NCBI GenBank assembly: GCA_030704615.1
Contig: CM060732.1
Coordinates: 75,020,001-75,084,000, forward strand
DNA length: 64,000 nucleotides
From: Takakia lepidozioides
Taxonomy: Eukaryota; Plantae; Bryophyta
Direction of reading: 5' to 3'
How positions within the stretch are numbered: position 1 is the stretch's first letter; each line of letters begins with the position of its first letter. The translations under genes and the position numbers were made by a program. Positions 1-64,000 of this stretch are shown here, one piece after another. Below the pieces are notes generated by a model that was given only the letters and a program-made list of their open reading frames with translations, was not told the DNA's origin and did no database searches.

Positions 1-156
1 TAGAACTGAGTGTACTTATGATGGGAGGATAGGTTGTTGTGGGGTGGAGTCCCCATAGCTTGGGGTGCCCCTGGCTCGACTTCTGTTTTAAAGAGTGATG
101 ATGAGATGGATTTCATGTTTCTTGTGTTAAGAGTGTGTACTTAGCAATCCTTATCA
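1..156 (+). repeat. 3' part of the 5' LTR of element 1
   Basis: 1-136 is identical to 11376-11511. Both copies then end in ...CTTATCA (156 and 11529). Confidence 0.9.
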
Positions 157-170
157 CTCGAGAGAGATGA
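157..170 (+). promoter_or_regulatory. Putative self-priming primer-binding site
   Basis: CTCGAGAGAGATGA directly follows the LTR-terminal CA and is the exact reverse complement of TCATCTCTCTCGAG at 11330-11343 inside the 3' LTR. No TGG-initiated tRNA PBS is present here. Confidence 0.7.
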
Positions 171-2235
171 CTCTATCTAGTTTTCTAGTGCTAAGCTAGA
201 TATGATGTTTTTCTTAGCACTATTATAATATAACTTGGTAATCTATGAGTCCAAGAGATATGCAGATCCCCACATTCTTCTATTTTCTCTGTGGGCTCTG
301 GCACTGTTTGGGAAGTCGGGTCTTTTCGTCTATCCAAGGCTCTCAACCACAAGTATGCGTCTCATTCAAGCTATGCTAGGGACTCAATCTTGGAGCAAAC
401 AGCCGCTGCCGTGTTTTGAGGCTGTGAGCAAATCAGTTTGTAGTTTGCTGCGACGTCTTCAGAAGGGCCTGCGTCAGGTTGTACTTGTGTGGGGAATCTT
501 GATCAATCTGTTTTGAGGTCCGTGGAGCAGCCCTAAGCAGTGGCAACAGGAGAGTTTTTGGCTGTTACATCCGTCCGCGGTGAGGAGATGGGGACGATGT
601 AGAAGATTTTGTTGCATTGAGGAGAATGGCGTAGCCAGACTGAATGAAGCAGAGGAAGCGACGTGGAGCAAGAGACCAAGGAGCTGAGAATGCCCTATGA
701 AGAGAATCCAATACCATTATGTTCTGCAGCTGGGACAAGACGTCATAGCAAGGCCAAATTACAACATTGCAGCAATGGAGATGATGAACGTGAAACCCTA
801 CAGATCTGTGAAAAGGAGAGATTTGGACGTCTTGCTAGCGATATCAGACAGGCTGGCCACTGGTGCTACATAGATGTCGTGTCAGCATAAGAAGTCACCT
901 CTGGCTGCTAAGAAGAACCTTGTCAGGCTGCATGAAAGAGTTGCAGAGACGGAAGTTGAGATGTCTGTATGGAGTTGCAACAGGACAATGAAGGCAACCA
1001 TAAGTTTGACACCCTCTTTAGGCCTGGGAGGAAGGGAGCACTCAACATGGAGCTGTTGGTGTCACCCAGGATGCCCGAAATTGGTTCAATACAAGGGTGG
1101 TCTCATATGGGAGAAGCATCACTGGCTGGAAATGAACTCAGTGAGCTTTATGCCAAGCCTGCAGTTGTAGATGTTGAACGAATCCAAGCTGCAAATGGTG
1201 TTGAAGAGATAGCTGTATTCCAGTCTGAGGAAGGACTGAAGGAGGCGAGAGCAGACGATTATCTTCCTAGACAACCCATTTTGAACTAACCAACTCTGAT
1301 CTCAAATCACTAACTAAACCTAACTTCAGCAGCTCTCGAGCAAAGTCTCTGGAGTGGAAGTACAGGTGGTGCTTGCCCTGCGAGGGACTGGAGCCCGCCA
1401 GAAAGCCCAATTTGGACAGAGACAAGTAGGAGACTCCCGCTGCAACCTGGGCACTCTCCGATTGCTCCATCTACACATCTCTCATTCCATTTCTTCAGCA
1501 GCATCAACCTCACTGTTGTCGCCCAACTGCACCGACCATGAACTCTTTACAGGGAGTTTATGGTAAAAGGCTGATTGCTCCTACCAAGCAGGTGCCACTA
1601 TAATTGCTTGCATAATCTACTCTCCCGAGGCAAGCGACGCACCTTACTTGCTGCAAACCTTCACTACAGAAATGCAAGCGTCCATCCCTTTTCTGGAGTG
1701 AGCCGCTGGAGAGTGAAACAGTAGCCCTGACGCCAGAGGCATGGCAGACCCGGGGTGCAGGACGAGCAGCAGCTGCCAAGCGTGTACCTGCGAAGGAGGA
1801 TCTCAGCACAACAACCTCAGTTGGTAGACTGCAAATCCACCATTTCGGGCACTCGCAGGGCACGGTATTTTGACCTTGATGGGAACCTGCAGGGAATCGC
1901 AAAAACGTGGGAACAGTTTTTAATGGCGAGAACATTTTTGTGTTAAAAAAAAAACAAAAACAAAAACAAAACAAAAAAACCTTTTGATCTAATTTAAATT
2001 ATTTAGAGCCTAGTTGGTCATATCTTTGTCAAATGAGCTCCGTTTGACTCAGTTTTTGAGGGGATAGCTGCAGAAAGGGGATATCTACCTAGCTAGACTT
2101 GGTTTTTGTTTTTGGGACTCTGCTAAAAATCTATGGAATTTTTAGATTGTGAGTGTGCCGTGAAAGAGCCACAATTCTGTTTCTAGAACCTGTTCTGGTC
2201 TATATGAGAGACAAATCTGTGGATGTCATCCTTGT

Positions 2236-2985
2236 ATGGCTGGGGGAAATGAGGACGTAATTGAAGGGCAGGTCTCTTCTCTTAGCCTGTGCACACAAGG
2301 GGACAAGATTTATGTTTCCCAAGGAACTCAGACTGATTTGAGTGGAGAACAGTTGGACGAGTTGATTGCATACTGGGAGTCAGGCATTAGCAGTAGACAA
2401 CAGACTGCTGTAGTTGGCGTTGAGGGCCTCAATATCGCTTTGGACAGTCAGAACTTTGTTGGAGCCAGCATTTCTGCAGCTGTAGGTGAAATACCAAAGT
2501 GGGTGAAAGCTAGGCTTGGAACACAGTCAAAGACACCCCCGGGTACCAAGGTGTTCAGCCAGAAGGCCATGGTGTACTGGAGCAGAGGAGCAGGAGCTAC
2601 ACAAGTTTGTGCAATCAGACATGGTTGCAGCCGGATACGCTCTGCACAAGGCAACCACGAGCGGGGGTTCATTAGCAATGACAAGTTTGTTTTGCCTGAA
2701 GGAGATGCAGTCATTCGCAATGAGGACACCCGCAACCGTCTCAAAGCTTTCGAGTTGAGAGACTATCAGACCCTACCTTTGTTTTCTCTAGTGTTCAGTG
2801 AGCGGGAGATAGGGGAGTATTGCTTTGTCTCTATATGGCAGAAAGATGAGGAGGGTTGGTTAGAGCGAGCTACTGTAGCTTGGGACAAGGTTAGTGGCAG
2901 GTTTCTGGACATAGATATACCTCCTACACCTTACCATCATGCAGAGCGAGGCACTTTGAGAGAAGTCTGGCACTTGATAGCATAG
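2236..2985 (+). CDS. Accessory pre-gag ORF0 of element 1, unknown function (249 aa, intact)
   Basis: ATG-started, uninterrupted ORF. Its C-terminal ~120 aa align by eye with the pre-gag ORF at 24415-25482. Confidence 0.7.
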   Translation: MAGGNEDVIEGQVSSLSLCTQGDKIYVSQGTQTDLSGEQLDELIAYWESGISSRQQTAVVGVEGLNIALDSQNFVGASISAAVGEIPKWVKARLGTQSKTPPGTKVFSQKAMVYWSRGAGATQVCAIRHGCSRIRSAQGNHERGFISNDKFVLPEGDAVIRNEDTRNRLKAFELRDYQTLPLFSLVFSEREIGEYCFVSIWQKDEEGWLERATVAWDKVSGRFLDIDIPPTPYHHAERGTLREVWHLIA

Positions 2986-3506
2986 ATCAGGATTAGATCT
3001 TGCTTGGGCGGGCTTCTATTCTTCCCCTCCATCTCTGTACTATTTTCATTACCTTGTACTCGTAATTGCCAAAGCCTCTCTTGGTGGAGGCCAGTCAGTC
3101 CGGGGTTTTGGGCTGGGCTATTCTGCAGGATCAGCATTGCAGCTGGATTTTGGTGTGGGGGTGTTGATGTTTTGATTTCTTGTGTTTGGACCCCCCCCCA
3201 ACACCTGCATGCTTGACTGTGCGCCATGTTGGTTTTGTGTGGGCGCTTGCTTTCATAGAGATTAGGCCGGATTTGATCATCGGTCAATCCTAGAGTATGT
3301 TGTCGGTGGTGAGGCTGGAGTGATGACCAGCAAGACCACCAGTGTTTCTTCTATGGTGAGGCTGGGTTGATGACCAGCCAACCATAGGAGTTCTTGCGGT
3401 GGATGCAGGTGCAGGTGCCCTGAGCCATTGGAATATGACCCTTAAACTGCAACAGGTGCTCACCCGTGTCACTATTAGAATCAGTACTAGAGCCCTATAG
3501 TGTCAC

Positions 3507-5108
3507 GTGGGGGAGGTGCACATTGTGAGTGTCATCACGGAGTTACCCAAGGGTTTTGAGAGGAGTACGGCTACAGGCAGTAACAGTGAGAGTGGGTTCA
3601 CGAGACGAGGTATTCGGTTCAAACCACCTTCACCTCCACCCTCAACTAGTGCAGAGTCAGACACAGACTCGGAGGCTTCATCAACAAGTGTGCAGTTTCA
3701 TTCGCCATTGTTGTGGGATGACATGGAGGAGATGTATGGAGCTACCAAGGGGCCTCGTAGGTACTCTGGAGCTGTGGGCACAATCGATTTGGATGACTTT
3801 ATCCAGGAGTTCGACAGCTGGTATGATTTGCAGCAGATGCGCAATCCACAGCTATTCACCCCATTCATGGCGTGGAAGGGACTGTTCCAGCATTTGGAAG
3901 GCCCACCTATGGACGATTACCACGAGTTCAGGCGAGGACATGAAGCAGAGATTGAGGAGTGGAGGATGTATTGGTCACCTGACTATGTCTCCATTACTCG
4001 AGGCACGACGCGACCAGTAGCTGCATCAGTACCAATATCTCCCACTGCCAGCACTAGTAGTGGAGCAAGTAGTGCCGGTACTTCTGCAGGTGGTACCAGT
4101 TCAAAAGATGCTACTACTCCTCCTGCCACGACTACAACACATGTGCCTAGATTCAACCCGGTGGTGGAGTTCTTCCAGGAGTTGCGGAGGAACTACCAAG
4201 GTGTACGGATAGAGAAGCTACGAAGTTTTTAAGACTTCCAGCGCAAACCCAGTGAGAGCCTGCGAGAGGCGTACACTCGTATGAGACGCTTGATAAGTGT
4301 GACCCAAGGGGTTACTGAAGCTTAGGCAATCCAGTTTTGGTATGGAATTCTGGACAAGGAGTTCAAGAGAAGGGTGCGAGATGTAACCCTGTTACAAGCA
4401 GCCCAACCCACATTAGCAGATGTGTTTCTGCTGGCTGAGCGGATTGAGCTCAACATGGTGGAGGAGCAAGTTGTTACCATTGGATTTGGCAAGGACATGC
4501 CTGCACGAGGCGCAGCTGCCAACCCACAGGCACAAGGGACTGCCCAACAGCGTGGTCAGGGGGGCAAGGTTTCCCAACCCAAGTTCCATGGAGCTTACAG
4601 GGGACCTCAGGTGCAGAGGCCCGTGGCATCTTTTGCAAGCCAACAGCAACCAGGGGTGATATGTTGGACATGTGGAGGACCCCATATCAAGAGAGATTGC
4701 CCAGAGAGTGGCAGAAGGCCGACACAAGCACAGCCTGCACAGTTGCAGTGTGGGCATTGTGGCAAGTATGGGCATGGAGATGCCCAGTGTTATGACTTGC
4801 ATCCTGAGTTGCGCCCAGGCCAGTTCCAAGGGAACAATGGTGGCCGGGGGCGAGGTGGACCAGCCCAAAGAGGACGAGGTGGTCGGGCACGAGGTGCAGG
4901 CCAAGGGCAAGCTCAACATGGCCAAGGACGCGGTGGTCAGGGTGTTGACCAAGGCATGGCCAACCGGCTTCAGCAGCTAGAGCAGAGGCTCGCTGCAATG
5001 GCTATAGCTCAGGCGGTACCGGCTCCCAGGCAGGATGGTCCACCTCCTGCTCCTGAGGGAGGAGATATAGGAGGATGGGATTCATGTGCGGAGCAGCACT
5101 ACCACTAG
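3507..5108 (+). pseudogene. gag: gag of element 1 with two zinc knuckles
   Basis: One frame broken by stops at 4230 (TAA) and 4323 (TAG). Knuckles CWTCGGPHIKRDC and CGHCGKYGHGDAQC, followed by an RGG-rich tail. True start uncertain. Confidence 0.85.
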
Positions 5109-5511
5109 TGCAGGTGGAGTCTGCTGCAGCCGTGACTCGAGGAGCAGCACGAGTTCCTGAGCCACGAAGTGCAGAGGTGGAATTGGATCCACAGCGTGGG
5201 GAGGCAAGCCATCAGGCGAGGCTTCCTCAGTCATTCACATTGGCGGAGACTGTGTCGACGCCATCCATGGCACCTAGTTCTCGCCCGACTGTTACCGAGG
5301 CGGAGGTTACTATGCCATTGGGGAGAGCTACACGTGCAGCACTGACACCTGCTACCAAGGCTAGTGCAGCCGGTGTGTTGTTGGGGGCAGCCACCTCTGT
5401 GTGTCAAGCCCCACTATTCTCGGCAACCATGATTGCGACGCCGGGAATAAGACCAGCTGTAGTGTTCAGACTAGCAGCAACACTCTGTGAGAGTGGGGAT
5501 GTCACTTCATC

Positions 5512-6222
5512 TTGGAAGGTGTAGTGGCAGAGGGATCCTCGGATTTGAGGGTCAAGACTGCCACGGCTGCGCCCTGGCAAGCTGCAGCTACCAGATTGAC
5601 GGAACTGCCAGCTAGGCCAGCCTTTGAGCGCGCCATGGTGACACCTGGAACTGTCTTGTTAGACAACCATGAGGGCATTTTCTCTTTGAGTGGACCGGCA
5701 GGCAAGAAGTACCGGCCACTGCGGGTCTTGTTGGACTCGGGAGCCCAGCCACTGATGTTGGGCAGAGCTGCTATTGCAGGTTTGGGCCTCATGGAGGCGG
5801 ATATGGAGCCTTGTCCTTTCCAGATACAGACATCTCTGGGAGGATCAGAGCAGGCTCGGGGCATGACACGGCATCAGTTGGCCATTAGACTGCAGCCGGA
5901 TCATCCTGTAGATGGCTCAGTGATGCGGGTCAAGGCCATTGTGACAGACGCGGTCTCTTACGATGTCCTCGTTGGTGGGGCAATGTTATATCCCATGGGC
6001 TTCACCCTGGACTTTTGGGAGGAGTCAGCATCCTACAGGCCTGGATGGCAATCAGGGGATGGTCGTCGTGCACAGCTCCCTGTGACATTCATTGGGGATA
6101 TTGCGGCTGCCCAACGGGGCAAGATGCCAACACTAGCCGCCTTTACAGCTGCAGTTAGTTGGCCTAGAGAGTTGTTGGAAGGCAATGCCCATGCAGAGGA
6201 TGTACCACCTCTAGTAGAGTAG
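5512..6222 (+). pseudogene. Aspartic protease region of pol
   Basis: VLLDSGA active-site motif (DSG at 5734-5742) and downstream YDVLVG motif. Confidence 0.85.
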
Positions 6223-6435
6223 GATGACATGCATGGTATGGCGGAGTTGCCTGCCATGGTTGCTCACACTCCATTGTGGGGTACGAGCAAGGATTTGCAG
6301 CAGGTTGCTGATCGATGGGTGCAACAAGCTTGGGTAGAGGCTTTTGTACCGTCAGGAGAGGAGGAGAGTGCGGGTATTGCACCAGGACCACCTCAGTTGT
6401 CACCATTGGATACCACACCTATTGTGTGGTAGTAT

Positions 6436-7410
6436 ATGGATGAAGGCATTTGCCTTCTGGACTTGTTTGGCGGGATCAGCACCGGATTGGCTGCTGTGCT
6501 ACAGGCAGGTGCGCGGGTAAGGCGTTATCTGTATGTGGAGAGGGATGAGACTGCACGACGCGTCTCACTGCGCCATGTGGCTCAGTTAGTACAGCAGTAC
6601 CCTGTTTTGTTGCCAGTGTCTGCAGTTCGTGAATACCAACAAGCCTTGCCAGCAGACATTTCGTTGTTGGGGGCGCAGGATTTGGAGCAGGTTGGCTCCA
6701 TTGATCTGGTAGTGGCAGGTTGGCCCTGCCAAGGGCATTCATCAGCCGGGCATGGCAATGGATTGCGAGACTCAAGGATAGGTCTGTTTTGGGAGATGAT
6801 GCGGGTTTTGCGCCACTTACAGCTTCATCAAGCTGTATCTCCAGCATACATCTTGGAGAATGTGCCACTGATGGGTGATTCTCAGGCCAGGGTGATGGCC
6901 AGTGTGCATCAAGTCCGGTCGTGGCTTGGGTCAGCAGTGTTGCTGGATGCAGCTGCAGTGGGGTCACGGGCTCATTGTCCACGGCTTTGGTGGACTAACT
7001 TGATGCCACCCGCACTGCTCAAGCGTGCATTTGATGGGGTGCAGCGGCCAACACACCTCACCGTGGATGACATTTTGGACACAGGGAGGCAGTCTCAACG
7101 TGTGAGACACGATGACCGTTCGCCTTTGGCAGTGGTCAACAGGGTGGGTCAACCACGAGCAGCATTACCTACACTGCTCAGCTTCCCAGGATCCCATGCT
7201 TTTCGGGATGGTGGACTTGGCTTCTTGTGGGATAGCCAGTTGCAACAGTTAGTGGAGCCTAATGCCGACGAGCGAGAGCGGGCTATGGGATTTTCCACTG
7301 GGACCACGGCGGTGCCTTCTCTTTCTGAGGCATCACGTCGTCAGGTGTTGGGGCAAGCAATGGATCTCAATTGCTTGACCTGGATTATCAGCTTGGCTAT
7401 GGCTGAGCAA
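6436..7410 (+). CDS. DNMT3-like C5 cytosine DNA methyltransferase domain embedded in pol
   Basis: Motifs in canonical order: I LLDLFGGISTG, II YVERD, III ADI, IV DLVVAGWPCQGHS (PC at 6724-6729), VI YILENV (ENV at 6856-6864), VIII SRAHCPRLWWTNL, IX ERERAMGF, X RRQVLGQAM. Same reading frame as PR upstream and RT downstream. Confidence 0.93.
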
Positions 7411-7779
7411 CGTAGAGTGCGGAGTGCACTTCCCTTGACGGTCTCTCTGCCTACCGAGACGGTACAGGCAGCGAGTGGGGGCGAGCCGGTGAGGACCACG
7501 GGGTGTAGACATCCATGGCACACGTGGGAGGTGCTCGAGGTTCAGAGGGAGTTGGCAGCCAAGGCAGCTGTGATGGACGAGGTTGGGGATTCTTCTCGGG
7601 ATGAAGAGGTTCTCAATGATGAGATGATAGGGCAGGATGAGGCCTTGTCATTGACTGAGCAGGAAGGGAGTACTGCTCAAGAGGTTGCAGCATAGCAACC
7701 ACGGGACGCGTCCTCTACCCCTAAGCCCACTGGACTTAAGGTTGCAGTTACGGAGGACAATTGGGAGCCTGACATTGGA

Positions 7780-9190
7780 CCCATTGTCACCGGAGGAGAG
7801 AGACGACGTATACGGCGGTTCCTGAGGGCTTACAGGAATTGCTTTGCCTTCAGTTTGAAGGACTTGGGAGCACTGAAGGGTCAAGAGATCCGTATTGAGT
7901 TGGCCACTGACACGCCAATCTTTCGGAGACCCTATAGATACAGTGACATGGAGAGGTCTTTGATTCAGATGAGGACTCAAGATCTCTGGGAGGCAGGTTT
8001 GGTAGAGCTTTCTGGTGGAGAGTATGCTTCAGCCACAGTGATGCCAGCCAAGAAGGATGTCTATGGCAATTGGACGGAGAGACGTATGTGCGGTGATTAC
8101 CGGCCTGTAAATCGTCAGACCAAGTCCGATAGGTATGCCATGCCGACACAGAAGAGATCTTTGATGCCATTGGGCATTCCAAGGTCTTTAGCACGTTGGA
8201 TTTACGATCCGGATATCACCAGTTGCCGATCAAGGAGGCGGATAAGCAAAAGACGGCATTCTGGGGGATCAATGAGTACGGGAAGGATTGCCTATACCAG
8301 TGGCGGTTCTTACCATTTGGGCTTAAAAACGCTCCCGCTGAGTTTCAAAGAGTCATGGACAGGATTCTAGCAGGGGTGGAGTTTGCTCGGTGCTACATAG
8401 ATGACATCATCATCTTTAGTGCTACGGTGGAGGAGCATGAGAGACACCTTCAGGGGGTATTTGAGCGCTTGAGGACGCACGGATTGAAGTTACATCCGGG
8501 CAAGTGCAAGTTTTTCCACAACCAGATTGAGTATCTGGGTCACATGATATATCCTGGAGGATTGGGGGTACAGCAGACTAAGGTAGAGTCCATTGCACAG
8601 GTTCCACGCCCCACGGATGTGAGCCGAGTTCGAGCTTTCATGGGGTTAGCAAACTATTACAGACGGTTTGTTAAGGGATTTAGTGCCATTGCAAAGGCTC
8701 TAACCAAACTGACCAAGGTGGACCAGGAGTGGCAGTGGGAAGATGAGCAAGAACAAGCTTTTCAAGAGCTCAAGGCGAGGTTGACCTCGGCGCCCATCTT
8801 GAGACGACCTATCAGGGGGCGTCCTTTTCAGCTGCATACAGATTGGAGCATGCTGGGGCTTGGAGCGGTGCTCACACAGGTGGATGATGAGGGAAGAGAG
8901 TTCGTAGTGGCTTATGCTAGCCGCTCAAACAATGCTGCAGAGTCTAAGTATAGCTCATATGAGGGAGAATGCTTAGCTGCAGTGTGGGCCGTGGCACATT
9001 TCAGGTGCTATCTATACGGCAATCTCTTCACCCTTGTCACGGATCACCAACCACTCAAGTGGTTGATGGAGTCAGACAAGCTTACGGGGAAGCTTACACG
9101 GTAGGCACTCATCCTTCAAGAGTATGACTTTCAGGTGGTGCATCGACCGGGTTTGGTCAATCGCAATGCAGATGGGTTGAGTCGCAATCC
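7780..9190 (+). pseudogene. Reverse transcriptase and RNase H of element 1
   Basis: RRPYR, RMCGDYRPVN, DLRSGYHQ, LPFGLKNAP, YIDD; RNase H LHTDWS, YEGECLA, VTDH. Frameshift near 8150 and stop at 9102. Confidence 0.95.
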
Positions 9191-9537
9191 ATGCACGAGC
9201 CAGCAGGATGACACTGGAGCTCGGTGGCATGGTGAGACGGACGAGGAGATGGTGCCCGGATGGCATGCATCTGCATTTCTGTGTATCTTGGCAGCGGAAA
9301 GCTAGGTTGGACCTGCAACAGGGATGACTGTAGATCAAAGTGTCTGAGGACCCTGAGGCCAGCAATGAGCAAGGTGGTGCCAAAGATATACATGAGGATT
9401 CAGTTGTGTTGGACTACCTCCGCACTGGAGACACTGCAGCCACTATGACTGCCAAGGAGAGGGATCGGATCCTACAACGAGCCAAGAGGTTCAAGTGGGA
9501 GGGGACACACCTGCTCCGAGTGTGGGAGGATGGTTGA

Positions 9538-10680
9538 GTGAGGATTGTGCCTCACCCAACACAGCGGGCATGGTTAGTGCGGCATGCCCATGAGGAGTTG
9601 GGGCATTTTGGGGTGCGACGCACTCATAGTCTACTGCAGGGGCAGTATTGGTGGCGTGGTATGCACACAGAGGTGCAACAATTTGTGGCTAGGTGCATGG
9701 TGTGTGACAGGGTGCGTGCTTCATTCAATGCCCCTACTCCACAATTGCACCCTCTTCCGATCATGGGATTGGGCTACAGGTGGAGTCTTGACTTCGCAGG
9801 GCCGTTGCCACTGACCATGCGCCACAACAAGTACGTGTTGGTGATGGTGGAGCACTTCTCCAAGTGGATTGAATTGGTTCAATTGCCTGATAAGGCTAGT
9901 GAGCGAGCTGCGTATGCATTCTTGGATTGTGTGCTTAGCCGATTCGGTGCTCCAGCTGAGGTACTCACAGACCAAGGGAGAGAGTTCTTGGGGGAGTTTC
10001 AGGCTTTGTGTGACAAGGCCTTGATAGACCACCGCACCACTTCTCGGGATCATCCTGAGGCCGATGGCTTGGCAGAGAGAGTTGTTCAGATAGTAAAGAG
10101 GGGTTTGCGCAAGTATGGCTTGAAGAAAGGACACCTAGGAGATTGGGACCTTCAGTTACCCTGGTTAGCCATGGGCTACAGGTTCAGCAAACAAGCATCA
10201 CTTGCCTCCTTCTCACCATACTTTCTTCTCTTTGGCCGAGAGCCGGATTTGCCTACATCCATTTGCAGAGAAGCTGCTACAGTTCTTAACCTTAACGATC
10301 CGGATGTATGGGCACGTGCATGTGAGCAGCGTGCAAAGTTGTTCAAGAAAGTCATGCCAATGGCTTTTAAGAACCTTGCCATCGCACAACACCATGATAC
10401 GTTGAGGTATGCTACCATACGTGGTGGGGGCTATCATCATGGGGTTCGGAGATTCAACCCTGGTGACTATGTTTACCTGTAGCAAACTACTCCTACGACC
10501 TTGGATGTGACTGCAGGACGTGTTATTTTGAGGGTTCGAGAGGTCTTGCCCTCAGGCGTCTTGGTCTTGGAGGGTCGGGATGGCATAACTTGGAAGGACC
10601 ATGTGCGTAATTGTGCGCCATGTCACCTTCCGAATGTCGATGGCAGGATTGACCCAAACCTGACAGTGGTATCTGCAGGT
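9538..10680 (+). pseudogene. DDE integrase of element 1
   Basis: HHCC zinc site (AHEELGH...CMVC) and DDE triad SLDFAG / LTDQG / GLAER. Stops at 9535 and 10480. Confidence 0.93.
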
Positions 10681-10686
10681 TTGAGG

Positions 10687-10821
10687 TGCATGTTGTGTGG
10701 GTCTGCTAGAGGGGCAGCCACCATGCTGGTGTGTGATCGATGCTCTAGAGGTTGGCATATGGGATGCTTGACTCCACCTCTTGAGATGGTTCCGGATGGG
10801 GATTGGTTATGTCCACATTGC
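10687..10821 (+). CDS. PHD finger at the integrase C-terminus
   Basis: CMLC...CDRC...WHMGC...VPDGDWLCPHC is a C4HC3 PHD pattern, in frame with the integrase. Confidence 0.92.
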
Positions 10822-11090
10822 ATTGGATAGTGGGAGTGGATACAACCATGGAGGGCTAACAAGAAACGCAAAGCCAAGCTACTAAGGGACCTTGAACACA
10901 CGAGGTCTTGACTCAAGTTCATAGATTGCAAGACGTCGACTAACGATGGGGCTACTCTTGTACCCGGCCTCTTGGTCTATAGAGTTTGAGTACAATAGGG
11001 ACAGTGATAGAGGACTTCGTACGGCTGTGGCTATTACATCTTGTAGCTATCTAGAGGTAGAGAGACCTATCCACCAGCTAGGGGGGCGAT

Positions 11091-11529
11091 TGTGGCAGAC
11101 TACTTTATTGTGCATATATGTGTGGTGTGGTTTGGACAGCGATGTAGTTGTGTAGCGATATGTATGCGCACGACAGCTGTCAAGTTAAATAAGCACAGTG
11201 TGAAAACAACTAGAATAAAGCTAGTTATTTGTACTTAACACTTGGATTTAGGTCAAGTGTTAAATCAGGTGTCAAGTTTAGTTTGACACTTGAACCGCCT
11301 TATCTTCACGAGAGCGGCAGTCGCGTAGCTCATCTCTCTCGAGTTGAGCCTGCGCAACCGAGCTCCTTCATCGTCTAGAACTGAGTGTACTTATGATGGG
11401 AGGATAGGTTGTTGTGGGGTGGAGTCCCCATAGCTTGGGGTGCCCCTGGCTCGACTTCTGTTTTAAAGAGTGATGATGAGATGGATTTCATGTTTCTTGT
11501 GTTAAGAGTGTTCTTAGCTTTTCTTATCA
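11091..11529 (+). repeat. 3' LTR of element 1
   Basis: Begins TG directly after the PPT, ends TTATCA, and matches bases 1-156. Confidence 0.8.
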
Positions 11530-11616
11530 TTGTGGCAGACCACTTTATTGTGCATATATGTGTGGTGTGGTTTGGACAGCGATGTAGTTGTGTAGCGATA
11601 TGTATGCGCACGACAG
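11529..11616 (+). repeat. Second copy of the LTR-start segment (11089-11176)
   Basis: 88-bp direct repeat ATTGTGGCAGAC...GCACGACAG with one mismatch, followed by TGGGTCCACA. Confidence 0.9.
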
Positions 11617-13316
11617 TGGGTCCACACTATTGTAGAATTTGCTTGTTGGTTTGAGTTGCAATCAAACCAAATTTGCGTTGCAAACATTCATGTTCATTTA
11701 TTATTTATTTGGGAGAAGGTGATGGAAGGGCCGAAATATATTAGTAAAGCGAGAAAAAAATAACCTCGAAGTACAAACCATGAAGGATGAAAAAGGGGAC
11801 ACCCCCCGGTATTTACTTGATATGTCGATAGTACGATTACTCATATGAGTAAAGGTCGAGAGCAATTAATTTGACAAAATGACATAAACCATCCGAAATA
11901 CCAATACAACGTCGGAGACCTTTCAATACCTAGTTCTATTATACTAAGCAATTCTTTCAAAGGTACTAGGATTCAATCATTGCCGCCTGCCCATGATGAT
12001 TATGCCCGCAGTGTCTTTTTAAGGCAAAACAGTTTTTTTTTTTTTCCTTTTATTTTACAGTTTGATGTTTGAGTATATTAGTGGTTTGGATGGAAAAGTT
12101 TAAACCGGATCCAAATATAAGGCAAATTAGGTTCTTAGGAACCTGGTTGAAAATACCCTTGTTGAGAAGTGACCGGCCTTGAAATCAATACCCAGCCAAC
12201 ACTACAATGCGGGAAAGATTGATGTGTTCCCCTTAGACACAGTGAGGGACAAAAACATAAGCATATTCTACGAAAAATATTCTTTATCATTGAAGATTGA
12301 GAAGGGATCGCATAGAATAGACATACAAGGATGTATGACAGCTTCAGGTGAACCTCAGAACCTAGTGTAGAAAAACCTTGGTATCAGGTCATCCAACCAC
12401 AGGGTTAGCATAGCTCATTATCCAATTGATCATATTACATCATTAGAGAATTCAAAGTAATCCGTGGTGCACTCCAGGGGCATTGTTCAATAGCCAAACA
12501 TAAGACAGAGGTCGGCTTGCCATGTGAAGACACAGGTTCCATGTATCAGAAAAGGGAAGTGGAACAACCTTGGTCGAGCCAGCCAAATTTTTGATCTTTA
12601 AGATCCATTGATTGTCGAGGAGAAACTCAATTCAACCCTGGAGACTTCATCCAGCTGAGTTTATTGAAGCATGTTGTATGAACACCTGGGACTTGAAAAC
12701 AACAGTCATGAAAGTTATTTGCAAAAATAGCAAATGGAAGATACAGAGCAACTGTGGGTAATGAAGTTCGTAAAATAGAGCTACTCCAACAATTCATTTT
12801 CTCACAACTGGCCATTAAACTCCAGGGAGGTCAACACAAGCAAGGCTTTGAGAAGAAAGCAAATGAAGTTTTCAAGAATTGGAGAGTGAAAAAAAAAAGC
12901 GAATCCGGGATAAGACAGTGGGGCAAACCTCGCATGATCACATTTTCTATCCTGCTTTGTGGACCAAAACAAGAAGGTCGACCTCAACTTCATTTGACAG
13001 GGCCAGTCGGACTACTGGAGCGAGCCTCCTGCTATGGAGTGACCCCTGGTTTACACTCCTGGCACCCCCCCTTCCTATCCCCACTTTATTGATCCCTTGC
13101 AAATGTGGGGAAGTGTCTAATCAAAAGGCCGGGTCGAGAGAACTCCACTGCGCCCAAATGGTGATGGGACAATGGATTTGCGGATTACAGCTCCATATCC
13201 TCCACGTCTAGCAAGGGAAACCGCAGAATTGATGCATGCCTGATAATTGCTCTCCAGAAACATGCATCGACGAGAAATTCTTTCACTGACTCTGCTAGAT
13301 CTACATAATGGCATCT

Positions 13317-13656
13317 TGTTGGAATATTTGAGCTTCTAAAAAGTTCATCAGTGATGAGGAGTGTTTGAATGGCAAGACGCTCATGTGCTGCTTTGACTGT
13401 TGAGTATTTTAGTCAAAGAAGATCGACGACGTCTAGATCTGTAACGGTCGAACAGATCAGATCAATAGCTCCACTCAATATGTGAAGTAGGCTAATTTAG
13501 TGTCCAAACCACTCCGCCAGTCGCCACTAGTTAATCATGAAAAGAGTAGTGCTAATTCCCTGCTCTCTCTGATACTTAGGACTAGTATATTATGCTTGCT
13601 TCGGGGTTAATGAAGTAGACTTCGGACATCTCATTTCTCCTTCACGATTCCTAACA
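13317..13656 (+). repeat. Copia 5' LTR (~340 bp)
   Basis: Termini TGTTGGAAT...ATTCCTAACA form an imperfect inverted repeat, directly followed by the PBS. Confidence 0.8.
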
Positions 13657-13668
13657 TGGTATCAGAGC
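13657..13668 (+). promoter_or_regulatory. tRNA-iMet primer-binding site
   Basis: TGGTATCAGAGC immediately after the LTR-terminal CA. Confidence 0.92.
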
Positions 13669-16060
13669 GGGTTAGTTGATAGGGTCTCTTAGAAGCTGAC
13701 ACTGTCAGTAGAACTCTTAGTAGTATTCTAAGTTTCCTTGAGTCAATATGGCCCATGGGGAGAGCAGCATGTCTGAGAGCTCCAAACTGGGAGGACAGTC
13801 CAATTATAGCACGTGGAAATTCCGTGTATCCAGTTTGCTACAGAGAGATGAGCTCATAGATGTAGTTGAGCCAAATGCCGATGGGATCTTTATGCCGATT
13901 GAGGAAGAATTCCAGGCTGACCAGGATCGGAGGAAGAAGAAGCGATTATTAGCCTATTCGTGAAAGATGAAATCGTGTCGCATATTGCTGGGATCACTGA
14001 TCCAGCGCAGATGTGGCAAGCTTTGAAGGACCTGTTCGAACAGCGAAGTAGTGTGCGACGTTTGTTACTCAAGACCAAGCTCACAAATCTTCGATTGGAG
14101 GAGGGAGGTTCAGTTGCCAATTACTTCAAGCAGCTGAAGGACTAATCAACCAGCTAGCTAACATTGGTGAGGTGGTACGAGAGGATGAACTCTTTGAGCA
14201 AATTCTTGTTACACTTCCCAAGAGCTATGAATCACTTGCCAACACGCTGATCTACCGTGTTGAACTTCCCACTCTTAGCGAGCTAACTGGCATTTTACTA
14301 CACGATGAGGCTAAGAAGGAAATCCGAGGGAAGAAAACAGAGGACGAGGCTCTGTTCATCAAATCCAAATTCAACAAGGCCAAGGTCTATGACAAGAATC
14401 GTAAGGGTGGTGGAGCAAAACGGGAGGGAAGCTGCAATTTTTGTGGCAATCCAAATCACTGGATGCGCACATGTGTTGAACTTTCAAATGAAATCAAACG
14501 CCGAGCAATAGAGCGTGAGCGTAAGGTGAATAGTGTTAATCTTGTGGAGGAAAGGAGCGATGAAGAAATCGACAATTTCCATGAATGCAACGATGCACCA
14601 AGAGAACTAGCTACAGACATCTTGGAACTGAATTTGGCTGAATACGACAAATCCAACTAGTACGTGGATAGCGGCGCTACCAAGCATGTCACTGGCAATG
14701 ATAATTTGCTTAGTGATGTCAAGAAAGGAGATGAAAATATCAAGGTCAAAACCGCTGGAGGAAACTCTCACGATGTTGCTGGGGTGGGCAACATTACTCT
14801 CTCTCAAAAATACTGCAATAAAAAAAGAAGTTTTGTACGTTCGGGGTGTATCAAAGAATTTATTGTCTGTCATTATTTTAGCAGATAAGGGATTCCAACT
14901 TCTTTTCAACGATCAGCATGTCTATCTCTTGAATGCTTCGTTCAAAGTTCTAACCAAAGGGACTCGAGATCAATCAAACGGTCTGTACAAACTGACTGTG
15001 TCTAGGGAATTCTTCTTGGGATCAGTGACTAACACAATCAATCTCAGTAGAATCTGACATCTTAGGTTTGGGCATTTAAATCACAAAAGCTTACATCTGA
15101 TGCATGAAAAGGGTCTCGTCACCAGTCTACCAAAGATTTCTCCTGCTGACTCAGCATGTCAGGCTTGTGCACTAGGTAAGCAAAGTTGTCAGAAAGCTCC
15201 CAGGAAGAGTTTATACCATAAAGTCCAACCTTTTGAACTGATCCATACAGATTTGTGTGGACTATTTTTTGTCAAATCTTTGTGTGGGGCTTACTACATT
15301 TTGACCTTTATCGATGACTACAGTCGCTTTGGCTAAGTCTACTTTCTTCGGAAGAAAAGTGAGACACTCACTCATTTCCAGCATTTTCATGCGAAGGTCT
15401 TGAGACAATTTAACATGTCAATCAAAGTCTTACGATCAGATAAAGGAGGGGAATACAGTTCTCTCTTATTCTCTAGTTTTTGCAAAGAACACGGCACTTA
15501 GAGGCAGTTTACGCAAACTAACACACCGCATCAGAACGGTGTAGCCGAGCGTAGAAACAAAACCTTGTTAGAAAAGGCAAGAAGTCTGGCCTTCGGTGCT
15601 AATTTCCCAGCTGCTCTTTGGGCCGAGGCCATCAACACTGCAAATTATCTGACAAACATATCTCCTACCAGGGCAAATGATGATATCACTCCCTATCAAA
15701 AATTATACGGACAGGTCCCTGATGTCAAACATCTTAGAGTCATTGGTTGTGAATGTTTTGTTCACGTTAACACTCAGAAGTCCAACTGGTCACCAAAGTC
15801 CAGGAGCTGTGCACTGCCAGCATACGATACATCCACGAAGGGCTATAGATGTTTTTGTCCAGAGTTGAACAAAGTTACAGAGTCTAAAGATGTCATTTTT
15901 TCTGAAGATCACATGAGCTTCATGCCGGTTACAACCAGAACAACGATTGAGGACCTTGCAACAACTGTATTCTGCCATCTACCGCAGACTCCAATACTAC
16001 CAGGACCAACCAGCGGAACAACAAGTTGACGTACCCTATTTCGACCAAGGCGCTGAAACT

Positions 16061-16674
16061 TGTCAAGGATGAGAACATGACTGAACACAAACAAGAGATC
16101 AGACTAGAGGTACAAGACTAGACAAGAAGTCAAGGTCGGCGTGGCCGAATGCATGGTGGGTAAACATGAATCAAGATGATATTTATAACAATGGACAAAA
16201 GTACAAGATACTGGAACTTGACTCGAATACTGGAATGCTGGAAATTGGACTGGCGTACCAGATTCTGGAAACTGAACTAGAGTACTGGAAGCTGGACTGG
16301 AGTACTGGGACTGGGAACAAGAGTAGCTTGAACTTGTGTTGGCGAGACTGAAGAGTGTCCAGTCTCGCCTCCTATATATATTAGCTACTAAGAAGTTCCC
16401 TAAGAAGCTTCCCCTATAGAGGTTTCTTGATGGAGAAGCTTCTTTAAACAAAGGAGGTATCTTGATGGAGAAGTTTCCTCCAAATGAAGCTTCCTGAGCA
16501 GTTTCCCAAGTTACTCTTGGTAATTTGATAAACTCCCGGTAATTTGATAACTAATGGTAAATCATGGTAGATCATGATAAATCACGGCAAGTCATGATAA
16601 CTTCCGATAACATGGTAACTTGGTAACTTCTTGTATTTACTCCTGGTAGGATTCTCTGGGCTATGTCCGTGACA
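16061..16674 (-). repeat. 3' LTR of the chromovirus (~614 bp)
   Basis: Termini TGTCAAGGA...TCCGTGACA (8/9 inverted repeat), adjacent PPT, TATATATA at ~16373 and internal short tandem motifs. Confidence 0.82.
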
Positions 16675-18861
16675 TCACCCCCTCCTCTAGCGCCGAGTTC
16701 CTCGAGGAGCGGTAAAATCTTGGACTTGCTTAGAGTTGGAGAAAATCCAAAATCCGGCGAATGGTACTTGCCAAGTATTCGGCTCTTCGTTCTTGACTCA
16801 AATGATTTATATAGTGGGTGATTCTTACCTCAACAAAAGAGCACAAACAAGTTCTATTTTTCAGATAAAGCTGCAGCAGTATATAGGTCATTGCAACCAT
16901 CGATGGTGTCCAACACCTTGAACTTAGGACCACGCAGTGATTTGAGTATTCTGATTTTCGAAGCTGTCTTCAAACAAAATTTCGTTGCCTTCTGGGTCCG
17001 AAGCCTCAACCTCCAATAGAATTATCAGACTTCGAGTAGGCTCTACTTGCCGTCGTACGGGGTCCAGACGAGGAAGTACGCGTCGCATTGGTGGCCCATC
17101 ATCTCGAGAGCGTCGGCGTGATGTTGAAGGTCGTGAGAGTCGGAACGGCTGATCTGGTAGTTGGGTAAGTGACAACTCCAATGTATCTGGTTCCTGTGAC
17201 TCCATGCTGCCAATACAAGATGCAAGAGTGCTGGAAGTGTAGCTATATATACTGATGTGTGGTGCTCATCCCTCCTTAGAGTGCATCAGGTACATTGAAT
17301 GTGGAGTCTTCACATTGAAGCTAACTTGGCTGACATCATTGTTGTGATGTCTTATTGACGTGTAGCCCGGGGCTTGGCTGGATATCATTGATAAAATTCT
17401 TGGACTTTGTCAGATGCATTGGCGAGGTTGGATGAAGATTCCCACGTTCGTTCGCTGATGTCGTAGCCTTTCCAATGTACGAAATACTCAAGACGTTTAT
17501 ACTTGATGCGAGAGTCTAGGACTTCGTCGACTTCATACTTAATTTCCTGATTGAATTCGATTGGTGGAGGTGGTACGAAGACTCTCCCTGGAATATTCGA
17601 TGGATGATACAACTTCAATAATGAAATATGAAAGACTGGATGGATGCGCATACTTCGTGGGAGGTCAAGCCGAAAACTGACCTGATTTATTTGTCGAATA
17701 ATTTTGAATGGTCCCAGACGTTGATAATCCAACTTCCTTGATGGACGCAAGGTTTGTATGTCCCGTCGAAGAAGCCACACACGATCTCCGACCTTGAACT
17801 GAGGTTGGAATAATAAAGTCCATAGACACGGACGAGCATGGACCCTTGGGGGAATGGGTAATAGTTGAAGAAGGTCGTAAGGTCGATGTCGTGGTCCCTT
17901 CGCTCTAGCACACGTGTCGCAAGATTTTATAAATTTTTTCACGAGTTTCCACATCTGCGGCCACTAATAGTCCCTGGATATCAATTCCATTGTTTTGTTC
18001 AAGCCGAAATGTCCTACAGCCGGAAGATCATGACATGTTTGAAGAATTCGAAGTCGTGTAGGTCCTGGAGGTACATAGAGAAGTCCCTTGAAATAAAGTA
18101 AGTCATCTTTGAATTCGAAGTCGTTTGTAACATGTGGGTTGTCTCGAGGTCAATTTAGTTAACTTCGTAGTGTCGTAGCAAATTGGTCGCTTTTCAGTGC
18201 TTCCTGAATCTCCTTTATGATCTCTGCATCGTCATAGGTAGACATGGATAACATATTCAATTGGAGATTTGCTGGTTTCAAGATGATGGATTTTTGTTGG
18301 TCGAAAGCTGTCTCCCCCTTTTTCGGCGCAAGATATGATCGTCGAGAAAGAGCATCGGGTTTCCCTTAAAGATGTCTGGGGCGATAGGTAATAACAAAAT
18401 CAAACCTTGCTAGTGACATACCCCATCTGGCTTGACGTCGATTCAAAACACGAGCACTCATAAAATATTCGAGGTTTTTGTGATCGCTGTAGACAGTGAT
18501 ATGATGTTTAGTTCCTTCCAGTAGATGACGCCACTCCTCAAAAGCATCGATGATCGCTAGAAGTTCTTTGTCATGGATTTCATAATTGATCTCTGTAGCG
18601 AAAAATTTGCGAGAACGAAAACCAACAGGGTAAAGTCTGTACCGTATTGAGACTGTATAGCACCAAGTGCAAAGTCCGATACATCTGCTTCCAAGAAGAA
18701 TGGTTTAGATGGGTCTATATGTACTAGTATTGGAGCCGTTGTAAATGTCTGCTTCAGCCTTTCAAATGTCTGGTCAGCCTTCTCGTCCCATACAAATTTG
18801 TCCTTCCCTGTGAGTCGTGTCAATGGTGCAGCAATTTTGGAGTAGTCCTTGATGAAGATTC
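16061..18861 (-). mobile_element. Chromovirus-type Ty3/Gypsy remnant (RT end/RNase H, IN with core deleted, chromodomain, PPT, 3' LTR)
   Basis: [32 protein letters not shown]; CDTC, LGPFKI, IHPVFHISLL; chromodomain YEVDEVLD...YFVHWKGYDISERTWE (~17420-17540). PPT at ~16678-16689. Confidence 0.9.
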
Positions 18862-19301
18862 TGTTATGTATGGGGAAGTCGGTGCGCGGGGATGTCGGGA
18901 CCTGCATTTTCGGTTCTATAATTCTGGTTCGGTGTAGGTTCGGGCAAGGTTCAGAATACTCCGCTCATTCTCTCCGCGCACAGCTCACCGCTCATGCATT
19001 TTCAATCCCCGACTACCTGGAGAGAATGAAGACTCTGATCAGGAAGCTACCTCAAGCACCAGGTGATGCAAAAATCATGGTTCATCAACGGACTTCGTCC
19101 TGAATATGTAACCATGGTTACAGTCATGCCTAACAACACTTTGGCTCAAGCAGTAGGAATTGCAAAGAAATTAGAATTGGGATTTCATCAGAGCAGAAGT
19201 AAAGATTCCAAGGATCCCTTGGAAGAAGAAGACTCTGATGATGAAGAAAAACCCAAGCAAAAGAAGAAAGAAGTGATTGACAAAACCACTTTGGATCAGA
19301 A
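18862..19301 (+). mobile_element. LTR-retroelement fragment: TG-started GC-rich segment plus gag piece
   Basis: Chromovirus pol is cut abruptly at TGTTATG (18862). Gag-like text DYLERMKTL and WFINGLRPEY...TLAQAV follows. Confidence 0.55.
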
Positions 19302-21430
19302 CACTACAGGAAAGGGGGGCCTTTGCGACGCCGCGGCCACGCCGCCGCGTTGGGAAAACGACCATTTCGGACCCGGGGCCGGTGCCGAATTTGTGACGCT
19401 CGGCCGTCGCCCGTATGCGGGTCGCGAGCCCCCGCCCCAACTCCCGCGACTGCCGGACGTCGCTTTTCGGGCGGCAAGGGCCTCTTGCGAGCGACGTCTC
19501 GCCGTCGCTACCCTCCAGCTGACGACATTGGTGGGGCGACAGTGCAGCGTTGCATCCCTTTTTTTTTCTAACCTGCCCGGGAGTCCCATCCTAAAACCCA
19601 AAAACACGTGGCGTGAGCCGGGTGGTACGCCAAACGACTATTGGGCGTGGCAAAAAACAGCATGAGCAGGAGTCGGACTCCGCCACGCCCGGGCGTGGGT
19701 TTGCGCGACGCTCTGGCGTCGCGCACTTTATATTTAATCAAAAAATAAAAGAGCTAGCGCAGGTAAGGTGACGGGCTCCGCGACGCCATTGCGTTGCGGT
19801 TTGCGACCCTCGGACCAAAAAAACACGTCGCAGGGGGTGACTTAATTTACAACGCTTGGCCGTCGCGGCTTGTGACCCCCGCCCAAAAAACCTTTCGCAG
19901 GGGGTGTCTTCATTTACGACATCCGGCCGTCGCGGCTTGCGACCCCCTCCCAAAAAACACGTTGTCAATTACGACGTCATGCAGTCGCGAGGCCAGCCTG
20001 GTGGGGGGGTTTGGGGGTTGATTTGGGGGTAAATTGGGGGTGGTTTTTGTTTTTTGCCTGGTTTTGTTTTTGGGGATGGGAGACCTTACAGCTTTTTTAT
20101 TTCTCTGATTTAGCAGGTACACAATTGAGCAAGCATGAATCGAGGGTGAGGATGGTGCGACACATGAATAAGATGGAAGATGGAAAGATAGAAATATATT
20201 TACAGGAAATGAGCTGAAAAGCTCACAAGGGTTCAGTAGGCTGACCCTGGGACCTACATAGACTAGGACTAGCCATCCTCATCCTCATCCTCATCCTCAG
20301 TGGAGGACTCAGAGCTATCCGATGAGCCTGATGACTCCGCGCCCTTTGCCAGAGCACCTAAATGAGGCGGCGTTCCCCTAAGTCCCACAGAGCTCTCATT
20401 CAATCCCTGGCCATGACCCCCGACCTCATCCATACTAGTGCCCTGTAGTACACTCATCCCCTCCGTGTTGGCCATGTTCTTCATGAGGGATTGCCAACCA
20501 TGCTCCTTGGCGTAGTTGTACTCTACCGGAGATGGCTTCCTCTCAAACGCACGTTGCTACACATGCCACAAATTAAAGTCAGTTCTTCGCGATGATGGAG
20601 CGAGAAAGAAGACATAACAAAATCCATAGGGAAGTACGACTTACAAATCGCAAGATAAAACCCTTGGATCCGCCGGCGCCCCACTTGTGTGTGGATTCGT
20701 GTTTGTCAAGGCGGGTTGTTGTTGCTTCGCGTGCCCAGTCAAATTTGGCCTTGTTTGCGGCATCATTCTCTCCCGCAATGAGTGCATCCTACGATACCTA
20801 TGCACCCCCTCCCCCCCAACAATTAGTGAATTACACACATACGTTGCATCGAATCCACCTCATTTAATACACATGCGACAAATGGAAGGTGAAATGATTC
20901 AGGATTTGCCAACCTGTGTAATTCCATAAGGTGGTTTGGGTATGGCCCCCTTTTCCATTGCCCTCCAAATGATCTGTCTGGCATGGTACCTCCTGTCCTT
21001 CAAGTTTCGCCCCACCATCTTCATCACCTTGTGTCACTCCAATTGCCCGGAAACCGGCGGTCTAACTCACGGGCATACGCCCGCTTCGCGCCAAAGTGCT
21101 GATCAGCCCACTTGATGTGCAAATGGAACCACCTCATTGCGAGTTCGAAGGCTGGCTTCTTCATAGCCTCCCAGAACGCACTACAGGGGTCACCATGGCG
21201 ATTCACCTCCACCAGTGGCACCACGATCTTTGCCAACTCCACGTCTTGTATCGCCAAGGCCATGTTCTTCTTCCCACCCTCTCCCTTCTTTGTAGCCTCC
21301 TTCCCCTACTCCTTTGTTACCCCACTGCCCTCCCCCGCATGCACACTCACCCCTTCCTCTCCATGGGACTTCTTCTTCTTCTTTTTTTCCTTCCCCTTCT
21401 CCACGACCATCTCCTTCCCCTTCCCTGTTT
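19302..21430. mobile_element. CACTA (En/Spm) DNA transposon terminus with subterminal repeats and degenerate internal coding pieces
   Basis: CACTACAGGAAA TIR at 19302, dense GCGACG/CGTCGC repeats in both orientations to ~19990, and minus-strand ORF fragments at 20269-21430. Partner TIR not found; right boundary approximate. Confidence 0.75.
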
Positions 21431-21799
21431 GATTTCCTCTTGCACTATAGCCATCTTTTTCACACTCTCTCTATAGGCAAATTGCTTGACAGGAGGTCCC
21501 TCAGTCTCAATGTCATGCTGTAGGATTCTTCCCAAGGTCAGAAGCTCCAAGACTGAACACATCCAGGTTGTGAGCTATCAAGGTCTCAACTTGTTTCTTT
21601 TGGGCTTCCTCAAGTAAGGGGTTAAGTTTGATCTCACCAAGGACTTTGCCAAGGGCTTCTATTTCTTGAGCATTGAGTCTATTCTTGAAGCTCATGGCAG
21701 GAGAAGAGTGGCTGGAAAAAGCAGTGACCAGATCTGATTGATCATGGACAATGCCTAAGGCTTCAAAATCAAAAGCAGGCTGGACTTCACCAATCTCTT

Positions 21800-22080
21800 C
21801 TAAGGGACGGGAAGAAATTCTAGCAAGCACTTGCCCCTTCTTGATGGTCATAGGAAACCTTTCAGGATTGGCTATAAGAAGCTTGACTTCATCTTTGTAA
21901 CCTCTATCAAGAACCCCAGTAGCAACAAGACAATGCTTTAAGGTAGTAAGCCTCCTCCATCCATCAACCTCAAGGTAGTGTCCATTAGGACAAAGATAGG
22001 CCAATTGGGTCTTGACCACTCTCTGGCACATAGATGGAATAGTGACATCACATGGAGCTCTAATCAAAGTACTGTTCTTT
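21800..22080 (-). CDS. dUTPase-like domain within pol of element 2
   Basis: DVTIP..RVVKTQL..CPNGHYLEV..VATGVLDRGYKDEVKLLIAN..TIKKGQVLARI follows the trimeric dUTPase pattern. Motif III is recognisable; the other motifs are degenerate. Confidence 0.78.
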
Positions 22081-22988
22081 TGCACCACAATGGGAGCACC
22101 AGACTTTTGACCAAAGCTAGGTACATGCCACTCATACATCAAGGCAAGATCTGGCTTGTATTTGTAAAACTCCAGCCAAGACATGTTGTGGTGGGTCCTT
22201 TGCCTTACCTCCCTTACCATGGCTTGAACTTGGGAAAGGTTGGCAGTAGCAGTGCCTACATGCATCTTGACAGTCTTGAGAGGCACTATGACTTCATGTC
22301 CTTCTCCATTGGGAAATCTTAGGGAGTTGTCACCAAGGTTGATGGTAGCTTGAGCCCCTGTCATCCAATCCAATCCCAACAAGAACTGGTCTCCTACTGT
22401 AACTATGCAAGTAATCAAGACCTCTTTCTTGTGAATTCTAATAGGGACAGTGACCAGCCCCAAGGGCTCATACCTTGACCCATCTGCAATGATGACCTCC
22501 ATGCCTTGTGCAGGGGTCAACTTGAGGCCCAAGACTCGACTCGCTACCTGCAAAGGGATGGTAGACATGGTTCATCCAGTATCTACAACATATGGAAAAC
22601 TCAAATGATGCATATGATATTGTGTGATCAAGGGACTTATGTCAGGCACTTGACATTTCTTGGCTAGTTCACAATGCAAAGCCTTAAAGTTAGTTGACAA
22701 CATGACCCTCTTCTTACTTGCATCAACAGGGGTGCTCCTTCCCATGACCTCTTGTCCCCTGCCCAAGAGATCTTTTTAGTTTAAATGTGTGTAGCCAGCC
22801 TGGTTGGAAGATTCTACCTGAGCATAGCCCTCACAGTCAGGATGTCATACCTTAGTGTAATGCTCATCACTGCCACAAATATAACAAGGAGCAAACTTCC
22901 TCTCATAAGTAGCCCCTGTTTGTGTCTTACCTCTGAACCCTCCACCTTTACCTCTCTGCTGATCTCTGGGTTTGTATCCAGCTCTTTG

Positions 22989-24395
22989 CTAGTCTCTGGG
23001 TCTCCATTCAGTCCTCTGCTGATCAGCCTTCAAGGCTGCAAATTGAGTAGCTATGCTTTTTCCCAACTCACCCACAGTGTGAGCCAATTCTTGCAAAGCA
23101 GAGTCACTAGACTCAGATCCTACAGGAGAGGTCTCTCTCTCATCAAATGTGGCGGCCATGGTGTCTTCATGATCCATATAAGGGATCTGAAATTTCACAT
23201 GGTGTCGCCTTTGCTTTGCTTCAGCCAGGTCCCTAAGCTTAAGACTAACCTCATGCAACATCTCATCACTATCCTTGAAAGTACGACGTTGTCCCCAGGC
23301 TTTCACTTCTGCTGGCATGCCTCTCAAGAAGTGTTGTCTTCGCAACCTCTCCCTAATAACAACATCTTCAGGCACTTGTTCAACAGCAGCAGCCCTTAGA
23401 TCTAAAAAGTATTGCCAAAGAGACTCACCCTCTTTGTATGGCCGGCCACAAAGTTTGTCAAGGCTATCCAAAGGCCTCTCTGCAGGCTTAAAGATCATAA
23501 GGGCTCTTCTTTTAACCTTGGCCCAAGTCAGGTTAGCAACATGCAACAAATCACTAGCTTCTCCTTGCATGCTCATGCGGAATGTACCTATCATGACCTC
23601 TTCTGTAGCTTTGTTCATTTGAGCACTGACTTCAAACAATTCCAGAAAATTCTCTATCGTCTTTCCCATGTTATACTCAGGATAGGCATAAGTAATCACT
23701 GGTGCTACATGGTATACATGACCAGCATCTACATGTCCCTGAAAAGCCACTGCCTGAATTCCCAAATTATTGTGACTTGACCTCGCACCTCCATGCTCAT
23801 GAACTGCCATCCCTCCCATAGCCCGAGAGAGTGGTAATATAGTAGGTGGGGTACTGGACCATGACTGAAGAGCTGGTTGACTTTGTGCAAGCACTTGGCT
23901 TCGCACAGGGCCAGACCAAGCGGACTCACTAGCCACGTACAAAGGATGAGATGCACGAGAGGAGGTGACAGGCATACCTTGAAATTGAGGATTGTCATGC
24001 AAGGAAATAGGCCTCAATTCTGCCGGTGGAGCGGAACTCGAAACTAAGATGCTAGGCTGACTTGCAAGTGACTCCCCTATGTGATCCAAGCCGTCCATCC
24101 ATCGTGCATGGAAATCCATGGCATACAGGCTGGCCCTCGTATCACCTGCAACATCCAAGTTTTCCCGAATTCTACCACCCAAGCCAGGTCTGGTGCTAGT
24201 GGCTGCCGCAGGTCCAAGACCATTGGAAGCCCTAACCTGATTTCTACCATCAACCCCACTAAATCCTTCTTCCATTGATACCAAATCTGACTCTACAAAA
24301 GTCCTATGTCGAGGCTCAGTGACTGGAGATAACACATGAGCATATATCCTATTTCTACCTGAACGCAACCAACGGCTATTGGGCGAGTTGGACAT
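22989..24395 (-). CDS. gag: gag-like ORF of element 2
   Basis: IENFLELFE...MQGEA...GESLWQYF...QHFLRGMP is a retrotransposon capsid-like pattern; a zinc knuckle follows after a frameshift. Confidence 0.75.
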   Translation of the reverse strand: MSNSPNSRWLRSGRNRIYAHVLSPVTEPRHRTFVESDLVSMEEGFSGVDGRNQVRASNGLGPAAATSTRPGLGGRIRENLDVAGDTRASLYAMDFHARWMDGLDHIGESLASQPSILVSSSAPPAELRPISLHDNPQFQGMPVTSSRASHPLYVASESAWSGPVRSQVLAQSQPALQSWSSTPPTILPLSRAMGGMAVHEHGGARSSHNNLGIQAVAFQGHVDAGHVYHVAPVITYAYPEYNMGKTIENFLELFEVSAQMNKATEEVMIGTFRMSMQGEASDLLHVANLTWAKVKRRALMIFKPAERPLDSLDKLCGRPYKEGESLWQYFLDLRAAAVEQVPEDVVIRERLRRQHFLRGMPAEVKAWGQRRTFKDSDEMLHEVSLKLRDLAEAKQRRHHVKFQIPYMDHEDTMAATFDERETSPVGSESSDSALQELAHTVGELGKSIATQFAALKADQQRTEWRPRD

Positions 24396-24414
24396 TAGTT
24401 AGGAATCACCACCT

Positions 24415-25482
24415 TTAGAGATCTTCAACTTCCACTACACTGGTACACTGCCAAGCTTGTGGAGTCACAATCCTCAAAAGCTTGTGTGTCTCTTGATCGT
24501 GCTCAGCAAGAGCCAACCAATTCCACCCGCGGGAATTCTTGAACCAAAAACCCACATACAAGGTGTAGTCTGACCCCCAGTAACGGTCACTTCTCCAAGT
24601 TTGAGACAAGACAGTGCTCGGCGGCCAATGCCCGATGGAGTAAAAAACGTTCAGTTTGCAAATCGAGCGGAGAGCGAATCGCTCGTTAGGAAGAATAACA
24701 AGATTTCCTTGAAGAGCCTTCTCACTATGACCCGTGAGAGAATCAACAAGGTCATGGGTAGTAGGTGTACACACCGAAAGACTCCCAAATCTTAACAATC
24801 GTAACAAAATCGCACCAATGCCACTGGTGAACAAAGCCAAATGCCAGGGATCCACAAAATCGCAGGACACCAGCGGAACGTCAAGGGATTGAACGGAGAT
24901 TTGTTCGCAAAGCCCAAACTGCCTGAATTCCAGGGCACCGTAAGACAAAAATTGACTTTTGAGTTCGGGGATAGGCACCTTGAACTGTCTCCTCAAAGCT
25001 AGTTCTTTGTTAATCACACTATGGACTTCCCTCATCAGTAAAGCAGGATCGCTGATCCAGGCAGAGACTCTCTCCCGTTCAGTAGCTGAAAAACGCGAGA
25101 CGTCCACAAAAAATCGAGATTCAAATTTATCGATCCACACCAAGTCGTCACTGCTCAACTCGAGCTGCTCATTGTCAAACACAAAAGAGTCATGGATTTG
25201 CGAGTTAACATCAGGCAGCCCCTCAAGATCGTAAGCAGGCTCAACGTAGCCCAAACCGTAATCAGCTCTGTCAGGGTCACCGCTTGGCAAAGAGCCCGAA
25301 CTCACTGAGCCACGAGCCGAATACAAAGCTCTTTCTTCCAAGGCCGCTTCTGCCCTAGCATACGCTGAGTAGTTAGAGCCTGAGGAGGTAGGTCTTTCAA
25401 TGTCAGGAACAGGAACCCCTGGAATCAACAATGGAACACGCGCGGCAGGAGCTGCAGGCAATTTCCGAGACTGGACGACCAT
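24415..25482 (-). CDS. Accessory pre-gag ORF0 of element 2, unknown function (355 aa, intact)
   Basis: Open 355 codons ending 20 bp before the gag ATG; similar to ORF 2236-2985. Confidence 0.72.
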   Translation of the reverse strand: MVVQSRKLPAAPAARVPLLIPGVPVPDIERPTSSGSNYSAYARAEAALEERALYSARGSVSSGSLPSGDPDRADYGLGYVEPAYDLEGLPDVNSQIHDSFVFDNEQLELSSDDLVWIDKFESRFFVDVSRFSATERERVSAWISDPALLMREVHSVINKELALRRQFKVPIPELKSQFLSYGALEFRQFGLCEQISVQSLDVPLVSCDFVDPWHLALFTSGIGAILLRLLRFGSLSVCTPTTHDLVDSLTGHSEKALQGNLVILPNERFALRSICKLNVFYSIGHWPPSTVLSQTWRSDRYWGSDYTLYVGFWFKNSRGWNWLALAEHDQETHKLLRIVTPQAWQCTSVVEVEDL

Positions 25483-27321
25483 CCACCACCTGCAAACTGG
25501 GAGTAGATACAGGAACGCCTAAAACTAACTGGCTGGAACCCACCACGGAAGAGTTTGCAACCTCCACTCTCAGTTCTATCTTAACCAAAATCAAGCCGTT
25601 GTCCTCTCTCTCGCTTGACAAGCTACAGAGAACTGCAGACGCCATTGCAACACACAACTCTTGAACCAAAAACTTCTTCCAAAACCAGATTGAACCCGAG
25701 GTAACTGCGCAAAATCATTGTACGTGCGGAGCCGCCACTACCCACAAGACTCCACCATATTTTGTGCTTGAATGAGATTCTCCCGTCTTCACAAGTGCAC
25801 GTTAAACTAGGGGTGTAAGAGCTCGGAAGGAGCGGGCTTCACAGCACGAGAAGAGAGATGAACATGTAGAGGATCCCACGTACAACATATGCAGAGCTAA
25901 CACACACACATCCAAAGCTCACGTCCAGAAGCCCGTACACCAGGTTGTACATACGAGAAGAAGGGCCCTGACTCAAGGTCGGGAACAAGCTTATACCCAA
26001 AACCTAGGGTGAGGCAATACCCCACGTGGCAGCATGCCACGGGTTGCCTAGATTACAAACAGATCTGGCCCGTAGACCAATGAAGGGGCCAGATGCAGCC
26101 ACAAAACTCTAGAATAACCTCAAACAAGTATAGGTTGGGATCAACGTCCGGGGAGAACCGGCAGCCAGTTACATGCTAGCCGACTGAATTCCAGAATTTC
26201 CGAATGAAATATGAAACCTCAGGAAATGGATCCGAGGGAAAAAATGGCCGAAGTGGAAATCAACCGGGTGCCCTACTTTTAGGAAGGATATTTGCCTTTC
26301 CATTTCATTACAGACAGGAAATCTGCCTTAGTTGGCAAGGCCTGGACGGATTCCGGCCCTTCTTATATTACAAAAAATGGAAATGGCCGTCGAAGTCCAC
26401 CACATGGCAGAAATCCAACGTGCCAGGCCCGGTTACATCCAAGGAAGGGCGTTTAGGTGAAAAAATATTGAACTCGAAGAGGGCGGGCCCGCGGGCAAAC
26501 CCTACTAAGTCTGGACGTTGCTCTCGCAGCCCCAGCCCCACGCCTGCTTGCACTCGCTGCCTGCTATCACAGCTCACCTGTCCACGCGGGTTCAATTCTT
26601 GGCCTCCATGTGGTTTGAAGGCATTGACAGGTCCAACTTCTATAAGGATACAATGTTCTTCACTTGTTTGAATTGCTTAAAACTGGTTGTGATTATTTAT
26701 TTATTATTATTATTATTTACTTATTGTTGTGCATTTGACACTTGTGTTGTCAACCGGTTGATATTTATAAGGGCCGGATTTATAGCTGAACACAAAATAA
26801 ATCATTAGGAATATTACCGGTTGTAAAGAAATTATCTCGGAAATTGACCGGGTATAGTTACCACTAAGGGGCAGCAACCGACTGCCCAACCCACTTAGCC
26901 GATTGCTGCTGGGAATGAGCGGCTACTGGCTGGTTCAACTGAAATTATTTCCCGGACGCTGGTTGGGATGTATATAACGGCCTCCCGCCATAAATACTAA
27001 TGGCATGGATGAACTTGTCGGACTATGATGAATAGGCTGAAAGTCAGGCCAGGAGAACATGAGCCATCACACCACTGCATACCTAGTCTTGCCTTAAGGC
27101 ATGGCCCGAAAAAACTACTCAGTAGGTACGATCTAATGCAAAGGCCTGGGCCTTGTATATGCTAATTCGAGGATTGGCACTTCTTTAAGCAAAACATATA
27201 CAGAGAAGAAGCCCAGTCGAGGATCGAACACCGGAGCAGGTGACGTTGGAACTTGGATGAGCAACGGCGCCCCAATTCGGCCGGTCGGTTAGTTGGTTTC
27301 ACAGCAGCACGAAGGGATGGT

Positions 27322-30300
27322 ATGGCTTGCCCTAATCTCACTGAGCGAGACCTTGCCTGCCTTGCCTACAATGGCGTAGAGACAGAGGTCTTTTGCAGCA
27401 GTTGCAAAGCAGACGATATGGGGATCACAGGGGAGGATCTCCCGTATGAGAATTTGGAGGTTCCTGGAGTGGCATTCACGCAGGAGAGAGGCCACATTGA
27501 AGGTCTGTCTGAAGGATTTATTTCCCCCAAGAAGGGGTCGTCCAAAGGATTGTTCTTCAAGCACCATAGCAGGGCTGACGAGGCATTCTTTAAGAGCAAG
27601 CAGTCGAGGCTTGTGAGCGTGTTGGTAGGAACTCAGGAAGGAATTGAGGAATGGTTGAAGGTGTCGGGTCCTGCACGTTGCGCGCTGTGGGTGGATGCGC
27701 TTGGATCTCAGTCTCCTAGCGGTGCAAGTAAGAAATTCACAGGGGTGCTTAAATTGGCCTACAGATTGCGTTCGCACCATGTGTTCTACCAATCTGTCTT
27801 GGGTGACAGTGTTGTGAACCTATCCATAGTTAAAGACAAATCCTCGAAAAGAAGGAGGTCTAAGAAGGAATCCAGTTTCCTCGAATCAGAGGAGCCTGAT
27901 TTTGGTGGTCTCAGGAAGAGAGAGTGGGAAAAAACGGTGTTGGTTGGAGACACTGAGGACTCTGCAGCTTGCGGAGGTCGGCCTGGCAAGGGGTTTAGTG
28001 CGACAGCTGCAGTGCGGTGGTCGTTGGTAATGAATCTGGGAGCTTTTAAGCAGCTCGGCAATATGCTTTCTCCAGGTGGAGTCCTTTGGGAATTCCGGCG
28101 ACTTCTGATGCAGGTCAGTCAATATGCAGGCCACCTTGTAATGTCTCACCTATGTATAAAGACCAGCTAGGGAAAATGGACGCTCTTGGCTATGTTATAC
28201 CCAGATTGTTGTAACTATTTAAGGATTGCATTTTGGGAGATTTGTGGCTCAAAAGTACGACGATGGGTGTTTTCAAGGAATCCAAATCTTATTGGTATAC
28301 TCTTGCGATTTTTTTGAATCGAGGGTGTGAGCTATGACTTTTAGTCCCCTTGGCAGGATATTTGTGCTGCGGGCACTCTGACAGTGATATCCTTGCAACA
28401 CAGAATAATTGGAATGGAAATAATAGAACCTTCTGTTCTTCTAAAGGCACAACAAAATGCTTGTATCATAACATTCAAAGATCTAGTTGCTGTGGCGATA
28501 TGATCTTTTTACAGGTCATCCACCTCCCAGAATTTCTGGATGTTGATTTCAGACATCTGGATCTCACTGGCTGGCTTGCTCATCACCCCTATGCTGTCTT
28601 TGTGGCCGGGTCTGATACTCTGGTGGCACAACGGAATTGTGAGGGGGTCCTAGTGTGGACTATTTTGAGGTTTGATTTCAGGAAAGTGTTGATAATGCTT
28701 GCAAAGGGGAAGTTTGTGGAGGATTTGGAGAGCCATTTTGGTAGAGGTGAGAAAAAATTTCAGAGTAGATATTGCAAGAGGGACTTGCAGCCTTTTGGAG
28801 CTATTGGGGAGAGAAACAGGGAGCTGACTGATGATAAAGCAGGGCAATGCTCTCAAGATACGTCCGCAGTTCTGGAATGGAAGCTCTGGGGGGAGACCCT
28901 AAGGCAAAGGGAGGTTTTACATACAGGCCTGCTGGATACAATTCTACAACATACCTTACAGAATGGAGGGGATTATATCGTCGCAAGTTCACTGAGATCA
29001 TATTTCCACTCCTGGAAAGAAGCAAATACTTCAGCATGCTCCTTGTGGACGGATCTGGGAACTGCATTCAGGGAATCTAAAGCAAGTTGCCCAACTTTGG
29101 GCGGGATTCTCACATCAAAGGAACGCTGTGCTCTTTCACACATACGAAGTAGCAGTAGAGGGGTCCGCCAAAGAGGCCTCCAATTATTACTAGACTTGCT
29201 GCGGGATGGGCTAAGAGATACTAGTGTTTCATCGCATAATACAGGGCGCAAACAAGCTCACAAACAAGCTAGATCAACCCCTGTCACAGCTCGCTCTCAC
29301 AGCCTGGCACGCACACAACAGACCAATGAGATTGGTCTCTCCATGAAAAGACCCAGAAAAGGGGAAGAATTCTTAGAAAATGTCACAAGCACTAGTCAAG
29401 AAGATAATAAGCAAGAGCCCCACAGGAGTGAGAAACTCTTGAGAGTGAAAAACACAATGGATAGAGACCTGCAGTTTGAAGAGAAGCAGGAAACGGGTTT
29501 GTTGCCGGGACTCATGGCAGCCATGGATAGGCAATCTCATGGGGCACATTGGAAGGGGGAGAGAGATAAAAATTGGGTGGGAAGTCAGACTGAGAGAGCA
29601 CGAAAAGTGGCTGAGATGAACTGGACTCGGTTTGAGGAAATGAAGTCTGATCGCTCTTGTGGTTCAGCGGAGAGAGATAGCATCAAAGCCAATCATGAAC
29701 TTGGATGGGAGAGGGTGCTAGAGTGGCTCCAAAATGGGTTTCTTGAGGCACTGCTGAAGGAGGGTTTAGTTGGGCCCAAGAAAGGGAGCTCTGAACAATG
29801 GAAAGATGATAGTTCAACATTCCTAGATGTTAGAGAAATGGCAGATGCTTGCTTGAGAATTGTTCAACTTGTTCCTGGTGAGGGGACCTACCGCTTGGTC
29901 AATTATATGGCCTCCTCACTCCAAAATATTACGGAGGAGATTCTAGCAGTAGATGGTGTGGTCAATCCACAAACCGGAAAGTTAAACTTTGCTCCGAACC
30001 CACCTAGTTTGGAGCCCGAGCAGTGCAAAGCAAGGATTGTAGAAGAGAAGAATGAGCTCCAGGAGAGTTTAAAAGGGCAGAAGGAGAAGCTCCAAGAAGG
30101 GTTTGAGGAGCTGGTGTGTGTCTCGAGGCTTCTCTCTCTGCTTGTCTCAAAGTCAGTACTGGTGGCAGCAGGTCTGGCTGAAAAAAGAGGGCTCACACTG
30201 ATCCTTGAGCTGTATCTGTGCCTCGTAAACGCATTCCCTGTAAGTTTGAAAGCTGGAGGGAAACCAGCTCTTGCAGGAGAGGGTGATGAGAAAGGGGTGC

Positions 30301-33300
30301 TTCCAGGGGAGGTTTTGGAGGGACAAGAGGTGCCTTTGAAGGTTCTCAGATCTCTTGGTTCTGGCTCTCCATTTCTTGATAGTCAGTGTATTGCTGATGT
30401 GTGCAATGAAAGGGGCACTGTTCCTGAGTCTGCTACAGCTACCACGGATCCTAGAGCAAGCAGCAGTCTCCCATCGTTACTGCTTGGAAGGGGAGCACTG
30501 AGCATACCTCTCCGCCTTCAGGACAGTCTAGCTGAGAAAGAAAAGTCGCGAGATGCATCCGTCCAAGAGACACTGTCTACCTGTCCGGAACTCACAACTC
30601 AAGAAGACTCGGAAGACCCTCCTCTAAATGGGTGGTTGGAGGGGAAGGTGAGGTCCCCAGGTGCTACTGCGGGGCTTTCAGGTGCACCAATTGTTGACCT
30701 GGGAGACTCCAAACCACATTCAATCATTGGGCCTGAAACTGGAGGCCCTAATGGGATAGCTTCCGTTCAAACACTGGTTACTCACAGAAAAATAACCGAG
30801 TTCATGGGAACTGTCCCACAACAGAAGACAGCATTCAAACAGAGGAAGCCATGTGTGCCTAGGCTATTACTGACCTCATTAACAAGTGAAGCTCCTGCAC
30901 CCGTCACATCTATTGAACAAGGACAGCCAACATCTCCACAACAAGATGTCAGCTTTATTAACTGTGCTGTACCTGTTAATATTAGTGACTCAGGTCTTCT
31001 GTCGCAATCATCTATAGACACCTCAATACCTTTGATGACTGACACAATTTTCAATATGGTTTGTGAAGCCAAACTCCAGCTTTTACAGGCCTTTGCCTGC
31101 ATGCTTGCAAACCGCAGTATAACAGTCGACAGGCTCAAATGTGATCTGACTCGGAAACTTCATGAAGAGAATGGTGCAAAGTTGCTGTTGTGGTTTATGC
31201 CAGACCTGATCGGCGCTCCTCTCAACAGATTTCCTGCCTGTGTCGGTGCAAAATTCAAAAAGCTTATATTTCGGATTGTTTTCTTGCTAGATGTGACTGC
31301 TCATGAAAGTGACAGGTTCCTTGGGAGGCAAGAGTGTGACACTTGTAGAGGCAAAGATGCACCTGGCGGGCCTTGGTGGAGCGGACCAGGCCCACCCATG
31401 ACAATCGTTACTAAAAGATTCTCAGATGCTATGCTGGTAGAGATCCAAGAGCGGCTCTTCGACATCCTGTCCTGTTTGACTGCAACATTGCCAGACTGTC
31501 GCTCACCATCGGACATAGAACATGGACAGTGTGAGGAGGCATCAAAGATTACTGACTGCAGAAGAGCTAATGCTTGTCTTAAGGAAGGACAAGCAAGGGC
31601 ATATCTTTCAAAATTATGGGATGACATGGCACGGCTGCTAATAGTGCTGTCGGACTATGTTCAATTCTCACCAGAAAAGGCGGGAAGGTCCAGTGAAGTT
31701 TTGAAGTGCTGTGGTGTGCAAATGGACCAGATTCTAAGCCTGCTTGCAGCGCTTGGGGCCACTGCCTGCTGGGATCCTGCACAAATCTTGGCTACACAAA
31801 GTCTGCTGAAACTGCTGGCTGTGTCAATGCAAGATGTGATAGGTGGAGGGATGGAGGTGCTCCAGGTTTGGGGAAATGCTGAAGAGTTGCTGTGGCACAT
31901 GGTGGTGGGAATACCAGCACATTGGAACTGTCTTCTAGGCTACATGAGCTGGGTGGTATTGGACGTCTGCCAGCGGTGCTTGGGAAATGTTCTTGAGGAT
32001 TACCAAAAGTCCCTTCAGGAACCTGTAAGACTGTACTATTGTGCTCTGGGCCAAAGAGTGGGAATAGGAGGGATCTCAGAGCGCGTGTTTACTAGTTGTC
32101 AAGGCATGGAGGCTTCCCCACAGAATGTGCTTGGCTTCCTCAGACTTGTGGTCCTCTTTGTGCAGAGGAGGCTTGACTCGCAAAGACAGAGTGTTGAAGA
32201 GAGCTCACCTGTGTTTCAAATGACATGTCTTTTGTCTTTTCTGAAAGTGATAATGAGGCCAGCTGATGGGCTGTTGATGAGGGCCATAAGGGGGGGGAAA
32301 CATGGTAAAGTCTTCGAGACCAAAGAACAGGACACCTGCTTAAGCCCATTAACACAGGTCTTCAAATGGCAGAGTCAAGATCATAGCTTGCAGCAAGGCT
32401 ATGGATCTGCTGCGGCAAAGTCAGCTTCACATACACAGTATACAGACTCTCTTACGGGGCAACCAAATGGTCCTCAGAGAAGCCACACAGTAGGATTGTG
32501 CCCCAACTGTGCGGGCATGGTTGATGGCAGCCTAGTTGCTTCAAATTGGGCCTTGTGTGCGGAGCAAGAGAGCTTACATGTGCTGGCTGAAATCTTCAGT
32601 CTGAAATGCTCGTCCCGTATTGAGAGATGTGCATTGGAGAAGTTTGTACATGAGAAGAAGGGGACATTAGAAAACCCATTTCTTGCCAGAAAGTATCTGA
32701 AGCCCTTCCTTGAGACTGTCTACATGGGTTTCTTGGAGCTCTATAACACTGGAATTCAACATTCAGGGCCAGTGTCAGACCCTGTTGAACAGTCTGGGGT
32801 CTTCGCCTGTAGTGCACGAAGGGAATCAAGGGAAGATCTAAAATCAGAGTACACACATGCAAACCAAAGTCAGTGGGAAGGGGTACCTACAGGTGCTGGC
32901 AACCATGTGCAAAAGCTATGCAATCTAGAAGTTGGCCTTGAGGATGAGCAGATATCCATTGCATGTGCCGCGTATGCACGTGCACTCATGGCGGTAGCCC
33001 AGAATCAGACAGAGGATGCAAGTGAGAGGTTTCGCTTACTGGGTGTCATGGAATTCCTGGTTCAGCAAATTTCACTAGAGTATGAATTCTCTCAAGTAGC
33101 TACCCCTAAGGAGATGTTCATGATGGCCCAGGAAACACTGCTTAAGGTAGACGACACAAGGGGTGTATTCCAAGCACATGCAACTGATTCAAGCAGGATG
33201 TCAAAGACACATGGAGAGGCCTCTGTTTGCAGCTTGGGACATGTGGGTAGGGCAGAAGGAGACAGGGAACCACAGGAGGAAAAGGGGAGGGGATTGAATG

Positions 33301-36300
33301 AGAGAGCAGAAGGCAGCAAGTGGCAACTTTCTGACCTAGACAGGGAGCCTAAGCCAGTAGAGAGGATTGCATGTACGGACACTCCTTCCCATGCAAACCA
33401 GGTGTCGGTGTTTGAGTGCGTCAGTTCTAGCTCCACAATGACCTCCCATAAAGGGCAAAAGGGAACAGGCCTGAAGCTTCAGGATGCTCAGTTAATGTCC
33501 GAATTTGCAATGGGCTCCCCTGTGCATTTGGTCGATCTGCGAGGCTCTCACTTACCACCTCTAAAAGGAGGTGCGAAGGGAACTGGAGATGGCAGTGTTC
33601 TGGAGAGGGACGATATGGGAAACCAAACTATTCATCTTGGGTGTCTCTCTGCAAGAGATACGAGGCAATTTGGACTAAGAGGGCAGTTGGATCATTTGTG
33701 TGAGGGTCGGTCATCCAGTTTCCTTTCTGGTTGCCACGAGTTCATGTTGCAGTGGACTATGCAGCATACTTCCAGAGATCTCCCAAAGCAACTGGTGCAT
33801 TTTGTTGAAAAAGATGAGAATTCAACGATCTTGAGTGAGCGGGGCACTGACAGCACACGGCTTTCCTCCCATTCAACTGGAAGGCTGGCAAGACAGCTGT
33901 CAGGCCAGGATCAAACTGAGAAGGACTCAGGAGCATTTGGATTTGGTGTCAACAACTTGGCAGCAGCAGAAGGTGGGGGAGTTGCAAGCTTGACCACACC
34001 TAGGTTGAAGGGGGAGTTTGTGTATAGTGGCCGTTTTTTTGACTTGAATGAGGAGGTTGAGCGAGAGCTGGCGGAGGAAGTTGAGATGAGCTGTAATCCA
34101 AGAGCTAGTCATGTGAGAGATCTGAGCCAAAAGGGAAAGCGACCCAAGGTTTGCAATGTGGAGGTGTTAAGAGAGAAGATCACAGGCAGTCTAGACCTGA
34201 GACGTCTTACAGGTAGAAGTGTAACGAGTGAATCTGATAATAACCACCAAGCACAAGTTGACAAAGAGACCCCTCACTCTAGCTCTGGTCAGGATCCAGA
34301 GCATAACAGCAGTCGTCCCATGATACCGAAGCTTAATTTTCCCAAAGCAGCCAGAAAAGGGGGACCAGATTCAGGCTCCAGGGATGCAGCAGAGATGGAA
34401 CCCCTGAAAGTCGGTGCAGGGGATATCAGTGAGAAGTGTCTGACTGAGCATTACAGCAAAGGCAGCCCTGGAGGGAAGAAGACATATACGGACACTGGGG
34501 AGAGCAGAGCGCAAGTGTGGCAAGTATCTGTGCTATATGGGAATGAGTGCTGGAAAAGACGTTTGTATCGTAATGGAGGGTTGCATGTGCTGTTGTTGGA
34601 GCTCTTCATATACCTCATGCTCTCCCCAGAGTACATTCCTTGTCGTCTCATCAAATGACTTCCTCTTGCATCTCATTCTGGTGCTCCTAGTGCTTTGAGT
34701 CTGTGAGATGGAGAGTAGAGTCAATCAACAAGAGAGGATTTCTTTCGCTCGACAGAAAGTAATAGAAGTGAGGTCTCGTGACTACCAGGTAAGAGTCCTC
34801 TCTCTGCAATGCTGCACGGTTCCCATGTTATGAGAGTGTGCTCCAGTCAATCTACTGGTGACATGTCGTGGTCAACTGTTAATAGTAGTGGGACTGGGAG
34901 CAGATCAGTTTTATGAGCTGGGTTGATTGTCTGAGCTATGACAAACCTAGTGCTAATGCTGACAAGCCAGGTGGTTGTGTTGGGAACCACTATTGATAAT
35001 CAGCCACCTTCGTCTAGGAGTTGTGCATCTGGATCATTTTGGAACAGCAGATATCCAGTTGACCCAATTGCCAGAACCACGTGCTGCCACCCAGAAGAGA
35101 TTTTGTGTGGTGATAGATAACTCAGAGAATCTGTCGCCAATTTCAACCTCAATTTTGGACCTAGAAAACAAGGCCTTCAGCACACAAGAGCAGATCAATC
35201 AATGCACAAAAAAAACAGGCACATCACCTGAGATGTACCACCCAAAGTGCTGATTTGTGGTGTATTCGGAAGTTCTTGGTTGGTGGGACCCCAAGAATGG
35301 TTCTTAAAGATCACTGGCAATTTTTACACCCAAAAGTGAAGCTGAGCATGCTCTAACCTGTTGTGTGATGTGAAGCAGGGGGTCATTGGAGCCACATTAC
35401 AGTGATCGGTTTCCCATGGAGAACCGCAAACTCAACGCTCCTTTCTTCCTCACTTACCGTATCCTGTGCAAGATTTTACAGATAGCTTATAATGTGATTT
35501 GGTATCACGCGTAGATATAAAGGATCTGAAAATTTATCAAGTGAAGGGAAGGGTGATGAATGAATTATGCTTGCCATGCAATTCACAAGAACAACAAGAG
35601 GTAGAAAGAAAGTACCAAAGAAGCACAGAGAGCTTCTCTTCCTGAGATGGAATGAGATCAGACTTGAATCATGCAGCAAATGCATATGTGATGCCTAGTT
35701 TGGTCAAACGAATTGGTGACTTTCAACCCTCGGCTTTCCGTATTTTGAAACTGACCTGGCGTGCACTCTTCAATCCATTGAACTACACCAACCGCAATCA
35801 CATTGCACAGGGTGCCTTTGCTCAGGTAACTTCGCCTCCAGAGACTCTGATGTCTCCTTTCTGCCAAAGGAATCTCCTCTAGCTTCTATTACGTTTTCTT
35901 TAATCCTCCAGTCAGCACAAGCAGTCGCTTGTGCTTTGCTTAGATAACTTGACAAACAGGGCAGCACCTGATTTGATGAGAATTGCACCACTGCTCACTT
36001 CAGTGGCACAAACCCAACCAATATATTGGAAAAGCTGAACAACTTTTGAACCCTTGCCAAGACACCGGCCCGTCTGTGCAGGTATATACAGCAACACATG
36101 AGAGACAAGAGGATGGTGTGAGCATCAAGGAAGGAGTTGTGTTGAAGGTGAGTGATTTTGTTTCGAGAGATTTTGTTGCACTGGAGCTTAGTTTTTACAG
36201 TTTGTGAAATTGATGCTAATGAAATTCAGTCACAATTAAGTAGTTCGCCCAAGGCTTCATGATGATGTGTTTTTGTAAGATCTCAAAAGCACCCTGCAGA

Positions 36301-39186
36301 TCTTAGGATCCTAAGAACCAGGGAAAAACTGCACTGCTATTTTGCTGAAGTGGAAGGTCCCTATTGAAGGTGGTGGATTTGCCAAAAGGCCCCCACGACC
36401 CATGCAAGTTTTTTGATGTCTATTCGGAGGTCCAAATCCTGGAGCGCTTTCTTGGGGAGCCAAGAGTGTGCCAGATTCTGGACTATGGTGTGGAATCTGA
36501 GAGTTTTGTGCTGGTTCTTAAGCACTACAAGTGCAGCTTGCGCACCTGGCGTCAGCGGCACACTAGCCGATTTTTTGACCAAGACAGGGACAGTGCCTCG
36601 GAGAGCACGAGGATGGGTATGGTCAGCCGATCATTCCGTGATAGGCTTCCACTCTATCTGGAGGTGTATGCTGCCGTACTTCAAGCGGTAATCATTCTAT
36701 GTACCCAGTTTCTGTACACCACTAGATCTGGAACCAGGATAGTTTGTTACTAAAAGTAACGAAAAGGTATCTTACACTTAAGGGGATCATATGGCAAATA
36801 GTTCCCGAGGAAAACTGTGAAGGGCAGCGACCATTGATCGCAAACTTGATCCTCTGTGTTAAACCAATGCTTGCTGTGGTTTTTGCACAGTTGTATTTTG
36901 CAGCACAGAAGTTACAGGGTGCTTGCAGGTAGGCCATTCTTCCTGCTCTTATTCTGTTTAGGAGCCTCCCTTGCCCCAGTCACATCTGGACTTGATCTAT
37001 CTGTCATCTTCTTGCACCTAATATCCATAATATTTTGGTCTCCCATGCAACGAAGACTCTGTTTGCTCTTTCAGTACAACCACCAAGGCAACATTGCTCA
37101 AACACCTTGCTAAACGGTCTCTGAACGACAAAGACATTATGGTGAGTTGGATGTTCAAGTCACTACGTTGCCCCAAAATATATTCGCTGGTGGACCATCC
37201 AAAGATGTGGAACCAACAATAAAAAGTGGAGCATATTGTCGTTTTAAATTTGACCGGAAACAGACTTGTAATGGTCACATTGGCGTTGAGCAAAAGCTAT
37301 GGGCTGACTTCTTTTTTACGTCAGGTGAAGGCTCTCGAAATACAGAATGTGGTGCACTATGATCTGAAGTGTGACAACATCCTGCTGGACCCTCTATCTG
37401 ACATGGTATCTGAAGAAGAGTTTTGGGATCCACAGTGGCCCCCATTAGACAGTACACGTGCAATTCCATTTCGCGTTTGCATTGCTGACTTTGGTCAAAG
37501 CAAGGTCAGTTGTGCTTCGGTTCTAAATATGTTTCTTGACAAAGAACTAGGTACATTGCCGTCTTTATGAGGGAGAAAGATTTTCTGTCTGGGTTTGAGT
37601 CAAGGGAAGAAGAAAACTGTTAGATACTCACAGAGCGTGCTCTTCTTGTAATCTCCTATGAAGACTGCTATTTCTATGTGGGTCCTCGCCTGTAGGGGTT
37701 TCTCTTTGTGTGCAAAACACGAAGAAATTGAGGTCAGTTCTTTTGTTCATACTTTTCTGATGGGGTCCATTGCCTTTTCCTCACAACAATGTAAGACATT
37801 TACTACGCCCACTAGAATCTGCTGATGGACCTAATGCGGTTTCACTAGAAGGGTGGGACACTGCACAGGAGGGCTTGAATACATGAGGCTCTTGATGCCT
37901 GAAAGATGGTATGAATTGTTTTCGAGGGAGTGCTTTGGTATGGAGGGTTTCTCATCACTTTCGTTGGGGTCTTGTCCCTTTTCTCTTAAGAAAAGAAGGA
38001 ATCAAGTATGTTACGTTTGATCTGAAGCCCCTTCTGCTTGAAAAGAGAGAGGGAATGGAGGGTGGGGAAGGAGGGCATGCAAATGACAGACCTGCAGAAA
38101 CATCGAGAGTAACAGGGGGGCTGCAAGAATGTTCAGATCGTGCTGGTCCTTGGCAGTCTGAAATGGTCCAGCTGGAAGGCTAAGCATGTGGGTCAGACAC
38201 TTGAAGTTTCAGAAGGACCCCACAGTTTTGGGTTCTTTAGTGCAGGATGGATCATCTGCACATCTCATATCAGGTACTTTAGATTAATGAATATGAAGTT
38301 GCTGCTCGATTGTGTGCTTCCAGACCTCTATGTGTGAGGGTGGGGAATGCACTGTACGCAACCGAGGGACTGAGTGTGTGAAAAGTCCGGAGATGTTGAA
38401 GCTGCTAAGCAGCAGCACCAAGTGTAAGGCAGTGCCAAGCAACAGTTTAATTGTGGATGAAAAGGTGTGTGTGGGCAAGGCTGGGGACGTGTGGGGCCTC
38501 GGCTGCCTGTTGTATGAGCTTCTGACAGGCGAGTATCTCTTGTATGACGAGGACTGGCTTCGCTTCTTTGTCCGTGTCACGCTGCCTTCAGAGGTACATT
38601 GGTTGCTTTCACCATCTGTAATTTTGTGTCTATTTCCTTAAAGGATCAAAGAAAGAAAGATTACAGGTTATCATATACTATCCTTCAATTTAATTTATTT
38701 GCAGATTAGGCCCTGCAGTTTATCCTCAAATCTTTGATGGGTCAAGAAGTGGTCATCAAGTGAATTGTTGTGGATTACAAGAAGACATTGTTTAATCTGG
38801 GTTCTGATGCACAGGAGCTCATTCCCAGTGAGAAAGCAGCTAAAGTTGACCATTTTGGTCCTATTATGGACTTATTGCGATTTGTGCTTGTCCGTGACCC
38901 TCTCCAACGCCCCACTTTGGATGATCTAGTGGAGCGTCTGGACCAGCTTCAGGCCAAGCTGAAAGGGGGAGCCTATATGGCAGAGGCCTGCCATAGGGAA
39001 ACCACAGGCAATGTCTTTGATGAAGTCATGGAGATCCAAGGAGTGTCTGCTGGACGAAATGAGAATTCTGAGCAAGTTTTCTTGACCGAGAAGTCCCAGG
39101 GAGCAAAGAGCCCACAAGTTTTGGGCCTATGGTGGCTGTGGGCCACATATTGCCTCTGCTGTAAAGGCAGTTGCCAAAAAGAGTGA
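27322..39186 (+). CDS. Very large multi-exon protein with a C-terminal Ser/Thr protein kinase domain
   Basis: Phase-consistent exons ~27322-28113, 28515-34630, 35379-35458, 35662-35825, 36082-36147, 36370-36687, 37325-37504, 38324-38593, 38815-~39186. Motifs IAQGAFAQV, VVLK, HYDLKCDNILL, IADFG, GT..SPE, DVWGLG, RPT. Start and end uncertain. Confidence 0.85.
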
Positions 39187-40946
39187 GGTCATTCCATGTG
39201 AAACAAATCCCAGCCAACATGAATTCTCACCTACAGCTAGTGCTCGAATGCACATTGACACAGTGCAACATTGCATTGGGTCACTCATTCAAACTCAATT
39301 GCCAAGGAGCCAGAGTTCTTTTTTCTCTCCTGTTCCTCAAGAACGTCCTGCTGCAAGATGAGTTCTTGATCAAACTGACGCCCCTATTGTAAGCACCTAC
39401 AAAATTCCTTTTCTTCAAATCAGTGTTTTATTTGCCAATACTACACAATTCAACCTGGATAAAATGTTAGTGCAAGAGAGAAAACAGGTACAAATATACC
39501 ACTACAGAGGTTTAAAATTTGTAGGTTGTGAATCTGAGGGTTTAGAAATCAGCATTTGTGCACACTGAACTAAACTCCGATCACACAGCAAAACTACCAA
39601 AATCTAATAAGTTTTCCCTTCCCAAAAACAAAAACAAAAAGCCTGCCATGTTGGTAAAATAAGACCAAGTCCAAGAAGAAATATCAGTTGATGTACAAAT
39701 CACATGGACCTATTTGGATGCAGTTGATAACAGTAACATTTAGGAAGGGCCATCTAGCGAAGGAGGGAGTAGACATCATACAGACAACATATAATGGACA
39801 GACAACAGACAACATGTAACATGTTTCCAGACCTGTTTCCAGACCAGGTCGTGTTACAGACCCATCTTTCACACAACAAGACATACACAAGAAGTATTTC
39901 AGTATTCCAAACCTCACAGCTCCTTCAAAAGAGTCAAACATAGCTGGAGGGAAGTATGGGAGCATTACGGATTACAATATGTTAGAAGGCTGTATAGAGT
40001 CCCAACAGAAGCAATGTTCACCCTCTTTGTGTTTGTTAAGTAGCACAGGTTTTAGTTATCAGCCATCTGAGTTAGGCCTTCATGCACTGTTTGTGTATTT
40101 GTCCTAACATGATAGAACATGAAATGTAGCCATGTGCCGGAGGCTGCCGTTGCATACACTCCACCATAACAGCATCAAATGAGATTACACACTGGCTTAC
40201 CACTTTGCATGAGGCCCCATAATGAACATTGGATATATATTTTTCACAGGGAATTAGAAGCGACAGCCTGGCGGGGAGAGACTGGAGTTTGCACACTTCC
40301 AAAGGATGCCATGGCACACATGCCAGTTATATAGTGACCCAGGCCGGAGACCTACTACATACATACTCACAATCCACACATATCCATAAACTCCACTGCC
40401 TTTCCAGAAACACGACAGGGATGCTAGTAGGGTTGTCACAGTCCTTTCAAAGCTTCCTTAGCCGTGAAATGTCCTTTGTTAGCTGTCCTTTGTTAGCCTG
40501 CACAGTAGTGAGATATCTACGCAGACCTTATTAAACTTTCCACTTTCTTAAATCTGTTATGTGACAATGTATCAATCCACATATCGATGATCCTTCTCCA
40601 TGCCTAGTTTCATCTGTACACTTCCCCATAAAACTCACAATGACAAATTAGCTCAGGTCAAGACCTAGTAAAATGAGGCCCTAATGATGATGAAAGATTG
40701 ACTGTGAACCCTCACAGAGTAAACTCATGCAATAAACTAATGTACAGTTCTCCAGGCGGTCAAAAATTCTAACATCATCTAGTAATATCCTTGTTTACAA
40801 AGGGAGCCAATCTGCCCATAAGAACCATCACCAGTAAGGTAAAGTGGTGCAACCAATTACATTTAGCCTTCGCACTCGTTATTTGGGAAATACCAAAGAA
40901 TGAATTCTGTGATGAATTTTTACTAGAAAACCTCAACGAGGCAAAC

Positions 40947-43900
40947 TTAAAGTCGACCTCCCCTCCTGCCTGTGGCCACATTCTCCTTTGGCTCACCATT
41001 AGTGATTGCAACAACTGTTCCATTCAGTCTGTTGTCAGCTTCAACTTTCCCTCTCACATTCCTAGTTGACGGCTCTTCTGTCTCCTTCGTTGGTCCATTG
41101 GCTTCTGGGGGCTTGGCGATCACTGGTTGAAACTGTTGCAGAGAAGTCCACAAACATTTTCATTAAGTTCTATCCAGGGGTTGTAGGTGATAGACTTTTG
41201 GTGTAAAGTGAAACATTCTATATGTACCGGGAAGCACAGTCAGACCTGACTATGGGCTGCAACACCTTGAAACTTCGTTCCTTCTAGAAAGTTTTCAAAA
41301 TAGAGGTCAGCGAGCTCAAGATATCCAGTTACAGAATGTGACAAAAGGATATGATGGAGTTGCCTATTTTGATCAGAGGGGAATGAGATCTGGAAGACAG
41401 CATAACCTCACCTTAGTTATTTCTGCAATGGGAGTAGTCCCCGTTAGATATCAGACACAAAAAGAGAGGAAGTGAGGTAGGGACCTGGTAGACAGAGTAG
41501 ATGACATTGCGGCGGATTTGTGCCATCATGTCCAGAAAAAGGTTGTAGCCCTCAAGCTTGTACTCAATCAAGGGGTCGCGCTGTGCATAGCCCCGCAGTC
41601 CAACTGCTTGTTGCACAAATTTCAGGGCTTGCAAATGCTCCTTCCAAAGGTTGTCTGTTTGGGTCAGCACAAAGTAGCGCTCTGCCTCTTGCATCAACCC
41701 TGGCGCCTTCTTCTCGACCTCCGCCTGGACAACATCCCACCACCCACATCCAGGACTTATCAGTTCAGAAATTCTTGATTGTGTGTCAACAAGCCAGTGC
41801 CAAGAATGGAACTCTAAAAATTCCAATGGAGAGTTAGAGCTTTGGAAACACCGAGTTAATGGTAGAAGCTGAAGTGAACATAAAGTTTTCAGACGGAATT
41901 GGAGTTGGTCTAATACAACCTGAAACAAGAAGAGCTTAGCTGCAGCCCTACATACCTCGACAATGCATTCTTTGATGAGGGGATCCTGTCCCACAATTCA
42001 TTTGAAATTCTAAAAGGCACATGAGCTTAATAAAAGTCCCATATAAATGGTGCACAAGTGGGCGGAGTACCTTTTTCTGCAAATAAGCTTCTCGACCTCG
42101 GAACCGAAGATACTCACGCAGGCTTTCGATGGTAGGACACTTTTCGGCGAGTAACTCTGGTGTCAAGTCTTCCAACAAATAACAGTACCTGCAGCACAGA
42201 TTTGTAAATACAAAATACCTCCCCAGTTTTATGAATTCAAGGTCCACAAACATGCCCCCACAATGCCTGGAGCGGGTAATGATTTGCCTTTGTAAACATA
42301 GTCTGGGAACTCTATATGCTTTCTTAACTTCAGGTCATCAAGCATCCAACACAAGAGAGACAGAAGACAGACTCAGTAGACCTCTTTGTACCAGAAAGAG
42401 ATGGTGTCATGCAATTGCAAGAGTAGGAGACTTACTGCTTTAACTTCGCACACAGAGCTTCAAAGCTCCATTCCTCCTTTGGAAGAGTGGGATCGATGTT
42501 TGCCTGCATCAGTCCCCAATAAGAGTAACTCACAGGAAGTCTTATGTCTCAATAACTGGAGTTAGCGAATACACCATAGAAGCCATTTACTCAGGGAGTA
42601 CAGGAAGGAGAGCAATATAAGCATCGAGATCGTACTTCACCAACCCCTTAAGTGTAAAGCAGACTCACATCAAGAATGTCATTCATCGTCAACTCAGCAT
42701 ATTCCAGCATAAGTGGCTGTAAAGTCTTGGCCTCAAGTGCTCGTCGACGCTCAGTGTAAACACGGTCACGTTGGCTATTTAGCACTTCATCATACTCAAA
42801 GAGCTGTTTCCTTATGTCAAAAAAGTAACTTTCCACCTTCTTCTGGGCCTCATCTAAAGACCGCGTCAGCATCTTGGACTCGATGGGTAGGTCCTCTATT
42901 CTGAAAGCCTTCATCAACGCCTACAGCAATTCCAACTCAAGTTGTCAGTAAAACTAAAAAAACTCCAGAATACTTCTACATAAGGAAACATTCGCTTCCT
43001 ATCTCTGGGTCATATTAAATAACTCAATGGATGTGATCTGAAACATTTCACAGAAAGTAAAAAACCTGTATGCGATCGCCCCCAAATATTCTGAAGATGT
43101 TATCTTCGAGACTTAGAAAAAATCTGGAGCTTCCAGCATCACCTTGACGCCCACTTCTGCCACGAAGCTGAGACAGACAACCAAAGTACACCCAACATGA
43201 TTCACTCACTTCATCTAGTTCAAACATCTGTAAACAACACAAGATGCTGGACTTCCCTCTGACAACTACAAATGTGAAGAAGATGTGGACGCATGCCTGA
43301 TTATCAATACGTCGTGATTCATGCCGCTCTGTACCCACAACATGCAGTCCTCCGGTTGCAACCACCTGGTCATACAACAAGGCTGCTAAATCAATTTCTG
43401 GATATTGGACCACTGCCCTGCACAAACGCATACTAATCGGTCTAAATATAGGGCCTCTGGCCTTATAAGGTGGCCAGGTAGCTTTAGTGTTGGTTGGTGA
43501 GTATAATCTGCAAAGTCCAAAAGACCCAGGGTTAACAACCAAGTAGCCTTCCTGCAATTCTGCTGGATACACAATCATATATAGGTGAGAAGTTGATAGA
43601 CTAATAGTACTCAATTGGTTTGGTCACTCACTTTTTTCTTCTCTTCGTCAGTGAATGACTTGAATTCCGAGATGATAGACTGCAGTGCCTTGCGTAAGTG
43701 AATGATCACTTCATCCTCTGTTGGACCCTGAAGCCACCATACCACATTTAGGATCTTTAAGGCCAGCACACATATGCATAGGAAAAATTCCAAGACACGC
43801 TCCCTCAATCTCCCTCCTCCCCTTTCCTTTCTTCCTCTCTCTTAATCCGTGTCACTTAAGCCCTTAGGGTCACTTGCCAACGTAATAAGTTTCTTTTTTC

Positions 43901-46900
43901 TCTCAAATTTTGCTCCAAACTTGGATGGGAAGGCAGGGGGGGCAGCAAGCTCAACTGCAATATGGTTGGACTCAGACAACCCAACTTCAGAATAAAGACC
44001 AAGACCAAGAAAATGGCACATGGAGATGTACTTATTATAGGTTTCCGTAGCCTTGTGGCCATAGACCCCGCGTCCAATTTGGACGGAACAAGAGCGAAAG
44101 GACACTACCTTCGTGAGGGCCTCACTCCAGTAGTAGGGCTTACCTCAATATAAACAATTAGGTCGGGCTTTCCAGATTTCCTCTACAAAGCCCTTCACAC
44201 AAGCATCAAGCTGCTGTATGTGAACTGCCCAGCAATTAGGCCCCCACCTGGCAAGGGGGCTTTAGGCTCAGCCTTGAGATTTTGAAAGTTGGTGAACAGA
44301 GGTGCATGTTATTGATGGTCCTGAAGAGGGTCGCTCTCTGATGAGAATACCCCGGACACTGGTGCATGGAGACTAGAACAGTAGAGGAGAGCAAACTGAA
44401 TTGTCTCTAATAAAGATCGTCTGATCAGACAAAAGGAAAAACAATCATGTGTCAATGTACTCTCACAACCTGGCAAGCCCAGAAAAGCATTGAGGGCACC
44501 AAACATGGCCTGCAAAATATACCCCTATAGGATAGGGTGGCCACCATTTCACTCACTCTTCCACCAAAACAGGTAAAACACAAATGCCACTTCGGTACGT
44601 ACTCTCTCACAAGCATATGACAGCTTGTCTTCTGCCTCAAGCTCTGCAAGGGACTTCTCACCCCAGACTTTTACAGCAGCTTCCACAGCATCCTCAGCCA
44701 GGCTGGTGGTGCTCTTTGAGAGCTCACATGGAAACAAACTTTCGTTCACCTGCAGCCCATATACACAAGAACCCATCAAGATCTCCGATCAATGGGACTC
44801 ACACCATTGCAAATCCCATCACAGCACAGAGAACCTGGATAAAGCACAGACGATTTGTACCTTCCAACTCTTTTTAGGGGGAAGTTTTTGGTTCTTCTGA
44901 AATGGAATCTCAGAATCGCTCAATTTCACCACCCTGCAGTCAAAACCACTGATTTGCTCACATACATGGCCGAAAAAACACTTCCCATGTGTTAGAGAAG
45001 GAGGGGAACAGGGAGGGGAGAGGGTTTCCACCACTCCTAAAGAAATAGGATCAAAAGACGGGGATAAAAAAGAGAACCCCATTCACCGGATGCCTGAAGG
45101 GCCAATGGCTGGTTAGAAGGGATGCTAAGAGCCTTCCATGGAACAGGAACATGATTGTACTTCATGCTTCCAACCAAAGCCATCAGAACAAACATAGTCA
45201 AGTGAAAGGTACTCACCGAGGCATCAGCATTTCCCGCAGCTTGAGCCTCGCCATAAACTCTGCATTCCCTCCTAAAATGATATCTGTCCCACGTCCAGCC
45301 ATGTTTGTAGCAATAGTCACTGCTCCCAGGCGGCCACTTTGGGCCACGATTTCTGCTTCTCTCTCTACATTCTCAGGCTTTGCATTCAGAACCTGAGATC
45401 CCCACCACCACAATGTTAGCAGCCTTGGGCATGAACTTTATTTAGACTATGCAGCATACCAGATACATGCAACTCTAAGGAAAATAGGCAACTACCACAT
45501 GCTCAGCACAGATACCAGGAAACTTTGCAAACGGAAGGTAGGAAGGAGGTTCTAGGAGCTTCAGTAATATATGCCAGAGCCAAACACTTCTCAGAGACGA
45601 AAGAATTCTCAAGGGTCATTCTGACAATTCAATGTGGATATATTTCTTTCTGTAACCATTGCCAAAAAGAACAGAAAAATTGTTCCAAAAGAGATGTATG
45701 GGTAAAGGGAAAACAAAAGCCCTTCTCACCTGATGTGGAATAGAAGCATCAGTCAGTTGCTTGGAGAGAGATTCACTCTGCTCCACACTGGTTGTGCCTA
45801 CTAGCACAGGACGCCCTGTCTTGTGCATGCGAGCTATTTCTACAACTGCAGCACGCCACTTCCCGATTGCACTCCTAAAAACCACATCTGATTCATCCTG
45901 TCCAACCAACAATCCTTGTCAGACAACAGCAGCATTACAGACTCTCCTTCAAGAAAAGCTACTGTATGAGCTAACAAAACTTCCAGCAATTTCCAGCTGC
46001 AGAGGCAGTCATGACCAGAGTGGGTTAACATTCCAATCACATTTCACATAAATTGTTCTACCAGCGGTTCTGGCGGATCAGTATAATCTTTGACTGCACA
46101 TCACGCAATTGCAGCACATAATACTTCCAACAGCTCTAGAAAGCTAAAACATGGCAGGAAAAGGCGTGAAAAATATGGTTAGGGGAGTTCAATTTCTTGT
46201 GTCCTATGCCAATGCCAAGTTCAGACACATCAGTCACTCCAGCAATAGAGTTCTGAATCCAGAGATGGGCTTGGCCTCCAGGCACCATGGTTTCATTGAT
46301 GTTCAGGAATCACTTTTACAGCTTCATGAGAGGGTGACAGACCAAAGAAGCTCAGCAATCCCACCTTTCGCACCATCAGTTTGTTGGTTGGAACCACAGT
46401 CACATTTAACTTGTAAATACTCTCAAACTCTGTGCTTTCTGTTGCTGCGGTCCCAGTCATGCCACAGAGCTTCGGATACTGCAAAGAAAAGCTTGATTCC
46501 AACAAATCAATACTATTTCTGTGTCCAAAAAAAATCCGGAATCCATGTAAGATAAAAGATGAATGTCAAGCTGAACCAAGGAAATGCACCAGTATGCAAA
46601 AAGTGTTGCAGACGGAAAACCGATATCAGCCATGTCCGCTGGCATAACCAAACAGCCTTCAGCAATCACTAGACATGGGACAGAGATCCATGAGAATCTT
46701 AGAATATACTCAAACTCCTTTGGTCCACCTACCCAAAACTGCAGAAATCGGACCCTCACCTACCCACCATGATACTACTTGCTCTCTCAAACCCCGTGCC
46801 TCAAGCGAATAAGCACCTGAAGGAAAAAGTTTTGATAGCTGATAGAGGCAAGCGTTACTGTTTCATTCTGAATTTTTACACATTCCTTTGCTTCGACAGC

Positions 46901-49900
46901 CTGGTGCAACCCATCACTCCAACGCCTTCCCTGCCCAAACAGCCCCCTCTGGTATCAGCATTGCAACAATCATGGGTCCACAAGTTGGATGTCTACTGCA
47001 GCCAAGTAACTTAGGTTGAGGCTCGACCTTGGGTCCTTGAAACCTTTAATGAGCAGAAGGGTGAAGACAGGAAGTTCGTAGGGATAGAGAGAGAAAATAC
47101 TCATCGACTGTGAATGGGGCTCACAGGATAATAACCCTCCTGGTTTGGGTTTCAGTCGACCCTCGGTGGTGAGCTTGGATTCTCAATGAAGGTGGCATAC
47201 AGCCGACTACTTGAAGTTGCCGAAGAATGTGGGTTAATCGATGGGCTCACAATGTTATCATGTTCAAAAGCATTAGATTGATTCCAGCATACTCCCTCAC
47301 CCTCTACTTTGCAATAGATGTGACACGTGTGCCTGTGAGGAAAAGGGCAGAAACAGAGGAAGAAACTGTCCACAATGACCCTGACATTCATGTATCCATG
47401 AGAGTTAAGTATAACTCTCCTGGAAATGGTTGTAATTTTCTACCACCAGGGTCAGAAAACTCGGGCAGAATTGCCGTAGGGCTCAAGCAGAGCCAACGGC
47501 AATCTGGTTAGACGGAATCAGGAGTCTGATATATGGACATGATGTGGGGCAACAAAGCTGATTTTAGCCCTGTGGTCCGTCTTCCTATTTGGCCACAAAT
47601 ATGAACACTCCCAGTCATACCTTGGTTAGAAAAGGGCAGAGAGGGAAACGTACTTATCGCCTGCTCCCTGGCTATGTGATAAACCAAATATCCTTATATC
47701 TCCATACTAACAATTAAAGGTAGCCAGAAAAGAAGTCCTGAAAAGATCTGATCTACAGAATTTCAGAAGAGAACAAGAAACAGAACAAGGAAACAGAACA
47801 AGGAAAAGAAAACAGAGACAAGAAAAAAGTAAAGGAGAGCAAAGGACAAAATAGACACTGATACAAACACAACGAACACGGATTCAGCTTGAACCCGTAA
47901 ACTGAGATTATCGTATAGACTTGGTGACTGTCTCTCACCAATCCAAGTAGAACAACATGACTGTCTCTCACCAAGTAGAACAACAACATGTATGGTAGTG
48001 ACAAGCCACCATCACTTCCCACCAACTTCGTATAGACATGGTGACTGTCTCTCACCAATCCAAGTAGGACGACATGACTGTCTCTCACCAAGTAGAACAA
48101 CAACATGTATGGTAGTGATGAGCCACGATCACTTCCCACTGACTTCGTCAGCTCCCGACAGTGGACAATAGGTTTATGTACACAGCGCAGCCAATGTACC
48201 GAGTTTGAGTCACATTCCAGAAGTAACCGGAAAACTCAGTCATGTTGTTGGCTATCACTTAAACAAAGTGAGAAGAAATAAGCCCCCAAAGAAGACCAAA
48301 AAAGTAAACACATGAGGGGATAAGAGCGAAGAAGAAAAAGAAGAGAAAAGAAAACAGAGAAGAGAAGGAGGAAGAGATCAAGGGTAAGTGAACTCCCTAT
48401 GGTAAGGGGGGTGAAGGGGTGCAATAACCTTTAGGGTACAATCGCAACAGGATACATCCTGCTCACCAGTGTACATTAGACACCTTCAGAAAGCATACAG
48501 CTCCAGGCCAATAAATGTAGCAGCCACTATTGGCCACAGACATGACACAGTCATTCACTCAGTGTGAGAGGGAGGTGGAGGAGAAGAAGACCAGGAGAAG
48601 GTGAAAAGACAAGTAAGAAAAGATCTGAAGAGAGGGAGGGGACACAGTTTCTGCACTATAAATTACGATCACAACCCCAATTAGACCACATAATGAGCCA
48701 CACAAATAGGGCACACATGTGACACTGCAAGAAAACAAGAATGAGAGCAAGGAAGAGGAGGCAAAGCAGGAAAGGGATAGTACTTGAAAGACGTTGTTCG
48801 CCGTAAGCTTGTGGCCATCGACCCCAAGCCCAGTTTGAGCGGAAGTGAGAAAAATGAAAAGAAGATCAACAGGAGGCCCAAGGGAGGGAGTGGGCACTGT
48901 GACAAACAGAAGGAATAAAAGCTGCAAATGTATGTGATTGCAAACAGAAAGGACAGAAAGAGCCACTGGAAGCAGCATAAACAATCATGGACACAAAAAG
49001 GGGGTAGGGTGAGTAGAGACACCAGAGAGTGACTAATGCAAGCAAAGCATCACCTGCATGACCCTCCCTGTAAACTCGTCCACAATGAGAACCTCCTGGC
49101 CACGTACAATGTAATTGACATTCTTCAAGAAAAGTTCCTTGGCCTTGATGGCATTTATAAGATATGAGGCCCATTGCTCGCGAGGGTCATAGAGGTCTGT
49201 AACATTCAAGATCTCTTCAGCAGCCTCATACCCTGCCTCACTCAGCAGAACCGATTTTTGCTTCTCATCAACCTGTCATAACAGACCTCTTCTCCATTCA
49301 GAAGGTTAACAGATGACACACAATTGAATGAGAAGGGGTCCAACTGGCACTTCACTGCTAACATTACAGAGGCACCCATTCGGTCAAAGATACTCTGACC
49401 GACCACCCCAGTTCTAAACAACCCTTTCTGATCTAAACATCCTTTCTAGATCCAAACATTGTTTGGCTAGAAAGATTAGCATTACAGTCTCTACAGGGTA
49501 GGATGCATAATTGGCAAAAGGAAGTCTTAGGCCTTAGAATAGCAGGAGTACAAGCTACTGAGCACTGTTCTCTCTGCACGCCGTTGATATTTTCAGACAG
49601 AGGAAGGTTAGCATCACACACCGGTGGAAACCCTCTTTTCAAGGACTGCATGGATCAGCGTCAGCCCCAAGGACTGTACATGAACTCCAAGCACATACCA
49701 AAAAAAAGGAGAGCAGTGCCTTCACGTTGCACTCAACACTGAGCCAGAAAAATTTCCATAACATTGAGATAGCAGAAGGGCGTAGGTTAATTACTGTGTA
49801 ATGGATGTCACGCTCAAAAACGCCTGCAATTTTTGCTGCTTTAAGATAGCGTTCGCTTGGCTTCTCAGCAGACCCAGATATGATGAGTGGTGTTCGAGCC

Positions 49901-52900
49901 TCATCAATTAAGATAGAGTCCACTTCATCAATGATGCAAAAGTTGAATCCGCGCAATACTAGCTCCTCCTTACTCTGCTCCAAATGAATCCATTGTGTAA
50001 ACCCTTAACAACCATTTACAAGTGTGTCCAGTAATAATGTAGGACAACGAACCCTAAACTGTACAATGCTTTGTCAGCAGCGAAGCCGTAACCGGAACAC
50101 ACGAGAGACATGGACATGACATGTCTATTAACACAAGCTGATTGTTTTCCAACAGAATTTGTTTTAGAAGTTGAATTAGTTAACAGGGCTAACTTTCATG
50201 TATGAAGACCCAATTTGTTTGTACCATATGCTGGGAAAGTGTTGTTACATGTTGCTGACAGACCTAATTAACAGAGGCGTTGACCTATCAGCATTCAGAT
50301 TGATCGAGTCTTACACTGAGTATGAAGAAATCCATGGTTGTGCAGACAAAGCACAAACCCTGAATGCTGGACTTTCATAGCATAACCAAAGTAAGCTTGT
50401 GGGCAACTCTACCAATCTCTATAGGCGACAATTTCAGGAATTCAAGGATTCCCTGTGGAGCTCACAGGGATGTACAAAGCCAAGCTGCCGCAACTGAAGG
50501 CACCTCAAAAGGCCACGTTAAATGCTATCAACTGCTGAGGACATAGTACCACCATTCCATAAATGCAAGAACTACTACCCCTTTCTCGAGAGGGAGAGAC
50601 GCATCTTATGGAGAAATCACCAACACAAAGCTTTTCAGTGTTCTGGTCACAGCTACAAGGGAAACCCACTTCAACATGTACAGATAGACTTACAGTGGCC
50701 AGATTATCTCGTAAAAAGTCAAAACCAAGCTCGCTGTTGGTTACATATGTAACATCGCACCCATAATTATCCCGCCTCTCCTGGGGCGTCATTCCCTCTG
50801 CTCATTCAATCCCAATGTCAACACGTCTACTAAGGGAAAACTGTTCACCCAAATCGTGACAGCAACTATTCTCTAGGTGAGAATTATAGAGGCCGGTAGA
50901 ACTATTGTTTCTTGGATGTTGTTGGACCAGTGAGTGGTATGTGCTAGCCTAGTTCCTGTACTCTGGAATCCTGGGGTACTGAAGGTAACAACCACCAGGA
51001 AAAGATCTTAATGAGATCTTACAAAGGGAAGATTTCAATATTGGGTCTGCAGAGTGAGCTATTGGCTCCAACAAGATGCTTCAGCAACTTTCTAGAACTG
51101 GAGCCTCTTGCTCTGACTCCCAAAGAAGTTGGACTCCACCTCTTGAACAATCTACACTGAAGGAAGAGGAAATTGAAACCTACGCTGAATGAGCCCAACT
51201 CGAAGTCCCAAAAAGCGGTGGACTTGGCCAACCCACTCACAATCACGTCTCGCCAAATAGTCATTCACAGTCACCACATGGACTCCCTGCCCCGTCAGAG
51301 CATTTAAGAAAGCGGGGAGCACCGCCACTAGTGTCTTGCCTTCTCCTGTCCTCATTTCTGCTATCTGGCCCTTGTGTAGCACCATGCCCCCTGTACAGCG
51401 AAATCACAACCTTGTTAAAACACCACAAAGAACCAAACCCACGAGTAATGATGGGTGAATTCAAGACTCACTGACCAGGTGGCCACTTTTCAGTTGCCAT
51501 ATGGAGCAAATGGCAGAAACATTTTGCTGTTGGTTTATTCATCCATACTATGTGGATACCAGCTGTATCCTTCCAACAGACTGTTCCATCAATACAGAGC
51601 AAGTACGAAGACAGGCAGAGAAGGGAAGAAGTACCAATGAGCTGTACATCAAAAGGACGAAGACCTAGGACCCTCTTGGAGGCTTCACGGACCAGAGCGA
51701 ACGCCTCCTGTTCACATTGGTAGACCCAGAATAAAAAAATGCATACACATTTAGATAGAAGCAACTCTGGGTCTTATCCTTTTTAATACAGAATCCAGAC
51801 AGAGGGAAAATCTGAAGCTCGTGCACCAAGGATTTCCATCAATCCTGAACTGCAGCATCATCTTTCCTCCCATTTCCGAATGGCATGCACTCCCTGTTCA
51901 GACCAATGCAAATACTAGATAGAGGCCCTCGAAAATAGTACCCTGTCATCTTGAAATCTACCAATGACAAGTGCCCTCTTGAATTCCATGCCACGACAGA
52001 AGGCTGCATTTACCGAGTCTATGGAATGTCAAATCAACATTGTTCTTCCAAACCCTAGGCTGCCAATGAGGGTGATGGAGAAGATACAATTATGGATATC
52101 AGTAAAACCCACTTCATTAGAAAACGGGTTTAAGTGTACTGTCTTTGCCTGACTTTCCCCCTTTTGAAGGAGAGATGATTACACCTAATAAAATGTAATG
52201 GGCAAAGAAGAGGAGCTTTGCAGCACACTGCCATGTGCTCACATAAAGGAGCAACAGTCTCCATTTAAGGGCTGAAAAATAGCTTTCAACTGAAAGCTGA
52301 GATTTGACTTCCTTGGATGCATAAAGTATCCGCATTTCTCATTAAGCAGCAACGTAGAATAGATGCTCTATTTCAACAGCATAATTCCTACAATTCTGAA
52401 CCCCTCACTTAATTCTCAGACTCATAAGAACATCAAACTCCTCTACACTGAAGAACTTAGTAGGGACCCGTACCATAAACGCCTGGAATTGCTCGAATTT
52501 TTCCAGAAAAAAAAACCAAAATTTTTATCGACATTCATCAATAAAATTCAGCTGAACCAGGCTGCGCTCCTAACTGTCGCTCCAAATTCCAACACTACCA
52601 GATATGTCAGCCACTGCACTCAGACATAAAAACGGAGACAGTGGAAGGTTGTAGAAATCATACGGGAAGAACTGACTCCATCGATTGACCAGACCGCGCG
52701 CGCTCCTGCAATCCTACAGTCGTGGCACGCAGCTCCTCATCAGAGAGAAGTTGAACCTCAGGCTCAAGCGCATTCACCTGGGCAACCGTGGATGCATACA
52801 GTTGCCGAGCAGCCTCTCCCGTATCTGCCCCTTTAAAGAGCCCGCCAAACATGCTCTGCAGGGAGGCCGACGCCACTCCAGCCTCCTTCCTCCCCCGGCT

Positions 52901-53113
52901 CTGCCCTAGCGGCTGTTCCGAACCCCACACAGGCCCCCTTTGCCCCATGAACGACCCTGCCAAGCTCCCCTCGCTAAGCCTCCCATTGCACTGCAAGTTT
53001 GGTGGCGACGATCCCAGCAGCAACGATCCTGACCTTGAAGATGTGCTTGGGGTATGGCACGACACCCCCGCCAGCTCGCTGCATACCAATGCGGCCATGG
53101 AGTGGGCCGCCAT
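40947..53113 (-). CDS. SECA1: Chloroplast preprotein translocase subunit SecA1 (multi-exon)
   Basis: Transit-peptide-like first exon. Motifs [95 protein letters not shown] introns. Confidence 0.96.
47911..48139. repeat. Two tandem ~117-bp units, each with two TGACTGTCTCTCACCAA subrepeats, in the longest SECA1 intron
   Basis: Units start at 47911 and 48028 and differ at only a few positions. Confidence 0.85.
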
Positions 53114-53947
53114 CGCTGCCTTGCTTCAATTCACCCCTCCTCCTCCCACACCTTCTCCTCACTCTGCCCTCGCCATCGCACGCGCTCCCACACCCCGGGA
53201 AGACGACCCCGGATGATTCTCGTGCCGTGGATGAACACTATCCCCCTCCATGGATGACTGATAACTGCCACATGGACGCATGTTGACGCTTTGGTAGCAG
53301 TTGAGTCTGATGGATGTGGATGGATGACTACTGGATGAGGATGATGGGACTGTGGATACCGGTCATAAAATATCTGGAGCGGCTACGTGAGCCAATCGGG
53401 GAGACCACAATCGGATAAGCTTTGATTACTCTTCTGTTTCGCCACGTGTCAGCGGCAGACATCGCGACATTGCTACGGCCTAAGCGACCACGTACTTGGA
53501 CTAATCCCCGTCCATTGTCACGTTCCCATCGGAGGTGTCTGGATGTACCACGTGGCGGAAATGCACAACTATAGAGATTATTTTCCGGGGTTGTAAAACA
53601 TATATATAATTTCAGAGATAAATATAAAAATTCATTCATCACTATTCTATTTCATTCATCCTGCATCCATGTCCAGCAGTTGGGAACGTAATGGGGATAT
53701 GAGAACAGGTATAGGGAACATATTAGGATGGACGGGAGAAAATGTGGATGAAAACATATTGTCATCCATGAAGAAGACGAGGGCAGCCTCCATCTCGCCC
53801 GCTTTTGAAGACTCGTTGTTGCGATCGTGCTGGGCTGTTCGGAGGGTTTTGGAGGCGGGGCGTGGATCCGAGAGCTCCACAGATCTTTGCATTGCGTCGT
53901 TTTTGTCTCGAAAGTATTAGTTGGGGGTTTTCTGTGAAGGGTGCGCG
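53114..53947. promoter_or_regulatory. Head-to-head intergenic region of SECA1 and SmE (candidate bidirectional promoter)
   Basis: Divergent start codons ~0.83 kb apart; CACGTG G-boxes near 53443 and 53549; TATATATAA near 53601. Confidence 0.5.
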
Positions 53948-56209
53948 ATGGCGACCACAAAGGTGCAGCGGATTATGACCCAGCCGATTGTGCGTCTTTC
54001 TCACCCTAGCACTACTTTGTGCTCATTTTCGTTTCTTTCAATTTCGTTTTCCTGTTTGAGCTGCTTCCCGAAATGGTTCATGAGCTGATTTCGGTTTGTT
54101 TTCCCATGTTGGAGAGAGCTCTTTGGAGCTAAGACGAGTCAGCGGAAGTATCAGAATACCTGCCTTGTTCTAGAACCTTCTTGTCAAATAGGGAAACTGT
54201 TTTGGGGCATCTATGAATGGTCGAGGTTGGAAGACCATACGCACACATAGAAGCGTGAAAGTTGAAACATATAATCAACGATTAAAAAAACCATCATGCA
54301 GTGTAGGTGCTTTTGCGCTCTTTACCTTTGATAGGAAATGAATGAGGAACAGGTGGAAGTACTAAATCGATAAGAGAGTTTACAGTCTAGGTTTTTTCTA
54401 GGGTTTAGGCTTTAAGGGTTATGGTGGGGTGATTTTGGTGTACAAGCTTTGGATGAGAGCTGCTTTGTGTCAGATCCGTGTGTAGAGGAGTATTTTTGAA
54501 GCTGGATGTACATCTGCTAGCGATTAATAACCGTGCATTCCTTAGAGACCGACTTGCTTGTGAGTGTTCTTCTAGAGACTTCCTCAGCCTCCACCAGAAC
54601 CAGATTTATGGTCATGAAATTTCTGCATTATGGTTTCTGACATGTTTGTGGTGGGCTGGGATGGCTACTATACCAACTACAACGCCGGACTTTTGGGGCT
54701 GGCCGATGTCAACGGAATATTCAGAATCTCATTTTTCGGTTTCTACAAAGCGTAAGGGGTCCCTTCCTTTTCACTTTGTGAGGTAGAAGTGTTCATAGTA
54801 ATTGTTTTGGTTACCCTGAGAGGTATGGCAGTGGAGGTAGCCAATGACTGTTGTCTGTAGAAGGTTAATTTCATTCACAGCTTGCAAGGTCGAAGACTTT
54901 GGGCTGTTTAGAGTAGACAGGTCTGTAGGATCTGTTTTTGTGAACCTAGGTACATTCTTGGCTTCAAGTGACTTTCTTTCCCCCATTGTGTTTTGTCTCG
55001 TACCTTGTTTCCTTCTCAAGTCTTTGGTGTTGAATCTTGTGCAGAAATCAAGAATCCAAATCTGGCTGTTTGAGCAGAAGGATATGAGGATTGAGGGTCG
55101 CATCATTGTAAGCTTTCCTGCTTGTGGGAGTGTAGGCATTGTGTTGTCTTATACTCTGTGATTGCCTTTCTAGGATACGCTTCGCTTTGGATGTGGTAGG
55201 AGAGTTTTCTTTACCTCTAAAATGTCAAGTTCAGATTCTTGTATATCTTACATGCCACATGATTGTAACTTGCTTTTAGTATGGAGCTGCTCTGCAAACT
55301 TTGCTCATGCAAACAAGGATATAGTAGGGAAATTTTCTTCCAAAAAGAATCAGATATCAAGAGAATACATGGTACGGATGCTTATCATGCCTAGTTCCAA
55401 ATATGCAGGTGATTGAGATAACAGGGGTTTGGTTTATTCAGGTGTCCTTATGCATGTATCAAGAACAAAGAGATGTGTGACTGACTCTGAAGCATGGGTG
55501 TGGCAGGGATTTGATGAATACATGAATCTGGTTCTCGAGGAAGCGGAGGAAGTTTCTTTGAAGAAGAATACGCGCAAGCCGTTAGGTTACTCTCTTCTCT
55601 CCCCCTCTCCTTCTTCAGTTAGTGAACGTAAGCATGCACTCAAAGGCTCGACAACCCTATCCTTCCATTTTACCGATCCCTATCAGTCCATTTTTCCTGA
55701 CATCATATTTATAGTATCTGTGCAGTGGTGACTCTGTTGGATAATATTTGTGGTAGAAAGAGTTTTTTTTGTTCATTAAAATGGCCTAGACATTGTCCAG
55801 AGGTCTCAGGTAATTGATGGCGTCAGCTGTCTGCTTGTTACAATGTCTTCACTCATGCTGGGCTTACTATGGCAGGCCGGATTCTTTTGAAAGGGGATAA
55901 TATCACGCTCATGATGAACACGTAAGTGCATGATATCTTGTAGGCTTGTTTTAATTATTGAGTCTTTTGTGCTTTGACCATCCATACGGACTGTCATTTT
56001 TGCTGATTATTGCTGTTGTGCCAGTTTTACAATTGTTTTTCTCCCTCCTCTTCCATTAATTGGACAAAGGTGATGATGGCATTGCTATCATAAATGGATC
56101 TTCCTAAGGCCAGGGCTTATAGGCCTCTCCATGTTTCACTCTCTTTCTGCACTGGTTGAAGAGTTTTCTAATATTGCTGTTCTCATTGTATGGCTGCAGG
56201 GGAAAGTGA
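53948..56209 (+). CDS. SmE: Small nuclear ribonucleoprotein E (6 exons)
   Basis: Exons 53948-53989 (MATTKVQRIMTQPI), 54725-54751 (NLIFRFLQS), 55045-55107, 55507-55585 (GFDEYMNLVL), 55876-55921 (RILLKGDNITLM) and 56200-56209; phases consistent. Confidence 0.96.
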
Positions 56210-57178
56210 CCACAGGGCGGAAAGGGAATCCTGAGCTGAGATACCCGCCATGCCACCTTCTACTCACCACCCTGGCTTTGTAGAGCATTCTCTCACTGCA
56301 AAGATGTTTGAAGTCTGAACTGCATGTCAAATTGTGTATCACTAGTTAGGATTATGGCTGTATGCCGCACAGTTATTGCTCCACTGCTCAGTTCATTTCC
56401 CTTTGTCCCCTTGTCCTACAGTTAAATGTGCAGGCGTTTTTTTGCAGAGATATACCGTACTCAAAGATTGTTTAGTCACTTGTGCACTCATTTAGGCCAT
56501 CTATAAGCAGCTAGTTATCCTGAATTGGACTGATATCACCAGACAATCATGGCAAAACATCATCATTCAGGTTGGCATTCTCTATTGATTTGGCTTTAAT
56601 TGAAGGGCGTTACCTTTTCCCAGTTACCTTTTCCACCTTTTCCCAGCACCTTTTCCCAGCACCTTTTCCCACATCTACTCTCACGAATGGCTGTCCCAAA
56701 GTAAAAGGTTTCTCTATTGGGCAGATGAACTGCACTCATCATCTTTCAATATACTTGCTCTTTGGCAAAATGCTTCAATGGATAGTCTAGAATTGCTGCA
56801 CTACATGTTGTAAACATGCCAATGCCTAGATTGGAAGATTGATTAGATGGGGGTTTGCAGGACAGTCCCCACAGACATTCAAGAAGTCTGTTTCACTTCA
56901 ATTTGTATTGCAATCTGTACAATGGAATTCGTTTGCTTCTGATTACACCGCCATCAAAGCAATCTAAGGATGCAGCCAGAGCATGCACTAAGATTGCTGG
57001 AAGCCAAGCTCAGAGAAAGGACTCCGCTGTGTATGGTGTCTGCCTTACAGGTTGAAGTTGCTCCCTATGATGATTCAATCTCATATCCACTTGTTGCATG
57101 CATATAGCACCTGTATACGGGAAGGGACCGGTTATCTCCATTTCAAGAATAATTTCATGAGGTTTCACAACAAACTGT

Positions 57179-60100
57179 TTAATCTATTTCACTTACAAGA
57201 TCCCTCTTGGCAAGAGGAATGTGTTGCGAGGAGAGGTCATCATAGAGGAGGCAATGAAAGTGGTGCATTGCTTGTTCAACCCGGGGAGCATAGCGCCCCA
57301 CGTCATAAGCTGGGGAGGCAAGTCCATCATGTACGTCCTGGCACAGACCTATGTCTTCGTCCTATAGTCCCATCCATCACAACCCAACATGCCTGAGGCT
57401 TCAGAATGATTCCAGCTCACCCACAGGTCATTTATCAGCTCTCAGCACAGTTGACATGGACAAAATCAAGAGTTTGACAGTCCCCAAACACATCTATTTA
57501 CACGCTCCACCCAGTCATACAAAACAAGAGGTGGATAAAACAGTGTCCAAACAAGCTACCTTCAAGGAGTCAGTGAACAGAGACAAACTCAGATAAGAAG
57601 CCCATACCTGTACAACCTCACTATCTTGTAGACTCCTGTCAATGAAGGCTTGATTTTGCTGCAATTTCCGGAAGGGAAAGAGTAAGATGAACATAGCCGC
57701 CAAATTCTCCCAAAATGTAAAGCTCAAGTTCCAAATGACATGCGTTAGCTGTGAACAATACTCATCTTTTTATTCATCACCTGAACGACCAGCAGACTAT
57801 ATCCATCGAAGCACTGACGACACAACCTGTGTGCTGCTCACATCAAAGATTAGATGGTGGATACAGAGCGTACCGACTGAGAGGGGTCAAGAAACCAGTT
57901 GAAAATCACACGGCATTGCGACGCTGTTACAGGAAGCACCAGATTGGTGTCCATCCATGGCCCATACCTGATCCATTTTAAACCCAAAAGTTATGATCAA
58001 CACATGTTGAAGGTAATGTTGGTGAGAGAAGTGCAGGAGCTGACCACCGAGACTAACAAGAGACTAGATTGGTACCAAAAGACAGCATTACAGGATAATA
58101 GCTGACTCTTCAGGCATACTGTTAAGTGTCTTGCCGAATTAACGATGGAAACGAACCTGTTGATCATGAAATTGGGGTACACAAATGCGTAAGTGGCCAT
58201 ATCGCCAACCCTTGCATTTGAATCCTTTCCATCTGTGTTTGCAGCACGACAGCTCTGGATGCTTACCCTCTCAAACAACTGGCCAACCACCATCCAGAAA
58301 ACCACACTTCATTAATGTAGGACAGAAATCTTGATTTACATATACCACACAAACAAAGGGCCACCACTTATCATATGCCTGAAAATGGATGCTCCACCAG
58401 TCTAGCTGCTGCATCCTCAAGACAGAAGACATCATCGGATGCACGTGCATTTCTTTGACTGAACACTTGCGAAATGAAGAAGACTATCAACATGAAAATA
58501 TGGATTATACGCACTGTAGTAGAATAGGAATTGAGGTCCAGGCATGCAGAAAGCTTGCCATGGGCATGGGGAACATGGTAACCGCCATCCAAGTAGTTGT
58601 CACAGTACACCTGCTCCCGTCCACAGCCACCCATCAGGAACAAGGCCTCATAGACCGGTATCATGCTGCTAGCTAGGTTTTCTACTACTTCCACAAGGAA
58701 AATGGTGATAGACTTCAAAAAGGAGTTTCCATTTTGAAGGGCAATGTTCAACCTTCGTGTGTTGTTTTCCTTTGGAACACATCCTCTCATCAATTGGTGA
58801 AGACGGAAGATATGTGTTAATGACCAACATCATCTCTTCCTCCATCTTCCCAGTATTATCAAGAAAGATAATCAAAGATGCAGGTATTTCACATGTAAGA
58901 AGACGCCCTAGACCACAGTGAAGAGAAAACAAATGGGAACCAATTTGACCTTCCAATTGCAGTTGAGGACATATTCACGCGTAGCCACATGTTGCAGTGG
59001 TGTGTTGATACCAGCAGTTGCCAAAATGGGGGCAGCTGAACCCAACCACTCCCGTTCAACAGTATCGCTTCCTTCTGTCACTTTCTTATTTTCCAAGCTG
59101 ATAAGCACAAAGGGACCCCATGTTGCTACATGTATTGGAACTAGCCTATTCTCCTGTTGTGGTGTCAACCAGACAGAAAATACTTTGTCAGAGATCAGTG
59201 AAACTGCTGGGTACCCACACATGGAAGGCCAAAAGAAAGAAATTGATGACATCCAAAGCCCAAAGAGCTTCAAAGGGACTAGTGAGTGAAAGAAACAGAG
59301 ACGGAGGCAGACAGAGAGGGACACAAGGAAAGCAATCAGGAACTTTCTTTGTCCAGAAGAAGCTTGGAGAGCTTATGGTGAAATAGACTAGAGCACCGCA
59401 ACCACTACCATGTCCGGGTCAAACAAACAAAAACATCACAGCTATAGAGAGAGATGAGAGAGGTTGCAGATGCACAAGTTTCTCAGAGAGGAGCATGGAA
59501 GACCCACAAGGAGGGAGGAACATATCAAGGGCCCACTTACACGTACTGAAAAATTGCGGATGCCAGCAAGGCGGGTTGCTTTCTGGAGCCTTCCATCAAG
59601 ACCATATGTCCATCCCTACACATCAATACAGTGGGTAAGTCCATGCCTTCCTTTGTAACTCTCATCAGGCTCACCTCCTCTGACTTCACAGTTCCATGGG
59701 ATCAACTTTCAGCAATGTGCAGTTCACTGTAGAAGGAGCTGCGATTGACAGGTATATATCCAGTTCCCACAATAGATGTCACATTACAGCCAGAGTTACA
59801 AATTGCAACAATGATTTACCAGATTCTGGGTGAGGCAGATTGGTCCAAGGAGCATGTTTTGAAGCTACAAATTGCAGTCCTTTGAGAAGGCTGTCATTAC
59901 AACTCCGCTTGTCTTTGAACCCAATGGCAGTAATAGAGATTCCCACTTGGCCACAGATTTGACATTGTCTAAAAAAGGGCAGAGAGAGCACACATCAGGG
60001 AGAAATTAAGGGAACAGGAGGTCACATGATAAGGGCAGACAAAAGAGTGGGCAGAGCCAGAGCCAGATGCAACTGCAGCAGCATGATGACGACAGACATT

Positions 60101-62713
60101 GTGGAAGGCATGCAGCTGCCCCCGCTCGTCTTTACATACCACATACCTTGTTTTCCCCACCCTGCAATCCCTTCCTGTTAGCACCTCCTCCTTTTGATCT
60201 AATCAATGACCTCCATACTAAAGCAGTTGGAGAGAGTCACCAATGGAGATTCTTTTACATTGCTGGTTGAAAAACCTATCGCCGGATATGGTTGCAGAGA
60301 GATAAGATCCAGTGCACACTATGACCGAAAGGCTAAACATAATCGGTCAATGACTATCTCCTCTACTACCTTCGTTCTATGGTTCTTTGTTGTTGTACTT
60401 GTGTCCCTTGGGCCTCTGGCTTCCTGTGGACACAATAAGTCTCTTTCTTTCTTCTGTCTTTCCAAGTCTTTCCAAGGCCAGGTTCACTGCTGTCCAACTT
60501 TATTTGCTGCAAGGGGAGGTAGTAAAGATCTATGTTGCTCAGAGTGATTAAACCAACTTGGCAGCTTCCTCCAGAATTGCTATGTTAAGGTGAGATTGGA
60601 ACTTGGAGTGCCCAAGAGGAATCATCTATGTACTTACAGATTAACAACTCAATACAGACATTGAAATGAAACCAAATCGATGTTGCACCAGTCCAACTTC
60701 AAACCTTAACCATTCCAACATAGAGAGTGCAATCTTAATGTTGTGCTGTCCAATTACAAAGTCTCAGACCATCAACTTCATCATGTATGACAGTCACAAG
60801 CTGGCACCACTCCCCACTGACTCCATCAGCTCCCAACGATGGGTGTAGATCACCTTTGTACCTAGTTTCAGTCACTTTTTGGGATTAACCAAACCCTGCC
60901 ATGATGTTGGCTAGCACTCAACAGGCAAAGAAGAATTGCTTTGAGAAGTCAGGGTGTGATTTTGGGTTTTGTCCTTGTACATGCAACCGGGGGGGGGGGG
61001 GTGCGTTGGTGAGGTGGTGGCAAACCCTCCCGCGGACTTTACTCTGAATTATTAAATTTGTGTCTCTCTATTGTGAGCTTTTTATAGGCCCCGCCTCTTG
61101 GTTGTTTCCTGCTTTCTCTTGTCCCATAAGCTCTTTGAGCTTTCTGCGGACACAAAGTGTCATATTCTGAGACAGCCAATTGATTACAGAGGTGTTCCCT
61201 AGGAGGATCAGAAATGCTTGGCAGCATCTCTGCATGAGGTGTTACAGCTTAGACAATTCCTTGATGAATAGTTTTTTTTGGGCTGCTTCTTGAGGGCCCC
61301 ACTTTCTTTCTTATATCCTGCTTCTCTTGTCCAATAAGCTCTTTGAGCTTTCCACGGGCATTATAAGGTCTTTCTTTCGTTCTTTCCTCCCTGAGAAACA
61401 CCAGCAAAGCATCTGTTGGCTGAGTCCTTGCCACTGTTATGGTAACCTGGACACCGAGTACTGTAGAATTGTGTAGCACTGCTAGAGACATCATACAAGT
61501 TACTTTATTACTAAATAAAATGCCTGAGCTCTAAAGGGGGGAGTCCAGTAATTCATGCGAGTGATGTGCTGGAGGAAAGGAGAAGAGCTGACCTGCCAGT
61601 GAAGAAATCCCCTGCCTTCTCCACTTGATTGGCATGGCCTGGTTTCCCCACACCCATGCACAATCTCAGTCTTAGCCTGAAGTCGTGAAGGAACATCCGA
61701 ACATAGAACTTGCGAAGAGCTCTCAAGTTTTGTAGTGAGTATTTGAGCCGCTTGGGCATCGGTGTCAGTCAGCTGTCGGACTAGATAATGTTAAGTACAA
61801 GACCCTAAGCAAGTCATTCACCAGTCAAAGACCCAGAACCACAACCTCGAGATATACATTTGCGCTTTTACTGTGAAGAGTACCCGTCCAGCAGATGCCC
61901 TGCTACATATGGTATAATTCAAAGATCAGAAACTTGAGGGCTCCAAACTCCACTACTAAAGCACATTTCGTAGTCCCTGTAATTGAGACAACATGTGCTC
62001 ATCTGTTAGGGTTACATCAGGGTCAAGCAACCTGGGTCCCTATATGGAGGAAGGAGTGATTTTTGCTGCATAATCTCCTAAGTGGATGACTGCTGGAAAA
62101 TTGGGCGGCCAGGTCATGGAAATCTGCTCAAGAAACAGGAAAAGAAGTGTGGGTGTTGTATGTGTGTGTGATTCTGGTTGTTAGTTTAATTGAGAGGGCT
62201 GGACTCTTCATCGAACTAGAGAACATATGAGAGGGACATACCAACAGCCTGCCACCCTCGGCCAAACACATTCTCGATCTCGTACTCCGCGAACAAGGAA
62301 CTCGTGTACCAAGCACTGGGCGGGGTGACGGCCTCTTCTATTGGTATGGCTCTTCCAAATGCCTTTAAAGTCTCTCGGAATTTTTGCTCTTTTTCGCCCC
62401 ACGCGGCTTGTAAATCGTCCTTTCCATCATGTTCTGATCTTGTTTCAGTGTTTAGACCTTCATTAGAGTCTACTGTAGCTTTGCTTGTGGCTTGAGACAG
62501 TTCCTTTCTCTGGTCTCGATAACGTACCGGCACCGATAAGATAGTCCTATGCAAGATTGTGGGAGACCCATTTCTAGAATTCAGAGCACTACCCTGTGCA
62601 CCTGCATATTGTGGCATTAAGATGGGTTTTTGAAGAGAGCAGTGCTGGCCATATTTCTTCTCAAGCAAGAAAGCGATGCAGGCTCTGCGGTTCCGTACAA
62701 TCTGTGTCAACAT
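57179..62713 (-). CDS. CMO: Choline monooxygenase-like Rieske [2Fe-2S] oxygenase (multi-exon)
   Basis: TPPSAWYT, Rieske NVCRHH...CPYH|GWTY, NWK|VYCDNYLDGGYHVPHAH, YPNFMINR|YGPWMDTN, EDIGLC..GL.SPAY..GRYAP. Start codon tentative. Confidence 0.92.
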
Positions 62714-64000
62714 TCTTCCTTGTTCCTCTTCCCTATCCCGCAGTTGAAATACTCCAAGCTACTTGTGATTTTCTTCGGCAATCCTCGGAAGCCATCCATC
62801 CCCAAGTAGATGAAGCTACTGCAGATGATGAAAAATGGGTCGCATCTGCTCAAGCTACCAACGGTCGTTGGAGTGGAGGATGCTTGGCGGTAGAAGTTGT
62901 CAGAGAGTGGGCATGGCGCTCTGACATTCCATCTCTGTCAGGAAGACAGAAAAGAAGAGGAAGAGCTTCGCAGCAGACTGCCATGTGCTTCATCACTGCC
63001 ATGTGTTTGAAGGATGTACAAATGGCCAGCGTGCTACATAGTCCCTGCACTCACTCATCAGTGAACTCAATCGCCGCCAGCTTTTATACTTTTGTCCCTC
63101 ACTGTACCCCTCTGCAGATGCTGTACAGTCGTCTGCTGCTAACTTTGGATGCTTTTGGTCCTTGGAATTGAAAAAGTCGAGAACAGGATTGCTTTCTCTT
63201 CAAGTGTGACTTGTCAGGGCCCGTTTTCCCAGCTTGCACGGAAGCCCCTACCTACCTACCCAAACCTTGTCAGCAGGCAGCCTCCCCCATCGGCAGCTGG
63301 CTGGAATTCCAGCGTGGGGCTCTTTAGAGTCGCTGGATCTCAACCCACTTTATTGCGATGCCTTTTGCTAACGGTTTAGCTTGATCTGCCGCTGCCCAAG
63401 GCCACCCTCACTTTACGGACTTAGTACAAAGAAGGACTGATGACACACATTGGTGTAGATCAGGTTGAACAACGGGGGTGCACAAACCAAAGCTTGGATA
63501 TCCTTTGCTGCCTACTCTTGTCATCTACCTGTCTTTTGCTTGTCATAATACAGCAGATTGTTTACTCAAACAAAGATATGATTTTAGAGGAGTCGTCACT
63601 CGTGTGATTCCTTATTCTGCCCTGTCAATCTCACATCACTCTTATCGAAAACCTCCGGCGTTTTTGGATTCTGGACCTCAGCTGGAGTCCTGGCGTCCTT
63701 TTGGCGGCCATGGCTCACAAGCTGAGGTGTTCCATGGAAGGGCCGGGCCCTCTTCCTGGCACGGACAAACCCTCGAGTTATTCGAGGAAGACATGACAAT
63801 CAGGACGAATAATGGCAGCTTGAAGGTTTCAAATCCCAATCATCAACGGTAGGTAGAGTCTTTCTGAGGTTGAAGGCTGACTTCTGCATGTGTGGCCCAC
63901 CAAGGTACGAAAATGCTTGTAACACTCCTGTGCAGTCCTTTAAACATTGGCAGCTTCAATGTATGAGGATGATTACACGTCCGTATTGCTGGACCTTGCG

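Follow-up and report, generated by a model that had tools for sequence, protein, structure and literature searches.

This stretch of Takakia lepidozioides DNA (64,000 nt, here called the window) raises the question of whether a DNMT3-type cytosine methyltransferase (MTase) lying between the protease (PR) and reverse transcriptase (RT) of a retrotransposon belongs to that element, and if so how it is expressed and what it might do. A first-pass annotation had placed an LTR retrotransposon at 5512–10830, with the MTase in a single Pol polyprotein. The element is larger than this: it begins upstream of window position 1, ends at 11615, and lacks an ordinary pair of LTRs. It is a Ty3/gypsy retrotransposon copy in decay, apparently belonging to the Gypsy-DNMT3 lineage, with the domain order Gag-PR-DNMT3-RT-RNaseH-IN-PHD, and its family is very abundant.

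The element and its methyltransferase

Features other than stop codons and repeats are as follows:

401–2000 (borders approximate), no strand: stretch rare among copies by run X1 depth, likely an insertion in the window copy
2236–2985, + strand: ORF0, an extra gene upstream of gag (249 aa, counted from the ATG), whose protein family, defined by sequence relatives, has no name
3723–5590, + strand: gag, two CCHC-type knuckles, with premature stops and two frameshifts in the window copy (Marchantia P0124)
5620–6102, + strand: aspartyl protease (LLDSGA; Pfam E 0.006; 41–60% identity to relatives)
6433–7410, + strand: DNMT3-type C5 cytosine MTase domain, unpermuted, PC and ENV intact (DNA_methylase E 1.5e-11)
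7753–8700, + strand: RT (YIDD; RVT_1 E 4.4e-31), frameshift near 8150–8190 in the window copy
8730–9200, + strand: RNase H (RT_RNaseH E 3.3e-31), stop at 9102 in the window copy
9538–10479, + strand: DDE integrase with H2C2 zinc finger (rve E 3.6e-15), flanked by stops at 9535 and 10480 in the window copy
10687–10827, + strand: PHD finger at the integrase C-terminus (Pfam PHD E 2.4e-11)

The four profiles proposed for checking (DNA_methylase, RVT_1, rve, PHD) thus all found their matches. The order Gag-PR-RT-RH-IN with a DDE integrase is that of Ty3/gypsy; the DIRS hallmark, a tyrosine recombinase in place of a DDE integrase, is missing, with no recombinase family on ten scanned ORFs. At the integrase C-terminus, the chromodomain of Chromovirus and Tcn1 is replaced by the PHD finger, detected in 26 of 80 loci, whose best solved relatives are CHD4, PHF12, KDM5B/5A, ATXR5, and PHF21A; we assign it to the class that recognises unmodified H3 tails. 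Gag is 47–53% identical to Marchantia P0124, in frames 3, 2, and then 1. ORF0 has 24 relatives at E ≤ 0.001 and a run X1 depth of 3e5–4e5, with no Pfam, PDB, or fold match; a search for its relatives in 84 fetched loci matched none. Decay of the window copy shows in its four frameshifts, in seven or more additional stops, and in a Cys in MTase motif VIII; the summed contig depth of run X1 is 212–1997 over 401–2000, against 3e5–1.3e6 over 2001–11200.

The MTase motifs are in unpermuted order: I at 6454, IV (PC) at 6703, VI (ENV) at 6850, VIII at 6967, IX at 7270, and X at 7336. In a profile search DNMT3A (3e-22) and DNMT3B ranked above DRM (1e-9 to 1e-11) and HhaI/HaeIII (1e-6), and the predicted structure (pLDDT 85.5) matched DNMT3A (6f57) with a TM score of 0.70, bearing out the DNMT3-like assignment. 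Motif VIII is present as first read, but the window copy has Cys (codon 6976) for the first Arg of most relatives and of DNMT3A. Lying between PR and RT, unpermuted and free of introns, this DNMT3-type domain is as expected for Gypsy-DNMT3 elements.

Of 162 metagenome loci, the 80 best served as the sample of relatives (L numbers below); one moss-like family dominates them, and some rows are one and the same insertion. The MTase holds the same position throughout these 80, in agreement with the earlier view that it is neither a nested insertion nor a one-off capture. Midpoint-rooted quick trees of RT and MTase, restricted to MTase-bearing elements, are congruent, with their main clades in common and the Klebsormidium group falling with the PR-MTase-RT elements. 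In 19 of 70 long proteins, which form a sister clade, the MTase is instead placed at Pol level, after RNase H and before integrase. The proposed test for neutral evolution covered 13 pairs, five of them saturated: MTase dN/dS was 0.085–0.194 in five between-lineage pairs, below a Ka/Ks of 0.2 and not neutral, and 0.36–0.57 in three pairs of decayed copies. The catalytic Cys is kept in 66/69 rows and the ENV Glu in 73/79. Judged by these comparisons, the MTase is an old conserved component of the element. Members in Marchantia, Calypogeia, Riccia, and Sphagnum place the family in liverworts and peat mosses, consistent with the land-plant-type host suggested at first. A self-methylation signature was sought through CpG: observed/expected ratios were 0.46–0.52 in the element and 0.31–0.40 in neighbouring host genes, so depletion is not stronger in the element.

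A stop codon between methyltransferase and reverse transcriptase

The +1 frame from 5491 takes in protease, linker, MTase, and the start of RT, interrupted only, as first described, by TAG codons at 6220, 6430, and 7693. These are unlike in kind, however:

6220–6222, + strand: private stop codon, decay (sense codon in 54/54 relatives covering the site)
6430–6432, + strand: private stop codon, decay (sense codon in 65/66 relatives, one gap)
7693–7701, + strand: conserved stop in read-through context, TAG CAA CCA (UAG-CAR-YYA), at the end of ORF1 (Gag-PR-MTase), from the relatives' alignment
7709–7808, + strand (arms about 7709–7722 and 7794–7808): long-range RNA stem predicted downstream of the stop, from pairing and covariation

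At 6430, about 99% of run X1 depth departs from the window. At the third site, 54 of the 58 measurable loci have a stop followed by CAR-YY between MTase and RT, 53 of them in the RT frame, whereas CAR-YY follows 14/1068 other in-frame stops; the stop is at the matching position in 40/40 in-frame rows (of the 58 measurable). Four of the 58 linkers (L062, L070, L072, L073) lack the motif, and in L079 the stop is gone. In the intact L034 and L081, an ORF1 of 1369 and 1348 aa is followed by one stop and then by 1047 aa in frame, and 28 of 70 long database proteins terminate 13–181 aa past a complete MTase. Among 994 host contigs, there were no variants of 7693–7701 at ≥2% depth; as 8 of 121 sites vary at that level, host invariance is unremarkable alone.

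UAG-CAR-YYA is the type I (TMV) read-through signal (PMC3542737), and MuLV gag-pol also uses stop-codon read-through (PMC5009743). Shared with both is a lone in-frame stop with a structural product upstream and the polymerase downstream, and with TMV type I also CAR-YYA; the present switch differs in following protease and MTase, in a Gypsy retrotransposon. The strict signal, UAG/UAA and CAR-YYA between in-frame ORFs, is found in the window and seven relatives (L006, L031, L034, L045, L074, L056, L081), with varying codons (CAA CCA, CAG TTA, CAA TCA, for Pro, Leu, Ser). The largest subfamily (48/54 rows, moss-like) has CAA CCC/CCT/CTC, CAR-YY then C or T, without the strict A at +6. The 3′ stem pairs within its own lineage in seven of nine elements, and its arms co-vary between two lineages; it fails in L031 and L074, an upstream control window folds equally well, and folding z-scores for the whole region do not discriminate.

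On the alignment evidence, the TAG at 7693 is conserved rather than decayed, and its context matches a TMV-type signal; the MTase therefore closes the Gag ORF, with expression of RT-RNaseH-IN-PHD likely to depend on read-through. Shared position and congruent trees uphold the MTase as part of the element, but the conserved stop of leaky type before RT argues against a single Pol polyprotein and puts the MTase writer and the PHD reader on opposite sides.

The same TAG could conceivably be a true end of ORF1, with Pol translated by reinitiation or from an RNA spliced at the TAG as 3′ acceptor. TAG can serve as an acceptor, and TAA replaces it in 13/53 rows dispersed across the tree, a scatter that does not speak against splicing; the moss-like subfamily has TTTGCR before the stop and an in-frame ATG two codons past it, so that reinitiation is possible there; and some Marchantia and Sphagnum gene models continue the MTase into RT (P0128, P0132, P0160). 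These models may, however, reflect predicted introns that skip the stop. The pyrimidine tract before the stop is missing in the window, L006, L031, L034, L045, L056, and L081; the first Met of ORF2 in the window, L034, and L081 is at 85–117, behind a conserved W..GP motif at 23–24; and CAR-YYA is conserved as nucleotides although the amino acid changes. Splicing or reinitiation is accordingly quite improbable. That the MTase is a neutral passenger, acquired by capture or nested insertion, and all three stops decay, is hardly credible: the window copy is dead and dN/dS is raised among decayed copies, but against this stand the constant position in all sampled lineages, the congruent trees, the between-lineage dN/dS (0.09–0.19), the retained Cys and Glu, and the 7693 stop. 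Conserved stop and dN/dS refute the passenger reading for the family.

Split repeats, primer site, and insertion ends

The terminal features are:

1–156, + strand: repeat A1, 3′ part, ending TTATCA (96% identical to 11376–11529); the first ~198 nt are upstream of the window
156–170, + strand: primer-binding site, a 15-nt perfect complement to repeat A at 11330–11344
11080–11088, + strand: polypurine tract (PPT) AGGGGGGCG, directly before repeat B1; the same tract precedes B in relatives
11089–11175, + strand: repeat B1, ending CGACA (99% identical to B2)
11171–11182, + strand: palindrome CGACA-GC-TGTCA where B1 meets A2, an attachment-like internal site conserved in relatives
11178–11529, + strand: repeat A2, starting TGTCA and holding the predicted self-primer 11330–11344, from repeat comparison
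11530–11615, + strand: repeat B2, the right end of the element (CGACA), from repeat comparison

The layout A-coding-B-A-B is found in the window, L047, L069, and L077/L078; A-coding-B is the common form among loci. These are DIRS-like split direct repeats, as in Gypsy-DNMT3 elements, rather than two identical terminal LTRs: B lies upstream of A1 in none of 19 loci with room for it, and the mirror form A-B-A-coding-B, predicted by a plain two-LTR circle, was found in 0/19 loci with enough upstream DNA. Ngaro/PAT are split-direct-repeat elements of the DIRS order. Elements of that order share the A-coding-B-A-B layout, and SymbioDIRS-Dnmt3 also has a DNMT3 in pol, but they integrate by tyrosine recombinase, whereas the window family combines a DDE integrase with TG...CA ends and 4-bp duplications. 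The latter occur at the termini of 7/7 loci with both ends, representing six independent insertions; in the window, the four bases after B2 (GTGG) are the predicted target duplication, the left flank lying outside.

The termini of complete elements are the two halves of the CGACA-GC-TGTCA palindrome. Moss-like copies keep this palindrome, as do L034, L045, and L081, although synonymous sites in these three are saturated relative to the window. The PPT is immediately 5′ of B1 and the primer site immediately 3′ of A1; at the A/B joint, L030/L035 retain 9 nt of primer site, and L069 a PPT remnant plus filler. From the termini and joint remnants, integration likely opens end-joined cDNA at the internal palindrome.

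Pairing of the primer site with repeat A predicts self-priming. The pairs differ yet stay complementary in L047, L081, and L034, a lineage-specific covariation, and own-lineage duplexes of four different sequences range from -18.6 to -27.1 kcal/mol; a strong duplex at the expected place is present in only 8/18 moss-like copies. The self-priming Tf1/sushi and Tcn1 elements treated in the text of PMC6317226 likewise have a primer site complementary to their own repeat and not to a tRNA, but carry chromodomains and ordinary LTR pairs instead of a PHD finger and permuted repeats.

Probable kinship and a proposed cycle

The family appears related to KnitGypsy-Dnmt3, described from Klebsormidium nitens by de Mendoza et al. 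(2018, PMC5890265), a name taken up again in bioRxiv 10.64898/2026.05.21.726589. Each is a Gypsy element whose DNMT3 domain is unpermuted and evolves under purifying selection, in the order PR-MTase-RT-RH-IN; identity to Klebsormidium P0178 is 46% for the MTase, 43–46% for RT, and 57% for RH and IN. The concern that this might simply be the described charophyte lineage is justified for domain order and for the split repeats, given in the Fig. 4c legend of PMC5890265. In Klebsormidium P0178, P0167, and P0169, however, the MTase continues into RT stop-free, and MTase and RT share one uninterrupted ORF in P0178 and P0157/P0261 (P0261 being a single 2240-aa ORF), not in the window clade. Because a conserved in-frame stop splits MTase from RT, the family is a variant rather than a plain member. 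The text of PMC5890265, to which its figures and supplement may add, does not mention PHD, Marchantia, self-priming, 4-bp duplications, an internal palindrome, or land-plant hosts; it reports the Klebsormidium DNMT3 domain as inactive in yeast, a result its authors call inconclusive. New here are the conserved read-through-type stop, the ends with 4-bp duplications that map to the internal palindrome, and the predicted self-priming with covariation.

Intact relatives carry two in-frame ORFs parted by one conserved stop. With read-through, MTase would be made in Gag-like amounts and RT/IN/PHD at a small share of them, and each particle would therefore contain many MTase molecules. As the covariation suggests, the RNA would begin within repeat A, and its 5′ end would pair just after A1 and prime reverse transcription in the manner of Tf1; the positions of the PPT and the primer site point to a linear cDNA with a true LTR of B+A at both ends. 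These ends would be joined, as a circle or by repair after strand transfer, and the integrase would cut CA-GC-TG between B and A and insert the product, in keeping with the observed duplications and termini; A-coding-B forms could come from circles with one LTR, from cutting at two sites, or from subsequent B/B recombination. The integrase PHD finger may steer insertion via unmodified H3 tails. As a whole, this account of a Gag-PR-DNMT3 ORF1, likely read-through to RT-RNaseH-IN-PHD, and a self-primed, end-joined cDNA opened at the palindrome seems to us probable. Its least certain step, for which chances are roughly even, is that packaged MTase methylates the new cDNA, which would enter the genome marked like host DNA.

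The split repeats might also arise by a DIRS/Ngaro-like route, in which RNA runs through B2, the B-A joint splints a circle, and integrase acts on the new joint only. That would account for A-coding-B-A-B without its mirror, and the layout resembles that of split-direct-repeat DIRS elements as presented in the text of PMC5890265; but the PPT and primer site fit an ordinary LTR of B+A, the A/B joint remnants vary by insertion, as newly joined cDNA ends would, and the scan of ten ORFs turned up no tyrosine recombinase, making this route unlikely. It is rather unlikely, though conceivable, that the main targets of the MTase are the host genome or competing elements, or that it shields one of the two identical palindromes and leaves integrase to cut the other, rather than disguising cDNA. 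Enzyme supply at Gag level would far exceed the need of one cDNA, and the palindrome contains CG, with one of two sites used; yet the sister clade makes its MTase at Pol level and P0261 is a single ORF, so no fixed ratio is required.

The fullest form of the proposal, a widespread plant lineage off the canonical LTR route whose leaky stop, of plant-virus type, packs DNMT3 at capsid level and whose copies arrive pre-methylated, falls a little short of an even chance. Foamy virus and HIV-1 integrases also act on internal CA..TG palindromes, cleaving 2-LTR circle junctions, in the text of PMC2884000 as a side activity; the window family would use such cleavage as its normal route, inside the LTR. 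If so, self-priming, cDNA end-joining, and a DDE integrase acting on a palindrome within the LTR would make up its normal path, and methylation may even direct the cut to one palindrome of the two.

The methyltransferase as a family trait

The Takakia element is open in frame +1 from 5491 through a protease (PR), a linker, a 326-aa C5 methyltransferase (MTase; 6433-7410) and the start of the reverse transcriptase (RT), interrupted by TAG codons at 6220, 6430 and 7693 alone. Pfam matches are DNA_methylase, RVT_1, RNase H, rve and PHD, the last confirming the PHD of the first-pass annotation. Its identification of a DNMT3-like enzyme is also borne out: the enzyme is of DNMT3 type with unpermuted motifs, a profile built from 64 relatives ranks DNMT3A (3e-22) above DRM (1e-9 to 1e-11) and HhaI/HaeIII (1e-6), and the structural model (pLDDT 85.5) matches DNMT3A with TM 0.70. 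This copy is dead, with four frameshifts and at least seven further stops; motif VIII of its MTase has Cys in place of the first Arg. An Rfam scan of positions 1-12000 gave no match.

MTase relatives (270 of similar length, 70 longer) include proteins from Marchantia, Calypogeia, Riccia, Sphagnum, and Klebsormidium. The order Gag-PR-MTase-RT-RH-IN-PHD is constant in the best 80 of 162 metagenome loci, as far as contigs extend; the majority of these 80 are one family near a Sphagnum protein, here termed moss-like, and some are one and the same insertion. For 36 hand-picked rows (18 proteins with both domains plus 18 or 17 loci), quick trees, an unfinished IQ-TREE run for the MTase and FastTree for the RT, both without host DNMT3/DRM sequences, have their main clades in common. 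MTase dN/dS was 0.085-0.194 in five between-lineage pairs, with five more saturated; three pairs of decayed copies gave 0.36-0.57. By these sequence comparisons the MTase is a family trait and not a capture, and the earlier view that it is no nested insertion holds. In a second clade (P0159, P0163-P0166, P0170-P0173, P0179, P0182, P0183, and others), the same MTase instead separates RNase H from integrase, and a PHD is again present; this clade is separate in both trees, so the domain either moved or was placed twice.

Copies in the host were visible in contigs from public sequencing runs, 91,425 of which, in the run of the host itself, map to the element; summed contig depth is not copy number, and served only to separate shared from unshared stretches. 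A 5-kb contig from a second organism has 282 differences from the window element across 6137-11095. In viral and genome contig collections the sole true relative is L081, of which 1-9285 is an intact family element; this contig belongs to a MAG labelled Synechococcales, and protein P0021 is labelled Obscuribacterales. Both bacterial labels are likely eukaryotic contamination of bacterial bins. P0124, with 18 member sequences, is Marchantia Mp_4g09160, and ends at the conserved stop region.

A conserved stop codon between methyltransferase and reverse transcriptase

The three TAG codons are not equivalent. The 6220 codon is sense in all 54 relatives compared and the 6430 codon in 65 of 66, whereas a stop occupies the position matching 7693 in 40 of 40 in-frame linkers (58 measurable among 81 sequences). 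A stop followed by CAR-YY occurs in 54 of the 58 measurable linkers, versus 14 of 1068 other in-frame stops. Contexts are TAG CAA CCA in the window and CAG TTA or CAA TCA after the stop in other relatives; the residue encoded after the stop varies while the nucleotides keep CAR-YYA. Two loci are intact: L034 (a 1369-aa ORF, one TAG, then 1047 aa in the same frame) and L081 (1348 aa, one TAG, 1047 aa), with Gag-PR-MTase as ORF1 and RT-RH-IN-PHD as ORF2. By these alignments the TAG at 7693 is a feature of the element, unlike those at 6220 and 6430. The MTase is thus in the PR-RT frame, as first annotated, but the third TAG is the conserved end of ORF1 rather than a mere interruption, and it lies between the MTase and the PHD.

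The context fits UAG-CAR-YYA, the TMV-type read-through signal, which is functional after UAA too (PMC3542737, in the part available); read-through is also described for MuLV and for plant gag-pol cases (PMC5009743, likewise). Against read-through, position +6 is C or T in the moss-like family, in which an ATG also stands two codons past the stop, four linkers lack the CAR-YY motif, and TAA variants are scattered, a distribution by which they were rejected as a replicating subfamily. A stem predicted at about +15 to +115 after the stop pairs within, not between, two lineages (7 of 9 elements); whole-region folding z-scores for this 3' stem did not discriminate. The 130 nt directly before the stop (7563-7692, + strand) have an unusually stable fold (z -3.9). 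No host variant at 7693-7701 reaches 2%, but with just 8 of 121 host sites varying, this invariance reflects sharing and not special constraint.

If the stop is leaky, the MTase would be made at the level of Gag, and RT, integrase, and PHD at a fraction of it, which would put writer (MTase) and reader (PHD) on different products. This stop is absent from the Klebsormidium group and from P0157/P0261, so the switch arose in the window's clade.

Split terminal repeats, priming, and integration

The window element has no LTR pair. Repeat comparison instead gives two split repeats:

1-156 = 11376-11529, + strand, repeat A (A1, A2)
11089-11175 = 11530-11615, + strand, repeat B (B1, B2)

The resulting A-coding-B-A-B layout recurs in L047, L069, and L077/L078, and B-A-B is seen at the 3' end of L021, L022, L070/L073, and L071; ten loci stop at B1, followed by 388-6359 nt of other DNA. 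All seven loci with both ends (six insertions) have a 4-bp duplication, an ACA end, and a TGTCA-type A start, slightly decayed in two. The termini meet internally as the palindrome CGACA-GC-TGTCA (11171-11182), kept in L034, L045, and L081.

The 15 nt that follow A1 are perfectly complementary to 11330-11344 within A. L047, L081, and L034 have differing sequences with the same complementarity, at position 160-175 of A; the predicted energy is -18.6 to -27.1 kcal/mol for own-lineage duplexes and -6.4 to -18.1 for cross pairs, and 8 of 18 moss-like copies retain a strong duplex. This complementarity predicts a primer from the element's own sequence, as known in Tf1/sushi and predicted for Tcn1 (PMC6317226, in the part available).

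With a polypurine tract (PPT) directly 5' of B1 and the primer site directly 3' of A1, reverse transcription should yield a B+A LTR. Integrase then probably opens end-joined cDNA at the internal palindrome; the integrases of foamy virus and HIV-1 reportedly cleave palindromes (PMC2884000, as far as its accessible text goes). The A|B joint is precise in most copies; L030/L035 retain 9 nt of primer site, and L069 a PPT remnant plus filler, as expected if cDNA ends were newly joined. The mirror form of the layout was found in 0 of 19 loci: possibly the left LTR becomes double-stranded first, or methylation shields one palindrome site. The circular assembly of L081 was rejected as evidence of a real circle, collapsed repeats giving an identical result. 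L066 14616-17201 belongs to a more remote Gypsy, at 57% in RNase H and 51% in integrase, which has B-A-B repeats together with the palindrome CATGACA-GT-TGTCATG; going by its sequence, this design of the ends may extend beyond the MTase family.

Possible roles, neighboring features, and significance

In 26 loci and 14 long proteins the integrase terminates in the PHD. Its best solved relatives (CHD4, PHF12, KDM5, ATXR5, PHF21A) are mostly readers of the unmodified H3 tail; it likely targets integration. For the MTase, methylation of cDNA inside the particle is the favored role, though at roughly even odds. Composition does not support it, since element CpG o/e (0.46-0.52) exceeds that of neighboring host genes; CpG/CHG depletion was rejected as a self-methylation mark, host genes being equally depleted. 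Moss-like copies change at rates of 0.156 (CG), 0.182 (CHG), and 0.053 (CHH), and among the 22 private transitions listed for the window copy, 13 are in CHG; this CHG-rich decay is consistent, at the sequence level, with host silencing. Methylation of cDNA by a transposon MTase was proposed in 2018 for DIRS elements (PMC5890265, in the text available).

Other features of the window are:

2236-2985, + strand, ORF0, upstream of gag, an unnamed family with 24 relatives
14052-16026, + strand, decayed copia element
17388-25518, - strand, decayed chromodomain Gypsy element; 21516-22571 matches a dUTPase domain (Pfam 8.5e-9)
28338-39186, + strand, kinase gene; its open exon spans 6.3 kb (2106 aa) and shares 27-29% identity with kinase-domain proteins of Riccia and Physcomitrium
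41413-53125, - strand, intron-rich plastid SecA gene, with transit peptide
62216-62758, - strand, exon that we take to resemble choline monooxygenase

ORF0 relatives reach 44-48% identity and, if whole, are mostly 200-235 aa; ORF0 is common to many host copies and absent from the fetched relatives. Its C-terminal half is predicted to fold confidently; neither Pfam nor PDB sequences matched it, and fold comparison gave no match either (best Z 4.2), which does not demonstrate a new fold. The kinase exon had no seed-plant match among 10; taken with the intron-rich SecA gene, it suggests that the host is probably a land plant outside the seed plants.

The closest described element is KnitGypsy-Dnmt3 (de Mendoza et al., 2018; PMC5890265), likewise a Gypsy with DNMT3, there within the Pol ORF, and with DIRS-like split repeats. 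In the available part of that paper the permuted repeats are noted without explanation, and a yeast assay of Klebsormidium DNMT3 is inconclusive. Earlier descriptions of DNMT-bearing retrotransposons came from algae, with neither an established role nor a tractable host. The available text of PMC12344493 restates that result, and that of a 2026 preprint names streptophyte Gypsy-DNMT3 in one sentence (bioRxiv 10.64898/2026.05.21.726589). The Klebsormidium group, however, has no stop before RT, whereas the window's clade conserves one. In the open-access literature searched, the name Gypsy-Dnmt3 appears in two papers, no retrotransposon paper combined read-through with CARYYA, and among the papers listed on split repeats, circles, PHD, or Marchantia none showed a description of these features; most subscription papers and Repbase fell outside this scope. 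That the family is simply the described charophyte lineage is thus true of the Gypsy-DNMT3 combination, known from an alga, but not of the conserved, putatively leaky stop, the internal palindrome with permuted ends, or the predicted self-priming, which are new as far as these searches reach.

If it holds, the mechanism proposed for the permuted repeats would be one of the rare instances in which a DDE integrase uses joined cDNA ends as a matter of routine. The repeat layout may also explain why a search for LTR pairs would overlook the family. In bryophyte annotations, DNMT3-like gene models that lack introns may be Gypsy-DNMT3 elements. The conserved stop predicts the dose and location of the MTase, and because the family occurs in Marchantia, the role of a transposon methyltransferase becomes testable in a model plant.

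What the first reader, a model, noticed from the sequence alone, without database searches (positions are those of the whole stretch)
10687..10821. PHD finger replaces the chromodomain at the integrase C-terminus
Seen: an intact C4HC3 PHD in frame with IN, with no chromodomain after it, whereas the neighbouring chromovirus has a chromodomain at this position. Established: PHD fingers bind histone H3 tails, and animal DNMT3 is guided by the PHD-like ADD domain that reads unmethylated H3K4. Inference: the PHD targets integration by chromatin state and, together with the MTase, rebuilds a DNMT3-like reader/writer pair on one polyprotein.
Basis: partly seen in the sequence, partly recalled or inferred. 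Interest (0 to 1): 0.72.

Follow-up and report, generated by a model that had tools for sequence, protein, structure and literature searches.

The report
PHD-tipped integrase of methyltransferase retrotransposon
A broken copy of a plant jumping gene ends its insertion enzyme with a real, family-wide PHD finger that likely grips the unmodified tip of histone H3 to help choose landing sites, while the DNA methyltransferase it also carries sits before a conserved stop codon and so probably works mostly apart from the finger.

Summary
The PHD is real: C4HC3 at 10687-10821, Pfam E 2.4e-11. It is in the integrase frame, but a stop private to this decayed copy cuts it off. No chromodomain follows; the neighbouring chromovirus has one. 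The element belongs to the Gypsy-DNMT3 group (KnitGypsy-Dnmt3 type), here traced through streptophytes and chlorophytes (1,046 clusters). A search without the PHD in the query found it in 122 of 124 relatives with room for it. It keeps the H3A1/R2-binding residues and lacks the K4me3 cage. The K4me0 acid is present in only 77 of 161 and absent here. Integrase tethering to unmodified H3 is the likely role (untested). The DNMT3-like pair is weaker. A fixed stop with a readthrough-type context (35 of 39 loci) separates gag-PR-MTase from RT-IN-PHD, the MTase changes position between lineages, and each module has been lost without the other. 'Replaces a chromodomain' is not shown. A PHD in a Gypsy polyprotein, with a targeting hypothesis, is already published (Gypsy-7a_cRei), and this scan noted the same feature on four other windows. 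Side findings (split repeats cut at a palindrome, 4-bp target duplication, self-priming site) may be the more novel part.

The parts
1..156 (+). 3' part of the 5' repeat A (the element's left end lies about 200 nt before the window)
   Evidence: 96% identical to 11376-11529
156..170 (+). putative self-priming primer-binding site right after repeat A
   Evidence: 15-nt exact complement of 11330-11344; 17 and 12 nt at the same offset with different sequence in L013 and L061, 8 nt in L021; function inferred
2164..2985 (+). 273-aa open frame upstream of gag, unexplained
   Evidence: no Pfam hit, no hit in fetched loci, no Atlas hit
3501..5108 (+). gag, broken, with two CCHC-like knuckles at 4662-4790
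5716..6051 (+). aspartic protease with DSG motif
   Evidence: weak Pfam hits; own profile
6442..7398 (+). DNMT3-like C5 cytosine methyltransferase; this copy has lost the motif VIII arginine kept in 97% of 141 sequences
   Evidence: PF00145 E 1.5e-11; best PDB hits for relative L001 are DNMT3A/B/C; motif counts
7693..7701 (+). family-wide in-frame stop with CAR-YYA context, likely a programmed readthrough site between gag-PR-MTase and RT-RH-IN-PHD
   Evidence: 35 of 39 loci have TAR-CAR-YY(N), 7 of them exact TAG-CARYYA; no variant at 5% or more in 4 runs
7696..9200 (+). reverse transcriptase and RNase H, frameshifted near 8150 and with a premature stop
   Evidence: RVT_1 E 4e-31, RT_RNaseH E 3e-31
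9538..10686 (+). integrase: H2C2 finger, DDE core, helical linker and predicted SH3-like barrel; premature stop at 10480-10482 in this copy
   Evidence: model of relative L001 with five strands, mean pLDDT 86
10687..10821 (+). C4HC3 PHD finger at the integrase C-terminus (frame ends at 10830)
11080..11089 (+). polypurine tract
   Evidence: sequence; similar tract before repeat B in relatives
11089..11175 (+). repeat B, first copy
11172..11181 (.). 10-bp palindromic B|A junction holding both element termini 2 nt apart; putative integrase attachment site
   Evidence: similar junction in 24 of 50 loci long enough
11178..11530 (+). repeat A, second copy
11531..11615 (+). repeat B, second copy; right end of the element
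   Evidence: laid depth collapses beyond 11625

Best explanation
The finger is the conserved C-terminal domain of the integrase of a Gypsy-DNMT3 retrotransposon and likely tethers the integration complex to nucleosomes by binding the free, unmodified N-terminus of histone H3 (A1 and R2), which would bias insertion away from modified promoter chromatin, while the methyltransferase likely acts separately. Shown: domain identity, position, conservation, residue signature, and the stop between MTase and RT. Inferred: the MTase is made at Gag level from ORF1 and probably methylates the element's own cDNA; RT-IN-PHD is made only by leaky readthrough (or reinitiation) and is cut free by the protease; H3 binding and targeting follow by analogy with chromovirus chromodomains. 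This copy is dead.
For: PHD present in 122 of 124 relatives with room for it among 150 hits found with a PHD-free query, the other 26 ending before the site, and in 65 of 70 MTase-selected proteins with a full integrase tail. dN/dS 0.05-0.38 in the 10 of 21 pairs with measurable dS. Top PDB sequence and fold matches are unmodified-H3 readers: KDM5A/B PHD1, ATXR5, BHC80, BAZ2A/B, DPF3, UHRF1, ORC1b. Asp after Cys3 (KDM5B D328, UHRF1 D334; binds R2) in 148 of 161; Trp/Phe of the A1 pocket in 157 of 161; cage Trp in 1 of 161 (residue roles from PMC4225485 and PMC3214078). The PHD stays on integrase while the MTase sits before RT in one lineage and between RNase H and IN in the other. MTase lost with PHD kept in P0036/P0056 and P0300; PHD lost with MTase kept in P0206/P0207/P0212 and P0236. 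A PHD-bearing Chlamydomonas Gypsy shows 2.6-fold intergenic enrichment (PMC9940879; its membership in this clade was not tested).
Against: No binding or insertion-site data for this family. The K4me0-binding acid before Cys1 is in only 77 of 161 and absent here, and this copy's loop before the beta strand has no acidic residue, so selectivity for chromatin state may be weak. MTase and PHD co-occur very tightly (25 of 27 loci reaching both sites, mostly one family from a few metagenomes), which also fits coupling. Several streptophyte members and the chlorophyte lineage have both in one ORF. Readthrough is inferred from sequence context only; the commonest locus family has CAA-CCC-ATG, where reinitiation is possible. 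The Chlamydomonas bias may be selection, as its authors say.
Confidence: 0.55

Rival explanations
1. DNMT3-like reader/writer pair: the PHD guides or allosterically activates the element's MTase on H3K4me0 chromatin, methylating the insertion site or new copy.
For: The MTase is DNMT3-like with catalytic Cys, EN and Arg motifs at 97% of 141. Co-occurrence 65 of 70 and 25 of 27. In the chlorophyte lineage the order is MT-IN-PHD in one ORF, with a Tudor-like domain after the PHD in 94 of 115 long tails.
Against: Fixed stop between MTase and RT-IN-PHD in this lineage; 3.3 kb of RT, RNase H and IN between them; a protease is present; independent losses; canonical PHD rather than ADD; K4 acid not conserved. 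ADD is an animal DNMT3 domain (PMC12344493) acting by direct contact with the MTase (PMC13109025). The KnitGypsy-Dnmt3 MTase alone showed no activity in yeast, called inconclusive by the authors (PMC5890265).
Confidence: 0.15
2. General nucleosome tether: the PHD binds any free H3 tail through A1/R2 and raises integration efficiency without selecting a chromatin state, as UHRF1 PHD tolerates K4 methylation.
For: R2/A1 residues conserved, K4 residues not; UHRF1 precedent (PMC3214078).
Against: About half of members keep an upstream acid, and chlorophyte members have acidic loops plus a second reader-like domain.
Confidence: 0.2
3. Non-histone role: the finger binds a host protein, nucleic acid or integrase itself, for example to process the unusual palindromic attachment junction.
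For: The family has atypical split repeats and an internal junction, which may need extra integrase functions.
Against: The conserved surface residues are those that bind H3 in solved complexes, and the PHD has been lost in some lineages.
Confidence: 0.1

Closest known systems
KnitGypsy-Dnmt3 / Gypsy-DNMT3 of streptophytes (de Mendoza et al. 2018, PMC5890265; named in bioRxiv 10.64898/2026.05.21.726589)
   Same: Ty3/Gypsy domains with a DNMT3-like MTase in pol and DIRS-like repeat layout. A Klebsormidium nitens protein (P0112, PR-MT-RT-IN) is among the hits and in the same RT lineage.
   Different: The paper's main text and 3 supplementary files held never mention PHD (figures not visible). 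P0112 is truncated before the PHD site; its nearest tree neighbour P0020 has the PHD. Here a conserved stop separates MTase from RT, and the group extends to chlorophytes with a second domain order.
Gypsy-7a_cRei of Chlamydomonas reinhardtii (Craig et al., PMC9940879)
   Same: Gypsy Gag-Pol with a PHD finger, intergenic insertion bias, and a published suggestion of targeted insertion.
   Different: No MTase is listed in its figure legend; the PHD's position and clade membership could not be checked (figure not visible, sequence not compared).
Chromoviruses (Tcn1, Chlamyvir, MAGGY type)
   Same: A histone-reader module at the integrase C-terminus after an SH3-like barrel; a predicted self-priming site as in Tcn1/Tf1 (PMC6317226).
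   Different: PHD instead of chromodomain; no SH3_Tf2-1 Pfam hit in the 20 relatives scanned or the window's integrase; MTase; split repeats. Descent from chromoviruses not tested.
EpiLTRs (bioRxiv 10.64898/2026.05.21.726589) and CopiaMBD (PMC6673714)
   Same: LTR retrotransposons joining chromatin readers with, or instead of, DNA methyltransferases.
   Different: EpiLTRs have a chromodomain, DAM and a DNMT4-related enzyme; CopiaMBD has an MBD and is Copia.
Animal DNMT3A/B (PWWP-ADD-MTase)
   Same: Catalytic domain family; an H3-tail reader on the same genetic unit.
   Different: Canonical PHD, not ADD; not adjacent to the MTase; separated by a stop, RT, RNase H and integrase.

Membership tests
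PHD finger (PF00628) | C4HC3 zinc ligands and fold | tested here: met
   intact pattern in 153 of 166
Unmodified-H3 reader PHD | Asp after Cys3 (R2) and P-x-G-x-W pocket (A1) | tested here: met
   present in the window copy; 148 of 161 and 157 of 161; aligned to KDM5B PHD1
Unmodified-H3 reader PHD | acidic residue before Cys1 that binds K4me0 | tested here: not met
   absent in the window copy; 77 of 161 in relatives
Unmodified-H3 reader PHD | measured H3 peptide binding | not testable with these tools
   no binding assay possible
H3K4me3 reader PHD | aromatic-cage Trp two residues before the His ligand (position recalled; cage requirement in PMC3214078) | tested here: not met
   Gly here; Trp in 1 of 161
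Gypsy-DNMT3 (KnitGypsy-Dnmt3 type) | Ty3/Gypsy order PR-RT-RH-IN with DDE integrase | tested here: met
Gypsy-DNMT3 (KnitGypsy-Dnmt3 type) | DNMT3-related MTase in the coding region | tested here: met
Gypsy-DNMT3 (KnitGypsy-Dnmt3 type) | DIRS-like repeats A-coding-B-A-B | tested here: met
   window (left end outside it), L013, L021, L061
Gypsy-DNMT3 (KnitGypsy-Dnmt3 type) | RT related to the K. nitens elements | tested here: met
   P0112 falls with the window's RT in the 52-row lineage, SH-like 99, no outgroup
Gypsy-DNMT3 (KnitGypsy-Dnmt3 type) | MTase in the same ORF as RT | tested here: inconclusive
   same frame but split by a conserved stop in this sub-lineage; one ORF in others
Chromovirus | chromodomain at the integrase end | tested here: not met
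Chromovirus | RT/IN phylogeny inside the chromovirus lineage | not tested
   no labelled reference sequences held
Phygy (moss non-chromovirus) | 4-bp TSD with NCGN preference, tRNA-Trp PBS, no extra domain (PMC6317226 supplement) | tested here: not met
   4-bp TSD in L013 and L021, but no central CG in the 15 right flanks printed (some repeat one insertion); self-complementary PBS; MTase and PHD present
DNMT3 ADD-MTase module | ADD (GATA-like plus PHD-like) domain next to and contacting the MTase | tested here: not met
   canonical PHD 3.3 kb downstream, beyond a conserved stop; no ADD among hits shown; physical contact itself untested

The most novel reading that the evidence does not exclude
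An ancient green-lineage retrotransposon clade runs its own epigenetic programme. Gag-level DNMT3 pre-methylates the cDNA, a readthrough-limited integrase cuts a circular intermediate at an internal palindrome (DIRS-like split repeats yet 4-bp target duplications), and the PHD (plus Tudor in chlorophytes, where MT-IN-PHD may stay one protein) docks it on unmodified-H3 chromatin and directs methylation of the new site.
Probability: 0.2. Interest if true: 0.8.

Novelty: new variant of a known kind. Interest (0 to 1): 0.45.

Why it matters
Reader domains on integrases decide where transposons land. A PHD-based counterpart of chromoviruses spanning more than a thousand sequence clusters from chlorophytes to land plants would be a second large targeting strategy, testable with a 50-residue domain. 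The conserved stop shows the MTase is probably needed at Gag-like amounts, which points to methylation of the element's own cDNA rather than DNMT3-style reading and writing. The repeat anatomy suggests a DDE integrase acting on a circle, a route not expected for Ty3/Gypsy elements. The PHD itself is a known type of add-on, so alone it is of moderate interest.

Tried and rejected
No genome is held for the window, so copy insertion sites could not be mapped. No RNA holder listed, so expression is unknown; X7 is only a guessed RNA run. A complex prediction of MTase with PHD gave no verdict, so contact between them is open. The wide structural aligner and the Atlas search on the SH3-like barrel did not complete. 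Foldseek on the whole C-terminal model gave PHD and Tudor-PHD hits only, with high rmsd, so the barrel's family is unassigned. Profile comparison with the neighbouring chromovirus matched only the H2C2 region. CpG o/e of the element (0.48) is no lower than the rest of the window (0.43), so there is no signal of self-methylation. A two-sequence RNA fold of repeat A was uninformative. The careful ML tree did not finish; FastTree and quick IQ-TREE trees without outgroup were used. Considered and rejected: chance motif; sequencing artefact for the MT|RT stop (fixed across runs and loci); canonical LTR plus a truncated neighbour (L013 and L021 start at A with a TSD); host PHD gene captured only in this copy; Phygy membership. 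REM1 (Perez-Alegre 2005) and Sanchez and Zhou 2011 were not held. A sequence look-up in earlier findings returned nothing.

Full report
Observation. Window 10687-10821 (+) encodes a complete C4HC3 finger, the only such pattern in six frames of the window. It scores 43.9 bits against PF00628, and its model overlays solved PHDs at about 1 A. It is in frame with the integrase core but cut off in this copy by a stop at 10480-10482. About 99% of contig depth in run X1 and all in X5 and X7 has no stop there (X8 laid nothing). Nothing in Pfam follows it. The minus-strand neighbour has SH3_Tf2-1 and a chromodomain.

The element. Positions 1-11615 hold a decayed Ty3/Gypsy element: gag, protease, C5 methyltransferase, RT, RNase H, integrase, PHD. 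The MTase of relative L001 is closest to DNMT3A/B/C in the PDB. Catalytic residues are kept in 97% of 141 sequences, and this copy has lost one. A split SecA gene in the window and the nearest named relatives (Coleochaete scutata, Marchantia polymorpha) point to a streptophyte plant (inference).

Conservation. With the PHD in the query, 117 of the 120 listed relatives carry it; that search is biased. With only the integrase C-terminal linker as query, 1,046 clusters at 50% identity match. Of the 150 listed, 122 have the PHD at the expected place, 26 end before it and 2 lack it, both apparently frameshifted. With only the MTase as query (97 hits), 20 have no integrase, 7 end early, 65 have the PHD and 5 do not, one of these with a degenerate finger. 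In 77 metagenome loci the PHD is in 52 of 54 that reach it, and both domains are in 25 of 27 that reach both; most loci are one family. dN/dS over the PHD is 0.05-0.38 in 10 of 21 pairs, and dS is saturated in the rest. Named members include Volvox, Pleodorina, Tetrabaena, Haematococcus, Chlamydomonas eustigma, Monoraphidium and Klebsormidium.

Type of PHD. The best PDB matches by sequence and fold are readers of unmodified H3 (specificities partly from entry titles, partly recalled). Mapped on KDM5B PHD1 (PMC4225485, passages) and UHRF1 (PMC3214078, passages), the R2-binding Asp is in 148 of 161 and the A1-pocket Trp/Phe in 157 of 161. The K4me3 cage Trp is in 1 of 161, and an acid before Cys1 is in 77 of 161 and not in this copy (4 of 165 did not fit the pattern). 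So binding of the free H3 N-terminus is predicted, but K4me0 discrimination is not assured.

Is it a reader/writer pair? Three results argue against a DNMT3-like unit. First, an in-frame stop lies between MTase and RT (7693-7695). Of 39 loci with the MTase end, 35 have TAR-CAR-YY(N), 7 of them exact TAG-CARYYA, 2 look decayed and 2 have none; background is 29 of 10,659 TAGs. No variant reaches 5% in four runs, and many database proteins end or begin there. CARYYA is a known readthrough context (PMC3441728, passages). The MTase is thus likely made with Gag and IN-PHD at a lower level; 28 of the loci are near-copies of one family with a following ATG. Second, RT trees split the clade into a lineage with the MTase before RT and one with it between RNase H and integrase. 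The MTase tree roughly follows this (2 changes), while the PHD never leaves integrase. Third, P0036/P0056 (nested in the second lineage) and P0300 lack the MTase but keep the PHD, and P0206/P0207/P0212 and P0236 do the reverse. In favour of coupling: the tight co-occurrence, single ORFs in several members, and the MT-IN-PHD order of chlorophytes, where 94 of 115 long tails hold a PTM/DIR17-like Tudor match (iterated profile from a weak Pfam hit) and 2 a chromodomain. Physical contact is untested.

Repeats. The layout is A-coding-B-A-B in the window, L013, L021 and L061. True ends are TGTC...GACA, found 2 nt apart at the internal B|A junction (a perfect palindrome at 11172-11181; similar in 24 of 50 loci long enough). 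L013 and L021 have 4-bp target duplications. This is what opening a two-LTR-type circle at an internal site would give (inference). A 15-nt stretch after A is complementary to a site inside A, with different but paired sequences in L013 and L061, which suggests self-priming.

What is known. De Mendoza 2018 (PMC5890265: abstract, passages, part 2 of the main section, search of 3 supplements; figures not visible) described KnitGypsy-Dnmt3 with DIRS-like repeats and has no 'PHD' in text. Craig et al. [quoted passage not shown] PMC6673714 and PMC8557442 (passages) call PHDs common transposon accessories. A 2026 preprint (passages; supplements closed, and they may bear on domain architectures) describes EpiLTRs with DNMT plus chromodomain. 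Neumann 2019 (passages and one supplement table) lists no PHD lineage. PMC13109025 and PMC12344493 (passages) were used for ADD. Searches found no paper joining PHD and DNMT3 in this family, or describing the readthrough stop. The library misses most subscription papers, Craig's thesis and REM1. The scan had noted the same feature on four other windows.

Verdict. A real, conserved feature and a variant of known kinds. Most likely an integrase tether for unmodified H3 tails (0.55). The DNMT3-like pair is unlikely in this lineage (0.15). Interest 0.45, partly for the readthrough stop and the repeat anatomy.

Noticed in passing
window 7693-7701: Family-wide stop with CAR-YYA context splits gag-PR-MTase from RT-RH-IN-PHD; likely programmed readthrough.
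   Followed up: yes
window 11089-11615; L013 1679-10805; L021 1766-10971: Split direct repeats with true ends at an internal palindrome and 4-bp target duplications: a DDE integrase may cut a circular intermediate.
   Followed up: partly
window 156-170 and 11330-11344: Complementary pair with compensatory differences in relatives; putative self-priming as in Tf1/Tcn1.
   Followed up: partly
proteins P0246, P0027, P0236, P0119, P0243, P0059: Chlorophyte members add a PTM/DIR17-like Tudor domain after the PHD (94 of 115 long tails), rarely a chromodomain; some carry a G-patch.
   Followed up: partly
window 2164-2985 (+): 273-aa open frame inside the element upstream of gag, with no match in Pfam, Atlas or fetched loci.
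   Followed up: partly
window 28338-34658 (+) and 27244-28170 (+): A 2,106-aa and a 308-aa open frame with no Pfam hit.
   Followed up: no
window 21513-25518 (-): Three long frames, one with a protease-like region and a dUTPase (E 8.5e-9); looks like another retroelement.
   Followed up: no
window 13600-16000 (+): Decayed Copia fragment (gag, protease, integrase).
   Followed up: no
window 41413-43623 (-): Pieces of a SecA gene in separate frames, probably exons of a host gene.
   Followed up: no
protein P0138 (cluster of P0004): A member of this plant/algal retrotransposon cluster is filed under an uncultured cyanobacterium, probably a binning contaminant.
   Followed up: no
protein P0203 (Marchantia Mp_6g11220): An annotated Marchantia gene is the PR-MTase part of such an element.
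   Followed up: no
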